A program made the position numbers and the translations under genes. DNA of 56,381 bases from Thermoflexaceae bacterium (GTDB lineage: Bacteria; Bacillota; Clostridia; Lachnospirales; Lachnospiraceae): positions 1 through 56,381 of the forward strand of contig JAQXXN010000006.1 of assembly GCA_029226085.1 (NCBI GenBank). The letters run 5' to 3'. The notes beneath the pieces are model-generated. The model had not been told where the DNA came from and made no database searches. It was given only the letters and a program-made list of their open reading frames with translations. Below, piece after piece: positions 1 to 56,381 of the stretch (the stretch's first letter is position 1; the number at the start of each line of letters is the position of its first letter).

Positions 1-1377
1 CAGAACCACTGTCTCCACATGCACCGTATGCCCAAACTGATCCACCGCCTGCACCTTCTTAACCTCATACCCATTCTCCGCCAGATACTTCAAATCCCTT
101 GCCAGCGTGGCGCTGTCACAGCTTACATATACAACCCTTTGTGGCTGCATCTCCACAATGGTGTGAAGCAGAATCTCATCACAGCCTTTACGTGGCGGAT
201 CAACCACAATAACATCTGCCGTAGGTTTCACACCCGTATTCTTATATTCCCGTTCATAAAATTCCGGAAGGATTTCTTCCGCTTTTCCCACGAAAAATTC
301 TGCATTCTCAATTCCGTTTATTTTCGCATTATCCCTTGCATTTTCAATGGCCTGTGGAATAATTTCCACACCGTAAACCTTTTTGCATTTTTTCGCAAGG
401 AATAAAGAAATAGTACCGATACCACAGTATAAATCCCAGACAGTTTCATTGCCGGTCAGGTCTGCATATTCCAACGCCGTCTGATACAGCTTTTCCGTCT
501 GAACCGGATTCACCTGAAAAAAGGACAATGGAGATATCCTGTAACATACATCCCCGATGTAATCCTCAATATAAGTTTTTCCCCATAAGAGACGGACTTC
601 CTCACCCATGATTACATTTGTCTTATCTTTATTGATACAAATTGTAATGGATGTCATTCCATCCATGGAGCAAAGCTTTTCCACAAGCTTTTCCGAATAT
701 TTCAAACAATCTGCATTAATTACGACACATACCATGAGCTGACCGGTCTTAAACCCTTTTCGAATCAGGATGTGACGTACAACACCGGTATTGCTCTGCT
801 CATCATAAGGAGAGATATTATTTTCTTCCATAAATGCACGTATCTGCGAGAGAATCTTTTCATTTACCGGATCGCCAAGATAACATTCCTTTGTCTCAAT
901 AATCGAATGCGTCCTTCCGGCATAAAATCCCATGACAATTCTTCCGTCTTTACCTCTTCCCACCGGGAACTGTGCTTTATTACGATAATGCCATGGTTCC
1001 TCCATGCCGATAATCGGAGCCATTTCGTAGGTTCCCGGCAGAATTCCGCCCAGTCGTTTTAGATTACCACAAACCATCTTTTCCTTAAACCGAAGCTGGC
1101 TTTCATATGACATTTCCTGAATCTGGCAACCGCCACACTGCCTTGCAATAGGGCATCTCGCAGATACCCTGTCCTTTGACGGGGTAACCAGTGAAACAAG
1201 CCTGCCGTAACCAAAGTTTTTCTTTGCCTTAATCACCTTAACCCGGGCAACATCTCCCACAACCGTGTCCTTAACAAATAAGGTATAGCCATTATATTTG
1301 CCTATACCTTCACCGTTTGTACTGATATCTTCTATTGTAACCGTAACAACATCATTTTTTTCAATCTGCTTTTCCAT
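1..1377 (-). CDS. rlmD: 23S rRNA (uracil-5-)-methyltransferase, RumA/RlmD family (TRAM + SAM methyltransferase); 3' end runs off the window
   Basis: Absent from the ORF track because it has no in-window stop. My minus-strand translation from ATG 1377-1375 gives MEKQIEKNDVVTVTIEDISTNGEGIGKYNGYTLFVKDTVVGDVARVKV (TRAM), CPIARQCGGCQIQ (Fe-S cysteines) and WDLYCGIGTISLF (SAM motif). The frame stays open to position 1. Confidence 0.85.
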   Translation of the reverse strand, partial: MEKQIEKNDVVTVTIEDISTNGEGIGKYNGYTLFVKDTVVGDVARVKVIKAKKNFGYGRLVSLVTPSKDRVSARCPIARQCGGCQIQEMSYESQLRFKEKMVCGNLKRLGGILPGTYEMAPIIGMEEPWHYRNKAQFPVGRGKDGRIVMGFYAGRTHSIIETKECYLGDPVNEKILSQIRAFMEENNISPYDEQSNTGVVRHILIRKGFKTGQLMVCVVINADCLKYSEKLVEKLCSMDGMTSITICINKDKTNVIMGEEVRLLWGKTYIEDYIGDVCYRISPLSFFQVNPVQTEKLYQTALEYADLTGNETVWDLYCGIGTISLFLAKKCKKVYGVEIIPQAIENARDNAKINGIENAEFFVGKAEEILPEFYEREYKNTGVKPTADVIVVDPPRKGCDEILLHTIVEMQPQRVVYVSCDSATLARDLKYLAENGYEVKKVQAVDQFGHTVHVETVVL

Positions 1378-1433
1378 CTATATACTCTCAACAACCACTT
1401 TCCTGCTTTATTCTGGCTACATTATCCTTTTTC

Positions 1434-2375
1434 TTATTTACTGCTCTTGCGGATGTTACTCTCAAGCAGCCTGTTATAACCCAGCCAGTCATCACTGTCA
1501 CTTCCGTTAAAGATTTCCGTCACCTGCTCAATCTTGGCATCCAGATTATCTGCCATGCTAAGCACCAGTGCCTCGATTAACGCCGGCTTCTTTGGCGAGC
1601 CAAATTCAAACTCTCCATGGTGTGCAACAATGCAGTGCTTAATCTCTGATGCCAGCTTAACCGGAAAATCCGGAATATTCCTTAACTTTTCATCAACCAT
1701 CTCTACTCCCATGACAATATGACCAAGAAGCTGACCTTCATCCGTATAGTCATTTAACGGAAAGGCGGATAACTCCTTTGTCTTTCCAATATCATGAAGC
1801 AGTGCCGATAATACCAGCAAATCCTTATTCAGGATTGGGTAGAAATCTGCCAGTGTACTGCATAATTTTGCAACGGACAGTGTATGTTCCAGAAGTCCCC
1901 CTACAAAGCCATGATGAATGGATTTTGCTGCCGAACCGGACTTAAATTTCCTGATAAACTCTGCATCCTCTACAAAGAAACTTTCTGCAAGTTTCTTTAT
2001 GTATGGGTTCTGGAATGCCTTTATGTAGGCCATCAATTCCTCACACATTTCATTGATGTCACGGGAAGAAACCGGCAGATAGTCCTTCGGGTCATATTCC
2101 CCCTCTTCACACTTTCTTGCACGTTCAATGCTTAACTGCAGCGTACCGTTAAAAGTACTTAATCTTCCTGTAACTTCCACATAATCCATCGCCTCAAATT
2201 CATTGATTCCAAAAGAACCCGGATCCCAGATTTTGCCATCCAATGAACCTGTCTTATCCTGAAGGATAACATTTTCATATTCCTTCCCTGTCTTTGTCAT
2301 CGCCGTGGATTTCTGCTTGCACAAATAAACTGCCGTAATTCTGTCGCCATCTCTTAAGCTGTCAATATATCTCAT
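1434..2375 (-). CDS. yhaM: 3'-5' exoribonuclease YhaM-like (OB-fold + HD domain)
   Basis: 313-aa ORF. N-terminal OB-like segment (VILQDKTGSLDGKIW) and HD-domain motifs (LLEHTLSV, LLHDIGK, AHHGEFEFGSP). Confidence 0.8.
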   Translation of the reverse strand: MRYIDSLRDGDRITAVYLCKQKSTAMTKTGKEYENVILQDKTGSLDGKIWDPGSFGINEFEAMDYVEVTGRLSTFNGTLQLSIERARKCEEGEYDPKDYLPVSSRDINEMCEELMAYIKAFQNPYIKKLAESFFVEDAEFIRKFKSGSAAKSIHHGFVGGLLEHTLSVAKLCSTLADFYPILNKDLLVLSALLHDIGKTKELSAFPLNDYTDEGQLLGHIVMGVEMVDEKLRNIPDFPVKLASEIKHCIVAHHGEFEFGSPKKPALIEALVLSMADNLDAKIEQVTEIFNGSDSDDWLGYNRLLESNIRKSSK

Positions 2376-2386
2376 AATCCCTCCAA

Positions 2387-3655
2387 TTATTTCTCATCAA
2401 GTGTAATCACAAATTTAATCGGAACATAGCCGTCCTTACCGCGTCTGTTCACAATTATCGTAAGCTCCGTACCCGGTTCAAATTCACACATGGCACGTTC
2501 CAGATTGTATACATTTGCAATGGTTCTTCCGCCGATTTCCGTAATAATGTCACCATTCAGAATACCGGAATAATATACCGGTGAGTACGCTTCCATTGAT
2601 GATACATAAACGCCTTCCGGCATGCCGTATTCCTCTGCAAGCTCTTCCGTTACATCCTGTCCGATTACACCCAGATAACCAATTCCCTTTCTGTTGGTCA
2701 TGTTCTGAATTCGTATTTTTATGTCTGAAATCCCATAGGCAACAATATTACCGGCAGAATAACTGCTGCTGATATTTCCAATAAGCAGGCCTTCTTCGTT
2801 AAAGAGAAAACCTCTGCATTCTTTTGCCCCATTCATGTTCGTATAGATAAGCCCGTGTCTGGAATCTGCTTCATAAGCTACTTCCTTGGTACTTACCGCC
2901 AGACCAAAATCAACTGCTGACTTGATTCCATGGATATTTCCCATTGCAATAACCAGTTCTCCCTGCTTAAGCATATAAGAATTTCCCATCTGGACAATCT
3001 TAATACCCGCACTGGTCTCTGATGATATATCGGAATGTTCAACCGCTATCACTGCCACACTAAGAAGCTTATCCGCCATAACCAGTGATGCCTTTGCTTT
3101 TTCTCCATCCATAAATGTTACTTCAACGGCATCCACATCTTTAATTGCATAATCCGTAAGAATCAGATATTCCACTTCATTATCCGCAATAATGATTCCC
3201 GGAAAATCAATCTTATTCTGTACCGCTGAAAATAACGGGTCCTCATTCTTATGAATTGCCGTCACTGTTGTCATGCACGGTGAAAGCTCCGAAACAATAT
3301 CTGCCACAACATCATAAACCGTTTCTACTTTCTCTTTATTCGTTTCCTCTGTCGCAGATACGGTTTCCGTATTGGTTTTATCAACTGTTTCTTCCTGATT
3401 TTGCAGGACGCCGGAAGGAATCCCTCCCGGATATTCTTCCATAGGAAAAGTCACTTCATGCCGAACTTCCTCAGGAGCATCTTCCTTCTGATCAGCAAGA
3501 CGAACTACAACAATAAAGGCCATGGCAGCCATCACCCCGGCAAAAACCGCCAGAACGGCAATTTTGGCCAGATTAATCAGTTTCTTGTATTTCGTCCATG
3601 GTCTTATCTTTATTTTCTCAGTATAAAGATTATACTTGTCCTCATTCTCCGTCAT
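2387..3655 (-). CDS. Membrane-anchored HtrA-like (trypsin-fold + PDZ) protein; catalytic triad appears substituted
   Basis: 422-aa ORF with an N-terminal TM helix (IAVLAVFAGVMAAMAFIVVV). The body aligns by eye to HtrA/S1C, and the C-terminus is PDZ-like (GVYVSS...SGILNGDIITEIGGRTI). See the finding on triad loss. Confidence 0.65.
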   Translation of the reverse strand: MTENEDKYNLYTEKIKIRPWTKYKKLINLAKIAVLAVFAGVMAAMAFIVVVRLADQKEDAPEEVRHEVTFPMEEYPGGIPSGVLQNQEETVDKTNTETVSATEETNKEKVETVYDVVADIVSELSPCMTTVTAIHKNEDPLFSAVQNKIDFPGIIIADNEVEYLILTDYAIKDVDAVEVTFMDGEKAKASLVMADKLLSVAVIAVEHSDISSETSAGIKIVQMGNSYMLKQGELVIAMGNIHGIKSAVDFGLAVSTKEVAYEADSRHGLIYTNMNGAKECRGFLFNEEGLLIGNISSSYSAGNIVAYGISDIKIRIQNMTNRKGIGYLGVIGQDVTEELAEEYGMPEGVYVSSMEAYSPVYYSGILNGDIITEIGGRTIANVYNLERAMCEFEPGTELTIIVNRRGKDGYVPIKFVITLDEK

Positions 3656-3835
3656 ATATACACCTCACATAATGATGTGATTATAAAACTTAAATATGAA
3701 CATTCTATTACTAACTTGTAAATTATACACTATAAATACTCTTTTACACAATACCAAGGTTTCCACATTTAATTCTTGTTTTAGCTTTATAAATAATGTA
3801 AAATTAGGATGTATTATTTTAGGAAGGAATTTATC

Positions 3836-6208
3836 ATGAACAAAAAGTCTCTAAAAATATTAGAGTTTAATAAAATCACGGACCGGCTGGAAACCTATGC
3901 GTCCTCTGACGAAGGCAGGGAATTATGCCAAAACCTTGTTCCCATGACCGATTTATCTGAAATTAACGATGCATTGGAACAGACCAATGATGCCTTAAGC
4001 AGAATATATGCCCGGGGAAGTCTGTCCTTTTCCGGCACCAGAAACATCGGTCCATCCATAAAACGTCTGGAAGTAGGCAGTACCTTATCCATAACGGAAC
4101 TTCTTGCAATCAGTTCTACCCTGGATGTGGTCTCCCGTGTAAAATCCTATTCCCGGGCAGATGATGACAATACCGAGGGAACTGATTCCTTAAGCCCCCT
4201 TTTCGATATGCTGGAACCGCTTTTCCCACTGAACTCGGAAATCAAACGATGTATCATTTCCGAAGAAGAAATCAGTGATGAAGCCAGCAGCACCTTAAAG
4301 AACATCCGCCGCCAGATTAAGAATACCAATGACCGGATTCATACAGAGCTTACTTCCATCATCAGTTCTCAATCCATGCGGACCTATCTTCAGGAAGGCG
4401 TCATTACAACAAGAAACGGCCGTTATTGTGTTCCCGTAAAGGCTGAATACAAATCCCAGGTACAGGGCATGGTTCACGACCAGTCTTCAACCGGTTCCAC
4501 ATTTTTCATTGAGCCCATGTCCATTGTACGCCTTAACAATGAGTTGAAAGAACTGTATTTAAAGGAAAAAGAAGAAATTGAAGTAATTCTTGCAGCCTTA
4601 AGCGAGCTTGCTTCCCAGAATGCTTCCCAGCTGATGACGGATTTAAAGACTCTGACACGTCTTGATTTTATATTTGCCAAGGGTTCCTATGCCAAAGCAC
4701 TGAACTGCTCCAGACCGGTCATGAATACAGACGGATACATTAACATAAAAAAGGGACGGCATCCGCTGATTGATGCAAAGAAAATTGTTCCCATTGATGT
4801 ATCCCTCGGAGGAGAATTTGATACCCTGATTATTACAGGCCCGAATACCGGTGGTAAAACCGTCACCTTAAAAACCGTTGGGCTTTTAACCATCATGGGG
4901 CAGGCAGGATTAAATATCCCGGCATTTGAGAATTCACAGCTATCCGTTTTTGAAGAAATTTTTGCGGATATCGGTGATGAACAAAGCATTGAACAGAGTC
5001 TCAGCACTTTTTCCTCACATATGACCAATATTGTTAATATCCTGAATCATGCAGACAACAGATCCCTGGTTCTTTTTGATGAATTATGTGCCGGAACCGA
5101 CCCGACAGAGGGTGCTGCCCTTGCCATTGCCATTATTGACGAGCTTCACAAGAAGAAAATCCGCACCATGGCAACCACCCATTACAGTGAAATCAAGCTG
5201 TTTGCTTTATCCGAACCGGGTGTTGCCAATGCCTGCTGTGAATTTGACGTAGAGACATTAAGTCCGACCTACCGCTTATTAATCGGTATTCCGGGAAAAA
5301 GTAATGCATTTGCCATTTCCGGAAAACTTGGTCTGAAAAAAGAAATTATCGATGCTGCTGCCTGCCGTATCGGTTCTGATGATAAGGCATTCGAGGATTT
5401 AATCTCCGATTTGGAAGCCAGCCGTGTAACCATCGAAAAAGAACGTGAAGAAATACAGGCATACAAAAGAGAAATCGAAGACCTGAAGAACCGGCTGAAG
5501 GAAAAAAATGACCGGATTGAGGAACGCCGTGATAAAATCATAAAAGACGCCAATGAAAAAGCTGCCGCCATCTTAAGAGAGGCCAAGGAATATGCCGATG
5601 AAGCAATCCGCACATTTAACAGGCACGGCATTACCGCAAAGGAAATGGAAGAACAACGCAATAAAATCCGGGAAAAGAAAGAAAAGTCCGAAGCACGCCT
5701 TGCCTTAAAAAACACACAGAAATCTTCCAAAAAACATGCCGCATCTGATTTTACCATCGGAACCCGCGTAAAAGTGCTGTCACTGAACCTTGAAGGCACC
5801 GTCAGCACCCTTCCCAATGCCAAAGGAGATTTATTTGTGCAGATGGGAATTCTTCGTTCACAGGTCAACATAAAGGATTTAGACATTATTGAGGAATCCT
5901 CTTCTGACATTTCCTCAAATCCAAAGACCGGTGCAGGAAAAATCAAAATAACCAAGACCATGTCCATTTCACCGGAAATCAATCTCATTGGTTTAACGGT
6001 GGATGAAGCGATGTCCGAGCTTGATAAATATCTGGATGATGCTTATTTATCCAAAATTCCTCAGGTACGCATCGTACACGGCAAGGGAACGGGCGCATTA
6101 AGAAATGCAGTTCACAGCAAACTCAAACGCACTTCTTATGTCAAAAATTTCCGGCTGGGAGTTTTTGGCGAGGGAGAAAGCGGTGTAACAATTGTAGAAT
6201 TCAAATAG
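3836..6208 (+). CDS. mutS2: Endonuclease MutS2 (MutS domain V ATPase + C-terminal Smr)
   Basis: Walker A GPNTGGKT, Walker B LVLFDELCAGTDPTEG, coiled-coil linker and Smr tail VRIVHGKGTGALR. I moved the start to ATG 3836 (MNKKSLKILEF), which lies behind AGGAAGG; the track ORF starts at 3809. Confidence 0.92.
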   Translation: MNKKSLKILEFNKITDRLETYASSDEGRELCQNLVPMTDLSEINDALEQTNDALSRIYARGSLSFSGTRNIGPSIKRLEVGSTLSITELLAISSTLDVVSRVKSYSRADDDNTEGTDSLSPLFDMLEPLFPLNSEIKRCIISEEEISDEASSTLKNIRRQIKNTNDRIHTELTSIISSQSMRTYLQEGVITTRNGRYCVPVKAEYKSQVQGMVHDQSSTGSTFFIEPMSIVRLNNELKELYLKEKEEIEVILAALSELASQNASQLMTDLKTLTRLDFIFAKGSYAKALNCSRPVMNTDGYINIKKGRHPLIDAKKIVPIDVSLGGEFDTLIITGPNTGGKTVTLKTVGLLTIMGQAGLNIPAFENSQLSVFEEIFADIGDEQSIEQSLSTFSSHMTNIVNILNHADNRSLVLFDELCAGTDPTEGAALAIAIIDELHKKKIRTMATTHYSEIKLFALSEPGVANACCEFDVETLSPTYRLLIGIPGKSNAFAISGKLGLKKEIIDAAACRIGSDDKAFEDLISDLEASRVTIEKEREEIQAYKREIEDLKNRLKEKNDRIEERRDKIIKDANEKAAAILREAKEYADEAIRTFNRHGITAKEMEEQRNKIREKKEKSEARLALKNTQKSSKKHAASDFTIGTRVKVLSLNLEGTVSTLPNAKGDLFVQMGILRSQVNIKDLDIIEESSSDISSNPKTGAGKIKITKTMSISPEINLIGLTVDEAMSELDKYLDDAYLSKIPQVRIVHGKGTGALRNAVHSKLKRTSYVKNFRLGVFGEGESGVTIVEFK

Positions 6209-6220
6209 GAGGTAAAAGAC

Positions 6221-6919
6221 ATGGCAGCCAAACAGAAAATTTTAATCGTAGATGATGATAACAACATTGCAGAATTAATCTCCCTTTATCTCACAAAGGA
6301 ATGTTTTGATACAGAAATTGTAAATGACGGAGAAAGCGCATTGACTGAAGCTATCGTGTTCCAGCCAAATCTGATTCTTTTAGACCTTATGCTTCCGGGC
6401 ATGGACGGCTATCAGGTATGCCGTGAAATCCGCAAGGATTCCAATGTCCCGATTATCATGCTTTCGGCAAAAGGCGAAACCTTTGACAAGGTATTGGGAC
6501 TTGAACTTGGAGCAGATGATTATATCATCAAACCATTTGATTCCAAGGAACTTGTAGCAAGGGTCAAGGCAGTTCTTCGCCGTTACCAGCCGGTTGTTGC
6601 CGCAAATGAGGATAAATCAAACTATGTGGAATATCCTGACCTTACCATAAACCTTTCCAATTATTCGGTAGTTTATAAGGGGAAGAATATCGACATGCCT
6701 CCGAAGGAACTGGAACTTTTGTTTTTCCTTGCTTCCTCTCCTAACCAGGTATTTACCCGGGAACAGCTTCTGGATCACATCTGGGGATATGAATACATGG
6801 GGGATACCCGTACGGTTGATGTACACGTCAAACGTGTCCGCGAAAAGATTCACGACCATGAGACGTGGAATCTGTCAACGGGCTGGGGAATCGGTTACAA
6901 ATTTGAAGTCCGAAAATAA
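6221..6919 (+). CDS. OmpR/PhoB-family response regulator
   Basis: Receiver domain (KILIVDDD, DLMLPGMDG, MLSAKG) plus a winged-helix output (RTVDVHVKRVREKI). It is followed 20 nt later by a histidine kinase. Confidence 0.9.
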   Translation: MAAKQKILIVDDDNNIAELISLYLTKECFDTEIVNDGESALTEAIVFQPNLILLDLMLPGMDGYQVCREIRKDSNVPIIMLSAKGETFDKVLGLELGADDYIIKPFDSKELVARVKAVLRRYQPVVAANEDKSNYVEYPDLTINLSNYSVVYKGKNIDMPPKELELLFFLASSPNQVFTREQLLDHIWGYEYMGDTRTVDVHVKRVREKIHDHETWNLSTGWGIGYKFEVRK

Positions 6920-6939
6920 TCTGTCAGGAGTGAAATAAG

Positions 6940-8355
6940 ATGCGCAGTACCATTTTAAACAAATTCATATTTACATATGTTATTATCATGACTCTTGGCT
7001 TTTTCGGTGTTGCCATCATTTCCTACCGCATGGACTATAACAAGACCATTTCCCTGGCGGCAGATGACATGTATAATCAGGCTGTTACCATTGCAGACGG
7101 CTATGCTTCCCATTATTATTCCGGAACATCTGCCATTGATAATCTGAATATGGAATTGTCCACGCTTGCCGCATATAATGACACGGTAATCATGCTGCTC
7201 AACAACAAAGGAGAAATCATTCTTGATACTTACCAGACTGTGGACCCTGCCAATCCCATTCCGATTGATGATTTTGACCCTGCACGTACCGGAAACAAGA
7301 AATACCTGATTAGTAATTTTCACGACTATTTCGAGGAAGACTATGTGACTGTAATGGCTCCGGTATCCTTTAACCTGGCCATCCGCGGATATGTATTAAT
7401 CCACAAATCCGTCTCTTCCATAAAGAATGACCTTACACCAATTTTTAACACCAATTACTTTACCCTTGTAATGTGCATGGTTCTGTCTTCCATCTTTATC
7501 TTTATGGTATATATGGAAGTTCACAAGCCAATTAATGAAATAACACATGCCGTAAAGGAATTCGGACATGGTAATCTGAAATATCAGTTAAAAGAATACA
7601 ATGATGATGAAATCGGCCGTCTGGCTGCTTCCTTAAATTACATGTCAGGGCAGCTAAACGAACTGGAAGAATCCCAGAAGAAATTCATCGCAAACGTATC
7701 CCATGATTTCCGTTCTCCTCTTACATCCATCAAGGGGTATCTGGAGGCCATCCTGGACGGAACAATTCCCCATGAGATGCAGGATAAATATCTTAATATC
7801 GTTATTTTCGAAACAGAACGGCTCAGTAAATTAACCAATAATCTTCTGACCTTAAATAACATTGATTCCAAAAAGAACCGGCTCAACATGGAACCGTTTG
7901 ACATTAATCTGGTCATAAAAAGAATCATTGAGACTTTTGAAGGTACATGTAAAAGCAAAGAAATCAAATTTGACCTGACCTTTTCTGATAAATCCATTAT
8001 TGTCAATGCCGATTTGGAAAAAATCAGTCAGGTGCTCTATAATCTGGTTGATAATGCCATCAAGTTCAGCCACCATAACTCGACTATTTATATTCAGGTA
8101 AACGAGCGTGGTGAAAAAGTTTTTATCTCTGTAAAGGATACCGGTATCGGCATTCCAAAGGAGTCCATCAGTAAAATATGGGAACGCTTCTTCAAGACCG
8201 ACCTGTCCCGTGGTAAGGACAAAAAAGGAACAGGCCTTGGCCTGTCCATTGTAAAAGAAATCATTAATGCCCATCAGGAAAATATTGATGTCATAAGTAC
8301 CGAAGGTGTCGGTACGGAATTTACCTTTTCCCTTACCAAATATGTGGAAAAATAA
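6940..8355 (+). CDS. Sensor histidine kinase (2 TM, HAMP, HisKA, HATPase_c)
   Basis: H-box SHDFRSPLTSI, N-box LVDNAIKFS, G-boxes DTGIGI and GTGLGLSIV, two hydrophobic segments and a HAMP-like linker. Confidence 0.9.
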   Translation: MRSTILNKFIFTYVIIMTLGFFGVAIISYRMDYNKTISLAADDMYNQAVTIADGYASHYYSGTSAIDNLNMELSTLAAYNDTVIMLLNNKGEIILDTYQTVDPANPIPIDDFDPARTGNKKYLISNFHDYFEEDYVTVMAPVSFNLAIRGYVLIHKSVSSIKNDLTPIFNTNYFTLVMCMVLSSIFIFMVYMEVHKPINEITHAVKEFGHGNLKYQLKEYNDDEIGRLAASLNYMSGQLNELEESQKKFIANVSHDFRSPLTSIKGYLEAILDGTIPHEMQDKYLNIVIFETERLSKLTNNLLTLNNIDSKKNRLNMEPFDINLVIKRIIETFEGTCKSKEIKFDLTFSDKSIIVNADLEKISQVLYNLVDNAIKFSHHNSTIYIQVNERGEKVFISVKDTGIGIPKESISKIWERFFKTDLSRGKDKKGTGLGLSIVKEIINAHQENIDVISTEGVGTEFTFSLTKYVEK

Positions 8356-8357
8356 TC

Positions 8358-8852
8358 TTACTTCCACTCGTATCTGGTAAGGTGTCCCTGAAGGTTCATA
8401 TCCTCAAAATTATTCTGACGCAGTGCTTCATATAATACAATTGCCACAGAATTGGAAAGATTCAGTGAACGGATATCACCCACCATGGGAATCCGCACAC
8501 ACCTTTCCTGATTTTCCAGAAGAATATTCTCCGGAATTCCTGCGCTTTCCTTTCCGAACATAATATAGCAGTCCGGCTCATAATTTACATGGGTATACGC
8601 TTTGAGTGCCTTCGTCGTTGCCATGTATACCTTCGCACCCGGATTTTTCTCCAAAAAATCCTCATAGTTATCATAAACCATAACATCCAGCTTGTCCCAA
8701 TAATCCAGCCCCGCTCTTTTTAACATCTTGTCATTAATCTGAAAACCTAACGGCTCAATTAAATGAAGCCTCGTATTGGTGGCAACACACGTTCTCCCTA
8801 TATTTCCCGTATTCGCCGGCATTTCCGGCTCTAGCAAAACAATATTCAGCAT
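8358..8852 (-). CDS. trmL: tRNA (cytidine/uridine-34 2'-O)-methyltransferase TrmL (SpoU/TrmH family)
   Basis: 164 aa. The sequence LLEPEMPANTGNIGRTC...IRSLNLSNSVAIVLYEA is typical of TrmL/YibK. Confidence 0.85.
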   Translation of the reverse strand: MLNIVLLEPEMPANTGNIGRTCVATNTRLHLIEPLGFQINDKMLKRAGLDYWDKLDVMVYDNYEDFLEKNPGAKVYMATTKALKAYTHVNYEPDCYIMFGKESAGIPENILLENQERCVRIPMVGDIRSLNLSNSVAIVLYEALRQNNFEDMNLQGHLTRYEWK

Positions 8853-8853
8853 A

Positions 8854-9324
8854 TTACTCCTGTTTTAACGCAATATCCAGTTCTACATATTTTCCATCTG
8901 CATAAGCAAGCGGAATACAGATATTTCTGGCATATGATGTTGTGATTGACATTGTTCCCCTGCAAAGAGAAGGCGGCGTAATATCTATTCCAATTCCCTT
9001 CGTAGAAAGAATCGTTGCCGCATTGCCAAGAATCATGTTACCCAGCTCACTGATTGCACTCATTGAAAGCTCATTCATTTCTGATATGGGCATCATAATC
9101 ATCTTTGATGCAATATCACATGCAACAGGAAGAGAAAACGCAATAAGAACCTGCCCTCTCATCTCCCCTGTAACACCAATCATGGTTATAACGGAATCCT
9201 CATCAAACTCCGTTGTCTTAACATATGGTTTTCCAATCTTAACATCCAGCTGGCACATATCATGCAAAATGCTGGTTGCCGCCATCAAAAATGGATTAAT
9301 GAATTCTACGTTCATCTCTGCCAT
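8854..9324 (-). CDS. cheX: CheX-like chemotaxis phosphatase family protein
   Basis: 156 aa. The N-terminus FINPFL and the core SAISELGNMILGNAA...GIDITPP match the CheX/CheC signature (ELGNM...DITPP). Confidence 0.8.
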   Translation of the reverse strand: MAEMNVEFINPFLMAATSILHDMCQLDVKIGKPYVKTTEFDEDSVITMIGVTGEMRGQVLIAFSLPVACDIASKMIMMPISEMNELSMSAISELGNMILGNAATILSTKGIGIDITPPSLCRGTMSITTSYARNICIPLAYADGKYVELDIALKQE

Positions 9325-9336
9325 GTGTTATCCTCC

Positions 9337-10503
9337 TTAATTTACCGTTTCTAATCTCTTAACAAAAGCAGCCAGTCTCTCTATTGCTATCTTTAAATTA
9401 TCAATGGAGTATGCGTATGAAATCCTCAGAAATCCTTCTCCACAATCTCCAAAAGCCGTTCCCGGAACAACCGCAACCTTTTCCTCATTCAACAGGCGGG
9501 TTGCAAATTCATCAGAAGTCATTCCGAACTTCTTGATACTCGGAAATACATAAAATGCCCCATACGGCTCAAAGCAATCAAGCCCCATTTCCTTAAAAGC
9601 ATTCAAAAGAAATCTTCTTCTCTGGTTGTAAGCCTCAACCATTTTCTCTACTTCTTCATCGCAGTTCTTCAATGCTTCCACGGCAGCAAACTGACTGTTT
9701 GTCGGCGCACACATGATGGCAAACTGATGAATCTTAACCATCTGCTTAATAATTGCTTCCGGTCCAGCAGCATATCCAAGTCTCCATCCGGTCATTGCAA
9801 ATGCCTTGGAAAACCCGTTAATAACAATGGTACGCTCTGCCATTCCCGGTATGCTTGCAATGGAAACATGCTTTCCCTGATAAGTCAGCTCCGAATAAAT
9901 TTCATCAGAAATTACGAAAATATCTTTTTCAATAATAACCTTTGCAATTTCCTCCAGATCCTCTCTATCCATTATAGCACCAGTTGGGTTATTTGGAAAC
10001 GGCAAAATCAAAACCTTTGTCTTATCCGTTATGGCATCCCTTAATTCCCCGGCAGTCAGCCGGAACTGATTTTCTTCCTTCAGATTAATAATAACCGGCT
10101 TTGCATCCGCCAGTATGGCACATGGCAGATATGAAACATAACTTGGCTGCGGAATAATTACTTCTTCGCCCGGATTAATCATTGCTCTTAACCCGATATC
10201 GATAGCTTCACTTCCTCCAACCGTAACCAGAATCTGGTTCATATGATAATTCAAGTCATATTTTCTTTTAAGATATGTACAGATTTCTTCCCTTAATTCC
10301 TTAAGCCCGGCGTTGGACGTATAGAACGTACGACCCTTTTCCAGCGAATAAATACCCTCTTCCCGTATTCTCCATGGAGTATCAAAGTCCGGTTCGCCCA
10401 CGCCCAGGGAAATGGCATCCTTCATTTCATTTACAATATCAAAAAACTTCCGGATACCCGATGGCTGAATCGCCACTACCTTATCTGACAATGGATTTCT
10501 CAT
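9337..10503 (-). CDS. Class I/II PLP-dependent aminotransferase (aspartate/aromatic type)
   Basis: 388 aa. PLP-lysine region FSKAFAMTGWRLGY and the NPTG motif. The start overlaps the upstream Lrp stop (ATGA). Confidence 0.85.
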   Translation of the reverse strand: MRNPLSDKVVAIQPSGIRKFFDIVNEMKDAISLGVGEPDFDTPWRIREEGIYSLEKGRTFYTSNAGLKELREEICTYLKRKYDLNYHMNQILVTVGGSEAIDIGLRAMINPGEEVIIPQPSYVSYLPCAILADAKPVIINLKEENQFRLTAGELRDAITDKTKVLILPFPNNPTGAIMDREDLEEIAKVIIEKDIFVISDEIYSELTYQGKHVSIASIPGMAERTIVINGFSKAFAMTGWRLGYAAGPEAIIKQMVKIHQFAIMCAPTNSQFAAVEALKNCDEEVEKMVEAYNQRRRFLLNAFKEMGLDCFEPYGAFYVFPSIKKFGMTSDEFATRLLNEEKVAVVPGTAFGDCGEGFLRISYAYSIDNLKIAIERLAAFVKRLETVN

Positions 10504-10982
10504 GGCGTCACCAGTATCCTTTCGTCCTTATTTTCTGCCTCCAGCGCAGTGCCGTATACCTTGTATTTTTTCAGCACGAAATGTGTGGAAGTGCTGATGA
10601 CTTCGTCAATGGTTGCAAGCTTGGAGGAAACAAAAAGTGCAACCGATTTCATACTCTTTCCTTCGATAATTACCGTAAAATCAAATCCGCCCGACATCAG
10701 ATAAAGAGAAGATACTTCACTGTAATTATAAATTCTTTCCGCAATACTATCAAATCCGTGGCCTCTCTGCGGAGTAACCTTCACCTCAATGAGTGCGGTC
10801 ACCTTTTCTTCCGTTGTCTTATCCCAGTTAATAATGGTATTATAACCACAGATAATATGCTCTTTCTCCATTTGTGCAATTTCATTGGCAAGTTCTGCCT
10901 CATTCATGTCAAGCATCACCGCCAGGTCCTTCAAATCAATCCGCCCGTTCTGCTCAAGCATTGCTAAAATCTTCTCTCTCAT
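10500..10982 (-). CDS. Lrp/AsnC-family transcriptional regulator
   Basis: 160 aa. N-terminal HTH (ILAMLEQNGRIDLKDLAVMLDMNEAELANEI) plus a C-terminal RAM/AsnC_trans_reg-like domain. Translationally coupled to the aminotransferase. Confidence 0.8.
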   Translation of the reverse strand: MREKILAMLEQNGRIDLKDLAVMLDMNEAELANEIAQMEKEHIICGYNTIINWDKTTEEKVTALIEVKVTPQRGHGFDSIAERIYNYSEVSSLYLMSGGFDFTVIIEGKSMKSVALFVSSKLATIDEVISTSTHFVLKKYKVYGTALEAENKDERILVTP

Positions 10983-10994
10983 ATGAAAACCTCT

Positions 10995-11984
10995 CTATTC
11001 ATTATTAAAAATTTTCCACAATTCATCACGCCCCGGTACATCCAGATAACGGATTTCATCTTCATTAACTAAAATTTTATCATTATTATCCGTTACTTCT
11101 CCTATGACACTGACCGGTATTTCCTCTTCCCTAAGTGCCAAAAGAACATCGCTTCCATCGGGTATGGTCATAAGCAGGCTCCCTCCGGATAGAAGCTGGT
11201 AGGGATTTAAATCAAACAGTTCACATGCCTCTATGATTTCCTGCCGGACCGGAATCTTTTTAAAATCCACTTTTATTCCCGTATGTCCGTTTGCGGCAAG
11301 TTCCCACAGCCCATTAAGGATTCCTCCGTTGGAAAGATTATGCAGATATGTGGCTCCATTTTCTGCCGCAATCTGTGCCTCTTCCAATATTGAAAGCCAT
11401 CTTCCTCCATTGAAAAGAACCTCTGTAAGCTGAGCCGGAAATCTTAAAGAAAGTTGCTCCTTTTTATAGTTTGACAGTAAATATGCGCCTTCCATTCCAA
11501 TCCATTTGGTAACCGCAATTTTCTGTCCCGGTTCAATCCTGCCGGAAATATCATATTTCTTTTTTCCAAAACCTGTATATGTAACAACCGGTTTCAATAC
11601 CGCACCGGATATTTCCGTGTGTCCTCCGGCAATCTGAACCTTAAGACTGCTGCACACTACATCTGACCGGCGCATGATATCCTTAAGGAGCCTTTCATCA
11701 AAATCCTGGGGCAATGTAATATTCACAAGGACTCCCTCCATGCATCCACCCATGCATGCAATGTCATTGAGCACTCTGACAATCCCTGTTTCTGCCCAGA
11801 AACCATCACCAAGTGTCACTGTGGCAGTCGAAACCGCCATCATGCCGTCACACTTTATGACTGCCGCATCCCTGCCTACTCCGGCGCCGCTTAAAACAGC
11901 CGGATTCTTTGCATGGATTTCTTTCAGCACAGATCTTTTTAACACAGATTCGGAAATTTTTCCTGAACGCATATTTGACAACAA
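10995..11984 (-). CDS. AIR synthase-related (PurM/HypE-fold) protein
   Basis: 329 aa. GVGRDAAV near the N-terminus, and NDIACMGG and GGHTE motifs typical of the PurM-like superfamily. Confidence 0.7.
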   Translation of the reverse strand: MLSNMRSGKISESVLKRSVLKEIHAKNPAVLSGAGVGRDAAVIKCDGMMAVSTATVTLGDGFWAETGIVRVLNDIACMGGCMEGVLVNITLPQDFDERLLKDIMRRSDVVCSSLKVQIAGGHTEISGAVLKPVVTYTGFGKKKYDISGRIEPGQKIAVTKWIGMEGAYLLSNYKKEQLSLRFPAQLTEVLFNGGRWLSILEEAQIAAENGATYLHNLSNGGILNGLWELAANGHTGIKVDFKKIPVRQEIIEACELFDLNPYQLLSGGSLLMTIPDGSDVLLALREEEIPVSVIGEVTDNNDKILVNEDEIRYLDVPGRDELWKIFNNE

Positions 11985-12010
11985 CCTCTCAAATTAGTAT
12001 AGTAACCTTA

Positions 12011-12118
12011 TCAAATCAAAGCACTCAGTACAATCGGCAGCACCATGCAGAGAACCAGAATCAGTATTATAATTGTTGACATCATTTTCTTTGTTTTTTT
12101 GCTGTTAAAGTTTATCAT
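12011..12118 (-). CDS. Possible 35-aa small hydrophobic membrane peptide
   Basis: My own translation gives MINFNSKKTKKMMSTIIILILVLCMVLPIVLSALI, a basic head plus one TM helix. GGAGG lies 10 nt upstream of the ATG. The ORF is too short for the ORF track. Confidence 0.3.
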   Translation of the reverse strand: MINFNSKKTKKMMSTIIILILVLCMVLPIVLSALI

Positions 12119-12162
12119 TATATACATACCTCCATTAATGAAATGAAAAGAAAGGATAAAAT

Positions 12163-12786
12163 ATGAAACTACTCTTCCCATTTGTCTTATTTTTCAGTCT
12201 GATATTTACAATGCTTCTTAAAAAAAGCTCTATATCTTTCTCCCAGCAGGCAGAAGCCCTTCTTGAAAAGGAGCGTACTGCCAACTCAACCCGTAAGAAA
12301 GATATCAGTAATTTAGATTATATCACAATTCCTTATGAAAAGTTACCTTTTCTTGAGAAACCTTCTGAAAGAGTTAAATCCTATGAGCAGGATATCCTTT
12401 ACCTAAAGGGTCAAAAGATTCTGAATCTTAACGGTATCAGTAATACCGAACTAAAACTTACATACGGTGCAGCCAATCTGCCGAACCTTATGCAGTATGA
12501 TGAAAACTACATACGCCTTGTAGCCATCCTTGGAAAATGGGCTCAGGCACTCATGGATGAAAATTATGTGACCGAAGCACAGACCGTTCTCGAAGCAGCC
12601 GTGGAGGCAGGATGTGACTCCAGCTCAATTTACTTAAACCTTGCTTCCATCTATCAGTCAACGGACATTAATAAAATGCCATATCTGATTGAAAAAATAA
12701 ATGCTTCTTCTTCACCGATGAAAAAGACCATCCTGGAAAAAATAAATGCGCTTTCATGCTCAGCCGATTCTTCCGTAGACAGATAA
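12163..12786 (+). CDS. Hypothetical membrane-anchored protein (N-terminal TM, helical/TPR-like C-terminus)
   Basis: 207-aa ORF with a hydrophobic N-terminus (LLFPFVLFFSLIFTMLL). I recognised no catalytic motif. Confidence 0.5.
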   Translation: MKLLFPFVLFFSLIFTMLLKKSSISFSQQAEALLEKERTANSTRKKDISNLDYITIPYEKLPFLEKPSERVKSYEQDILYLKGQKILNLNGISNTELKLTYGAANLPNLMQYDENYIRLVAILGKWAQALMDENYVTEAQTVLEAAVEAGCDSSSIYLNLASIYQSTDINKMPYLIEKINASSSPMKKTILEKINALSCSADSSVDR

Positions 12787-13467
12787 AATACGGTCTATTA
12801 TTCTGGAAGCTTCATTCTTGGTCAGACTCTCCGGCTCTGTTTCAAGCACAATTCCGTGTGCAGCTGTCAGAGCCTTTAAATATTTTAACTGTGCCGGCGT
12901 AACCGGAGATTTTTTCTTTATTCCAAATTCCAGTTTCATCGGTTTTTCAAAACCTTCATCATCCGGATTTATTTCATGTAACTTTTCATATAACAGTCTG
13001 GCAGAATGTGCATCATCAAACGCCCTGTGGCTGCTTCCCGGATCAATCTGAAGATACCGGCACAAAAATTCCAGTTTTTTGCTCTCTGCCTCCGGAAGGA
13101 TTCTTCTTGCCAGTTTTAATGTATCTATCCCATTTTTCTCAAAATCCCTGTTCATGGATACTGCCACACATTTTAAAAAACTGTAATCAAACAATATATT
13201 GTGTCCCAAAAGAGGTAACTCCTCCATGAATCCTGACAGTTCATCAAAAATATCCTCAATGACCGGTGCATTCTTCACCATGGCATCATCAATTCCCGTT
13301 ATGCCTGTAATTCTATCAGAAATATGCATTCTCGGATTAATAAAGGAACAAAATGTTCCGGCTTCTTTCCCGTCAATCACTTTCAATGCACCAATTTCTA
13401 TAATCCGGTCATTTCCCGGGCTGATTCCTGTTGTTTCCAAATCAATTGCAATAAATGAATTAATCAT
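12760..13467 (-). CDS. DEDDh 3'-5' exonuclease (DnaQ/PolIII-epsilon-like) with a small C-terminal extension
   Basis: Exo I FIAIDLETTG, Exo II LGHNILFDYSFL, Exo III HRAFDDAHS. 235 aa. Confidence 0.8.
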   Translation of the reverse strand: MINSFIAIDLETTGISPGNDRIIEIGALKVIDGKEAGTFCSFINPRMHISDRITGITGIDDAMVKNAPVIEDIFDELSGFMEELPLLGHNILFDYSFLKCVAVSMNRDFEKNGIDTLKLARRILPEAESKKLEFLCRYLQIDPGSSHRAFDDAHSARLLYEKLHEINPDDEGFEKPMKLEFGIKKKSPVTPAQLKYLKALTAAHGIVLETEPESLTKNEASRIIDRILSVYGRIG

Positions 13468-13488
13468 AAGAATTATCCTGTACCATTA

Positions 13489-14121
13489 CTATTGTTCTGC
13501 TTTTCTGCACAGATGATTCAGAAAGCATTTTTCACACTGGGGATTCCGTGCCGTACAGATACTCCTTCCATGTGTGATAATCTGTATGTTCCATAAAATC
13601 CAGTGATCCTTCGGAAGCTTTTTCATGAGATCATATTCTATCTTTACCGGATCTTCTTCTTTCGTAAGTCCAAGCTTTCTTGAAATTCTCTTTACATGGG
13701 TATCCACCACAATACTCGGCTCATGAAATATGTTTCCCCGGATGACGTTTGCCGTCTTTCTTCCCACGCCGGGCAGATTGGTAAGTGCATCAATGTCATT
13801 TGGAACCTCTCCGTTATATTTCTCCACCAGCTCCCTTGCACATGCAATGATATTTTTCGCCTTATTATGGTAAAACCCGGTGGAATGAATATCCTGTTCC
13901 AGTTCTTTTAACGATGCGCCGGCAAAATCTTCAAGACTTTTATACTTTACAAACAAATCCTTTGTAACCATGTTGACCCTTGCATCCGTACACTGTGCAC
14001 TCAGCATGGTAGCAATCAGAAGCTGCCATGCATTATCATGATTCAGATAACATTTGTAGTCCGTTGAATAATGCTCATCCAGTAAAGCCAGAATTTCTTT
14101 TGTTCTTTTTGTTACTGCCAT
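13489..14121 (-). CDS. nth: Endonuclease III (DNA-(apurinic/apyrimidinic site) lyase)
   Basis: HhH-GPD motif LPGVGRKTANV, catalytic-region DTHV and a C-terminal 4Fe-4S cluster CTARNPQCEKCFLNHLC. Confidence 0.92.
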   Translation of the reverse strand: MAVTKRTKEILALLDEHYSTDYKCYLNHDNAWQLLIATMLSAQCTDARVNMVTKDLFVKYKSLEDFAGASLKELEQDIHSTGFYHNKAKNIIACARELVEKYNGEVPNDIDALTNLPGVGRKTANVIRGNIFHEPSIVVDTHVKRISRKLGLTKEEDPVKIEYDLMKKLPKDHWILWNIQIITHGRSICTARNPQCEKCFLNHLCRKAEQ

Positions 14122-15812
14122 ACATATTCCTCCACTGCTGCCATTTTACTTACCGGATGCCTGTTTTCATAATCAAAAACAATGAGACAGTCCCTCCGGC
14201 AGATTTCCTTATCCTTCATTAATTTTAATATATCCAGGTGAAATGGTTCAACATGAAAAATCTTACTTTTCATTGTTTTTGACAATTTCCGGTAACTATC
14301 TCTTGTGAGTTCCTTGTAAATTTCCCCATCACAGGCAAAATCCGGTCTTGTTTTCAGATTTTCCCGCAGATATAAATCAAAAACCAGCAGCTGTTCAAAA
14401 ACCTCCATGTCAAGCCTTCCTAAGCTACGGATAAAATCCAGTAAAATGCTGTATCTTGTAATACGTGTATGCTTCATGTCAAACAGACCGTGTTCCTTAT
14501 AATATGCTGCCAGACAGTCATACATGTCAAACGCACTGTCAAAATACTGCTCCAGAAATTCAAAAGTATAGGAAAACAGTCCGCTGTTGTAATATACCTC
14601 TGTCATTTCTTCTACTGCCTTAAGGCGGATAATGTCATCAAAATCCATCCAGTTTGTTTTTAAGACCTCATAGGGTGCCTTGTCCGCGTATATCAGTCCG
14701 TACTCCTCTGCCTTGTCATGCATCTTGGCTCCTTTTAGCACCTTAAGAAACCCCAGCTGTAACTCCTGCGGTCTTAATTCATAAACCTCGTTAAAAGAAT
14801 GTATGAATGATTTTATGTCTTCTTTGGGAAGTCCTGCAATTAAATCCAGATGGATATGGATATTTCCCGGTTTACGGAGTGTCCTTACCACTTCCTTTAC
14901 CCGTTCTAAATCCATCGTTCTGTCAATTTCCCGGATGGTATCCGGATTCGTTGACTGGACTCCTATTTCCAATTGTATGAGTCCGGGCCGCATCTGATTC
15001 ATTAATGCGATTTCTTCATCCGTGATAATATCCGCTGCCACCTCAAAGTGAAAATTCGTGATTCCATTATCATGCTCCAGCAGAAATTGTAAAATTTCCA
15101 TGGTTCTGTCCACACGGATATTAAAAGTTCTGTCAATAAATTTAACCTGTAAGACATTATGCGCCAGAAAGAATCCAAGCTCCTTCTTTACCAGTTCCAT
15201 GCTACGGAAACGTACTGTTTTGTCAATGGATGACATACAATAGCTGCACCGGAAAGGACATCCCCTGCTGCTTTCGTAATAAATAATCCGGTGGGCAAAC
15301 CGCTCCGGTTCCTCATACAGAAACTTTAGTTCATCCATTGGCACAAGGCTGCCCGGTTTTGTCATTACAATCCGTTCATTCTCCCGGTACATCAGTCCTT
15401 CAATATCCTTAAGACAGATATCTCCATAACTGTAAAAACGCATAAGCTTTGTAAAAACGGTCTCGCCTTCCCCAATCATGACTCCCTTTAAATAAGAATT
15501 ATCTTGCAGGATAACCGGACCGTCATAGGACACCTCCGGTCCTCCAAACCAGATGTCTGTCCGTGGCAACACCTTCTTAAGCTGTCCTGCCACATCCTTT
15601 ACATATTCAATATTCCACACATAACAGGAAAAAAACAGCACATCCGGCTTTCTTTCGTATAAATCCCTGACCACCGCATCCATCTGATTATTGATTGTAT
15701 ATTCTGCAAGTTCCATAAAATCCCCATATTGAGATGCATGTTTCATCAGGCTGTATACTGCAGGATTGGTATGTATATATTTTGCATTTATCGCAGTCAA
15801 TAATGCTTTCAT
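14112..15812 (-). CDS. B12-binding-domain radical SAM protein (DUF4080-type C-terminus)
   Basis: 566 aa with a radical SAM CxxxCxxC (SSRGCPFRCSYC) after an N-terminal B12-binding-like domain. Overlaps the nth start by 10 nt. Confidence 0.8.
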   Translation of the reverse strand: MKALLTAINAKYIHTNPAVYSLMKHASQYGDFMELAEYTINNQMDAVVRDLYERKPDVLFFSCYVWNIEYVKDVAGQLKKVLPRTDIWFGGPEVSYDGPVILQDNSYLKGVMIGEGETVFTKLMRFYSYGDICLKDIEGLMYRENERIVMTKPGSLVPMDELKFLYEEPERFAHRIIYYESSRGCPFRCSYCMSSIDKTVRFRSMELVKKELGFFLAHNVLQVKFIDRTFNIRVDRTMEILQFLLEHDNGITNFHFEVAADIITDEEIALMNQMRPGLIQLEIGVQSTNPDTIREIDRTMDLERVKEVVRTLRKPGNIHIHLDLIAGLPKEDIKSFIHSFNEVYELRPQELQLGFLKVLKGAKMHDKAEEYGLIYADKAPYEVLKTNWMDFDDIIRLKAVEEMTEVYYNSGLFSYTFEFLEQYFDSAFDMYDCLAAYYKEHGLFDMKHTRITRYSILLDFIRSLGRLDMEVFEQLLVFDLYLRENLKTRPDFACDGEIYKELTRDSYRKLSKTMKSKIFHVEPFHLDILKLMKDKEICRRDCLIVFDYENRHPVSKMAAVEEYVWQ

Positions 15813-15874
15813 AAAATTCCTTTCCCATCCCGGAAGATAAAACCGGGCGGGACTGCTCCCACCCGGTTAAAATC

Positions 15875-17635
15875 CTATCTGTCATCAAGGGATAATTCAA
15901 TTATCTTACCCACAAAGTTAAGATATGCCTTGTCAGTTTCCGACCACTTCCGCGCAGAAGAAGACTCCTTATAATATGCTATATAGCCCGGATTTCTCTC
16001 ATTCTGCATTTTATAAATAAGTGCTGCCGTAATGTTTCGCATACTCATATACTCATACGCTTCTTTATAGATACCTTCAATATTCACCACACTGTCCACA
16101 ACAGCAATACCGTTTTCATTAAATAGCTTCTGAAAATCATCCTCATAAACATAACTGATGGACTTTACCCTATCATCCGGCTTTGCCATCCAGTCCATGA
16201 TAACCCTTTCCATGTCACCATAAAAAACATCGATATCATCCAGTTCAAATGTCTGGCCCACTTCACTTAGAGCTGTCTCATAAGGCATGACCTGCTTATG
16301 AAGAAAGAAATCCGTAAGACGAATAATCAGGCTTTCCTTATTTATCTTGCCTTCAATTTTATTCGGGTTACCAATCTCTTCATCACTCATGGCATCACCA
16401 TGAATTTCAGGAGTATAGATAATATAACGATTCTTCCCCTTTTTCTTGGCACGATACAGCATCTTATCTGCAATCATAAATAAATCTTCATATCGCTTTG
16501 CATGTACCGGATACGATGCAACACCAATGGAACAGGTCAGATTCAGTCCCTCTTTCTTACCTTTATATGCCCACTCTATGTTGGAGCGTATGGTTCTTAA
16601 GATACTTCTTAGTTCCGAATGATTTTCCACTTTTTCCAGAACAATAAGCATTTCATCCCCGCCAATACGTCCTACCACCCCACGGCCTGCGACTGCCGCT
16701 TTTAAAATTTCCGCAGTGGCTGCAAGTACCTCGTCTCCAAACATATGACCAAAGGTATCGTTAATGTTCTTAAAATTATCCAGATCAATGATACATAAAT
16801 GAATACTATATTCCGGTCTTGCGGCAATTGCTTTTTTGGCATAGTCTGTAATTGCCTTCTTATTCAGCACATCCGTTCCTGCGTCCTTATTGGACTCTAC
16901 ATTGTAGTTAATTTCTTTCTTCTTACTGTCCTGACTGATAAAAGAAATGCAGCCTATAACCTTCCGTTCCCTTGAAGAATCCCGTATGGTTTTCCCCTTA
17001 ACCAGGTGCATCTCCATTTCCTGATTCACAGAAAATGCCTTGGATAAAAGCTCATACTTAAAACTTCTCGTTCCGTTCTTAAGATCATTACAGAAATTAA
17101 GAAATGTCTCCATATATTCCGGACTAATATACTCATTCTCCGTCATGTCCTGAATCCAGTCCTCCAGGCTGCTGTTTGTCAGATTGACCGTCTGATTATT
17201 ACCGCCAAAGAAAACACGGAACTGATCTTCCTCAATATTATACATAAACATTAATTCATCAAGTAGTCCAAAATACTCACCATATTCTGAATTAATATTC
17301 TTGATGGCACTCATTTCCCGTTCCAGTGCCTGAATATCCTGAATATTAATACTGATTAACGGTTCTCCTCCGAATTCAATCGGCTCATATTCAAGTTCAG
17401 CAAGTATCCACCGATATTTTCCGTCTTTTCGCCGGATACGGTATGCCAGCATGTTGTGTCCCTCTTCCTTAAGTTCCTCAACAGCCGCACTTAATCGTTT
17501 TAGGTCCGATGGATGCGCACTTTTTACCAATGAAATAAATGTATCCTCACCCACATACTGATAAAAACCTTCATCTGCTTTTTTAATCTGAAGGAATCTG
17601 TCAATTGTGGCTGACCCGGTATTAAACTTCGCCAT
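15875..17635 (-). CDS. PAS-GGDEF-domain protein with non-canonical GGDEM motif and an extra C-terminal domain
   Basis: 586 aa with a PAS-like N-terminus (AYRIRRKDGKYRWILAE). The GGDEF domain shows DLDNFKNINDTFGHMFGDEVL...RIGGDEMLIV...LYRAKKKGKNRY. About 160 further aa are of unknown fold. Confidence 0.75.
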   Translation of the reverse strand: MAKFNTGSATIDRFLQIKKADEGFYQYVGEDTFISLVKSAHPSDLKRLSAAVEELKEEGHNMLAYRIRRKDGKYRWILAELEYEPIEFGGEPLISINIQDIQALEREMSAIKNINSEYGEYFGLLDELMFMYNIEEDQFRVFFGGNNQTVNLTNSSLEDWIQDMTENEYISPEYMETFLNFCNDLKNGTRSFKYELLSKAFSVNQEMEMHLVKGKTIRDSSRERKVIGCISFISQDSKKKEINYNVESNKDAGTDVLNKKAITDYAKKAIAARPEYSIHLCIIDLDNFKNINDTFGHMFGDEVLAATAEILKAAVAGRGVVGRIGGDEMLIVLEKVENHSELRSILRTIRSNIEWAYKGKKEGLNLTCSIGVASYPVHAKRYEDLFMIADKMLYRAKKKGKNRYIIYTPEIHGDAMSDEEIGNPNKIEGKINKESLIIRLTDFFLHKQVMPYETALSEVGQTFELDDIDVFYGDMERVIMDWMAKPDDRVKSISYVYEDDFQKLFNENGIAVVDSVVNIEGIYKEAYEYMSMRNITAALIYKMQNERNPGYIAYYKESSSARKWSETDKAYLNFVGKIIELSLDDR

Positions 17636-17746
17636 TAATTCTCCTTCTCCTGTTTCCCCAAAAACATTCTTCCGTCTGCGTATATGTAATATATCATACC
17701 ATATTCTTTCGGAAATAACAAGAAATTCCAGCTATTTTCCCTTAAT

Positions 17747-18160
17747 TTAAGCCAGATTCACGTTGTCAAACCTTTTAGGAAGAAGTTCATCCAATGTAAA
17801 AACCTTGTAATGTTCTTTGTCAATTACTGCTATCACTTCAAAATCTCCGTCACAAAATTCTGCCATTACCTGACGGCACACGCCACATGGGAAGGCATAA
17901 TCATTTGGCATTTCTCCTCTTCCACCGGCAATGGCAATCCGTTTGAATTTTCTTTTCCCCTCGCTGACCGCTTTGAAGAAAGCCGTCCGTTCTGCGCATA
18001 TTGTAGGAGTATAAGCTGCATTTTCTACGTTGCATCCGGTAAAAATCGCATCATCTTCTGTCTGCAATGCAGCACCCACACGATATCCGGAATATGGTGC
18101 ATAGGAATTATTCCTTACCTCAAGTGCTTTTTCTATTAATTCTTCTAATAATTTTTCCAT
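17747..18160 (-). CDS. cdd: Cytidine deaminase
   Basis: 137 aa with zinc motifs CAERTA and PCGVCRQ. Confidence 0.92.
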   Translation of the reverse strand: MEKLLEELIEKALEVRNNSYAPYSGYRVGAALQTEDDAIFTGCNVENAAYTPTICAERTAFFKAVSEGKRKFKRIAIAGGRGEMPNDYAFPCGVCRQVMAEFCDGDFEVIAVIDKEHYKVFTLDELLPKRFDNVNLA

Positions 18161-18270
18161 GAAATCATCTCCGTTCTTATTACGCTCTTATTATATTATA
18201 TCCCAGAAATATTTACAATAAAGCTTCCTGTCGTCCGGTAAATCCTTCTTTCTCTCCCTATGAAATCTCA

Positions 18271-18299
18271 TTGAAATGTCACTTTTAAAAAGGTATAAT
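18271..18299 (+). promoter_or_regulatory. Sigma-A-type promoter for the serine hydrolase gene
   Basis: TTGAAA (18271-18276), a 17-nt spacer, then TATAAT (18294-18299). GAGGTG lies ahead of the ATG at 18341. Confidence 0.5.
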
Positions 18300-18340
18300 A
18301 AGATAAATTTAAAAACTATATCAGGAATTCGAGGTGCATT

Positions 18341-19783
18341 ATGCTCAATAATTTTACTTTTAACCGTAAAAAGCCGGAAGAGACCGGCATTGAATCCGAC
18401 TGGATCATAAATTTTCTAAACCGTCTTGAAAACTGCCATCTTCCAATGCATGGCTTTATCCTGATGAAGGATGATGCCATTGTGGCAGAGACCTATTATT
18501 CCCCATATCAGGCAGACACCCTTCACCGGATGTTTTCCATTACCAAAAGTTTTGTCTCCATCGCAATAGGTCTTCTGGAAGAAGAAGGGAGATTAAGTCT
18601 TGATGATAAGATTATCACGCACTTTCCGGAAAAACTAGACGGCACCGAAAAATCCCCTTATCTATCCGAAATGACCATTCGTGACATGCTCATGATGTCC
18701 TCCTGTCATTCCATGACCACCTACAAGGCTCCCGGATGTACAGACTGGGTCGGTTCCTTTTTTACCACCGCACCATCCCATGTACCTGGAACCACATTTT
18801 CTTATGATACTTCCGCAACTCATACATTATGTGCTCTGGTGGAAAAAATCACCGGAAAGAAAATGCTGGACTATTTAAGAGAGAAATTCCTTAATGAAAT
18901 CGGATTTTCCAAAAACGCTTATGTCATGGAAGCCCCGGGCGGTGAAAGTCTGGGCGGTTCGGGTCTCATGGCAACCCCAATGGATTTACTGCGCTTCATG
19001 TACGTTATCAGCAAGGGCGGCAATTTCAACGGAAAACAGCTTCTTCCGGCAGATTATGTAAAGAAAGCAACTTCATGGCAGACCGATACCTATGCCAAGT
19101 CTGCCACCTGGGAAGAAATGCAGGGATACGGCTACCAGTTCTGGATGACTACCCACAACGGTGTTTCCTGTTACGGAATGGGCGGTCAGTACGCCTGCTA
19201 TTATCCTGATAAAAATATTATTCTCATAACAACTGCTGATACCCAGGGAAGGCAGGGCGGAACACAGCTGATTTATGATGCATTTTATCAGGAAATCTAC
19301 GATAAAATCGGTCAGCCTTGTTCCTGTGAATCTTCCTGTGGACTGGATAAATATCTTTCCACACGTACTCTGTTCTGTGTTGAAGGCAAATCCGCTTCCC
19401 CGATAAAAGAAAAGATTAACGATACCAGATATTTCATGGATAACAATCCAAATGGTTTTAAATGGATTTCACTATCCCTGAAAAAATATGGCGGAACCTT
19501 TGATTATGAAACGGATAAGGGTGTATTTTCCCTTCCGTTCGGAATCGGAAGTAATGAAATCGTCCAGTTTCCGTTTTATCATTACAAGGCAGCAGTAAGC
19601 GGTGCTTTTCGCCGTGATGACACATTTCTTATTAAGGCTCATCTGGTGGATGAGTGTGTGGGGAACGTATTTATCCAGCTGGTATTCAAGGATAATGACG
19701 TTACCCTTATGATGCGCAAGTTCGAGGAAACCATGTTTAATGAATTTGATGGATTTATCAGTGGACATCTTCCAAAAAATTAA
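18341..19783 (+). CDS. Serine hydrolase, beta-lactamase/transpeptidase-like family
   Basis: 480 aa. SxxK motif (FSITKSF) near residue 65 and class-C/esterase-like architecture. Confidence 0.8.
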   Translation: MLNNFTFNRKKPEETGIESDWIINFLNRLENCHLPMHGFILMKDDAIVAETYYSPYQADTLHRMFSITKSFVSIAIGLLEEEGRLSLDDKIITHFPEKLDGTEKSPYLSEMTIRDMLMMSSCHSMTTYKAPGCTDWVGSFFTTAPSHVPGTTFSYDTSATHTLCALVEKITGKKMLDYLREKFLNEIGFSKNAYVMEAPGGESLGGSGLMATPMDLLRFMYVISKGGNFNGKQLLPADYVKKATSWQTDTYAKSATWEEMQGYGYQFWMTTHNGVSCYGMGGQYACYYPDKNIILITTADTQGRQGGTQLIYDAFYQEIYDKIGQPCSCESSCGLDKYLSTRTLFCVEGKSASPIKEKINDTRYFMDNNPNGFKWISLSLKKYGGTFDYETDKGVFSLPFGIGSNEIVQFPFYHYKAAVSGAFRRDDTFLIKAHLVDECVGNVFIQLVFKDNDVTLMMRKFEETMFNEFDGFISGHLPKN

Positions 19784-19830
19784 TATAATAATATATGATA
19801 AATTACCAATACGACAGAATGGAGTACAAC

Positions 19831-20835
19831 ATGAAAAACAAAATAATAACCTTTGGAGAAATCTTACTGCGTCTTTCTCCTGACAATAATGAGCGCTTTA
19901 CACAATGTCATTCCTATGAGGCAGTATATGGCGGCGGTGAGGCAAATACCGCTGTGTCACTGGCGAATTTTGATGTTCCGTGCAGCTATGTGACAAAGCT
20001 TCCTGCACATCCGATAGGTCAGAGTGCCGTGAATGCCCTCCGCCAGTACGGTGTTGACACCAGTCTCATTGTAAGGGGTGGCGACCAGATTGGAATTTAT
20101 TTTCTTGAAAAGAAAACCAGCCAGCGCCCTTCCAACGTAATTTACAACCGCCGTGGTTCTGCCATTGCAATGGCTTCGGAAGAAGACTTTGACTGGGACA
20201 AGATTTTTGACGGTGCAACATGGTTCCATTTTTCCGGAATTACCCCTGCACTCAGTGATAACATGGCAAAAATCACCTTAACAGCCTGTAAGGCCGCCAA
20301 GGCCAGAAACATTACCGTAAGCTGTGACCTGAATTACCGTGGAAAGCTCTGGTCCGGTGAAAAGGCAAATGCCGTAATGTCTGAAATCTGTAACTATGTG
20401 GATATCTGCATCGCTAACGAGGATGATGCCGTGGGAATCTTCGGAATGGATGCTTCTCAGTCATCCGAAGAAAAGAATGCTTATATCGCAAAGGAATTAA
20501 TGAAGCGTTTTCCGTTCCGGATGGTTGCATCCGTGTGGCGTACCGAGACTTCCATCACCACTTTTAAACTGCAGTCCATGATTTATACCAATGACACGGC
20601 ATATTACAGCAAGGAATATTACATGCATATCCTTGATTACATAGGTGCCGGTGATGCTTTCTGTGCCGGTCTGATTTACAGTCTCATTCATGACTATGAC
20701 CCGCAAAAAGCCGTGGAATTTTCCAATGCCGCAAGCTGCTTAAAGCATACCGTAAGCGGTGATTTTAACCTGGTAACGGTGGATGAGGTCAACAAGCTTG
20801 CTTTTTCTGCAAGTGGCAATGAAGTTCAGAGATAA
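19831..20835 (+). CDS. kdgK: PfkB-family sugar kinase, 2-dehydro-3-deoxygluconokinase-like
   Basis: FGEILLRLSP N-terminus and PfkB signature GAGDAFCAGLIY. I moved the start to ATG 19831 (MKNKIITFGE), 6 nt after GGAG. Confidence 0.8.
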   Translation: MKNKIITFGEILLRLSPDNNERFTQCHSYEAVYGGGEANTAVSLANFDVPCSYVTKLPAHPIGQSAVNALRQYGVDTSLIVRGGDQIGIYFLEKKTSQRPSNVIYNRRGSAIAMASEEDFDWDKIFDGATWFHFSGITPALSDNMAKITLTACKAAKARNITVSCDLNYRGKLWSGEKANAVMSEICNYVDICIANEDDAVGIFGMDASQSSEEKNAYIAKELMKRFPFRMVASVWRTETSITTFKLQSMIYTNDTAYYSKEYYMHILDYIGAGDAFCAGLIYSLIHDYDPQKAVEFSNAASCLKHTVSGDFNLVTVDEVNKLAFSASGNEVQR

Positions 20836-20874
20836 CTGCTATTTGGAAATATGCGCCGTAAAGCGTAATAAAAA

Positions 20875-20918
20875 GGGGATGTTGCTTCACGAATTTCCGT
20901 TAAGCGACATCCCCTTTG
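20875..20918 (+). terminator. Rho-independent terminator of kdgK
   Basis: GGGGATGTTGCTT / AAGCGACATCCCC stem followed by TTTG. It is preceded by an A-run. Confidence 0.6.
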
Positions 20919-21278
20919 AGTATAAACAACGTATCTTTTGGGAAAATCATTTACATAATGGCATAGGATTTTATCTTTTTCGCTTTTCCTATGCCATGTT
21001 TATTCACAAATCATTTATTAAAATGCTGATGTGGCATAGGAAAATGCATTTTTTCCAATTCCTATGCCAATATCATTCTTTGAAATACCAATGCTGGCAT
21101 AGAATATTTCATTTCCATTATTCCCTATGCCGTATTTGCTCTGAACAACATTGTTTCGGCACTTTTTGCATTATTCCAATTTTCCTCAGCTACTCTATCC
21201 TGAATATTCTTTGTCTACATAATGAAAGGAGCACGTCGCTTAACAAATTTTCATTTGTTAAAGTAATATGCTCCTTTC
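20906..21278. repeat. Structured intergenic repeat element, copy A (3 hairpin modules + terminal hairpin)
   Basis: Nucleotide homology by eye to 24328-24745 over its whole length. Hairpin modules lie at 20960-20995 (GGCATAGGA/TCCTATGCC), 21033-21068 (GGCATAGGAA/TTCCTATGCC) and 21096-21131 (GGCATAG/CTATGCC). The terminal hairpin is at 21224-21278 (GAAAGGAGCA/TGCTCCTTTC). Confidence 0.7.
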
Positions 21279-21282
21279 ATTC

Positions 21283-21660
21283 TTACTTAAGATATGCAAT
21301 TGCCTCTACTTCACACAGAACATTCTTTGGCAGTGTCTTTACCGCAACACAGCTTCTTGCCGGCTTTCCGGTAAAATACTTCTCATATACCGCATTAAAT
21401 GCTGCAAAATCCTCCATGTTGGCAAGAAAACATGTTGTCTTAACCGTATCTTCATAGGTGACACCGGCTGCTTCCAGAATACCGCCAAGATTCTTCATAA
21501 CCTGTTCTGCCTGCTCTGTGATGTCAGAACCCACAATAGCTCCCGTATCAGGATCTGCCGGAATCTGTCCGGATGTAAGAAGGATTTTGTCCATGACGAT
21601 TCCCTGTGAATATGGTCCGATTGCTTTTGGTGCATTTTCAGTTGAAATCTTCTTCATCAT
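21283..21660 (-). CDS. ridA: RidA/YjgF-family reactive-intermediate deaminase
   Basis: ENAPKAIGPYSQG signature. I set the start at ATG 21660, 8 nt after GGAGG; the track ORF begins at an upstream GTG that lies inside the SD. Confidence 0.9.
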   Translation of the reverse strand: MMKKISTENAPKAIGPYSQGIVMDKILLTSGQIPADPDTGAIVGSDITEQAEQVMKNLGGILEAAGVTYEDTVKTTCFLANMEDFAAFNAVYEKYFTGKPARSCVAVKTLPKNVLCEVEAIAYLK

Positions 21661-21789
21661 AATATATTCCTCCACGTTTTTTAACTTTCTTTTTATTCCT
21701 CTTTATGAAAATCTCAATGGGACTATTGTATCACAAAGGCAGCATTTAGACAATAAAAAACCATTATCTGAAAATCTGCAATATTTATA

Positions 21790-23163
21790 CTAATCAATAT
21801 ACTTTCTTACCTGTTCTTCCATCTCTGCATCACTGATAATTGTGATTCTGCCTTCATCATACTGGGCCGTTACCCAGCTGTATATTTTTTCAACAACCGG
21901 ATCATTCTTTGCAATCTCAGGTTTTCCCTGCTTTGCCAGATACCGGTTAATCCAGTATGCAACACCTGCCATTCCCGATGTATTGGTAATGGAAACCTTC
22001 GGCGGGCAGTTAAGAATGGTCTCGGTATCAAAAATATTGTAGATTTCCTGATTCTTCATCATTCCGTCTGCATGAATTCCAGCTCTCGTGAGATTGAAAT
22101 TCTCACCGACAAACGGTGTCATCGGCGGAATGTCATATCCGGTTTCATTCTGGATATAATCGGCAATTTCCGTGATAACCTGTGTATTCATACCGTTGGT
22201 ATGCCCTCTTAAAGAAGCATATTCAAATACCATGGCTTCAAGCGGCACATTACCGGTTCTCTCTCCAATACCAAGTAATGAACAATTGACAGCACTTGCA
22301 CCGTACATCCATGCCGTTGTGGCATTCACCACTCCCTTGTAAAAATCATTATGTCCATGCCATTCAAGCATTTCCGAAGGAACATCCGCATAATGCTGAA
22401 GTCCGTAAATAATACCGGATACGCTTCGTGGAAGTGCAACACCAGGATACGGGACACCAAATCCCATGGTATCACACGCCCTGATTTTAATCGGCACTCC
22501 GCTTTCTTTTGAGATTTCCATTAACTTATTGGCAAACGGAACCACGAAACCGTAAAAATCAGCCCGCGTAATATCTTCAAAATGGCATCTTGGACGAAGA
22601 CCCGCTTCAATACAATCGGATACGATTGATACATATTTATCCAGTGCCTGTTGTCTCGTCAGACCCATCTTGTGGAAAATATGATAATCCGAGCAGCTGA
22701 CCAGGACACCTGTTTCCTTAACACCGATGGACTTTACAAGTTCAAAATCCTTCTTTGTTGCCCGAATCCACGTTGTAATTTCCGGAAACTGATAGCCAAG
22801 CTCCATGCACTTTTCAAGTGCCTTACGGTCTTTTTCCGAATACACAAAGAATTCCGTCTGGCGTATCATGCCTTTTTCGCCGCCAAGCTTATGTAAAAGT
22901 TCATAGATATGAACCATCTGTTCTGTGGTATATGGGGTTCTGGACTGCTGGCCATCCCGAAAGGTCGTATCCGTGATAAATATATCCTCCGGCATGTTTT
23001 CAGGCACCTTCCGGTAATTGAATGCAATCTTGGGTGTTTCCGTATATGGAAACATCTCACGGAAAAGTTCCGGATTCTCAACATCCTGTAACTGGTAAAT
23101 ATATGGATCCTGCTCCAGTTTATAGGTTTTATCACTTAATTTAATGTCCTGCATTTCTTTCAT
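21790..23163 (-). CDS. HMGL-like (2-isopropylmalate/homocitrate synthase family) enzyme, resembling clostridial Re-citrate synthase
   Basis: 457 aa with DRE-TIM metallolyase motifs TTFRDGQQ and HGHNDF. The long N-terminal lead-in and the length fit the Re-citrate synthase subgroup; this assignment is inference. Confidence 0.7.
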   Translation of the reverse strand: MKEMQDIKLSDKTYKLEQDPYIYQLQDVENPELFREMFPYTETPKIAFNYRKVPENMPEDIFITDTTFRDGQQSRTPYTTEQMVHIYELLHKLGGEKGMIRQTEFFVYSEKDRKALEKCMELGYQFPEITTWIRATKKDFELVKSIGVKETGVLVSCSDYHIFHKMGLTRQQALDKYVSIVSDCIEAGLRPRCHFEDITRADFYGFVVPFANKLMEISKESGVPIKIRACDTMGFGVPYPGVALPRSVSGIIYGLQHYADVPSEMLEWHGHNDFYKGVVNATTAWMYGASAVNCSLLGIGERTGNVPLEAMVFEYASLRGHTNGMNTQVITEIADYIQNETGYDIPPMTPFVGENFNLTRAGIHADGMMKNQEIYNIFDTETILNCPPKVSITNTSGMAGVAYWINRYLAKQGKPEIAKNDPVVEKIYSWVTAQYDEGRITIISDAEMEEQVRKYID

Positions 23164-23220
23164 CCTCCCAAAACATATAACGGTAAATACAAACTTGACA
23201 CCATTATATTAATTGGTATA

Positions 23221-23239
23221 TTATTTGTAAAACAAATAA
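23221..23239. promoter_or_regulatory. Candidate LysR-type operator (perfect inverted repeat, T-N11-A compatible)
   Basis: TTATTTGT-AAA-ACAAATAA lies in the 119-bp divergent intergenic region between the synthase gene and the LysR gene. Confidence 0.35.
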
Positions 23240-23282
23240 TTCTGATAATTATAATCGAAAAATCGAATTATAGGAGGTTTTC

Positions 23283-24134
23283 ATGGATATCGAATCCTTA
23301 AAAACATTTCTTGTACTCTCAGACACAAGAAACTTTACCCGTGCTGCCGGACAGTTATTTGTTGCACAATCAACTGTTACCAACCGTATTAACGAGCTGG
23401 AAAAGGAGCTTCAGATTTCTTTATTCACCAGAAACAACCGTATGGTTGAACTTACTCCGGAGGGAGAACAGTTTCTTATTTATGCCAAAAAAGTAATTGA
23501 CCTTACTAACTCTTCCCTTTCAGAAATCAGCTCCCTTCAGAAATTCGATAACCGTTACCGCATCGGTTCTGCTGATTCAATATATGACGGTCATCTGGCA
23601 CCATTGATTTTAAAACATCAGCAAACACACCCGAATGACTCCATAAAGATAACCATCGGTCTTTCCAGCCATCTTTTAGATTTACTGCAATCCAATATCC
23701 TAGATATTGTGTTTACTTATCTGCCTTTAAATAAATCCGATTATAAATGTGAAATATTCCGGCATGACCCAATGGCGCTTGTCACCGATTATAAGAATGA
23801 GAAATACAAAAACGGCATCACTGCCCAACAGTTATTACAGGAAAATTACCTGATGTGTAACTTCGCACTGCAGGATGTGGGACAGTTTATCCGAAATCTT
23901 TTCCCAAAATACCATCAGTTTGCCCTGGAAATTGACGACTGTTCCAAAATTATACCGTTTCTTCTCAATCAGCAAAACTATACGTTTCTTCCTGAAGACA
24001 TGGCTGCGCCTTATATTGAAAGCAAAAAGCTGCGCCTTATTCCTTTAAAGGATTTTCAGACACCGATTATTAACAGTTATATCATTGGAAAAAAGCCCAA
24101 ACTGGAACTTTGGAAGAAAAATTTTAAAGAATAA
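23283..24134 (+). CDS. LysR-family transcriptional regulator
   Basis: N-terminal HTH (FTRAAGQLFVAQSTVTNRINELEKEL) plus a substrate-binding domain. 283 aa, divergent from 21790-23163. Confidence 0.9.
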   Translation: MDIESLKTFLVLSDTRNFTRAAGQLFVAQSTVTNRINELEKELQISLFTRNNRMVELTPEGEQFLIYAKKVIDLTNSSLSEISSLQKFDNRYRIGSADSIYDGHLAPLILKHQQTHPNDSIKITIGLSSHLLDLLQSNILDIVFTYLPLNKSDYKCEIFRHDPMALVTDYKNEKYKNGITAQQLLQENYLMCNFALQDVGQFIRNLFPKYHQFALEIDDCSKIIPFLLNQQNYTFLPEDMAAPYIESKKLRLIPLKDFQTPIINSYIIGKKPKLELWKKNFKE

Positions 24135-24150
24135 AAAAGCGTGACGGGGT

Positions 24151-24253
24151 GAGTGGCGTCCAGTGGACGCCATGCTACGAACCGACCGAGCCGGCAGGCG
24201 AGAGAGTGGTGTCCAGTGGACGTGCTACGAACCGACCGAGCCGGCAGGCGAGA
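24151..24253. repeat. GC-rich tandem duplication (53 + 50 bp), each unit starting with a tight hairpin
   Basis: Unit 1 (24151-24203) is GAGTGGCGTCCAGTGGACGCCATGCTACGAACCGACCGAGCCGGCAGGCGAGA. Unit 2 (24204-24253) is identical except for a C-to-T change and a 3-nt deletion. It has a GGCGTCC-AGT-GGACGCC stem-loop. GC content is clearly above the AT-rich flanks. Confidence 0.75.
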
Positions 24254-24327
24254 ACCGAACCAATGCATTTTCATTATTTTAAGGCATTGATTCAGAGGTT
24301 CGCTCAGGCCTCTTTAATGCAAAAAAT

Positions 24328-24745
24328 GACAGCCCCTTTTGAGTGTAGAAAAGTATCCTTTGGAAAACATTTACATATTGGCATAGTATTTTATCTTTTT
24401 CTCTTTCTCTATGCCAATCTTATTCTTTGAAATGCCGATGTGGGCATAGAGAATTTCATTTCTTCCAATCTCTATGCCAATCCCATTCTTTAAAATGCCG
24501 ATGTGGGCATAGAGAATTTCATTTCTTCCAATCTCTATGCCAATCCCATTCTTTAAAATGCCAATATTGGCATAGAGAATTTCATTTCTTCTATTCTCTA
24601 TGCCGGATTTTGTGCTGTATTGTTTCGGCATAAATTTTTGCATATAACTAATTTCCTATGTTATACCACCTTGAATATTCTTTGTCTACATCATGAAGGG
24701 AGCATGTCGCCTCACAAATTTTCATTCGTTAAAGCGACACCCTCA
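24328..24745. repeat. Structured intergenic repeat element, copy B (4 hairpin modules at exact 63-bp period + terminal hairpin)
   Basis: Modules at 24380-24415, 24443-24478, 24506-24541 and 24569-24604 (GGCATAGAGA/TCTCTATGCC; the last has the 12-bp stem GGCATAGAGAAT/ATTCTCTATGCC). A perfect 16-bp palindrome ATGCCAATATTGGCAT lies at 24558-24573. The terminal hairpin has TGTCGC (24705-24710) and GCGACA (24734-24739). Confidence 0.75.
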
Positions 24746-24761
24746 TTTTCTGCATTAAAAA

Positions 24762-24833
24762 AGCGCGAGACGGGAGTCGAACCCGCGACCTTCTCCTTGG
24801 CAAGGAGACGCTCCACCACTGAGCCACTCGCGC
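24762..24833 (-). tRNA. tRNA-Gly (anticodon GCC)
   Basis: The reverse complement GCGCGAGTGGCTCAGTGGTGGAGCGTCTCCTTGCCAAGGAGAAGGTCGCGGGTTCGACTCCCGTCTCGCGCT folds as a cloverleaf. Anticodon loop TTGCCAA, T-loop TTCGACT, no encoded CCA. Confidence 0.92.
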
Positions 24834-24841
24834 ATATACAG

Positions 24842-24914
<73 letters not shown>

Positions 24915-24973
24915 ATGTCTATTCATTTGTCCAGTGCAAGTCAATCACTGTCTTTGACTTGCACCGCTTGTCC

Positions 24974-25002
24974 ATTTTATCATTCCACGAAAAATAAGTC
25001 AA
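24974..25002 (-). promoter_or_regulatory. Sigma-A-type promoter of the tRNA-Phe/tRNA-Gly unit
   Basis: On the minus strand: TTGACT (25002-24997), a 17-nt spacer, then TAAAAT (24979-24974). Confidence 0.5.
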
Positions 25003-25034
25003 TCACTAAATTTTATTTTTCAGGCAAATCTGTT

Positions 25035-25379
25035 TTAAAAGTTACTACCGTTCCATCCCCAGTTCGTTACCGCCTCATATTTGACATAAACATGATCCTG
25101 CGGAATTCCAAGCACTTCCTCAAATATCCGGCATACTTCGCCGGTCATTTTAGAAAAAGCCGCCTTATTCTCCCCGCCAAATACTTTTACCTCAACAAAT
25201 GCACAAGGTACACTGTTATCACCCCTGAAATACAGATGATATTCATCCATAAAGCCTGTCATGAGCCAGCTTTCACTCTTTCCCGGAATCGTTTCAATCG
25301 CTTTTCCCAATCTGGTCTTTAGTTCAAGTTCTTGTTCTTTGCTGATTTTTACACTTACTTTTGAATCAATAAATGGCAT
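25035..25379 (-). CDS. MIF/phenylpyruvate tautomerase-family protein (Pro-1 tautomerase superfamily)
   Basis: From Met-8 of the track ORF the protein starts MPFIDSK (Pro-1 after Met removal). It aligns by eye with MIF along its length (SVPCAFVEVKVFGG...VYVKYEAVTNWGWNGSNF versus EPCALCSLHSIGKIGG...[21 protein letters not shown]). Confidence 0.75.
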   Translation of the reverse strand: MPFIDSKVSVKISKEQELELKTRLGKAIETIPGKSESWLMTGFMDEYHLYFRGDNSVPCAFVEVKVFGGENKAAFSKMTGEVCRIFEEVLGIPQDHVYVKYEAVTNWGWNGSNF

Positions 25380-25396
25380 GCTGTGTTCTCTCCTTT

Positions 25397-26038
25397 TCAT
25401 GAATTGCTATTATCTGAGTTGTCCTCTATCTTACGGAATATTCGGCTTAATACCTTACACTGAAGCAGAACGCTTACCGAGATTCCTCCAAAGATTACAT
25501 AAATCCATGCATATGATGTAAAGTATACAAGAATCGCCGGTATCGCGCCAATCACAATCAGGGCGATGGTATATGGCAGCTTGCTGATGCTAAGCAGAAT
25601 GGCATTCCGGATGGAATTGGAAATGGAATTCTCATACCTTGCCAGAAGTGGAAATAAGAACTGCATGACCATTACCACGAAAACAAGTGCCGCAACCGTA
25701 ACCATAAGCCCGGCATCCCGGTAGCTTTCCGTAGAATAATATAAAAACCAGGCATCCAGACCCAGTATGGAAAGAATAATCTCCAGCACAATTCCCACAA
25801 TTAGTCCCTGCTTCAGATTTTCCTTAAATGCCTTAAGATAGCCGCGTATGACATATCCTTCTTCTCCCCGTGCCATCTTAAGTGATATACTGTAAATTGA
25901 TATCATTGCATCCCCTATGGTTACAATGGGAATACAGGTTATAAGAAAAACCAGATTCAGAAAAATCAGATCTCCCAGTCTGTTCATAAAGCTAAAAAAG
26001 CCATTTTCTCCGTAACTATCCATGGTGCCTCCTGACAT
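25397..26038 (-). CDS. YesL-family (DUF624) integral membrane protein
   Basis: 213 aa with about 5 TM segments. The N-terminal FFSFMNRLGDLIFLNLVFLITCIPIVTIGDA pattern is typical of YesL. Confidence 0.6.
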   Translation of the reverse strand: MSGGTMDSYGENGFFSFMNRLGDLIFLNLVFLITCIPIVTIGDAMISIYSISLKMARGEEGYVIRGYLKAFKENLKQGLIVGIVLEIILSILGLDAWFLYYSTESYRDAGLMVTVAALVFVVMVMQFLFPLLARYENSISNSIRNAILLSISKLPYTIALIVIGAIPAILVYFTSYAWIYVIFGGISVSVLLQCKVLSRIFRKIEDNSDNSNS

Positions 26039-26135
26039 TTTTTCACAAGATTTCTAATTCCTGCTAAATATTATAGAATACCATGGCGGATTTCTCAATG
26101 GCTTTTCGTGACGTAAATCTTAAATATTTTATAAT

Positions 26136-27080
26136 CTATAATCCCTGATAATATTCCCGGAGAATATCACAGGACTTTTTCATCTTTTCCAGTTCTTCCG
26201 ACTCAAGATTCAGCTCAATTACCCTCTCAATTCCATGACGGTTTACCACGCAGGGTACACCGGCATACACATCTTTTTGTCCATACTCCCCATTGAGTTT
26301 CGCCGAAACCGTAAGCACACTGTTTTCATTTCCGAGAATTGCCCGGGTAATTCTTGTAAGTGCAATACCGATGCCATAATAGGTTGCTCTCTTCGCATCA
26401 ATTATTTTATATGCTGCGGTACGCACCTCCGTTGCAATCTTTTCCATCTCATCATAAGAAAACTCTCCCGGATATTTTTCAAAAATTTCTTTTACCGGCT
26501 TTGTGGCAAGAAGTGCCTGACTCCATGGCACAAATTCCGAATCACCGTGTTCCCCCATTACATACGCATGCATGTTTCTCGGGTCTACCTTAAAATACTT
26601 TCCCAGTTCATAGCGCAGCCTTGCCGTATCCAGTGCCGTACCGGTACCCAGCACTTTTTTTGAATCAAATCCGGATATTTCCTGCGTTATTCTTGTCATG
26701 ATATCCACTGGGTTGGTCGCAATCAGAAAAATTCCGTCAAATCCGCTCTTTACTACTTCTCCCACAATGGAACGGAATACTTCCTTATTTCTCTTTAGGA
26801 GATTTAATCTGCTTTCGCCGGGTTTCTGCGCCACTCCGGCACAAATCACAACGATATCCGCATCATGGCATTCCTCATATCCTCCTGCTTTAATAAGCAT
26901 GTTAGCCTGTGTAAATGCAAGACCGTGGTTTAAGTCCATTGCCTCACCTTGGGCCCGATTCATGTCAATATCCGTAAGCACCAGCTCATTACATGTATTC
27001 TGATTGAGCATGGCATATGCATAGCTCATCCCCACCATGCCTGTTCCGACAAGCACCACTTTTCTATTATCGATTCCCAT
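26136..27080 (-). CDS. ldh: L-lactate dehydrogenase
   Basis: NAD-binding KVVLVGTGMVGMS and catalytic-region GEHGDS. I set the start at ATG 27080 (MGIDNRK), 6 nt after AGGAGG; the track ORF extends 22 codons further upstream. Confidence 0.92.
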   Translation of the reverse strand: MGIDNRKVVLVGTGMVGMSYAYAMLNQNTCNELVLTDIDMNRAQGEAMDLNHGLAFTQANMLIKAGGYEECHDADIVVICAGVAQKPGESRLNLLKRNKEVFRSIVGEVVKSGFDGIFLIATNPVDIMTRITQEISGFDSKKVLGTGTALDTARLRYELGKYFKVDPRNMHAYVMGEHGDSEFVPWSQALLATKPVKEIFEKYPGEFSYDEMEKIATEVRTAAYKIIDAKRATYYGIGIALTRITRAILGNENSVLTVSAKLNGEYGQKDVYAGVPCVVNRHGIERVIELNLESEELEKMKKSCDILREYYQGL

Positions 27081-27153
27081 ACAAGACCTCCTGTCAGCAT
27101 TCTTATAATCATATTTAGAATTCCCCGATATATTCCCGTTATTCATTTTCCAT

Positions 27154-27204
27154 TAAAAAATAAAAAAGACAGCGCATAAGTCCTATAAGACCTAAGCTCT
27201 GTCT
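27154..27204 (-). terminator. Rho-independent terminator after tRNA-Leu
   Basis: Minus strand: AGACAGAGC...GCGCTGTCT stem followed by TTTTTTATTTTTT. Confidence 0.6.
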
Positions 27205-27212
27205 TCTTTCCA

Positions 27213-27298
27213 TGCCGCAGACCGGAGTCGAACCGGTATGGGAGATTAGTCCCGCAGGATTTTAAGTCCTGTGCGTCTGCCTATTCCGCCACTGCGGC
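27213..27298 (-). tRNA. tRNA-Leu (anticodon UAA), long variable arm
   Basis: The reverse complement is GCCGCAGTGGCGGAATAGGCAGACGCACAGGACTTAAAATCCTGCGGGACTAATCTCCCATACCGGTTCGACTCCGGTCTGCGGCA. Anticodon loop CTTAAAA. Confidence 0.92.
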
Positions 27299-27302
27299 AG
27301 AA

Positions 27303-27384
27303 TGGATGGAGGTGGATTCGAACCACCGAAGCGTGTCGCAACAGATTTACAGTCTGCCCCCTTTGGCCACTCGGGAATCCATCC
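27303..27384 (-). tRNA. tRNA-Tyr (anticodon GUA), long variable arm
   Basis: The reverse complement is GGATGGATTCCCGAGTGGCCAAAGGGGGCAGACTGTAAATCTGTTGCGACACGCTTCGGTGGTTCGAATCCACCTCCATCCA. Anticodon loop CTGTAAA. Confidence 0.92.
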
Positions 27385-27482
27385 TTAAATAACCTGACAA
27401 TAATATTTTATATCATACTCTTTACCAGAAAGCAAGATGTTTTTCATGTAAGAGGGCACCCTTATCCGAAAAACTGCATAAA

Positions 27483-27512
27483 AGAAGGAACACCACCAGA
27501 TGTCCCTCCTTC
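27483..27512 (-). terminator. Probable terminator after the SGNH-like gene
   Basis: Minus strand: GAAGGA...TCCTTC stem followed by TTTTAT, 7 nt after the stop at 27519. Confidence 0.4.
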
Positions 27513-27518
27513 AAATGT

Positions 27519-28352
27519 TTACTGGCACATTTCTGCAATCAGATTCAGAATAAATCCATAATACGTGCTCTTAATATTATAACCGCTGCTTGACAAATCA
27601 TCCATCAGGCTTCCATCAGAATTAGAAAGAGAGGCACTGACATTTAAGTATGTTACTCCTTCCATGGTGGAAAGCAGCTCATTCAGCTTGCTAATCTCAG
27701 TATTGGTAACACCGGTATTTTCTTTTGCTTCAAATCCTGTTGTAACCGGGAATACTGAAATGACATATATTGTCGCATTCGGAAGCCCGGCTTTTATATC
27801 ATTTACAAGTTCCTGATAGGACTCAAATACCTTTTCTCCGGATTTTCCTGTATTTAAATCATTAAGACCAATCTCCAGGAAAACCTTATTGGCATTGGTT
27901 GCTGAAATGGTCGAAACGGAATTGGATGCTTTTCCGGTAGTCCAGCCTTCATTATATACCAGTCGGGAGCTCTTAAGATACCCGTAGATATCCATACCCG
28001 ATACAAAAACATCTCCTACAAAAACCGCATCATCAAAGAATGCTTCATTGCTGAAATCTTCCTTTGCAGGTGTCTTTACAATCTCTGTGGCCAGTGTTGT
28101 CGGTTCCTCTGTGGTAGGCTCTTCTGTCGTTGTCTCCGGTTCCTGTGTGGTTGTCTCCTGTTGCGACATGCTTTCTGTGGTTGTCTCCGGTGTTGTTGAC
28201 TCTTTCTGCTTATCACTCTTACCGCCAATGGCTTTGGTCAGACCAATGATAATGGCAATAATAATGACAAGTACAGCTATCATCAGATATACCAGCTTTT
28301 TATATTTATTCCATGTTCTTAATGACTTGCTTCTCTTAATATTTCTGTTCAT
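27519..28352 (-). CDS. Membrane-anchored SGNH/GDSL-fold protein with Thr/Glu-rich linker
   Basis: Start at ATG 28352 (MNRNIKRSK), 9 nt after GAGGTG. TM helix LVYLMIAVLVIIIAIIIGL, a TTPETTTE...EPTTEEPTT linker, then SGNH blocks FVGDVFVSG and EIGLNDL. Confidence 0.65.
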   Translation of the reverse strand: MNRNIKRSKSLRTWNKYKKLVYLMIAVLVIIIAIIIGLTKAIGGKSDKQKESTTPETTTESMSQQETTTQEPETTTEEPTTEEPTTLATEIVKTPAKEDFSNEAFFDDAVFVGDVFVSGMDIYGYLKSSRLVYNEGWTTGKASNSVSTISATNANKVFLEIGLNDLNTGKSGEKVFESYQELVNDIKAGLPNATIYVISVFPVTTGFEAKENTGVTNTEISKLNELLSTMEGVTYLNVSASLSNSDGSLMDDLSSSGYNIKSTYYGFILNLIAEMCQ

Positions 28353-28365
28353 TTTACTATACACC

Positions 28366-30483
28366 TCAATCCGTATTGACCTTACGAAGTACCACCGCAG
28401 ATGTTCCGCGCAGTCCAATGTCTAACATTCCGTTTGTGAGTTCATAATAAAGCAACATGGTACTGTAATCATTCTCCGTGGTAACCATAAGCTGCTCCAG
28501 TGTGCAGTTTTCACCGGAGCCAAGTTCCCAGACAGGTATCATGACTCTTCTTTCATCCTCACTGTTATTTACAATCACTATTATAATATTATCACCATAG
28601 AAACGTCCATAGCTAATTAAATTATAATCTGTGGCAAGTTCCTTTATGGAGCCTTTCATCAGTGCCGGATTTTCCTTATGGATCCGAATCATGTCCCGGT
28701 GAAAATCAATCAAATCTTTGTCTTCTCTTCCCCATGGATATGTCCGTCGGTTATCCGGATCGGTCCAGCCGCAGACTCCGGCCTCATCCCCGTAATAGAT
28801 GGTAGGCGCACCCGGCCATGTCATCTGTACAACCACGGCTTCACGGAACGTTCCCTTATTAATTCCTGTACTGGCAGCCTCAGAACCCTTTGTATCAAGC
28901 CTTCCCACCTGCCTGTTTGTTCTTGTGAGAAAGCGGGAGTGGTCATGATTGGAGAGCTCATTCATGCTGATTCCAACTGCCTGTGAGCCCATCCTCGACA
29001 TCTGATGCCTCATGGCATCAAAGAAAAATCGTGGGTTGCCTAATTTCTCACCGTTAAACTCATCACTATGCTTCTCAAGTCCTGTCAAAAACCATGTCAG
29101 CGGCTCCATGAATCCATCATAATTCATGACAGTGTCCCATTCATTGCCACATAGCCAGTCATGTGCATCGCCATAATGCTCTGCAAGGATAATGGCATTC
29201 GGATTGGCACGTTTCACAGCCTTCCGGAATCGTTTCCAGAAATCATGGTTATAGTCATGCCCATGTCCCAAATCTGCTGCCACATCCAGTCTCCATCCGT
29301 CACAGTTATACGGTGGTGAAACCCACTTTGCGGCAATTCTTAAAATATATTCTTCCAGTTTTGAAGAGCCCTCATAATTCAGCTTCGGAAGGGTATCATG
29401 TCCCCACCAGCCTTCGTACTGATTATTCTTTGGCCATTGGCCGCCGGAAAAACCAAAAAATCCATGATACGGACTATCCTTCTCCCAGTATGCCCCTGCC
29501 GGATATTCCTCATTACTTGCTTTATAAATGCCTTCCTTATCCAGCCATTTATTAAAGGAACCGCAATGATTAAATACACCATCCAGAATTACTTTCATTC
29601 CATGCTTATGAATCTCTTCCACCACATGTGCAAAAAATTCATTGCTGGCTTCCAGATTCTTCTTACCGGTAACCCTGTTAATATACCTTGTGGCATGTGC
29701 ATTATCCGTATCGCCCCCATGAAGAGTTTCTCCTGTATCATCAACTATCACGGCAAAATGCGGATCAATATAATCATAGTCCTGGGTATCATACTTGTGA
29801 TTCGATGGCGACACAAACAACGGATTAAAATAAATTACATCCACGCCCAGATTCTTCAGATAATCCAGCTTGTCAAGCACACCCTGTAAATCTCCTCCGT
29901 AAAAGGAACGTACATCCATCTTCTTCGGATAAGCATACCAGTCCTTTACTGCTTCCACACCTTCCCCGATATATGCATATTCATTGTCCAGAACATCATT
30001 CGAAGTATCCCCGTTACAGAAACGGTCGGTAAAAATCTGGTACATTACTGCGCCCTTCGCCCAGTCCGGTGTCTTAAATCCCGGAATAATTGTATAATTG
30101 TAATAGGGATTCAATTCCTTATAGACACCGATTTTATTATAGTAGACAACTGCTTTTCCTGATGTGATTTCAAAATAATAATCTATCTTTTCTGTTCCCA
30201 CATTAAAACAGGCTTCATAATAATCAAATATAATGTCCGAATAAGCCCTTTTCATCAGATAGGACTCTGTATTGGTAACAAGAACAACTTTATCCACATT
30301 ATACCGATACGTCCGAAATCGTATGGTTACTTCCTCATTATAATCCGGTTCTGCCGGAATTCTGTAATTTTCTGTCTCATCACTAAACAGGGCACGGCGG
30401 TTCAAAACCGGCTTCACATTCGACATATAAAAGAGTTTTTTCTGCTCATCAGAAAGTACACCCAAGTCTTTCGAGATTATCAT
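28366..30483 (-). CDS. GH13 alpha-amylase-family enzyme (neopullulanase/cyclomaltodextrinase-like, intracellular)
   Basis: GH13 regions I-IV: VILDGVFNHCG, DGWRLDVAADLG, IILAEHYG, LSNHDHSR. No signal peptide. Start at ATG 30483 after GAGGTG. Confidence 0.85.
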   Translation of the reverse strand: MIISKDLGVLSDEQKKLFYMSNVKPVLNRRALFSDETENYRIPAEPDYNEEVTIRFRTYRYNVDKVVLVTNTESYLMKRAYSDIIFDYYEACFNVGTEKIDYYFEITSGKAVVYYNKIGVYKELNPYYNYTIIPGFKTPDWAKGAVMYQIFTDRFCNGDTSNDVLDNEYAYIGEGVEAVKDWYAYPKKMDVRSFYGGDLQGVLDKLDYLKNLGVDVIYFNPLFVSPSNHKYDTQDYDYIDPHFAVIVDDTGETLHGGDTDNAHATRYINRVTGKKNLEASNEFFAHVVEEIHKHGMKVILDGVFNHCGSFNKWLDKEGIYKASNEEYPAGAYWEKDSPYHGFFGFSGGQWPKNNQYEGWWGHDTLPKLNYEGSSKLEEYILRIAAKWVSPPYNCDGWRLDVAADLGHGHDYNHDFWKRFRKAVKRANPNAIILAEHYGDAHDWLCGNEWDTVMNYDGFMEPLTWFLTGLEKHSDEFNGEKLGNPRFFFDAMRHQMSRMGSQAVGISMNELSNHDHSRFLTRTNRQVGRLDTKGSEAASTGINKGTFREAVVVQMTWPGAPTIYYGDEAGVCGWTDPDNRRTYPWGREDKDLIDFHRDMIRIHKENPALMKGSIKELATDYNLISYGRFYGDNIIIVIVNNSEDERRVMIPVWELGSGENCTLEQLMVTTENDYSTMLLYYELTNGMLDIGLRGTSAVVLRKVNTD

Positions 30484-30512
30484 ACAATTCACCTCATTAA
30501 CCTATTGCATTT

Positions 30513-30541
30513 ATTTTACCTTCTATTCCCATATAATTCAA
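30513..30541 (-). promoter_or_regulatory. Sigma-A-type promoter of the GH13 gene
   Basis: Minus strand: TTGAAT (30541-30536), a 17-nt spacer, then TAAAAT (30518-30513). Confidence 0.5.
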
Positions 30542-30560
30542 GAATATTTTTAAACAGTAA

Positions 30561-30594
30561 AAAGGACAGCTTTTCGGGGGTGCTGTCCTTTTTG
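30561..30594 (-). terminator. Rho-independent terminator downstream of ftsH (symmetric A/T flanks)
   Basis: AAAAGGACAGC-loop-GCTGTCCTTTTT. The stem is 7 bp of G/C-rich sequence with a T-run on either strand. Confidence 0.7.
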
Positions 30595-30795
30595 GAGAAG
30601 GTATTCATTTTATTATGGGGTGTAGCAAAAAATATATAATGTATTGGGGGTTTTTACAATTATGATTATATCAATCGTTTTCAAATAAGTGTTAATAAAT
30701 TTCACAAAATTTAAGCATTCTTTTTGTGCAATTTAACCATTGAAATTACAGATTCACATACAATCTTAAATACTTAAGTAAAACGCCTTTCTACA

Positions 30796-32628
30796 TTAAG
30801 ATAATAATCCTGTCTGCTTCTCAAATAAAGCTTCAAACTCTTCCCTGCCTATTTTTTCTTTTTCAACCAGTAATGCTGCACACTTATGAAGCACTTCCAG
30901 ATTATCCACAATCATCCTTCTGGCTTTTGTATAACAGTCATCAATAATTTTCTTTACTTCCTCATCAATGATACCTGCTATATTCTCGCCATACTGCCTT
31001 GTCTGTGCCAGATCTCTTCCAAGAAAAACTTCATCACTGTTGGTTTCATAATTCACAAGACCAAGCCGTTCCGAAAAACCGTACTTGGTAACCATTGCCC
31101 TTGCAGTTTCCGTTGACTGCTTAATATCCTGGGATGCTCCCGTTGTAATGTCATCGAAGATCAGTTCCTCGGCAATTCGTCCTCCCAGACCGACAATAAT
31201 ATTCTGAAGCATCTTTCCCTTGGAATTAAACATTTCATCTTTTTCCGGCAGAGGCATGGTATATCCTGCCGCACCATTTCCCGTTGGTATGATGGAAATC
31301 GTATGAATCGGTCCCACATCCGGAAGAAGATGGAACAGTATTGCATGGCCTGCTTCATGATATGCCGTAATTTTCTTTTCTTTGTCGGAAATAACACGGC
31401 TTCTCTTTTCTGCACCGATTCCAACCTTAATAAAGGATGCATTGATATCTTCCTGTGTAATAAACGGCTTTCCTTTTTTTGCCGCAAGAATCGCCGCCTC
31501 ATTCAGAAGATTTTCCAAATCCGCTCCTGTAAAGCCTGCCGTTGTCTGTGCCACATTCTGAAGATTTACATCCGATGACATCGGTTTATTCTTTGCGTGA
31601 ACTTCAAGGATTTCTTTACGTCCCTGTACATCCGGTCTCCCCACGCTTATTTTCCTGTCAAAACGTCCCGGTCTTAAAATTGCCGGATCCAGAATATCAA
31701 TACGGTTCGTTGCCGCAATGACAATAATTCCTTCATTTATTCCAAAACCGTCCATTTCCACCAGAAGCTGGTTTAATGTCTGTTCCCGTTCATCATGACC
31801 GCCGCCCATACCGGTTCCTCTTCGTCTGGCAACTGCATCGATTTCATCAATAAATACAATACACGTAGCATTTCTTTTGGCATCTTCAAAAAGATCCCTA
31901 ACCCTGGAAGCACCCACACCAACAAACATTTCCACAAAATCTGAACCGGATATGCTAAAAAATGGTACACCTGCTTCACCTGCAATGGCTTTTGCAAGAA
32001 GTGTCTTACCGGTTCCCGGAGGCCCCGTCAGAATAACGCCCTTTGGAATCCTTGCTCCAAGATCTGTATACTTCTTCGGTTCTTTCAGAAAATCCACAAT
32101 TTCTTCCAGATCCTCTTTTTCTTCTTTCAGACCTGCAACATTGGAGAAACGGATTCTTCTGGCAGATTCATCCATCATTCGGGCACGGCTTTTACCAAAA
32201 TTCATCATTTTGGCATTACCTCCGCCACCAGCCTGACGTGACATGAAATTAATAAGGATAACTACCATGACAACCGTAAAGCCAATAGGAAGAATCGTTG
32301 TAATCAGAATGCTTTCTCTTTCCACATCCTTTATGATATATGATACTTTATTTTCATTTAACAGGGCGGTCACTTCATTGACGTCCGTTACATATAACTT
32401 TTCTTCTATTCCGGTTCTTTTTTTAATATTAATAACACCGGTAGGAATTTCTGCATTCTGGCGAATCTCCACTTCACTGATATTTCCATTCTGGACATCC
32501 CCCACAAAGGCAAGATACGTGTAACCGTCAAAAGATGTACTTCCGGAACGGTTAACATACCATAAAAGCATAAGAACGAGAATCAGCATGTAGAAAATAC
32601 CGAATCCCTTCATGATATTCTTTTTCAT
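30796..32628 (-). CDS. ftsH: ATP-dependent zinc metalloprotease FtsH
   Basis: Two N-terminal TM segments, AAA+ Walker A GPPGTGKT, Walker [13 protein letters not shown] region and zinc motif HEAGHA. Confidence 0.96.
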
Positions 32629-32640
32629 CCGCTGCTCCTC

Positions 32641-33174
32641 CTATAATCTCACAATTCCAATATACGGAAGATTTCTATATTTCTGGTCATAATCCAGGCC
32701 ATATCCCACTACAAATTCATCCGGGATTGTAAAACCATTATAATCAATATCCACTTGTACAACCCGTCTGTCCGGCTTATCCAAAAGCGTACATAATTTA
32801 AGGCTTGCCGGTTTCCGCTCCTTAAGCAGCTCCAAAAGATTACTGAGCGTTCTTCCGGAATCTATGATATCCCCCACAACAAGCACATCTTTCCCCTCGA
32901 TTGACTCATCCAGATCCTTTTTCATGATAACATTCCCACTGGATTTTGTTGCACTTCCATAACTTGATACGCACATAAAATCCATGCTTACCGGCACGGT
33001 TATCCTCTTCGCAAGTTCTGTCATAAAGAATACTCCACCCTTTAATACACATATCATGTGTACGGATTTTCCTTCATAATCCTTACTAATCTGTCTGCCT
33101 AATTCAATAATTCTTGCTTCTACTTCTTCTTCCGTATACATCACATCGATGGGATGTTCTGTTTTATATTCCAT
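32641..33174 (-). CDS. hpt: Hypoxanthine-guanine phosphoribosyltransferase
   Basis: PRPP-binding motif VLVVGDIIDSGRTL. 177 aa, in the conserved position between tilS and ftsH. Confidence 0.92.
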   Translation of the reverse strand: MEYKTEHPIDVMYTEEEVEARIIELGRQISKDYEGKSVHMICVLKGGVFFMTELAKRITVPVSMDFMCVSSYGSATKSSGNVIMKKDLDESIEGKDVLVVGDIIDSGRTLSNLLELLKERKPASLKLCTLLDKPDRRVVQVDIDYNGFTIPDEFVVGYGLDYDQKYRNLPYIGIVRL

Positions 33175-34543
33175 TACGCTTCCTCCGTATCGTTGCTTTT
33201 AATATCCTTTTGGTGGTACCGTCTGCCTTGTATGCCGCACTAATCCGGTATCCCACAATCCACAGTACGTGACTGTCCTCTGCCAGAAGCCAGATTTTAT
33301 CTCTTAACCGTCTCGGTATCTTTTCATCTATAAAATAAGATTTTAACAGCTTTCTGTTTCCGGAACCATCCAGTATGATGTAATCACCCGGCATCCTTTT
33401 TCTGACTTTTACATTGCCTTTTATTTTATCATAATCAAAGACTTTCGTATAGTCATTTGTTATTATTTCCCAATTTCCTTCGTAATCCAGTACTTCGAAT
33501 TCAAAATCCCCTTCTTTTAGTGACACAAAAGGATTCTCTTCCTGTTCCTGTACATTCCGGTCTTTCTTCCTTAAAATAATACTATCATAATCCCTGACTG
33601 CCACAATGCCATATGGAAGATCCGTTTGCCTTGAAACGGGTTTTGTTAATAATTCTTCCACACTGCTTATATGCTTTCTTGTAATATTCTTTAAGGTACC
33701 TGAAAGCTCCCTTATTGAAAGCATGATGACTTCTCTTCGGATAACAGACGGCTCAGATAACAGCATATTTCCATCCAGGATAATTTGCCCTGTTTCCGTA
33801 TTCTCATTCCTGCGGCATTCATTCAATACATCCTCCGCCTTTTTCCTGATATACTCATAACTTTCCCGCATATCCTGTGAAAAATCATTAAGATTCGATA
33901 CCACATCCCGCTGCACTGCTTCCCTGACAAGCGGAATAATATCATTTCTAATTTTATTTCTGGTATATTCATTGGAAAAATTGGTACTGTCCGTACAAAA
34001 AGTCATGTTGCGCACGGAAAGATAATCCTCAATTTCCTTTCTTGAAACGCAAAGAAGCGGACGGATTACCTTATCCCTGACCGGTCGCATGCCTCCTGCA
34101 CCTTTCAGCGAACTTCCCCGAAAAATATTATAAAGCACCGTCTCCGCCTGATCATCCGCATGATGGGCAACCGCTATTTTATCCACACCTTCAATCGAAT
34201 AAAACGCTTCATACCTTGCCCTTCTTCCGGCTTCCTCCAGTGACTCCCCGCTTTCTTTGGATAGCTTTGGTATGTCCCTGTGAATGCATCGTAACGGAAC
34301 CTGAAGTTTTCTGCAAAGATTTTTCACATATTCTTCATCACGGTTTGCTTCCTCTCCACGTATCATATGGTTTACATGTACTGCCTCCAGTGAAAAAGAA
34401 AGCATTTTAGACAACCTGTTTAGAATATCAAGAAGACAGACTGAATCAGCACCGCCTGATACACCGGCAACAACCCGGTCACCAGGCAGAATCATCTGAT
34501 TTTCCCTGATAAATTCCTCCACCTTCTTAAGCATTCTTAACAC
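33164..34543 (-). CDS. tilS: tRNA(Ile)-lysidine synthetase
   Basis: PP-loop VAGVSGGADSV. 459 aa, overlaps the hpt start. Confidence 0.9.
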   Translation of the reverse strand: MLRMLKKVEEFIRENQMILPGDRVVAGVSGGADSVCLLDILNRLSKMLSFSLEAVHVNHMIRGEEANRDEEYVKNLCRKLQVPLRCIHRDIPKLSKESGESLEEAGRRARYEAFYSIEGVDKIAVAHHADDQAETVLYNIFRGSSLKGAGGMRPVRDKVIRPLLCVSRKEIEDYLSVRNMTFCTDSTNFSNEYTRNKIRNDIIPLVREAVQRDVVSNLNDFSQDMRESYEYIRKKAEDVLNECRRNENTETGQIILDGNMLLSEPSVIRREVIMLSIRELSGTLKNITRKHISSVEELLTKPVSRQTDLPYGIVAVRDYDSIILRKKDRNVQEQEENPFVSLKEGDFEFEVLDYEGNWEIITNDYTKVFDYDKIKGNVKVRKRMPGDYIILDGSGNRKLLKSYFIDEKIPRRLRDKIWLLAEDSHVLWIVGYRISAAYKADGTTKRILKATIRRKRNGI

Positions 34544-34585
34544 CTCACCGTTTTATCTAAACTATACGTTACTTTTCATTCAAAA

Positions 34586-35725
34586 TCAAGACCGTTCAAA
34601 CAGGCCTGTTACAATCACTGTCATGTCATCCTTTGGAAGATTGTCCTCCCAGTCCGGTGAAAGTGCCATTACCGTATCCAGGATTTCCTCTGCCATTCTC
34701 TCAGGATTTTTGGAACTAACTCCTGATAGAATCCCCAAAAACGCCTCTTCTTTATCCAGCTCGGGAATTGCTTCCAATACACCGTCACTCACCATGATAA
34801 TATAATCATCTGCATACAGTTTTTTAACTGTATAATCAAAATCTACCTTATTCAAAACTCCCATAGGAAGCGTTTCCGACTGAATAATTTCGATCCATCC
34901 GTCTCTCTTTATATAAGTCGCAACAGCTCCCAGTTTAATGAAATTAGCAATTCCGAGAAACGTATCCAGCACGCACATATCCATTGTAACCGGAGTCCCT
35001 GCCACATCATTAACTGCCATTGCCGTATTAATCATCTCTATGGCCGCTGCCTCACAAAATCCTGCCCTGACGGCCTCTTCCATCAGTTCAATCACAAGAT
35101 TGCTTTCTGCATTTGCCTCATATCCGGAACCCATTCCATCCGCAAGCCCAATCACAATTTTTCCACGTGAAATTTCATTGATGGAAAACGTATCTCCGGA
35201 TATGGTATTCCCTGCCTTGTTCCTCTTTGCAATACCGTGCATTGCATTAAATCTTCCACATTCCAGAAAAACATACTCATTAAAATTCCCATTTAACATA
35301 ATCCGGTTATTATCCGTGGAATCAAACAGGGAATGAAGTGCTTCCGACAGAATTCCTGCGATTTCCCTTGTTGTGGGGCATTTTTTCTTAACAGCTCTTA
35401 AGTACATTCGTATTTCCCGGCGTCCGTCACCCCGTTCAATCACTTTAATATCCTTTACCGAAACGCCTCTCTTTTCAAATGCACTTTCCATTTCCTTTTG
35501 GTCTTCCTCCAAAAGTTCTGTCTCCCTGCTGTATGCGCCGGTATATTCCAGTATAAGTCGTGCAACTTCCTTAAGCTGAATAATTACAGAATCTGCTGCC
35601 GGATTATATTCCTGCCGCCTTGCCGCAAGCATTTCATAAGTATCGGCAATTCTTTTTAGTACCTGGGCCGCATTTTCAAGATGCTCGCCGGTATATGCAA
35701 GATTATATTTTTCCACAAAAGCCAC
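34586..35725 (-). CDS. spoIIE: SpoIIE-family PP2C phosphatase lacking the N-terminal polytopic membrane domain
   Basis: 379 aa with the PP2C core ISGDTFSINEISRGKIVIGLADGMGSGYEANAESN...DDMTVIV. The gene sits in the canonical spoIIE position (tRNA-Met upstream, tilS downstream). No TM helices are visible. Confidence 0.7.
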   Translation of the reverse strand: MAFVEKYNLAYTGEHLENAAQVLKRIADTYEMLAARRQEYNPAADSVIIQLKEVARLILEYTGAYSRETELLEEDQKEMESAFEKRGVSVKDIKVIERGDGRREIRMYLRAVKKKCPTTREIAGILSEALHSLFDSTDNNRIMLNGNFNEYVFLECGRFNAMHGIAKRNKAGNTISGDTFSINEISRGKIVIGLADGMGSGYEANAESNLVIELMEEAVRAGFCEAAAIEMINTAMAVNDVAGTPVTMDMCVLDTFLGIANFIKLGAVATYIKRDGWIEIIQSETLPMGVLNKVDFDYTVKKLYADDYIIMVSDGVLEAIPELDKEEAFLGILSGVSSKNPERMAEEILDTVMALSPDWEDNLPKDDMTVIVTGLFERS

Positions 35726-35870
35726 ACCCCTTCCAACTGTTTTCCACTAACTTCACAATTATATCCCGTTCCATGAGTGAAATTTGTCAAATTCAGGCTG
35801 TGGATAAAAGAATTTTTCGACAAAAACATTTCTGATATAAAAAAGACCTTGAAAACTCAAGGTCTTACAG

Positions 35871-35944
35871 TAGCGAGAAAGGGATTCGAACCCCCGACAC
35901 CTTGGGTATGAACCAAGTGCTCTAGCCAACTGAGCTATCTCGCC
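35871..35944 (-). tRNA. tRNA-Met (anticodon CAU; elongator-like loop TTCATAC; tRNA-Ile2 not formally excluded)
   Basis: The reverse complement is GGCGAGATAGCTCAGTTGGCTAGAGCACTTGGTTCATACCCAAGGTGTCGGGGGTTCGAATCCCTTTCTCGCTA. The 1:72 pair is G:U, and the anticodon stem lacks the initiator GGG/CCC. Confidence 0.85.
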
Positions 35945-35984
35945 ATTATATACCAATGCGCACCGGCGCGCACTCGCAAATGCA

Positions 35985-36013
35985 ATTATATCTCGCAGGC
36001 AATATTTTGTCAA
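35985..36013 (-). promoter_or_regulatory. Consensus sigma-A promoter for tRNA-Met
   Basis: Minus strand: TTGACA (36013-36008), a 17-nt spacer, then TATAAT (35990-35985). Both hexamers are perfect. Confidence 0.65.
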
Positions 36014-36021
36014 TTATAAAA

Positions 36022-36330
36022 TCACTTTTTGTTTGATTTTTTAATTACCACCTCATCCGGATAGACAAGTCCGAATTTTTCCTTGGCAATTTCTTCAATA
36101 TATTGTTTTGTCTGAATGTATTTCTTTCTCTCTTCCAGTTCCTGTGTCCTCGCCTCCTCCTCAGCAATCAGCTGAGTCAGTTCCTCCTCCCTTGCATCAT
36201 AACTGTCAATCTTTTCCTGCAGGGAAAGTCCGCGAATCCATGTTACAACCGCAATCGTAATTACGACCGCAAATATGGCAATATAACCGGCCATGTTAAA
36301 GACTCTTTTTTTCTTACGCCTTTTTGCCAT
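36022..36330 (-). CDS. divIC: Septum formation initiator, FtsB/DivIC family
   Basis: Start at ATG 36330 (MAKRRKKKR) after GGAAGGTG. One TM helix and a coiled coil (EELTQLIAEEEARTQELEERKKYI). Confidence 0.75.
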   Translation of the reverse strand: MAKRRKKKRVFNMAGYIAIFAVVITIAVVTWIRGLSLQEKIDSYDAREEELTQLIAEEEARTQELEERKKYIQTKQYIEEIAKEKFGLVYPDEVVIKKSNKK

Positions 36331-36349
36331 AAAAACACCTTCCTTAAAA

Positions 36350-36730
36350 TCATTCACTATTACGGCTTATTTTAAATGATTTTTTTATCTTTTTCAATGC
36401 CTTTTTCAGCAGTTTTACTGGAAAAAACAGTAATAATGATATGTACTTTACCAGAAAGGGGCTGACGGTCAGATGATACATGTAAGCCCCCAGTATCTCT
36501 CCAAAAACTGCAAACCACCTGATGTTCCCGGCATCCTCAACAAAACAGACCACAAATGTAACCAGGCTGACTGCCATCCAGAATAATATATCCTCCACCG
36601 ATATCCAGAATACCCCATGTGGTATGATTCTTCTGAAAATCCGGATGGCATCATAACAAACCGCAAGAAAAATTCCCGTGGTTATGACCACTGCCATATA
36701 CTGAAGTTCCCACGTAACCAGTTCTCCCAT
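36350..36730 (-). CDS. yabQ: Spore cortex biosynthesis protein YabQ-like membrane protein
   Basis: 126 aa with 4 TM segments, located directly after yabP (TAATG overlap). The position is conserved with Bacillus. Confidence 0.65.
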   Translation of the reverse strand: MGELVTWELQYMAVVITTGIFLAVCYDAIRIFRRIIPHGVFWISVEDILFWMAVSLVTFVVCFVEDAGNIRWFAVFGEILGAYMYHLTVSPFLVKYISLLLFFPVKLLKKALKKIKKSFKISRNSE

Positions 36731-37044
36731 TATTTAAACATCCTCGTGATAAAGCCTTCTGTCTTCTTTGCATAGCTTGAAATTTCCGTGTAAGTCATGC
36801 TTTCAATCTGCCCGGTCAGGTCAACCTCTCCCTTTTCCACGGACAATCTTGTCACCTTCAGGTCTTGTCCCTTAATGGTAAGCATCCCCATGGTTGTTTC
36901 CAGCAGGATTTCTTTTAAGTCAAAGGAAATCACATCCGCTACTCCTGTTATGCTTCCCTTTTTCCGGTTATCCAGTAATATCTTATGGCTTCCGATTCCT
37001 GTTTTCACGCTTGCGGTTCTCTGTCCCTGATTCTTTTCTTCCAA
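36730..37044 (-). CDS. yabP: Sporulation protein YabP
   Basis: 104 aa. The LLDNRKKGSITGVADVISFDLKEILLETTMGMLTIKGQDLKVTRL pattern is typical of YabP/YqfC. Confidence 0.8.
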   Translation of the reverse strand: MEEKNQGQRTASVKTGIGSHKILLDNRKKGSITGVADVISFDLKEILLETTMGMLTIKGQDLKVTRLSVEKGEVDLTGQIESMTYTEISSYAKKTEGFITRMFK

Positions 37045-37123
37045 AATAAAAACCTCCCTGCAATTCCAATCATCCGGTACACTATCCGGATATTAAAATA
37101 TATTAGGAGGTTTCAAAAATATT

Positions 37124-37363
37124 CTATAAATATACAAACATATCCTTGGCTTCGTCTTTTTTAGTAGTTTCTTTTACATCCGTAACACGGACCTGAACTG
37201 CCTTTGTGCCAAATTGTATCTCTATTGTATCATCTGTCTTAATTTCCTGTGATGCCTTGGCAACTTTCCCATTTACCAGAACCCTTCCCGCATCACATGC
37301 CTCATTGGCAATTGTTCTTCTCTTAATAAGACGTGATACCTTTAAATATTTATCCAGTCTCAT
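37124..37363 (-). CDS. yabO: S4-domain RNA-binding protein (YabO/Hsp15-like)
   Basis: 79 aa. MRLDKYLKVSRLIKRRTIANEACDAGRVLVNGK is an S4 motif. Confidence 0.8.
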   Translation of the reverse strand: MRLDKYLKVSRLIKRRTIANEACDAGRVLVNGKVAKASQEIKTDDTIEIQFGTKAVQVRVTDVKETTKKDEAKDMFVYL

Positions 37364-37366
37364 TTT

Positions 37367-37642
37367 TTATTCATTCACCTGATCCTTTAATGCCTTACCG
37401 GCCTTAAACTTTGGTACGGTACAAGCCGAAATTGTCATTTTTTCACCTGTCAGTGGATTTTTCCCTTCTCTTGCTGCTCTTTTGGATGTCTCAAATGTTC
37501 CAAAGCCTACAATCTGCACTTTTTCGCCATTCTGAAGCTGTTCTGCCACAACATCCACAAATGCTCTTAATGCAGCTTCGCTGTCTTTTTTCGTTAATTC
37601 TGTCTTCTCCGAAATTGCTGTCACTAACTCTGTCTTATTCAC
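37367..37642 (-). CDS. hup: HU-family DNA-binding protein
   Basis: 91 aa. MNKTELV...VQIVGFGTFETSKRAAREGKNPLTGEKMTI is the HU signature. Confidence 0.93.
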   Translation of the reverse strand: MNKTELVTAISEKTELTKKDSEAALRAFVDVVAEQLQNGEKVQIVGFGTFETSKRAAREGKNPLTGEKMTISACTVPKFKAGKALKDQVNE

Positions 37643-37670
37643 GTCTGCTTCCTCCCATAAACTATTACTG

Positions 37671-38291
37671 CTAACCTTCCATATCCTTTATAAAGGTTTC
37701 GATTGCATTTGTCAAGGAATTTTCCGCCTCCAGAAGCTTTTGCGTTTCTTTCATCAGCCTGTCCTGTGCTTTTGTATGACCATATAACTTTTCTGCCTTT
37801 TTCATAACCTTCATTGCCCTTCTTTCCGGCGGAAGAGAATGCGGAATTCTTGCAAGCTCGCCTTTTGCAGCCTGCGGTCTTCCTTCTTTTTCTTTTTTCT
37901 TGATTTCATCCCATCTGCTTAAACCCTCATTCGGAGTTTTTGCTGTTTCTTCACCGCCAAACACGTGTGGATGTCTTCTCACAAGCTTTTTTGCCAGTTC
38001 ATCCACAACATCATCGAAGGTAAATTCCTCCTTCTCCTCTGCAATAGCCGAATGAAGAAGAACCTGAAGCATGACATCCCCCAATTCTTCCCTTAAATTG
38101 GGAATATCGTGGTTATTGACTGCCTCAATTACTTCAAACGCCTCTTCAATCATGCAGTTTTCCATGCTTTCATGCGTCTGTGCACGGTCCCATGGACATC
38201 CGTCCGGTGCACGCAGCTGCCATACTATCCTCTTTAAATCTTCAAAATCATATCTGTCCTTTACAAATGTTTTTCGTTTTGTCTCATCCAC
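37671..38291 (-). CDS. mazG: MazG-family nucleoside triphosphate pyrophosphohydrolase (no fused methylase domain)
   Basis: 206 aa. PWDRAQTHESM...EEAFEVIEA...EELGDVMLQVL is the MazG motif. Confidence 0.85.
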   Translation of the reverse strand: MDETKRKTFVKDRYDFEDLKRIVWQLRAPDGCPWDRAQTHESMENCMIEEAFEVIEAVNNHDIPNLREELGDVMLQVLLHSAIAEEKEEFTFDDVVDELAKKLVRRHPHVFGGEETAKTPNEGLSRWDEIKKKEKEGRPQAAKGELARIPHSLPPERRAMKVMKKAEKLYGHTKAQDRLMKETQKLLEAENSLTNAIETFIKDMEG

Positions 38292-38332
38292 TGCATTTTC
38301 CTCTTTCCAGTTTTATGTTTTTTCTTATTTTA

Positions 38333-38881
38333 TCACGATTCCATCTGTCTTCCAAGAAAACCTGCTGCCGAATCAGCTAATTTTGCCTCCGTATCACCAA
38401 GTTTGGTACGGTTCTCCTTGGTAATAATTACCACCGAACCAATGGCATCTCCCTCACAGATAATCGGACTGATTACCTGGGAATGATATTCCTCCAGTTC
38501 TCCATTTACAATCGGTATAAACTTCTTATCATCCTTAACCGCCACGATACTGGAACGATTATCAATGGCGTCCTCAAGCTGCTTGCTGATTGGCTTTGCA
38601 ATCAGATCTTTTTTAGGTGCACCGGATACCGCAATAATCTGATCCCTGTCTGTAATACACACGGTATGTCCCGTTGTCTGTGACAAAGAATCGGCATACT
38701 GTCTTGCAAAGATACCCAGTTCGCCGATTGGTGAATATTTCTTCAGAATGATTTCTCCCTCACGGTCCGTAAAGATTTCAAGCGGGTCCCCTTCCCGAAT
38801 CCGGAGGGTACGTCTTATTTCCTTAGGCACAACCACGCGCCCTAAATCGTCAATTCTACGCACAATGCCTGTTGCTTTCAT
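38333..38881 (-). CDS. spoVT: Stage V sporulation protein T (AbrB-type N-terminus + GAF-like domain)
   Basis: MKATGIVRRIDDLGRVVVPKEIRRTLRIREGDPLEIF is a SpoVT/AbrB swapped hairpin. 182 aa. Confidence 0.88.
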   Translation of the reverse strand: MKATGIVRRIDDLGRVVVPKEIRRTLRIREGDPLEIFTDREGEIILKKYSPIGELGIFARQYADSLSQTTGHTVCITDRDQIIAVSGAPKKDLIAKPISKQLEDAIDNRSSIVAVKDDKKFIPIVNGELEEYHSQVISPIICEGDAIGSVVIITKENRTKLGDTEAKLADSAAGFLGRQMES

Positions 38882-38990
38882 ACAAAAAATTCCTCCATCT
38901 ACATTTTCTACTATACGATAGTAGTATCTGTAAATGAAGGAATTTTATACCTCATTTTAAAAGTAAAAAATGCAAAAATATAGAAACCGA

Positions 38991-39941
38991 TTATACATAT
39001 CCCATGCAGCGCAGAACATACAGCCAGAATGTCAGTGTAACGGAGCAGAAGAATGTTGTGGAGACAACAATACTGGATGTAAGAATTCCCTTATGCCCCA
39101 TATTCTTAGCCATTACATAACAGCTTGCCGTAGTTGGCGCACCAAGCATGATAAGCACGGCTACCAGTTTTTCCGTTGTAAAACCAAGATAAATGGCTGC
39201 AGGAAGAAATACTGCTGGCAGAATGACCAGCTTTATAAGTGTTGCCACAATCGTTGGTTTTATTTCCTTTAATGCCTTACGTCCCTCAAATCCTGCTCCC
39301 AGTCCAAAGAGTGCAAGCGGTGATGCCAGCACGGCAAAATTATTCACTGTTTTGCTGACAATCACAGGCATCCTGATTCTAAGGAGTGATACCAATAGTC
39401 CCAGAAGTATGCCCAGAATAATCGGATTCGTAAGAACTCCCAGAATGGATTTCTTAATGGCTTCTTTGGCATCAGTACCTTTTTCTTCTGAGGTAAACGT
39501 AAGAATAATAACTGCTGCCACATTATAAAGAGGTACCGTCCCGATAATCATTAACGGTGCCATGCCTGATGTTCCGTAAATATTTTGTATAAAAGCAATT
39601 CCAAGAACTGCCGCACTGCTCCGGTAAGATGCCTGAATCATTTCTCCCGTCTGGAATTTATCCTTATAGAAAAACTTGCATCCCATTCCTATGACCACAA
39701 TGGAAATCAGGGTTGCAAAAAAACAAAACAACACGTATGTGGTATCCCATACCTGATAAAAATCCGATGTTGCAATATCCCTGAAAACAAGAACCGGCAG
39801 GGTGATTTTAAAATTTACCGCATTTAATACCTTGACAAAATGTTCATCTACCATTTTAATCTGCTTTGCCACATATCCCACAATCATGACCAGAAATATC
39901 GGTACGGTTGCATTCAGGCTAAATATCAGTTCCTCCATCAT
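38991..39941 (-). CDS. AEC (auxin efflux carrier) family transporter
   Basis: 316 aa with about 10 TM segments. The N-terminal LNATVPIFLVMIVGY pattern is typical of the AEC family. Confidence 0.75.
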   Translation of the reverse strand: MMEELIFSLNATVPIFLVMIVGYVAKQIKMVDEHFVKVLNAVNFKITLPVLVFRDIATSDFYQVWDTTYVLFCFFATLISIVVIGMGCKFFYKDKFQTGEMIQASYRSSAAVLGIAFIQNIYGTSGMAPLMIIGTVPLYNVAAVIILTFTSEEKGTDAKEAIKKSILGVLTNPIILGILLGLLVSLLRIRMPVIVSKTVNNFAVLASPLALFGLGAGFEGRKALKEIKPTIVATLIKLVILPAVFLPAAIYLGFTTEKLVAVLIMLGAPTTASCYVMAKNMGHKGILTSSIVVSTTFFCSVTLTFWLYVLRCMGYV

Positions 39942-41352
39942 TTTCTCCCTTCAGTTCCTTAATATATTCAAGCACATCCTCATCCACCGGCACCTGATTC
40001 CCGGTATCTTTAAATGTTTCTTCCTGTTCTTCCTGTTCTTCCTCCTCTTCCGCTTCTTCATCTTCGAGGCTGAAAACTACCTGATTTCTTCCATTACTCT
40101 TGGCATGATAGAGTTTATCATCTGCTTCTTTTATAATATTATCAACGGATGCTCCTTTTCTGCCCCTTGCCACACCAAATGACATGGTAACCGAAATACT
40201 GCTGTCATTGCACTCCACCACGCTTTTTCTGATTTCATCCAGAATGTCTTCGGTTTCCTGTGCCGCCTTTGCAACTGTATAGCCTTTAAAACCAAGCAGA
40301 AACTCTTCACCGCCCCAGCGTGCCGCAAACCCTTTTCCTTTCATTCCATTTTTTAAGATATAGGCTACCCGTTTTAACACGGCATCACCAGCATCATGTC
40401 CGTATGTATCATTTACCTTTTTAAAGAAATCAATATCTCCCAGAACAAGCGCATATTTTTCATTTTCATTCTCCAGATTCTTTTGCATCTCGCGAACAGA
40501 ATGATTGGCACTGCGCCTGTTTTCCAGCTGGGTCAGTGCATCCAGCTCAATCAGCTCTCTCAATGCTTTCTGCATGTCTGACGCCGATTCACACATATCC
40601 GTGATTTCATCATTCCGCTTCATGAGATGATAATCAAATTCCTTTTTAAGATTCCCATGTGCAATTTCTTTCATAAAGTCCTTCAATTTGGTTAAATCGT
40701 CTATCAGACCAGCAGCATACCTTACCGTTACGAACCCGGTAACAATCATTGCAATTACTGCAATGAGAAAGATTGGCCATATGGACTGGCGAATCATTTT
40801 ATTAACTTCATCCGCTGATTTTGCCACTTCAATCATGCCAACGCATTTCCCGTCTGAATTATGCAGTGGAAGATAATAAGCAAAGAATTTGTTTTCTCCG
40901 ATGACAACGCTGTCATAAAACATATTTCTTCCATTTTTCAGCACATCATTTTCAACCAGTGCGTGACAGAAGGTGCCTATCATCCTTTCTCCCTGAACTC
41001 CCTGTATGGTTGAGAGAAATCTTATGTTTCCATAAAAGATACTCACTTCCAGTCCAGTATCTTTCTTAACGGAATCGATATATTCTGACCGGTCATTTAA
41101 GATATTCTCTCCTTTTACCAGTGTCAGGACTTTTTCTCCGTACTTAACATAATCTCCCGGAAACATGATGTCCAGCATGTCATTTACCGCATATGCCATA
41201 TTGGAAAGTTCACTCTCCACTTCCCTGTACATGGCTGAAGTGAATTTTTTCATGGCAAAAAAAGTTATGACGATACCCAATATCAGAATCGGTATGACCG
41301 CCACGCCCAGCAGACTTCTTTTCAGACTCTTTTTTTGATTCATACAGCTCAT
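39919..41352 (-). CDS. Diguanylate cyclase: TM-flanked extracytoplasmic sensor (Cache-like), HAMP, GGDEF (GGEEF), acidic C-tail
   Basis: 477 aa. DIDFFKKVNDTYGHDAGD...RWGGEEFLL...LYHAKSNGRNQ. The C-terminus is EDEEAEEEEEQEEQEE. Confidence 0.85.
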   Translation of the reverse strand: MSCMNQKKSLKRSLLGVAVIPILILGIVITFFAMKKFTSAMYREVESELSNMAYAVNDMLDIMFPGDYVKYGEKVLTLVKGENILNDRSEYIDSVKKDTGLEVSIFYGNIRFLSTIQGVQGERMIGTFCHALVENDVLKNGRNMFYDSVVIGENKFFAYYLPLHNSDGKCVGMIEVAKSADEVNKMIRQSIWPIFLIAVIAMIVTGFVTVRYAAGLIDDLTKLKDFMKEIAHGNLKKEFDYHLMKRNDEITDMCESASDMQKALRELIELDALTQLENRRSANHSVREMQKNLENENEKYALVLGDIDFFKKVNDTYGHDAGDAVLKRVAYILKNGMKGKGFAARWGGEEFLLGFKGYTVAKAAQETEDILDEIRKSVVECNDSSISVTMSFGVARGRKGASVDNIIKEADDKLYHAKSNGRNQVVFSLEDEEAEEEEEQEEQEETFKDTGNQVPVDEDVLEYIKELKGENDGGTDI

Positions 41353-41373
41353 CCTTTCTCATGTATTTATCCA

Positions 41374-44300
41374 CTACCGTATCTTATCCACAAGCTCCAT
41401 CAAATCTTCCAGAAATTCCAGATCCCCTTCTGCTCCTGCGTAATTTTTTCTTGGAACATAGGTAAAAAACGGCTGGGTTTCCACAGTGAACTTAAGCATC
41501 CCATTATATTCTGCAACAATATCCGGAATTTTGGCAGCATCAATCTGAGCCCTTGGATACATACGGATTCGGACGCCTTTCTTTCCGCCCTTGATTTCCG
41601 TGACATAAGCCTCATGTGCTTTTGCCTTTAATAATGCAATGCTTAAGAGATTTCCTGCAGACCGCGGCATATCCCCAAAACGGTCCACCAGTTCATCCTC
41701 CATGTCCATTAATTCCTCACGGTTTTCAATGGATGCAATTTTCTTATATATATCCAGTTTCTGCACCTCATTACGGATGTAAGATGCCGGAATGAATGCA
41801 TCCAGTGTAAGGTCTACCGTTGTTTCATAATCCCGGACTTCCTGCTCCCCTTTCAGGGTAAGAATCGCTTCATTTAACATCTTACAGTAAAGGTCATATC
41901 CAACTGCTTCCATGTGCCCATGCTGTCTTGCTCCCAGAACATTACCTGCGCCACGGATTTCCAAATCCTTCATTGCTATCTTAAATCCCGATCCAAGCTC
42001 CGAAAACTCTTTAATCGCCTGAAGACGCTTTTCTGCGGTTTCCTTAATCATGCGGTCTCTTTTATACAGCAGGAATGCATAGGAGGTTCTGTTGGAACGC
42101 CCGATTCGTCCACGAAGCTGATAAAGCTGTGACAGGCCAAACTTATCTGCATCATGAATAATCATCGTATTCACATTCGGTATGTCAAGACCCGTTTCAA
42201 TAATGGTCGTAGAAACCAGTACATCTATTTCCCCGTTAATGAAATCATACATGACCGCTTCCAGGCTCCTCTCATCCATCTGCCCGTGTGCATAAGCCAC
42301 CCTGGCATCCGGAACAAGTGCCTGTACCTTAAGTGTCATTTCATCTATGTCCTGAACACGGTTATATACATAATATACCTGTCCGCCCCTTGACAGTTCA
42401 CGGTTAATGGCCTCCCTTACCATTTCATCATTAAATTCCGTTACAAAGGTCTGAATCGGAAGTCTGTCCTGCGGCGGTTCCTCCAATACACTCATGTCAC
42501 GTATTCCCACCAGACTCATGTGCAGTGTTCTCGGAATCGGCGTTGCCGACAGCGTAAGCACATCCACATTGTCACGCATTTTCTTGATTTTCTCCTTGTG
42601 GCTTACCCCAAACCGCTGCTCTTCATCTACAATCAAAAGTCCCAGATTCTTAAATTCCACATCTGACGAGAGAACCCTGTGTGTTCCAATGACAATATCC
42701 ACAAGTCCCTTCTTTAATCCTTCCAGCGCTCTTTTTATCTGCTTTTGCGTACGGAAACGGGAAAGCAGTTCTATCTTTACCGGAAAATCCTTCATTCTCT
42801 GCACAAATGTATCATAATGCTGTCCCGCAAGAATGGTAGTCGGACATAAGTAAACCACCTGCTTACCATCCTGAACCGCCTTAAAAGCCGCACGGATGGC
42901 AACCTCCGTCTTTCCGTAACCCACATCCCCACATATGAGACGGTCCATGATTTTGGAACTTTCCATGTCCATTTTCGTTGCTTCAATTGCGTTTAACTGA
43001 TCGTCCGTTTCCTCATAAGGAAACATCTCTTCAAATTCCTTCTGCCACTGGGTATCCGCACTGAACCGATAGCCTTCCTTCATCTGACGGACGGCATATA
43101 AATTAACCAGGTCCTTTGCAATATCCGCTACCGCACCATGTACCCTGGCTTTGGTCTTTGTCCAGTCCTGGCTTCCCAGTTTGTTAAGTTTTGGAGGTTT
43201 TGCATCTGCTCCGGCATATTTCTGGATGACATCCAGCTGGGTTGCCAGAACATAAAGATTTCCATTATTACTATATTCAATCTTAATATAATCTTTTTCA
43301 ATGCCCTCCACGGTCATTTTCTCAATTCCACGGTATATTCCCAATCCGTGGTCTTCATGCACAACATAATCCCCCGGTGTCAGGTCATTAAAACTTGCGA
43401 TTGCCTTTCCTTCATAGTTTTTCTTTTTACGCTTTTTATTTCTCTTTGGTCCAAAGATGTCACTTTCCGCAATCAGCACAAACTTGGAATCCGGGTACTC
43501 GAAACCACTCTTTACCGAACCGTAAGTAACCATTACCTGTCCGGGCATTAACTCTTTATCAAAATCATTGGAATAAAATGCATTAATCTCGTAATCCATG
43601 AAGTCGCTGCTGATTCGTTCCGCCCTTGTCCTTGAGCTGCATGCCAGAATCACTTTGTACTGATTTTTTCTGTATCGCTTAATGTCCTCCACCAGAACCT
43701 CAAACTTATTATTATAAGAACTGATGCTTTTTACATGAATCATGAATTTTTCTGTCACCGCCAGATATTTCGGGGTATATGCCAGTGCCGACAACGCCAT
43801 GCATCTTCTGGCTCCAAGCTTTGCCATGATTTCCTTCTCAGAACGGATAATGTCTGTCTGTCCCGGAAGAACATAGCCCTTCTCCAGACGGTGGCTCATA
43901 CTCTCACGAAATTCTGCCTCCACCCCATCCATTTTTTCCGAAATCCGGTCCGGTTCATCCAATACAAACAAGGCATCTCTGCTAAAATACTCTGCAAAAG
44001 ACACCACCGTATTCTGAAAATATTTCAGATACTTTTCTGCAAGATGGTTTCCTCCCTGTTCACGGATACTTTCAATGGCTTCCCTTGTAACTTTCCGGAT
44101 TCTTCCGGCTTCCTCAAACAGCTTTTTCTGCTCAAATCCTGCTGCAAATTCTTCCAGTTCTGCCTCAATCCTTAAAATACCTTCTTCTATCTGTCCTTTT
44201 TTAAGTGGTGTCTCCGTGGCTGGGTAAATCACCACTTCTTCAACTCTTTCAATGGAACGCTGGCTGGATACATCGAAAGAACGCATGGAATCCACCTCAT

Positions 44301-44886
44301 CACCCCAGAGTTCAATCCGGACCGGACATTCTGCCGTAAACGGAAAAATATCCATGATACCACCCCTTATGGCAAACTGTCCTGAAGACTCCACCTGTCC
44401 GCACCGTTCATATCCAAGTACCGTAAGTTTTTCCTTATATTCTTCCAAATCCACTACATCTGTTTCCCGGATTGTAATTACAAAGTTCTTCATGATTTCA
44501 AGCGGAATCAGATTGTCTGCCAGTGCATCTACGGTGGTAATCACCGTGATATTTTCCTTTTCCAGTATTTCACGCATGGCTTTTATTCTCTGTTCCACAA
44601 TCAGATTGCTGTGCACATCCGCATTGTAAAATATAAAATCCTTCGCCGGATAATATACTGCATCTTTATCATAAAATCGGTAATCTTCAAGAAGGCTTTT
44701 CGCTCTTGCCTCACTGTAAGTAATAATTACCGTCTGACTACTCTTTTGTGTAAGTCCCCAGACAAAATGTGCCTTGTCCGCATCCACACATCCACTGACC
44801 ATCACTGCATTTCCAGGTTCTTTTATCCCACTTAGGATTTCATTATAATCTTTTAACTGTTCTACCGGCTTAAGAAACGCCTTCAC
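41374..44886 (-). CDS. mfd: Transcription-repair coupling factor Mfd
   Basis: 1170 aa. Helicase motifs GDVGYGKTEV and DEEQRFGV, and a CarD/RID region (GDYVVHEDHGLGIY). GTG start 8 nt after GGAGGG. Confidence 0.96.
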   Translation of the reverse strand: MKAFLKPVEQLKDYNEILSGIKEPGNAVMVSGCVDADKAHFVWGLTQKSSQTVIITYSEARAKSLLEDYRFYDKDAVYYPAKDFIFYNADVHSNLIVEQRIKAMREILEKENITVITTVDALADNLIPLEIMKNFVITIRETDVVDLEEYKEKLTVLGYERCGQVESSGQFAIRGGIMDIFPFTAECPVRIELWGDEVDSMRSFDVSSQRSIERVEEVVIYPATETPLKKGQIEEGILRIEAELEEFAAGFEQKKLFEEAGRIRKVTREAIESIREQGGNHLAEKYLKYFQNTVVSFAEYFSRDALFVLDEPDRISEKMDGVEAEFRESMSHRLEKGYVLPGQTDIIRSEKEIMAKLGARRCMALSALAYTPKYLAVTEKFMIHVKSISSYNNKFEVLVEDIKRYRKNQYKVILACSSRTRAERISSDFMDYEINAFYSNDFDKELMPGQVMVTYGSVKSGFEYPDSKFVLIAESDIFGPKRNKKRKKKNYEGKAIASFNDLTPGDYVVHEDHGLGIYRGIEKMTVEGIEKDYIKIEYSNNGNLYVLATQLDVIQKYAGADAKPPKLNKLGSQDWTKTKARVHGAVADIAKDLVNLYAVRQMKEGYRFSADTQWQKEFEEMFPYEETDDQLNAIEATKMDMESSKIMDRLICGDVGYGKTEVAIRAAFKAVQDGKQVVYLCPTTILAGQHYDTFVQRMKDFPVKIELLSRFRTQKQIKRALEGLKKGLVDIVIGTHRVLSSDVEFKNLGLLIVDEEQRFGVSHKEKIKKMRDNVDVLTLSATPIPRTLHMSLVGIRDMSVLEEPPQDRLPIQTFVTEFNDEMVREAINRELSRGGQVYYVYNRVQDIDEMTLKVQALVPDARVAYAHGQMDERSLEAVMYDFINGEIDVLVSTTIIETGLDIPNVNTMIIHDADKFGLSQLYQLRGRIGRSNRTSYAFLLYKRDRMIKETAEKRLQAIKEFSELGSGFKIAMKDLEIRGAGNVLGARQHGHMEAVGYDLYCKMLNEAILTLKGEQEVRDYETTVDLTLDAFIPASYIRNEVQKLDIYKKIASIENREELMDMEDELVDRFGDMPRSAGNLLSIALLKAKAHEAYVTEIKGGKKGVRIRMYPRAQIDAAKIPDIVAEYNGMLKFTVETQPFFTYVPRKNYAGAEGDLEFLEDLMELVDKIR

Positions 44887-44952
44887 GCCAAATTCCCTCC
44901 AACGCCAATTGTCCGGGACCGCCCCGGCCCCGGATGTCTTAACTTTCTAAAT

Positions 44953-45510
44953 TTAATTAAACTGATTCATTGCTGCCTCGGTTCCGCTTTCAAGAATACA
45001 TACACACGCCTTCATTGCCCGTGTTCTTTCCTCTTCGATGACCGAAAGCTCTTCTTTTTTAAAATGTCCCAACACGTAATCTGCAAGGTCATACCCTTTC
45101 GGTTTATCCCCCACACCGCACTTAATCCTCGGAAATTCCTCACTGTTTAAATGCGCAATAATACTTTTTATTCCATTATGCCCGCCGGCACTTCCCTTTG
45201 GACGAATCCTGATTTTCCCCGGTTCCAGACTGATATCATCAAAAATCACGATAATATCCTGCGGTGTTACCTTATAGAAGTCCACAACCTCACGAATGCA
45301 CTCTCCGCTTAGATTCATGTAAGTCTGCGGCTTTACCAGCACAACCTTCTCTCCTGCGATGACACCTTTTCCACAGATTCCCTTATGCTTCTTCATATCC
45401 ATGGAAATATTATATTCATCTGCTATCCTGTCTATTACGGAAAAACCGATATTATGCCTTGTACCATCATATTTTTTTTCAGGATTGCCAAGTCCTGCAA
45501 TAATCTTCAT
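44953..45510 (-). CDS. pth: Peptidyl-tRNA hydrolase
   Basis: 185 aa. GLGNPEKKYDGTRHNIGF and GGHNGIKS motifs. Confidence 0.95.
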   Translation of the reverse strand: MKIIAGLGNPEKKYDGTRHNIGFSVIDRIADEYNISMDMKKHKGICGKGVIAGEKVVLVKPQTYMNLSGECIREVVDFYKVTPQDIIVIFDDISLEPGKIRIRPKGSAGGHNGIKSIIAHLNSEEFPRIKCGVGDKPKGYDLADYVLGHFKKEELSVIEEERTRAMKACVCILESGTEAAMNQFN

Positions 45511-45519
45511 TTTTCTTTC

Positions 45520-46467
45520 CTAACCTATTATCTTACTATATGGTGCTATCTCCGAGCCTGCATCAATCACGGCATCCCTGATGTATGAAAACGGCCCGAT
45601 GACACTGTCTGTTTTAACGACAGAACTGCCCAGAATAAATGTACCCGGATAAATAACCACATCATTTTCAATAACTGCCTGCGGCTCAATGTATGTTGTG
45701 TGCGGGTCAATGATTGTAACACCCTCGGTCATCCATCCGGTATTAATCCGAAGCTTCATGACCTCCTCGGCATGCGCCAGCTGTACCCTGGAATTAACCC
45801 CTTCTATTTCCGTGGCATCCTCCACAATCATGGCATCTACCTTAAGACCCTTATCCTTTATTATCATTAACGTATCCGGAAGATAATATTCGCCCTGTGC
45901 ATTATCATTGGTTATTAAATCCAGTGCCTCATACAGTTCCTTTGCATCAAAAACATACATTCCGGAATTGACTTCATTACAAAGCCTTTCTTCCTCAGTT
46001 GCATCCTTGTGCTCCACGCTTTTTACAAATGTACCGTCTAAAGCCCGGATAATTCTTCCATAACCTGTAGGATTATCGATACATGCCGAGAGCACGGTTA
46101 TGGCATTGCCGGAAAAACGGTGGGTTTTGACCAGACGTTCTAATGTTGCACCGGTAATTAACGGTGTGTCTCCGAAAAGAATCATGGTTTCGCCTGCTGT
46201 CCCGATAAATTCCCTGGCGCATTTTACCGCATGACCGGTTCCAAGCTGTTTATCCTGTGTCACGAAGGTCACATCCGATGTAATTTCCGACTTAACAATA
46301 TCTGCGCCATGGCCTACCACAACACAGATTTCATCGGCTCCTGCCTCTTTTGCAGCAGTAATGGCATGCTCCACCATGCACTTTCCCATTACCTTATGAA
46401 CAACCTTCGGAAGCTTGGATTTCATTCTCGTTCCCTGGCCTGCTGCCAGAATCACTGCCTTTAACAT
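45520..46467 (-). CDS. GlmU-like sugar-1-phosphate nucleotidyltransferase, truncated within the left-handed beta-helix (no acetyltransferase region)
   Basis: Start at ATG 46467 (MLKAVILAAGQGTRMKS). Uridyltransferase motifs are present (LGTGHA, YYLPD) and about 85 aa of hexapeptide repeats follow. The protein ends at about 315 aa, against about 450 aa for GlmU. Confidence 0.75.
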   Translation of the reverse strand: MLKAVILAAGQGTRMKSKLPKVVHKVMGKCMVEHAITAAKEAGADEICVVVGHGADIVKSEITSDVTFVTQDKQLGTGHAVKCAREFIGTAGETMILFGDTPLITGATLERLVKTHRFSGNAITVLSACIDNPTGYGRIIRALDGTFVKSVEHKDATEEERLCNEVNSGMYVFDAKELYEALDLITNDNAQGEYYLPDTLMIIKDKGLKVDAMIVEDATEIEGVNSRVQLAHAEEVMKLRINTGWMTEGVTIIDPHTTYIEPQAVIENDVVIYPGTFILGSSVVKTDSVIGPFSYIRDAVIDAGSEIAPYSKIIG

Positions 46468-46468
46468 C

Positions 46469-47479
46469 TTAATATCCCTCCGGATTATTCTTCTGCCATC
46501 TCCAGGAATCCTCACACATTTCCTTCAAATCACGCTCTGCCACCCAGCCAAGCTCTTTCTTTGCCAGAGATGCATCTGCATAACAGGTTGCAATGTCACC
46601 CGGGCGTCTGTCCTTGATGACATAAGGAATCTTAACACCGGAAGCTTCCTCAAAATTCTTTACTATATCCAGTACACTGTATCCTTTTCCGGTTCCCAGA
46701 TTATAAATCTTAAGACCCGGATTTTCCTTAATCTTCTCAATCGCCTTAACATGGCCCAGTGCAAGGTCAACAACATGAATATAATCTCTTACTCCGGTTC
46801 CGTCCGGTGTATCATAATCATTACCGAAGACACCCAGCTCTTTTAATTTACCCACTGCAACCTGGGTAATATATGGCATCAGATTATTCGGAATACCGTT
46901 TGGATTCTCACCGATGGTTCCGCTCTTATGTGCTCCAATAGGATTAAAATATCTAAGTAAGATAACATTCCATTCCTTATCCGCATATTGCAAATCCGTT
47001 AAAATCTGCTCCAGCATGGACTTCGTCCAGCCGTACGGATTGGTACACTGTCCCTTCGGACAATCTTCCGTAATCGGAACAAAAGCCGGATTGCCATATA
47101 CCGTTGCGGATGATGAAAATACAATGTTTTTAACATTGTGCTTTCTCATGACATCCAGAAGGGTAAGTGTTCCGGAGATATTATTTGTGTAATATTCCAG
47201 AGGCTTTACCACTGATTCCCCGACAGCTTTAAGTCCGGCAAAGTGAATACAGGAATCTATGCTTTCCTTTTCAAAGACTTCATTTAACCCTTCTGCATCC
47301 TGAATATCCACCTTATAGAATTTTACCTTCTTGCCTGTAATGTTCTCAACCCTGCCGATAACCTTTTCACTGGCATTCACCAGATTATCCACCACCACAA
47401 CGTCATAGCCAGCATTTTGAAGCTCCACAACCGTATGGCTGCCAATGTAGCCGGCACCGCCTGTTACAAGAATTGCCAT
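46469..47479 (-). CDS. galE: UDP-glucose 4-epimerase
   Basis: NAD motif [11 protein letters not shown], catalytic YGWTK (YxxxK). 336 aa. Confidence 0.92.
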
Positions 47480-47501
47480 AAGAAATACCTCCTGAAATAA
47501 T

Positions 47502-48848
47502 TTATTTTACCTCGTATCCTTTCGACACGATAACGTCCACTACCTGATTCACATACTTTTCGCAGATTTCGTCCGTACCGGCTTCTACCATGACACGCAC
47601 AAGCGGCTCCGTACCGCTTTCACGAACCAGAATTCGTCCATCACTTCCCAGTTCATCCGCCACGTTCTGTACTGCTGCCTTTACATCCGGATCATTCTGT
47701 GCCGCAGCCTTATCCGTTACACGAACATTCTTAAGAAGCTGTGGATAAATCTTCACCGGTTCTGCCAGTTCGGATAATTTCTTATCCTTGGCAAGCATTA
47801 CCTCCATCATTTTCAATGCCGTAATAATTCCGTCACCGGTTGATGCATATTTGCTGAAAATAATATGACCAGACTGCTCTCCACCGATCCGGTGGCCGTT
47901 TGCCTGCATGTTCTCATATACATACTTATCTCCAACAGCCGTCTTTTCATAATCAATTCCTGCCGCATCAAACGCCTTATAAAGACCGAAATTGGACATG
48001 ACCGTGGTAACAACCGTATTATTAAGAAGCTTTCCGCGTTCCTTCATATAGCATCCATAAATATACAGAATCAAATCTCCGTTTACAACATTTCCATTTT
48101 CATCCACACAGAGACACCGGTCCGCATCCCCGTCAAAGGCAAATCCCACATCCAGATCCTTTTCTTTTACCAGCTGCTGCAGGCTTTCAATATGGGTTGA
48201 ACCGCAATTCGTATTGATATTGGTTCCGTTTGGCTCATTATGAATCACATATGTCTTCGCACCCAGTGCATCAAATACACTCTTGGCAATGGAAGATGCA
48301 CTTCCGTTAGCACAGTCAAGGCCGACTCTCTTTCCCTTAAAGGAATATACTGCAAGAGAAATAAGATATCCCATGTAACGATTTCTTCCTGCCACATAGT
48401 CCACGGTACATCCGATATTCTCCTTTAATGCAAACGGAATCTCACCGGATACCCCGTCCAGATAATCTTCAATCTTTGCAATTACACTTTCTTCCATTTT
48501 CTCGCCACGGTCATTAATTAACTTAATACCGTTATCATAAAATGGGTTATGGCTTGCGGATATCATGATTCCACAGTCAAAGTCTTCGGTTCTCACCACA
48601 TAAGAAACACTCGGTGTTGTGGTAACGTGTAACAGATAAGCGTCTGCCCCCGATGCAGTAAGACCTGCAACCAGCGAATACTCAAACATATAGCTGGATC
48701 TTCTGGTATCCTTTCCGATTACTACCTTGCATTTATGGTTCTGTCCAAAATACCATCCGATAAATCGACCAACCTTATACGCATGTTCTACCGTAAGATT
48801 TACATTGGCTTCTCCGCGGAAACCATCCGTACCAAAATATTTACCCAT
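47502..48848 (-). CDS. glmM: Phosphoglucosamine mutase
   Basis: [13 protein letters not shown]-terminus, phosphoserine loop [13 protein letters not shown] and metal loop FDGDADR. Confidence 0.95.
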
Positions 48849-48940
48849 GATTTTACCATCCTTAATCTGCCAAGACCGGCAGTTTCATTCTCAAATTATC
48901 GTTTTATTATATCATATTACAATGCACTTTAAAAGGACTT

Positions 48941-50956
48941 TCAATCCAGTTTTAAAATCCACCCATAGTCATTTTCAAACTCCGTCCACATCACATCAAA
49001 TTCGGATTTGTATTCTTCATATGGCCCATTATAATTTTTCTGAACAAAAATATATCGGATTCCCAAATCCTCCAAATCCTTACGGATATCATAAGACGGA
49101 TAATCATCACTGTTCAGATCTTCCGGATGCCTGTCCGGATCCTGATTGGTCAGGTGATAATAATACTCCTTCAGATAACGCAATTCTTCTCCGAAATACG
49201 GCACAAACGTATCTTCCCGTTCCACAATTTCTGCCACCTTATTGTAAATGGTCTGCATGTCACGGTTTACGTTGCCGCCACCTTCAAGCATTTCCATATT
49301 CTGCTGATACACACCAAATAATTTTCCTGATACATTATCCTCCCAGAACCATTCGTCATGTTCGATGAGTACCTGTTCCTTTCCCGTAAGGAGAATTAGA
49401 AAAAGTGTCATTGCCGAAAGAAGATATATTGTAAGAACTCTTCTTTCATCGCCCTTTGTGCAGGCAGTCTTGCGGAATGCACAGCAAAAAAGAAACAGCC
49501 AGAATAAGAAATGCATCTTATAAAAGTAATAACTTCCTATACTGCCCTGAAGCACACAATACATAATCCAGCCGGAAAAAATGATGGTACACAAAGACAT
49601 CCAAAGTACGACATCATTCTGCTTCTTTTTTATGCAATCAATAATGTAGAGAATCATCGGAAACATGAGAATCAGGAAATTGGAATACGGTTCACGATAT
49701 ATGCTTCCATCCAGTACCATTCCCTGATCTTTTGTGGCAAACTGTACAATCATTCCCTGAAAGATATATCGGTATCCCACAAAGACAACCACAATTGTCA
49801 CAATACTTCCCAATAGAATCTTCAGCCATCTCTTTCTTCCCAGCATTTCCATGTCCAGTTTCCAGACTTCAGACATCTTTTTCTTTCTGCGTCCTGCCTG
49901 AATCCGTAAAACAACCAGCACTGCCAGTACCAGTATGATAATGGCTGCTGCCAAAAGAAGAAGAACCGGTAAGAATTTCCCCCAGTATCTGGCTGCCACA
50001 TAGCTGATACAAAGAGCACCCGGGACCGCCATCCCCAGAATCAGAACCGCCAGTGCCTCAAATGAAACCAGCTTCTTTCTTTTATTAAAAAACAATATAA
50101 AATATATGGCTTCCCCCACAAAAACAACCGGAGCAAACTGTGTATAGGAAAGGCATATGGAAGTATTTGCAAGCATGAGAAGACCAATGCTCATCCAGTC
50201 CAGAAGCTCATCAAAATCCATCTTCTGAATAATCCATAGCAGAAAATTAATCATGAGGATTCCTGCGCCAAGGTATTCAAATCCATATAGCAGATTTAAA
50301 AGAGGGTAGCCAAGGAAATACATTAATGTAAATCCGTATCCTGCAATCAGGGAATATTTTCCGTTAATGAACCGGCGAATCCATACCCAGAACATCGCCC
50401 CCATCATAAACCATAAGAACATGTCAGCTATCATGAAGGCACGATGCCAGTTAAAGAATCCAATAAACGGATCCATGCATTTAATAAAGACCATGTCAAT
50501 GAGGTACATTACATATTTTGCCTGAGTAATCCTTCCCGTCTCCACCAGATTTCTGGCATGATCAAAATGTCTTGATGAGTCATCCGATGCATAAGCAAAC
50601 ACATCAAGATTCATTCCATATCTAATCTTTCCAATTAACAGGGTAATCAGTGCCAGAATACAGAGAATCAGAATATCTCTCCAGTCAATGTAATACTTCT
50701 GCGTCTTCTTTTTTCTGATAATATAAACTGCTGCCAATATGGAAACTACTGCATTGATTCCGGACAATGTATATAAATTAATCCTGATTCCCATAAGATT
50801 CATTATCCCGGCAAAAAATACCCAGCAGCATATCATTATAATTCCGGTTGTACTAAACCATACAGTGCCATTCTGCCGCGCCACGTTTTTCGGGACAAGC
50901 ATCAGCAGTACATACAGTATTAAAATAGTAATCAAAAATATAAAAAACTCTGCCAT
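48941..50956 (-). CDS. Large polytopic membrane protein of unknown function (about 15 TM + about 140-aa soluble C-terminal domain)
   Basis: 671-aa ORF with dense hydrophobic segments throughout residues 1-525. The C-terminal domain is acidic and aromatic (EHDEWFWEDN...DYGWILKLD). I recognised no family motif. Confidence 0.6.
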   Translation of the reverse strand: MAEFFIFLITILILYVLLMLVPKNVARQNGTVWFSTTGIIMICCWVFFAGIMNLMGIRINLYTLSGINAVVSILAAVYIIRKKKTQKYYIDWRDILILCILALITLLIGKIRYGMNLDVFAYASDDSSRHFDHARNLVETGRITQAKYVMYLIDMVFIKCMDPFIGFFNWHRAFMIADMFLWFMMGAMFWVWIRRFINGKYSLIAGYGFTLMYFLGYPLLNLLYGFEYLGAGILMINFLLWIIQKMDFDELLDWMSIGLLMLANTSICLSYTQFAPVVFVGEAIYFILFFNKRKKLVSFEALAVLILGMAVPGALCISYVAARYWGKFLPVLLLLAAAIIILVLAVLVVLRIQAGRRKKKMSEVWKLDMEMLGRKRWLKILLGSIVTIVVVFVGYRYIFQGMIVQFATKDQGMVLDGSIYREPYSNFLILMFPMILYIIDCIKKKQNDVVLWMSLCTIIFSGWIMYCVLQGSIGSYYFYKMHFLFWLFLFCCAFRKTACTKGDERRVLTIYLLSAMTLFLILLTGKEQVLIEHDEWFWEDNVSGKLFGVYQQNMEMLEGGGNVNRDMQTIYNKVAEIVEREDTFVPYFGEELRYLKEYYYHLTNQDPDRHPEDLNSDDYPSYDIRKDLEDLGIRYIFVQKNYNGPYEEYKSEFDVMWTEFENDYGWILKLD

Positions 50957-51212
50957 TCTTACCTACCTTTACCTATTTTACACTGCTTTTATTATAAATG
51001 GCTTTATGATGATTGTAAATATAGGATTCCTTAAGATGGGTAAAATAAAAACTCCCATTACCATAATCCCTGTAACGGCTTATGATAATGAGAGTAATCA
51101 CTATGCCACGATATAACCAGTTTCTGAATTTTCTTCTTACATGGAGCTTCTTTAATCTTAGTTACTTCACTGATAATCTGTAATATTGCCTTCTCCTGAT
51201 CCATATTATTCC

Positions 51213-51467
51213 CTACTTTCCTAAAATCTCATTAATTTTCTTTCTTGCTTTGTCTACTTTGTCAATGAGAATATGTTCTTCCTTACAAGCAGCTTTTAAA
51301 ATGTTAAGAATCATGTTAAGTTTTTCTGTTTCTGCCGAACCTCCATCCTCCGTCTCAACATCCACCGCATTGTCAAGTCCTAAGGTCGTAACCAGTCTGC
51401 CGCTTGAATATACCACACTGTTCTTCGTATCAATGTTCACGCAGTTTCCAACAACCACAATACACAT
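51213..51467 (-). pseudogene. Possible remnant of a mannose-1-phosphate guanylyltransferase-type gene
   Basis: 84-aa ORF. Residues NIDTKNSVVYSSGRLVTTLGLDNAVDVETEDG resemble the ManC/CpsB segment (DTKN...LVAxIGVxDLVIVETxDA). The rest is unrelated, and the nucleotidyltransferase N-terminus is absent. Confidence 0.3.
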
Positions 51468-51580
51468 ACATACTTTCTTTTCATGCTCTCCGTCTTAATC
51501 ACATCAATTGCTTTATTGATAAAATAAGTTTGCCATCAACTACGCTTTCATCCTTTGTCCAATGCAATTATATGGGCATT

Positions 51581-52018
51581 TTACTCCTCTTTTTCTTTTT
51601 GCTTGTAAAAATCATAAATGTTTACAAATGGCAAAACTAATTTTCCACTGGTGAACACCAATGATGAAATACTTTCTACCTTTGCACGTCCCACAGAGAA
51701 CAAAGCACTTGCACCATTAATCATAACCAACGAGGTAAATTTCTCTTCATCAACGCTAATCGGCGAAGAAAACGCACCCTCCAGAATCATATCAATTGTA
51801 CATACATTTTTTCCATCTCTTTCAAGTTCTACCAAAATCTTCAGCAATACTTTTCCAATTCTTGTCTGTTCTTCCTTACTAAGCTCTGATATAATAATAT
51901 CCATTCCAAATTTTCTTGTAAGATCATCTGTCAATGATGAAATACTATTTTGAACCTCCAGCTTCAAAACGGAAGTTCCCAAAAAATTAAAGTTCGGAAC
52001 AATGCAATTAAAATTCAT
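51581..52018 (-). CDS. SecB-like chaperone (third gene of a TAC-like operon)
   Basis: 145 aa. By-eye alignment to E. coli SecB: [28 protein letters not shown] / [41 protein letters not shown] / [27 protein letters not shown] / PQLNLAPVNFDALF. The start overlaps the antitoxin stop (TAATG). Confidence 0.65.
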   Translation of the reverse strand: [145 protein letters not shown]

Positions 52019-52416
52019 TATGCTATTACCTCCGTATTAAGCAACGCAACTGCCTCCAATTCTTTTGACAAATCACTCTTTCTGCCAAATGATGTATGAA
52101 TCACTTTGTATTCATCATTTACAAAATGTTTTTTTTCATATATATAGGGTTCAAAACCCAATCCAAGGTTATCACATATCTCTTTGAGTGTTACTATTGT
52201 AAAATTATATTCACCACTTTCCCACTTAGAAACCATTCCTTGGGACACATTCATCATTCTGGCAAATTCTTTCTGATTCATTCCAAGTTCGTTGCGTTTC
52301 ATCTCTATTTTTGCAGAAATCTTCGCCAATTCCTTAATACTGTTTATCTCTGAGTCAGATAGTCCCTCAGCTAACCAATTAGTAGTTTTCGCATTTTTAA
52401 TCTTATCCTTAAGCAT
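52018..52416 (-). CDS. XRE-family HTH antitoxin (HigA-like) with about 45-aa C-terminal extension
   Basis: HTH MNQKEFARMMNVSQGMVSKWESGEYNFTIVTLKEI. Start at ATG 52416, 6 nt after GGGGAG; the track ORF starts at an upstream TTG inside the SD. Confidence 0.7.
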   Translation of the reverse strand: MLKDKIKNAKTTNWLAEGLSDSEINSIKELAKISAKIEMKRNELGMNQKEFARMMNVSQGMVSKWESGEYNFTIVTLKEICDNLGLGFEPYIYEKKHFVNDEYKVIHTSFGRKSDLSKELEAVALLNTEVIA

Positions 52417-52437
52417 TACAAACTCCCCTTCCAATCA

Positions 52438-52821
52438 CTAAATATCGAGCATCTTTAATCTCTTTTGAGCCAATTCTATATTTCTTGTATAATCTTTTTT
52501 AGATTTTTCTTTAAATGCAGCTAAGAGTAGTATTCCTCCTTCATCCAAATAAATATACAGTACTCTTGGATTTAATTTACTCTTTGGATATCTAATGCTA
52601 TATAATTTAGGATTAATATTTGTTAATTGTTCAAAATTATTAAGTTTAATTGCTTCCTCCCCATACTCCTCAAGTTTTTCCAAAGAAACTATCAACCATT
52701 TCTGATAACGTGGAAATGGTGGTGTTACACTGAATTTTTCCTTAGTCATACTCAAAAATTCTTTGCGGAAGCAATCAACTTCATACACATTGGAGAACAT
52801 ATCATTCTGTACAATGTCCAA
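52438..52821 (-). CDS. Gp49/HigB-like (RelE-fold) toxin
   Basis: C-terminal KLYSIRYPKSKLNPRVLYIYLDEGGILLLAAFKEKSKKDYTRNIELAQKRL matches the phage Gp49/HigB pattern (LxELR...RVLYxx...IVLLxxFxKKxxKTPxxEIxxA). The start is uncertain. I prefer TTG 52821, 6 nt after GGTGG, because the ATG at 52848 lies inside the predicted -10 box. ATG 52800 is an alternative. Confidence 0.6.
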   Translation of the reverse strand: MDIVQNDMFSNVYEVDCFRKEFLSMTKEKFSVTPPFPRYQKWLIVSLEKLEEYGEEAIKLNNFEQLTNINPKLYSIRYPKSKLNPRVLYIYLDEGGILLLAAFKEKSKKDYTRNIELAQKRLKMLDI

Positions 52822-52846
52822 GTACGACCACCACCTTCGTATTAAC

Positions 52847-52875
52847 ATTATATTACTTATAAGTAATATTTACAA
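52847..52875 (-). promoter_or_regulatory. Promoter of the TAC-like operon with embedded perfect 14-bp palindrome (candidate operator)
   Basis: Minus strand: TTGTAA (52875-52870), a 17-nt spacer, then TATAAT (52852-52847). The spacer contains TTACTTATAAGTAA (52853-52866), which is its own reverse complement. Confidence 0.5.
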
Positions 52876-52914
52876 CTTGTTTTTTGCATTTCTTGTGAAA
52901 TTCCTATTGACCTT

Positions 52915-53073
52915 CTATTTAACATCAAAATAAGCAATAATGCCCTCTCCGGTAAAATAGAACTTAATTTTATCCTGCATATCCCGGATTAATGCATTAT
53001 ATGTGTCCAAAGCATACTCCGGAATTCCCTCAAGCATTGAAAAGACACTACCCTTGTACTCTCTTACGCTCAT
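52915..53073 (-). CDS. Orphan 52-aa ORF with strong SD, function unknown
   Basis: My own translation gives MSVREYKGSVFSMLEGIPEYALDTYNALIRDMQDKIKFYFTGEGIIAYFDVK. GGGGAGG lies 7 nt upstream of ATG 53073. The ORF is below the track length cut-off. Confidence 0.25.
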   Translation of the reverse strand: MSVREYKGSVFSMLEGIPEYALDTYNALIRDMQDKIKFYFTGEGIIAYFDVK

Positions 53074-53200
53074 ACGCATACCTCCCCGGCAGGAGTTATT
53101 GTATATACATACCGCACAATCATCTCCTGCCCTTATTTAATTAAATTTGAAATAAAAGCAGGAATATAAGATAGAAAAATTGCAACGCAGTTTTCTATCA

Positions 53201-53234
53201 AATAAGAAAATCGGTGGTCTTCGTGACCACCGAT
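53201..53234 (-). terminator. Rho-independent terminator of the transglutaminase/cell-wall-binding gene
   Basis: Minus strand: ATCGGTGGTC-ACGAA-GACCACCGAT followed by TTTCTTATTT. Confidence 0.65.
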
Positions 53235-53330
53235 AAAAAAACAAAAAATAACACACTTTCCTTGACAAACCCATGAATTTAATCCATCTATATCCGCTTC
53301 CCGATTTAAAATCAAACGATAAAGCCTCGC

Positions 53331-55130
53331 TTATGCAGCTACACTAAAGTCAATCTGACCATTTCTAAAATACCACCAGCCGTACTCATTTTGTGCCCAT
53401 CCGGTATAATTCCAGTCAATTGTACCGTTGTTAAAATACCACCAGCCATATTCATTACATGCCATTCCCGTATATGTCCAGTCAATCGTACCATTCCTGT
53501 AATACCACCAGCCATACTCATTACATGCCATTCCCGTGTATGTCCAGTCAATCGTACCATTCCTGTAATACCACCAGCCATACTCATTATATGCCATTCC
53601 TGTGTATGTCCAGTCAATCGTACCATTCCTGTAATACCACCAGCCATATTCATTATATGCCATGCCCGTATACGTCCAGTCGATTGTACCATTTCTGAAA
53701 TACCACCAGCCATATTCATTGTATGCCATGCCCGTATAGCTAAAGTCCAACTGACCATTTCTGAAATACCACCAGCCATACTCATTTTGTGCCATTCCAG
53801 TAAATGTAAAATCTATTTTTCCGTTTCTTACATACCACCAGCCTTCTTCATTCATTGCCATCCCGACATAAGTCGTATCAATCATGCCATTTCTGTAATA
53901 ATGCCAGATTCCATCTTCATCCTTGCATAAGCCATTAACTGCTTCTGAAGTACTTTCCGCATTTACTACGATATATTTCTGTTCATTATAATCTACAACC
54001 GCCGGTATTACCGCACCAGCCTCTTCAATTTCCACAGCCTTAACATAACAATCAGCAAGTGCGGCATTATTATTTACTATAAAATAACAGTACCCGTCTT
54101 TACTAAAGTATGCCGGATTATATGCCGTATATACAGCAATGGATGAATCATACTTCATCTCAGGCAGATATCCATCCCAAAGTGATTCCGGATTATGTGA
54201 GGTAGTCGAATCCCTAAAGGTAGTATCACTTTTATTGTAATACTTATATATCACATATCCCTGATCATCCCACGTAACATCAACATTATACCAGTATCCA
54301 TGTATTTTAACAATATTCCATGCATGGGAAATACTGGTTACTTCAGCTGTCTCAATCCCTGATGCATTTAAAAGCATCTGGAATACTGCCGCATAGCCGG
54401 CACACACCGTTGTTCCTTCACATACCATGCTGTATGACGACTGGTCATATGTGCTATATCCATACTCTGTATTCTTTGCAACTAAATCATGTGCCAGTTT
54501 TACTTTTGCTTCCGGTTTTTCTGCAGCCTGAACCTGTGTTAGCCAGTTATCAATAATTGCTGAATAGGAATCCGTAATCTTTTTCCTTGCATCCCCGTCT
54601 TTAAATTCATCATATAAACGAATTCCGACATAATATCCGCTTGATTCACTGCCATAAAATACTCTGTTGGATAAAAAGTAATACTGCGGATTAGACAGTT
54701 TAAACATATACATAAAATTCGCTATATCGCTGCTGGTTAAGCCGTTCATATTAATTGATGCACTTATTGACTCACAGTCTGTCGTGGATACTACCGACAG
54801 AATACAGGCTGTCTCCAACTGATCCCATGTATTTTTCAGAGAATCTGATAACTGTTCATAATAATAGCTACTGGAGAATTTCGTCCAATACTCCACATCC
54901 ACATTCGAATATTTTCTTGGGAGCCCTTCGCCCGCTTCAATCAAAATTGTATTATCCAGATCCTCTTCCTTAAACTCCTCAATTAAAAGCGGTTTAAGGC
55001 CACACTTCTTCGCTTCATCATCCTCCGTCATATCTTCCGCCCACACATTTGTAACATTGCAGACAAGCAGACAGCAAACTAGCAGGAATCCACCGGATAA
55101 CATTTTCATCTTGCTCACAATTTTTTGCAT
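53331..55130 (-). CDS. Secreted transglutaminase-like cysteine protease-fold protein with 9 C-terminal cell-wall-binding (CW_binding_1/choline-binding-type) repeats
   Basis: Signal peptide MQKIVSKMKMLSGGFLLVCCLLVCNVTNVWA, Cys-His-Asp core CAGYAAVFQML...SHAWNIV...YNVDVTWDD, then repeats of the form YTGMAYNEYGWWYYRNGTIDWT. Confidence 0.8.
   Translation of the reverse strand: MQKIVSKMKMLSGGFLLVCCLLVCNVTNVWAEDMTEDDEAKKCGLKPLLIEEFKEEDLDNTILIEAGEGLPRKYSNVDVEYWTKFSSSYYYEQLSDSLKNTWDQLETACILSVVSTTDCESISASINMNGLTSSDIANFMYMFKLSNPQYYFLSNRVFYGSESSGYYVGIRLYDEFKDGDARKKITDSYSAIIDNWLTQVQAAEKPEAKVKLAHDLVAKNTEYGYSTYDQSSYSMVCEGTTVCAGYAAVFQMLLNASGIETAEVTSISHAWNIVKIHGYWYNVDVTWDDQGYVIYKYYNKSDTTFRDSTTSHNPESLWDGYLPEMKYDSSIAVYTAYNPAYFSKDGYCYFIVNNNAALADCYVKAVEIEEAGAVIPAVVDYNEQKYIVVNAESTSEAVNGLCKDEDGIWHYYRNGMIDTTYVGMAMNEEGWWYVRNGKIDFTFTGMAQNEYGWWYFRNGQLDFSYTGMAYNEYGWWYFRNGTIDWTYTGMAYNEYGWWYYRNGTIDWTYTGMAYNEYGWWYYRNGTIDWTYTGMACNEYGWWYYRNGTIDWTYTGMACNEYGWWYFNNGTIDWNYTGWAQNEYGWWYFRNGQIDFSVAA
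53334..53930. repeat. Nine tandem 66-bp coding repeats (22-aa GWWY repeats), central copies near-identical
   Basis: 66-bp periodicity is visible directly, e.g. the units beginning at about 53459, 53525 and 53591. This periodicity also produces the artefactual repeat ORFs 53339-53785 and 53391-53930 in other frames. Confidence 0.85.
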
Positions 55131-55175
55131 TTTGCATCCATCCTTTCGTAAAATATATGACACCTTATGACTGCA

Positions 55176-56276
55176 TTATCCCAATTCCTTTTCCACAAGA
55201 AGCAGGGATGCTGCAATTGTTTTATCCATGTCATAATACTTATAGCCGCCGAGTCTTCCTCCGAAAATAACTTTATTTTCTTTCTCAGCCAGCTCCCGGT
55301 ATTTCTCATACAGGGTATTATTCTTATCATCATTAACCGGATAATATGGCTCATCACCCTGATGCCATTCACTGGAATATTCCCTGGAAATGATAGTTAC
55401 CGGCTGAGTACCGAATTCAAAATGCTTATGTTCAATAATTCTTGTATAAGGTACCTCACGTTCCGTATAATTTACCACTGCATTTCCCTGATAATTTTCA
55501 CAATCCAGCTTCTCCGTCTCAAACCTGACCGAACGATATTCCAGTACCCCTAATTTATAATCATAATATTGGTCAATCATTCCGGTATACACTATCTTAT
55601 CTGCTACATTTACAAGCTCTTCCTTATTGGCAAGAAAGTCTGTATTAAGCCTGACCTCAATGCCCTCCAGCAATTTTTCAACAATCTTTGTATATCCTCC
55701 AATCGGAATTCCCTGATAACGGTCATTAAAGTAATTATTATTATAGGTAAACCGGAAAGGCAGTCTCTTAATGATAAACGCCGGAAGGTCTTTGCAATCC
55801 CTGCCCCATTGCTTTTCGGTGTAGCCTTTAATCAATTTTTCATATACATCCTTACCCGCAAGCGAAAGCGCCTGTTCCTCCAGATTAGATGGCTCCTCTA
55901 CATAATACTGCTTCTTTTGCTCCTCAATAATCTTCATTGCCTCGGCAGGTGTCTTAATTCCCCACATTTTGCTAAATGTATTCATATTAAACGGAAGATT
56001 ATATAATTCATCTTTATAAATTGCGATCGGAGAGTTTACATAATTATTAAACTCTGCAAACTGATTAACATAATTCCAAACCTTTGTATCCGATGTATGA
56101 AAAATATGTGCTCCATATTTATGCACATTAATTCCATCCACATTTTCCGTATAAATATTACCCGCAATATGATTTCTTTTATCAATGACCAATACCTTTT
56201 TTCCTCTTTTATTGGCCTCATATGCAAATACTGCTCCGAAAATGCCTGCACCTACTACTAAATAATCATATTTCAT
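55176..56276 (-). CDS. glf: UDP-galactopyranose mutase
   Basis: Start at ATG 56276 (MKYDYLVVGAGIFGAVFA, FAD-binding fold) after AAGGTGGAG. Length is about 366 aa, with a YYPVND...FGGRLGGYKYYDMD C-terminal signature. Confidence 0.9.
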   Translation of the reverse strand: MKYDYLVVGAGIFGAVFAYEANKRGKKVLVIDKRNHIAGNIYTENVDGINVHKYGAHIFHTSDTKVWNYVNQFAEFNNYVNSPIAIYKDELYNLPFNMNTFSKMWGIKTPAEAMKIIEEQKKQYYVEEPSNLEEQALSLAGKDVYEKLIKGYTEKQWGRDCKDLPAFIIKRLPFRFTYNNNYFNDRYQGIPIGGYTKIVEKLLEGIEVRLNTDFLANKEELVNVADKIVYTGMIDQYYDYKLGVLEYRSVRFETEKLDCENYQGNAVVNYTEREVPYTRIIEHKHFEFGTQPVTIISREYSSEWHQGDEPYYPVNDDKNNTLYEKYRELAEKENKVIFGGRLGGYKYYDMDKTIAASLLLVEKELG

Positions 56277-56381
56277 TGATTTTTTCTCCACCTTCCATCT
56301 TACCCTTACCATTGTCAAATACATTCTTACAAAAAGGAGCTACGTGCAAATTTCTCATGCCGCCAACTCCTTTTCATTTTT

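Follow-up and report, generated by a model that had tools for sequence, protein, structure and literature searches.

A predicted HigBA-SecB-type toxin–antitoxin–chaperone operon with a divergent SecB-like protein in a gut Clostridia member

Introduction

Tripartite TAC (toxin–antitoxin–chaperone) systems, known since 2011, provide the best-understood example of a toxin–antitoxin pair under the control of a dedicated chaperone. To our knowledge, experiments on TAC systems have so far been confined to mycobacteria and Proteobacteria. Mechanistic precedent comes from several studies (PMC5105189, PMC6377645 and bioRxiv 10.1101/2024.02.24.581848), and in every TAC tested experimentally the antitoxin tail confers addiction (PMC5105189; bioRxiv 10.1101/2024.02.24.581848). 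TAC systems of Escherichia coli have recently been shown to sense phage structural proteins.

We analysed a TAC-like locus on a 56,381-nt stretch of DNA (hereafter named the window; contig JAQXXN010000006.1) from a Lachnospiraceae bacterium, where it had been proposed from the sequence alone (hereafter named the original prediction). The taxonomic setting is less novel than that proposal implied, since a TAC was predicted in 2012 in Caldicellulosiruptor saccharolyticus, a firmicute of the class Clostridia (PMC3581621). Our results indicate, with a probability of approximately 0.8, that these genes form a three-part type II TAC operon and that its type is HigBA-SecB. This is an already-known kind of system, here with a chaperone from an unannotated SecB branch.

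Results

The three open reading frames of the original prediction, together with the peptide strings quoted from them, are present on the minus strand: a toxin gene (52438–52821; 127 aa, TTG start), an antitoxin gene (52018–52416; 132 aa) and a gene for a SecB-fold chaperone (51581–52018; 145 aa). A consensus scan identified a sigma-70-type promoter on the same strand (52847–52875, 10/12 matches), with a −35 box TTGTAA (52875–52870), a 17-nt spacer and a −10 box TATAAT (52852–52847), in agreement with the one shared promoter that had been proposed. This promoter block is near-invariant in the window and in three related loci (L001, L006 and L009), and the DNA directly upstream of it is unrelated. 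A terminator-like hairpin at the end of the upstream gene (53210–53234, minus strand) insulates the promoter of the module. With a single conserved promoter ahead of three tightly packed or overlapping genes, we infer that toxin, antitoxin and chaperone genes are co-transcribed.

A repeat search revealed a perfect 20-bp palindrome, ATATTACTTA/TAAGTAATAT (52850–52869; 10+10 nt, 100% complementary, 0-nt loop), which fills the promoter spacer, overlaps the −10 box and is kept in L001, L006 and L009 with at most one change. Promoter palindromes are bound by HigA and by HigBA complexes (PMC11980606), and by analogy the palindrome is a candidate operator for the HTH antitoxin, through which the operon may be autoregulated.

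The translation signals were read from the sequence. The Shine–Dalgarno sequence of the toxin gene, GAAGGTGGTGG (52828–52838, minus strand), precedes the TTG codon, and the string GGTGGTGGTC at this site is invariant in the four loci compared; the TTG start, the Shine–Dalgarno sequence and the length of 127 aa are all conserved among relatives. A longer ORF starting from an ATG at 52848 was rejected as the genuine toxin gene, since it overlaps the −10 box and the relatives use the conserved TTG. As had been predicted, a gap of 21 nt follows the toxin stop codon and holds the antitoxin Shine–Dalgarno sequence GGAAGGGGAG, and the antitoxin stop and chaperone start codons overlap by 1 nt as TAATG. 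The chaperone Shine–Dalgarno sequence (GGAGG) sits within the final antitoxin codons. Purifying selection acts on each of the three genes, with dN/dS values of ~0.1 (0.08–0.10 for the toxin gene and 0.09 for the chaperone gene); dS was saturated in several comparisons, and the values quoted here and below are the defined ones only. The toxin value of ~0.09 argues for a functional toxin.

The first protein matches the Gp49/HigB family PF05973 (E=1.2e-7; 32.1 bits, compared with a gathering cut-off of 23.9) and phrog_2523 (E=8.5e-12), and its profile gave weak PDB matches to HigB of Streptococcus pneumoniae (6af3_A) and HigB1 of Mycobacterium tuberculosis (7nbu). The predicted Gp49/HigB-type toxin of RelE fold is thus borne out, and the accompanying suggestion that its family may differ from the mycobacterial one is not, as HigB1 belongs to the same Pfam family. 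By this family membership it is a putative ribosome-dependent mRNA endonuclease. Equivalents of HigB1 Arg68, Arg77, Phe93 and Lys99 are present; within the toxin subfamily Arg86 and Phe103 are invariant and Arg76 is found in 8/9 sequences, and Lys109 is found in the window toxin. At the position of the essential HigB1 Lys95, however, the alignment shows an invariant glutamate (Glu105) with a lysine (Lys106) adjacent to it, and therefore the catalytic mechanism of this toxin may differ. Glu105 is invariant throughout the subfamily, including prophage and defence-island copies, which suggests an active site particular to this family and speaks against decay. The toxin ORF is full length and intact in the window and in loci L001–L008; in L009, from the nearest reference MAG, it is shortened to 92 aa.

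The second protein matches PF01381 (HTH_3) with E=1.6e-13 over residues 37–88 (52153–52308, minus strand), and its profile residues 6–87 align to residues 5–89 of the 97-aa S. pneumoniae HigA (6af3_B) with E=1.3e-9. It is thus a HigA-type XRE antitoxin with ~44 residues past the end of the domain match, close to the 45 or so originally claimed. This tail (residues 89–132, EPYIYEKKHFVNDEYKVIHTSFGRKSDLSKELEAVALLNTEVIA; 52021–52152, minus strand), which ends in ...VIA, is a candidate chaperone-addiction element (ChAD). Its first 25 residues include five aromatic and seven basic ones. The tail also contains eight acidic residues, which are usually disfavoured in SecB-binding motifs (PMC5105189), and at the sequence level no resemblance to the mycobacterial ChAD was detected. 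Its dN/dS is 0.31–0.43, compared with ~0.1 across the remaining antitoxin gene.

A tail of at least 33 aa was found in each of the 35 non-redundant antitoxin clusters accompanied by this chaperone; the three clusters whose tail does not exceed 26 aa lack a third gene. An alanine lies within the last two residues in 34/35 of the chaperone-linked clusters, compared with 0/14 of the others. We considered whether the C-terminal ...IA is a mere by-product of the Shine–Dalgarno sequence and the TAATG overlap; the terminal alanine is retained where the spacing between antitoxin and chaperone genes ranges between −8 and +25 nt, showing that the overlap is not its sole cause. Antitoxin relatives lacking this type of chaperone also have long tails and a different third gene, and thus tail length alone does not prove SecB binding. 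As candidate chaperone-binding or degron elements the tail offers a candidate aromatic anchor, DEYKVIHTSF, and the conserved terminal alanine.

The 145-aa product of the third gene had been aligned with SecB by eye. This assignment stands at the level of fold and family and is undetectable from the single sequence, which gave no Pfam match at E values up to 1, did not find SecB among PDB chains and scored well below the cut-off of the NCBIfam SecB model NF004392 (14.1 bits compared with 143; E=0.029, residues 20–144). An eight-sequence profile likewise did not find SecB among PDB chains; a 130-sequence profile found only SecB, weakly (E=0.33). Comparison of the family profile with one E. coli SecB sequence (hhalign E=0.01, probability 4%) is too weak to count by itself. 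Of the 130 family members, however, 42 individually match Pfam SecB PF02556 (best E=4e-7). An AF2 model built from the 130-sequence alignment reached a pLDDT of 93.8, and its top 19 Foldseek matches in the PDB were all chains of SecB or of Rv1957 (ChAD complex), with E values of 7e-7 to 3e-5 and TM-scores of 0.61–0.80; an earlier model from eight sequences had a pLDDT of 66.7 and gave the same ranking. The modelled third protein thus has a SecB fold and is presumably a tetramer, by analogy with HigB1–HigA1–Rv1957 of M. tuberculosis and HigBAC of E. coli. Since it misses the curated SecB cut-offs, we call it SecB-like on the strength of its fold and of the links of its family to SecB, and assign it neither to PF02556 nor to the SecB equivalogs.

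Gut Clostridia (Lachnospiraceae, Oscillospiraceae and others) and their phages commonly carry this family, which comprises 534 representative clusters at 50% identity. It is a large SecB branch, essentially unnamed in public databases, with many members invisible to Pfam; no PADLOC (2023) model matches the toxin or the chaperone. The search for related loci with the eight-sequence chaperone alignment reached six genomes. When sampling started from the chaperone, all 12 independent neighbourhoods (23–76% identity) contained, in this order, a toxin-like ORF, a tailed HTH antitoxin and the SecB-like gene, mostly with the stop/start overlap of the last two genes that is typical of translational coupling. 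The synteny with toxin–antitoxin pairs that had been predicted for third-gene homologues was thus found throughout, and a solitary housekeeping setting was not seen in these 12 neighbourhoods. Starting from the antitoxin, the chaperone was present in 116/142 loci, and on viral contigs in 52/73. The arrangement exceeds chance, recurring in every relative examined with all three genes under purifying selection.

The antitoxin core is paired with at least three kinds of third gene, namely the divergent SecB-like gene, a second SecB lineage nearer to PF02556 and a gene for an unrelated ~70-aa protein. The antitoxin C-terminus varies with the third gene, from hydrophobic-Ala(-Gly/Ser) to ...[LF]KEM. 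The ~70-aa protein had neither a Pfam nor a PHROG match, and the idea that it is a truncated SecB was rejected (no similarity; hhalign probability 0.25%).

The module of the window sits in a variable cell-wall polysaccharide locus, not in a prophage. The patch around it holds gene remnants, comprising orphan ORFs and a manC fragment. The latter, correctly noted in the original prediction, is a 3′-end remnant covering ManC residues 289–356 (51270–51458, minus strand, downstream of the cassette; tblastn 57% identity, E=4e-14; PF22640 E=3.4e-7). In L001, L006 and L009 the cassette is preceded by an intact manC-type gene on its upstream side. Using blastn, a conserved cassette running from the promoter through the chaperone gene (51592–52876, minus strand) was delimited, as L001 3138–4428, L006 3140–4427 and L009 3138–4446 match window positions 52876–51592 with 72–74% identity; the match of L009 extends to 51572, and the flanks of the L006 cassette are not homologous to the window.

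The original prediction also suggested that the module had been acquired, which is borne out only in part. In related Lachnospiraceae loci the cassette (72–74% nucleotide identity) is as diverged as the flanking PGM/PMM gene (73%), and it is therefore an old resident of such loci. More distant relatives are located in prophages and defence islands with tail, holin, endolysin, integrase, RM, GmrSD, Fic and Macro genes as neighbours.

Discussion

By analogy with M. tuberculosis HigB1–HigA1–Rv1957 and E. coli HigBAC, the operon may work as follows. The SecB-like protein would capture the antitoxin tail while the coupled genes are translated, which would keep an otherwise unstable antitoxin folded, protected from proteases and able to neutralize the toxin. 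At the 20-bp promoter palindrome the operon would be repressed by the antitoxin, either by itself or together with the toxin. If the chaperone became scarce or were titrated away, possibly by competing unfolded clients or by a phage structural protein, the antitoxin would be lost, and in this step the near-universal hydrophobic-Ala end could serve as an ssrA-like degron. The freed toxin would then cleave ribosome-bound mRNA and arrest growth. The role of such a system is likely to be abortive phage defence and/or stabilization of the variable cell-wall polysaccharide locus.

Other explanations were weighed against this one. The genes might form an ordinary HigBA pair with a co-transcribed SecB-fold accessory that is not needed for antitoxin stability, acting only as a sensor or adaptor or serving other clients, while the tail is used for oligomerization or toxin wrapping. 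The fairly acidic character of the tail would fit this, as would the equally long antitoxin tails that precede the unrelated ~70-aa ORF or another gene. However, the SecB-like gene accompanies tailed antitoxins in 35/35 clusters, with overlapping stop and start codons, the motif at the antitoxin C-terminus changes with the kind of third gene, and the tail confers addiction in all experimentally tested TACs (PMC5105189; bioRxiv 10.1101/2024.02.24.581848); we therefore consider an accessory role unlikely. It is very improbable that the third gene adjoins the toxin–antitoxin pair by chance and encodes a solitary-type SecB that serves export in general together with SecA. Although its product has a SecB fold, Rv1957 is able to stand in for E. 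coli SecB during export (PMC5105189) and sporadic SecB-like genes occur in Firmicutes (PMC3581621), the chaperone start and antitoxin stop codons share a nucleotide, the protein is highly divergent from housekeeping SecB, and the neighbourhoods sampled from the chaperone were toxin–antitoxin-linked in 12/12 cases, many on prophages or defence islands.

It is also conceivable, but quite unlikely, that the module is domesticated or decayed, with a toxin devoid of catalytic activity and an antitoxin–chaperone pair kept as AC-like regulators in the polysaccharide locus. AC systems without a toxin are known (PMC3581621), and the invariant glutamate at the essential Lys95 position of HigB1, the shortened toxin ORF of L009 and the gene remnants nearby (the manC fragment and orphan ORFs) would all be in keeping with such a fate. 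Against it stand the low dN/dS of the toxin gene, its full-length ORF in the window and in L001–L008, the retained equivalents of HigB1 Arg68, Arg77, Phe93 and Lys99, and the invariance of Glu105 across the subfamily, prophage and defence-island copies included.

Within the TAC reading, we tentatively propose an extension whose parts, taken jointly, are possible but doubtful. Chaperone addiction may be exchangeable in this HigA lineage, with the ~70-aa protein as a new, non-SecB addiction partner; the hydrophobic-Ala end may be a lineage-specific degron or anchor shielded by the SecB-like chaperone; and the variants may be interchangeable phage sensors of gut Clostridia and their phages.

The SecB-like subfamily forms predicted HigBA-type TACs across gut Clostridia and on their phages, and hundreds of genes now called 'hypothetical' can be annotated concretely by this rule. 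A Gram-positive TAC would furthermore provide an experimental model that is not confounded by an export role of SecB.

The closest described system is HigB1 (Rv1955)–HigA1 (Rv1956)–Rv1957 of M. tuberculosis, which has the same order of toxin, antitoxin and chaperone in one operon, a toxin of the same Pfam family (Gp49, PF05973) and an XRE-HTH antitoxin that likewise carries a ~45-residue C-terminal extension rich in aromatic and basic residues. The modelled window chaperone shares the SecB fold of Rv1957 (5mtw; Foldseek E=1.3e-6, TM-score 0.61–0.68), although the two are only 12–15% identical and, unlike many TAC chaperones, that of the window escapes PF02556. The window system differs further in the glutamate at the HigB1 Lys95 position and in the conserved hydrophobic-Ala end of its antitoxin, and its host is a monoderm member of the gut Clostridia, whereas the mycobacterial host has an outer membrane.

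HigBAC of E. coli NT1F31 and CmdTAC (Mets et al. 2024; Vassallo et al. 2024) likewise combine a toxin–antitoxin pair with a SecB-like chaperone, and their ChAD recognition is driven by aromatic residues. The C-terminal Ala-Ala ClpX degron of CmdA resembles the ...IA, ...AA and ...VA ends of the window-family antitoxins. However, the ChAD of E. coli HigA has ~97 residues with four spaced aromatics, whereas the window tail has 44 residues, and HigBAC and CmdTAC are found in prophages and defence islands, as are relatives of the window module, whereas the window copy lies in a polysaccharide locus. The chaperone-less HigBA systems of S. pneumoniae (6af3) and phage N15 (gp49–gp48) are also toxin-first with a Gp49-type toxin, and the HTH antitoxin of this Gp49/Gp48 type has an N-terminal extension as in the window, but they have neither the ~44-residue tail nor a third gene. 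Housekeeping SecB of E. coli and Haemophilus influenzae shares with the modelled chaperone the four-stranded sheet, the long helix and the short C-terminal helix (TM-score 0.72–0.80 to 1qyn), as well as the in-register motifs EGxFS/GGIFS, LFSVGR/LFPYAR and LVLPFVN/LNLAPVN. The window chaperone is nevertheless only 15–16% identical to it, and is set apart by its toxin–antitoxin-linked context in a host without an outer membrane.

Gene organization and toxin

Three ORFs lie on the minus strand of the window between 51581 and 52821: a toxin ORF (52438–52821, 127 aa) with a TTG start and GAAGGTGGTGG just upstream, an antitoxin ORF (52018–52416, 132 aa) and a third ORF (51581–52018, 145 aa). The 21 nt between toxin and antitoxin contain the antitoxin SD GGAAGGGGAG, the ATG of the third ORF has one base in common with the TAA stop of the antitoxin, and the last antitoxin codons encode the GGAGG that serves the third gene. 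A promoter, TTGTAA-17-TATAAT, is located on the same strand at 52875–52847, with a perfect 20-bp palindrome (ATATTACTTA/TAAGTAATAT, 52850–52869) as its spacer; the upstream gene is closed by a terminator-like hairpin at 53234–53210. When compared with related loci, the promoter, palindrome and SD block was nearly invariant, and the window DNA upstream of it was unrelated. The three genes are tightly packed behind this single promoter, and from that layout we infer co-transcription and translational coupling. A longer ATG-initiated toxin ORF, present in a mechanical ORF list, was rejected because its start would sit inside the −10 box.

The toxin is of the HigB family. It matched Pfam Gp49 (PF05973; E=1.2e-7, 32.1 bits against a gathering score of 23.9), of which Mycobacterium tuberculosis HigB1 is a member (PMC11980606), as well as phrog_2523. 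A nine-sequence toxin profile gave few PDB matches overall, including Streptococcus pneumoniae HigB (6af3_A, E=0.08, almost full length) and HigB1 (7nbu and 7awk, E about 0.5). HigB1 residues known to matter (PMC9098466) were then transferred onto the window toxin by profile alignment. R77 and F93 correspond to Arg86 and Phe103, both invariant, R68 to Arg76 (Arg in eight of nine sequences) and K99 to Lys109. However, the essential K95 of HigB1 corresponds to Glu105 (window 52507–52509), which is invariant across the toxin subfamily and adjacent to Lys106, a real difference between the two toxins; the subfamily alignment (A4) shows an F-x-E-K/S motif at this position. Sequence conservation among RelE-like toxins is low even in the catalytic site (PMC9098466), and the invariant Glu105 suggests, as judged from the alignment, a variant catalytic arrangement inside the Gp49 family.

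The third protein is a predicted SecB-like chaperone

Curated SecB sequence models do not recognize the third protein of the window: searched alone against Pfam it gave zero matches, and against the NCBIfam SecB model it reached only 14 bits (E=0.029) over residues 20–144. Its close relatives number only seven in 5.8 billion proteins, and an exhaustive profile search collected 534 representative clusters (E up to 0.001). An AlphaFold model built from a 130-sequence alignment (pLDDT 93.8, pTM 0.84) combines four antiparallel strands with a 31-residue helix and a short helix at the C terminus. The top 19 Foldseek matches of this model in the PDB were all SecB (1qyn, 1fx3, 1ozb and 5jtl) or M. 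tuberculosis Rv1957 with a peptide of the ChAD, the chaperone-addiction tail of its antitoxin (5mtw); E values lay between 7e-7 and 3e-5, and TM reached 0.80. Uncharacterized streptococcal proteins (2o2a and 2hng) ranked next, and the ranking was unchanged with an earlier low-confidence AlphaFold model. PF02556 was matched individually by 42 of the 130 family members (best E=4e-7), SecB chains were the only, weak, PDB matches of the deep family profile, and a profile comparison with one Escherichia coli SecB sequence was weak (E=0.01). On the basis of predicted fold and family linkage, we concluded that the third protein belongs to a divergent SecB-like branch.

The antitoxin tail and its linkage to the chaperone

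The antitoxin is a HigA-type, repressor-like protein with an extra tail. Residues 37–88 matched HTH_3 (E=1.6e-13), and residues 6–87 of its profile aligned with residues 5–89 of the 97-aa S. pneumoniae HigA (6af3_B, E=1.3e-9). In contrast with that protein, the window antitoxin carries 44 residues past the HTH_3 match (89–132), which fall almost wholly outside the solved structure. The tails are variable in sequence and many contain an aromatic segment, [DE]Y.[VI][VI].W[DN], of which the window version is DEYKVIHTSF; this agrees with how ChADs have been described, as extensions that vary but contain short stretches of aromatic and basic residues (PMC5105189). Five aromatic and seven basic residues occur among the first 25 of the window tail.

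Chaperone-side loci were sampled without presupposing a TA pair. They comprised close relatives (L001–L009, 66–76% identity), a relative at 41% adjoining a phage-type integrase (L005), MAGs of Oscillospiraceae, Clostridia and Eubacteriales at ~30% identity (L010–L013) and further loci at 23–35% (L015–L021). All had an ORF of ~122–135 aa aligning with the toxin, followed by a 120–140-aa HTH_3 gene and the SecB-like gene, and the 1-nt overlap of antitoxin stop and chaperone start was found in nine of 13 triplets extracted. Prophage or defence-island genes were frequent neighbours, among them tape-measure, holin, endolysin and integrase genes and those for a type I RM S subunit, GmrSD/HNH, Fic, Macro and a YobI-ATPase. 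One contig (GCA_044432865.1, JAWXUF010000010.1) carries the triplet twice, ~13 kb apart (loci L020 and L021, at 284–5712 and 13264–18692), with a Macro-domain protein encoded after each copy. HNH/GmrSD, Fic and type I RM S subunit genes occur in the same region, suggesting a module duplicated within a defence island.

Antitoxin-side sampling yielded 160 loci from metagenomes and IMG/VR, 142 with enough downstream DNA. A SecB-like gene directly followed the antitoxin in 116 of these (64/69 metagenomic and 52/73 viral). Tail and chaperone strictly co-occurred: no chaperone-linked antitoxin cluster (35 in all) had a tail shorter than 33 residues, a third gene was missing from the three clusters whose tails reached at most 26 residues, and a further 11 long-tailed clusters had a different gene downstream. 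One apparent 188-residue tail was discounted as an ORF-calling artefact.

The linked antitoxins also end in a common way. In 34 of the 35 linked clusters the final or penultimate residue is Ala (...IA, ...AA, ...VA, ...AG, ...AS), giving a C-terminal hydrophobic-Ala with an optional Gly or Ser after it (last antitoxin codons, window 52021–52032, equivalents in L022–L181), compared with none of 14 clusters without this chaperone. Only 6% of all tail residues are Ala, and the pattern persists across antitoxin–chaperone spacings of −8 to +25 nt, which makes it more than a footprint of the downstream ribosome-binding site. CmdA, the antitoxin of E. coli CmdTAC, has an Ala-Ala ClpX degron (bioRxiv 10.1101/2024.02.24.581848). 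By this parallel, the terminal Ala motif may be a C-terminal (ssrA-like) degron or a chaperone anchor.

Other genes at the third position

Some phage-borne related antitoxins have 43–52-residue tails ending in ...[LF]KEM, and their next gene mostly belongs to a family of ~70–88-aa ORFs rather than being SecB-like (L133, L135, L140, L141, L144, L145, L149, L154, L155 and L175); at L156–L163 and L170, of the same group, no such ORF was present at a 60-aa threshold. These ORFs start −4 to +10 nt relative to the antitoxin stop, have invariant Y, N, F, P, V and L positions (alignment A7), and in many loci precede a large recombinase-like ORF. The family had neither Pfam nor PHROG matches and did not resemble the SecB-like family; it may take the place of SecB as the third component. 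At L136, L176 and L177, a long-tailed antitoxin is followed by a different overlapping ORF of 135–136 aa (starting 1 nt before the antitoxin stop in L136), undetected by an HMM of the window chaperone family. For the L136 protein there was a Pfam SecB match that fell short of the gathering score (E=8e-5). Thus at least two SecB lineages have been recruited by the same antitoxin lineage.

Selection and genomic setting

Against L001 and L006, with dS saturated in some comparisons, dN/dS was 0.08–0.10 for the toxin, 0.09 for the chaperone and about 0.10 for the whole antitoxin, and therefore all three genes are maintained by purifying selection. The antitoxin tail (0.31–0.43, with the same saturation) is the fastest-evolving part, as expected of a ChAD. 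In the nearest reference genome, an uncultured Lachnospiraceae MAG from mouse gut (MGBC120314; L009, chaperone identity 66%), the toxin ORF ends after 92 aa (L009:3191–3469) with antitoxin and chaperone intact, which could be a frameshift (an AC-like, toxin-less state) or an assembly error.

A blastn search delimited a discrete homologous block from the −35 box through the end of the chaperone gene (window 52876–51592), common to L001, L006 and L009 at 72–74% identity. The order in L001–L004 and L009 is intact manC (L001:2041–3114), cassette, a 643-aa multi-pass membrane protein and a PGM/PMM gene. In the window, a 671-aa membrane protein and a PGM/PMM gene (73% identical to its counterpart) also follow the cassette, but all that is left of manC is a 3′ remnant (51270–51458, minus strand; ManC residues 289–356, the last ~68 codons), which lies downstream of the cassette. 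The position of the remnant indicates local rearrangement or independent cassette insertion in the polysaccharide locus. Since cassette and flank are equally diverged, the module has long resided in this variable cell-wall polysaccharide locus among related Lachnospiraceae. In the window its position has undergone local rearrangement, and over larger evolutionary distances it is mobile.

The membrane protein gene (window 48941–50956, minus strand; L001:4471–6402; 643–671 aa) had no Pfam match and is conserved beside PGM/PMM. Because it starts 12 nt past the chaperone stop in L001 and the window has no terminator-like site 3′ of the third gene, the TAC promoter may read through into the polysaccharide genes. 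Directly upstream of the cassette promoter is an orphan 54-aa ORF (52915–53079, minus strand) with a strong SD, GGGGAGG, no Pfam match and no equivalent at that position in related loci. The upstream neighbour (53331–55163, minus strand) encodes a 610-aa protein that combines a transglutaminase-like core with nine cell-wall repeats of the choline-binding type, and the repetitive DNA of this gene yields long spurious ORFs in other frames (53339–53785 and 53391–53930).

Proposed mechanism and comparison with known TAC systems

We consider it probable, at roughly 0.8, that the module works by a TAC mechanism, with steps modelled on the M. tuberculosis and E. coli paradigms (PMC5105189, PMC6377645, bioRxiv 10.1101/2024.02.24.581848). 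A SecB-like tetramer would bind the antitoxin tail and prevent antitoxin degradation or aggregation, allowing toxin neutralization, and the antitoxin would repress the promoter via the palindrome. Diversion of the chaperone by stress or a phage structural protein would release the toxin to cleave ribosome-bound mRNA. The biological role may be phage defence, locus stabilization, or both.

TACs were first described in 2011, and the catalogue of Sala et al. holds 49 TAC and 11 AC systems from seven phyla, including a firmicute, Caldicellulosiruptor saccharolyticus; the same paper mentions a SecB homologue from a phage of Clostridium difficile (PMC3581621). No experimentally characterized clostridial TAC turned up in literature searches. 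New here is a large chaperone subfamily, widespread in gut Clostridia and their phages, that escapes Pfam for most members and is unnamed in public sources (the sole named case being labelled hypothetical). Also new are its conserved Ala signature at the C terminus and a toxin whose residue at the position of HigB1 Lys95 is invariably Glu. The TAC as a kind of system is already known, and the window module, which has the same HigBA plus SecB architecture as the paradigm, adds another member.
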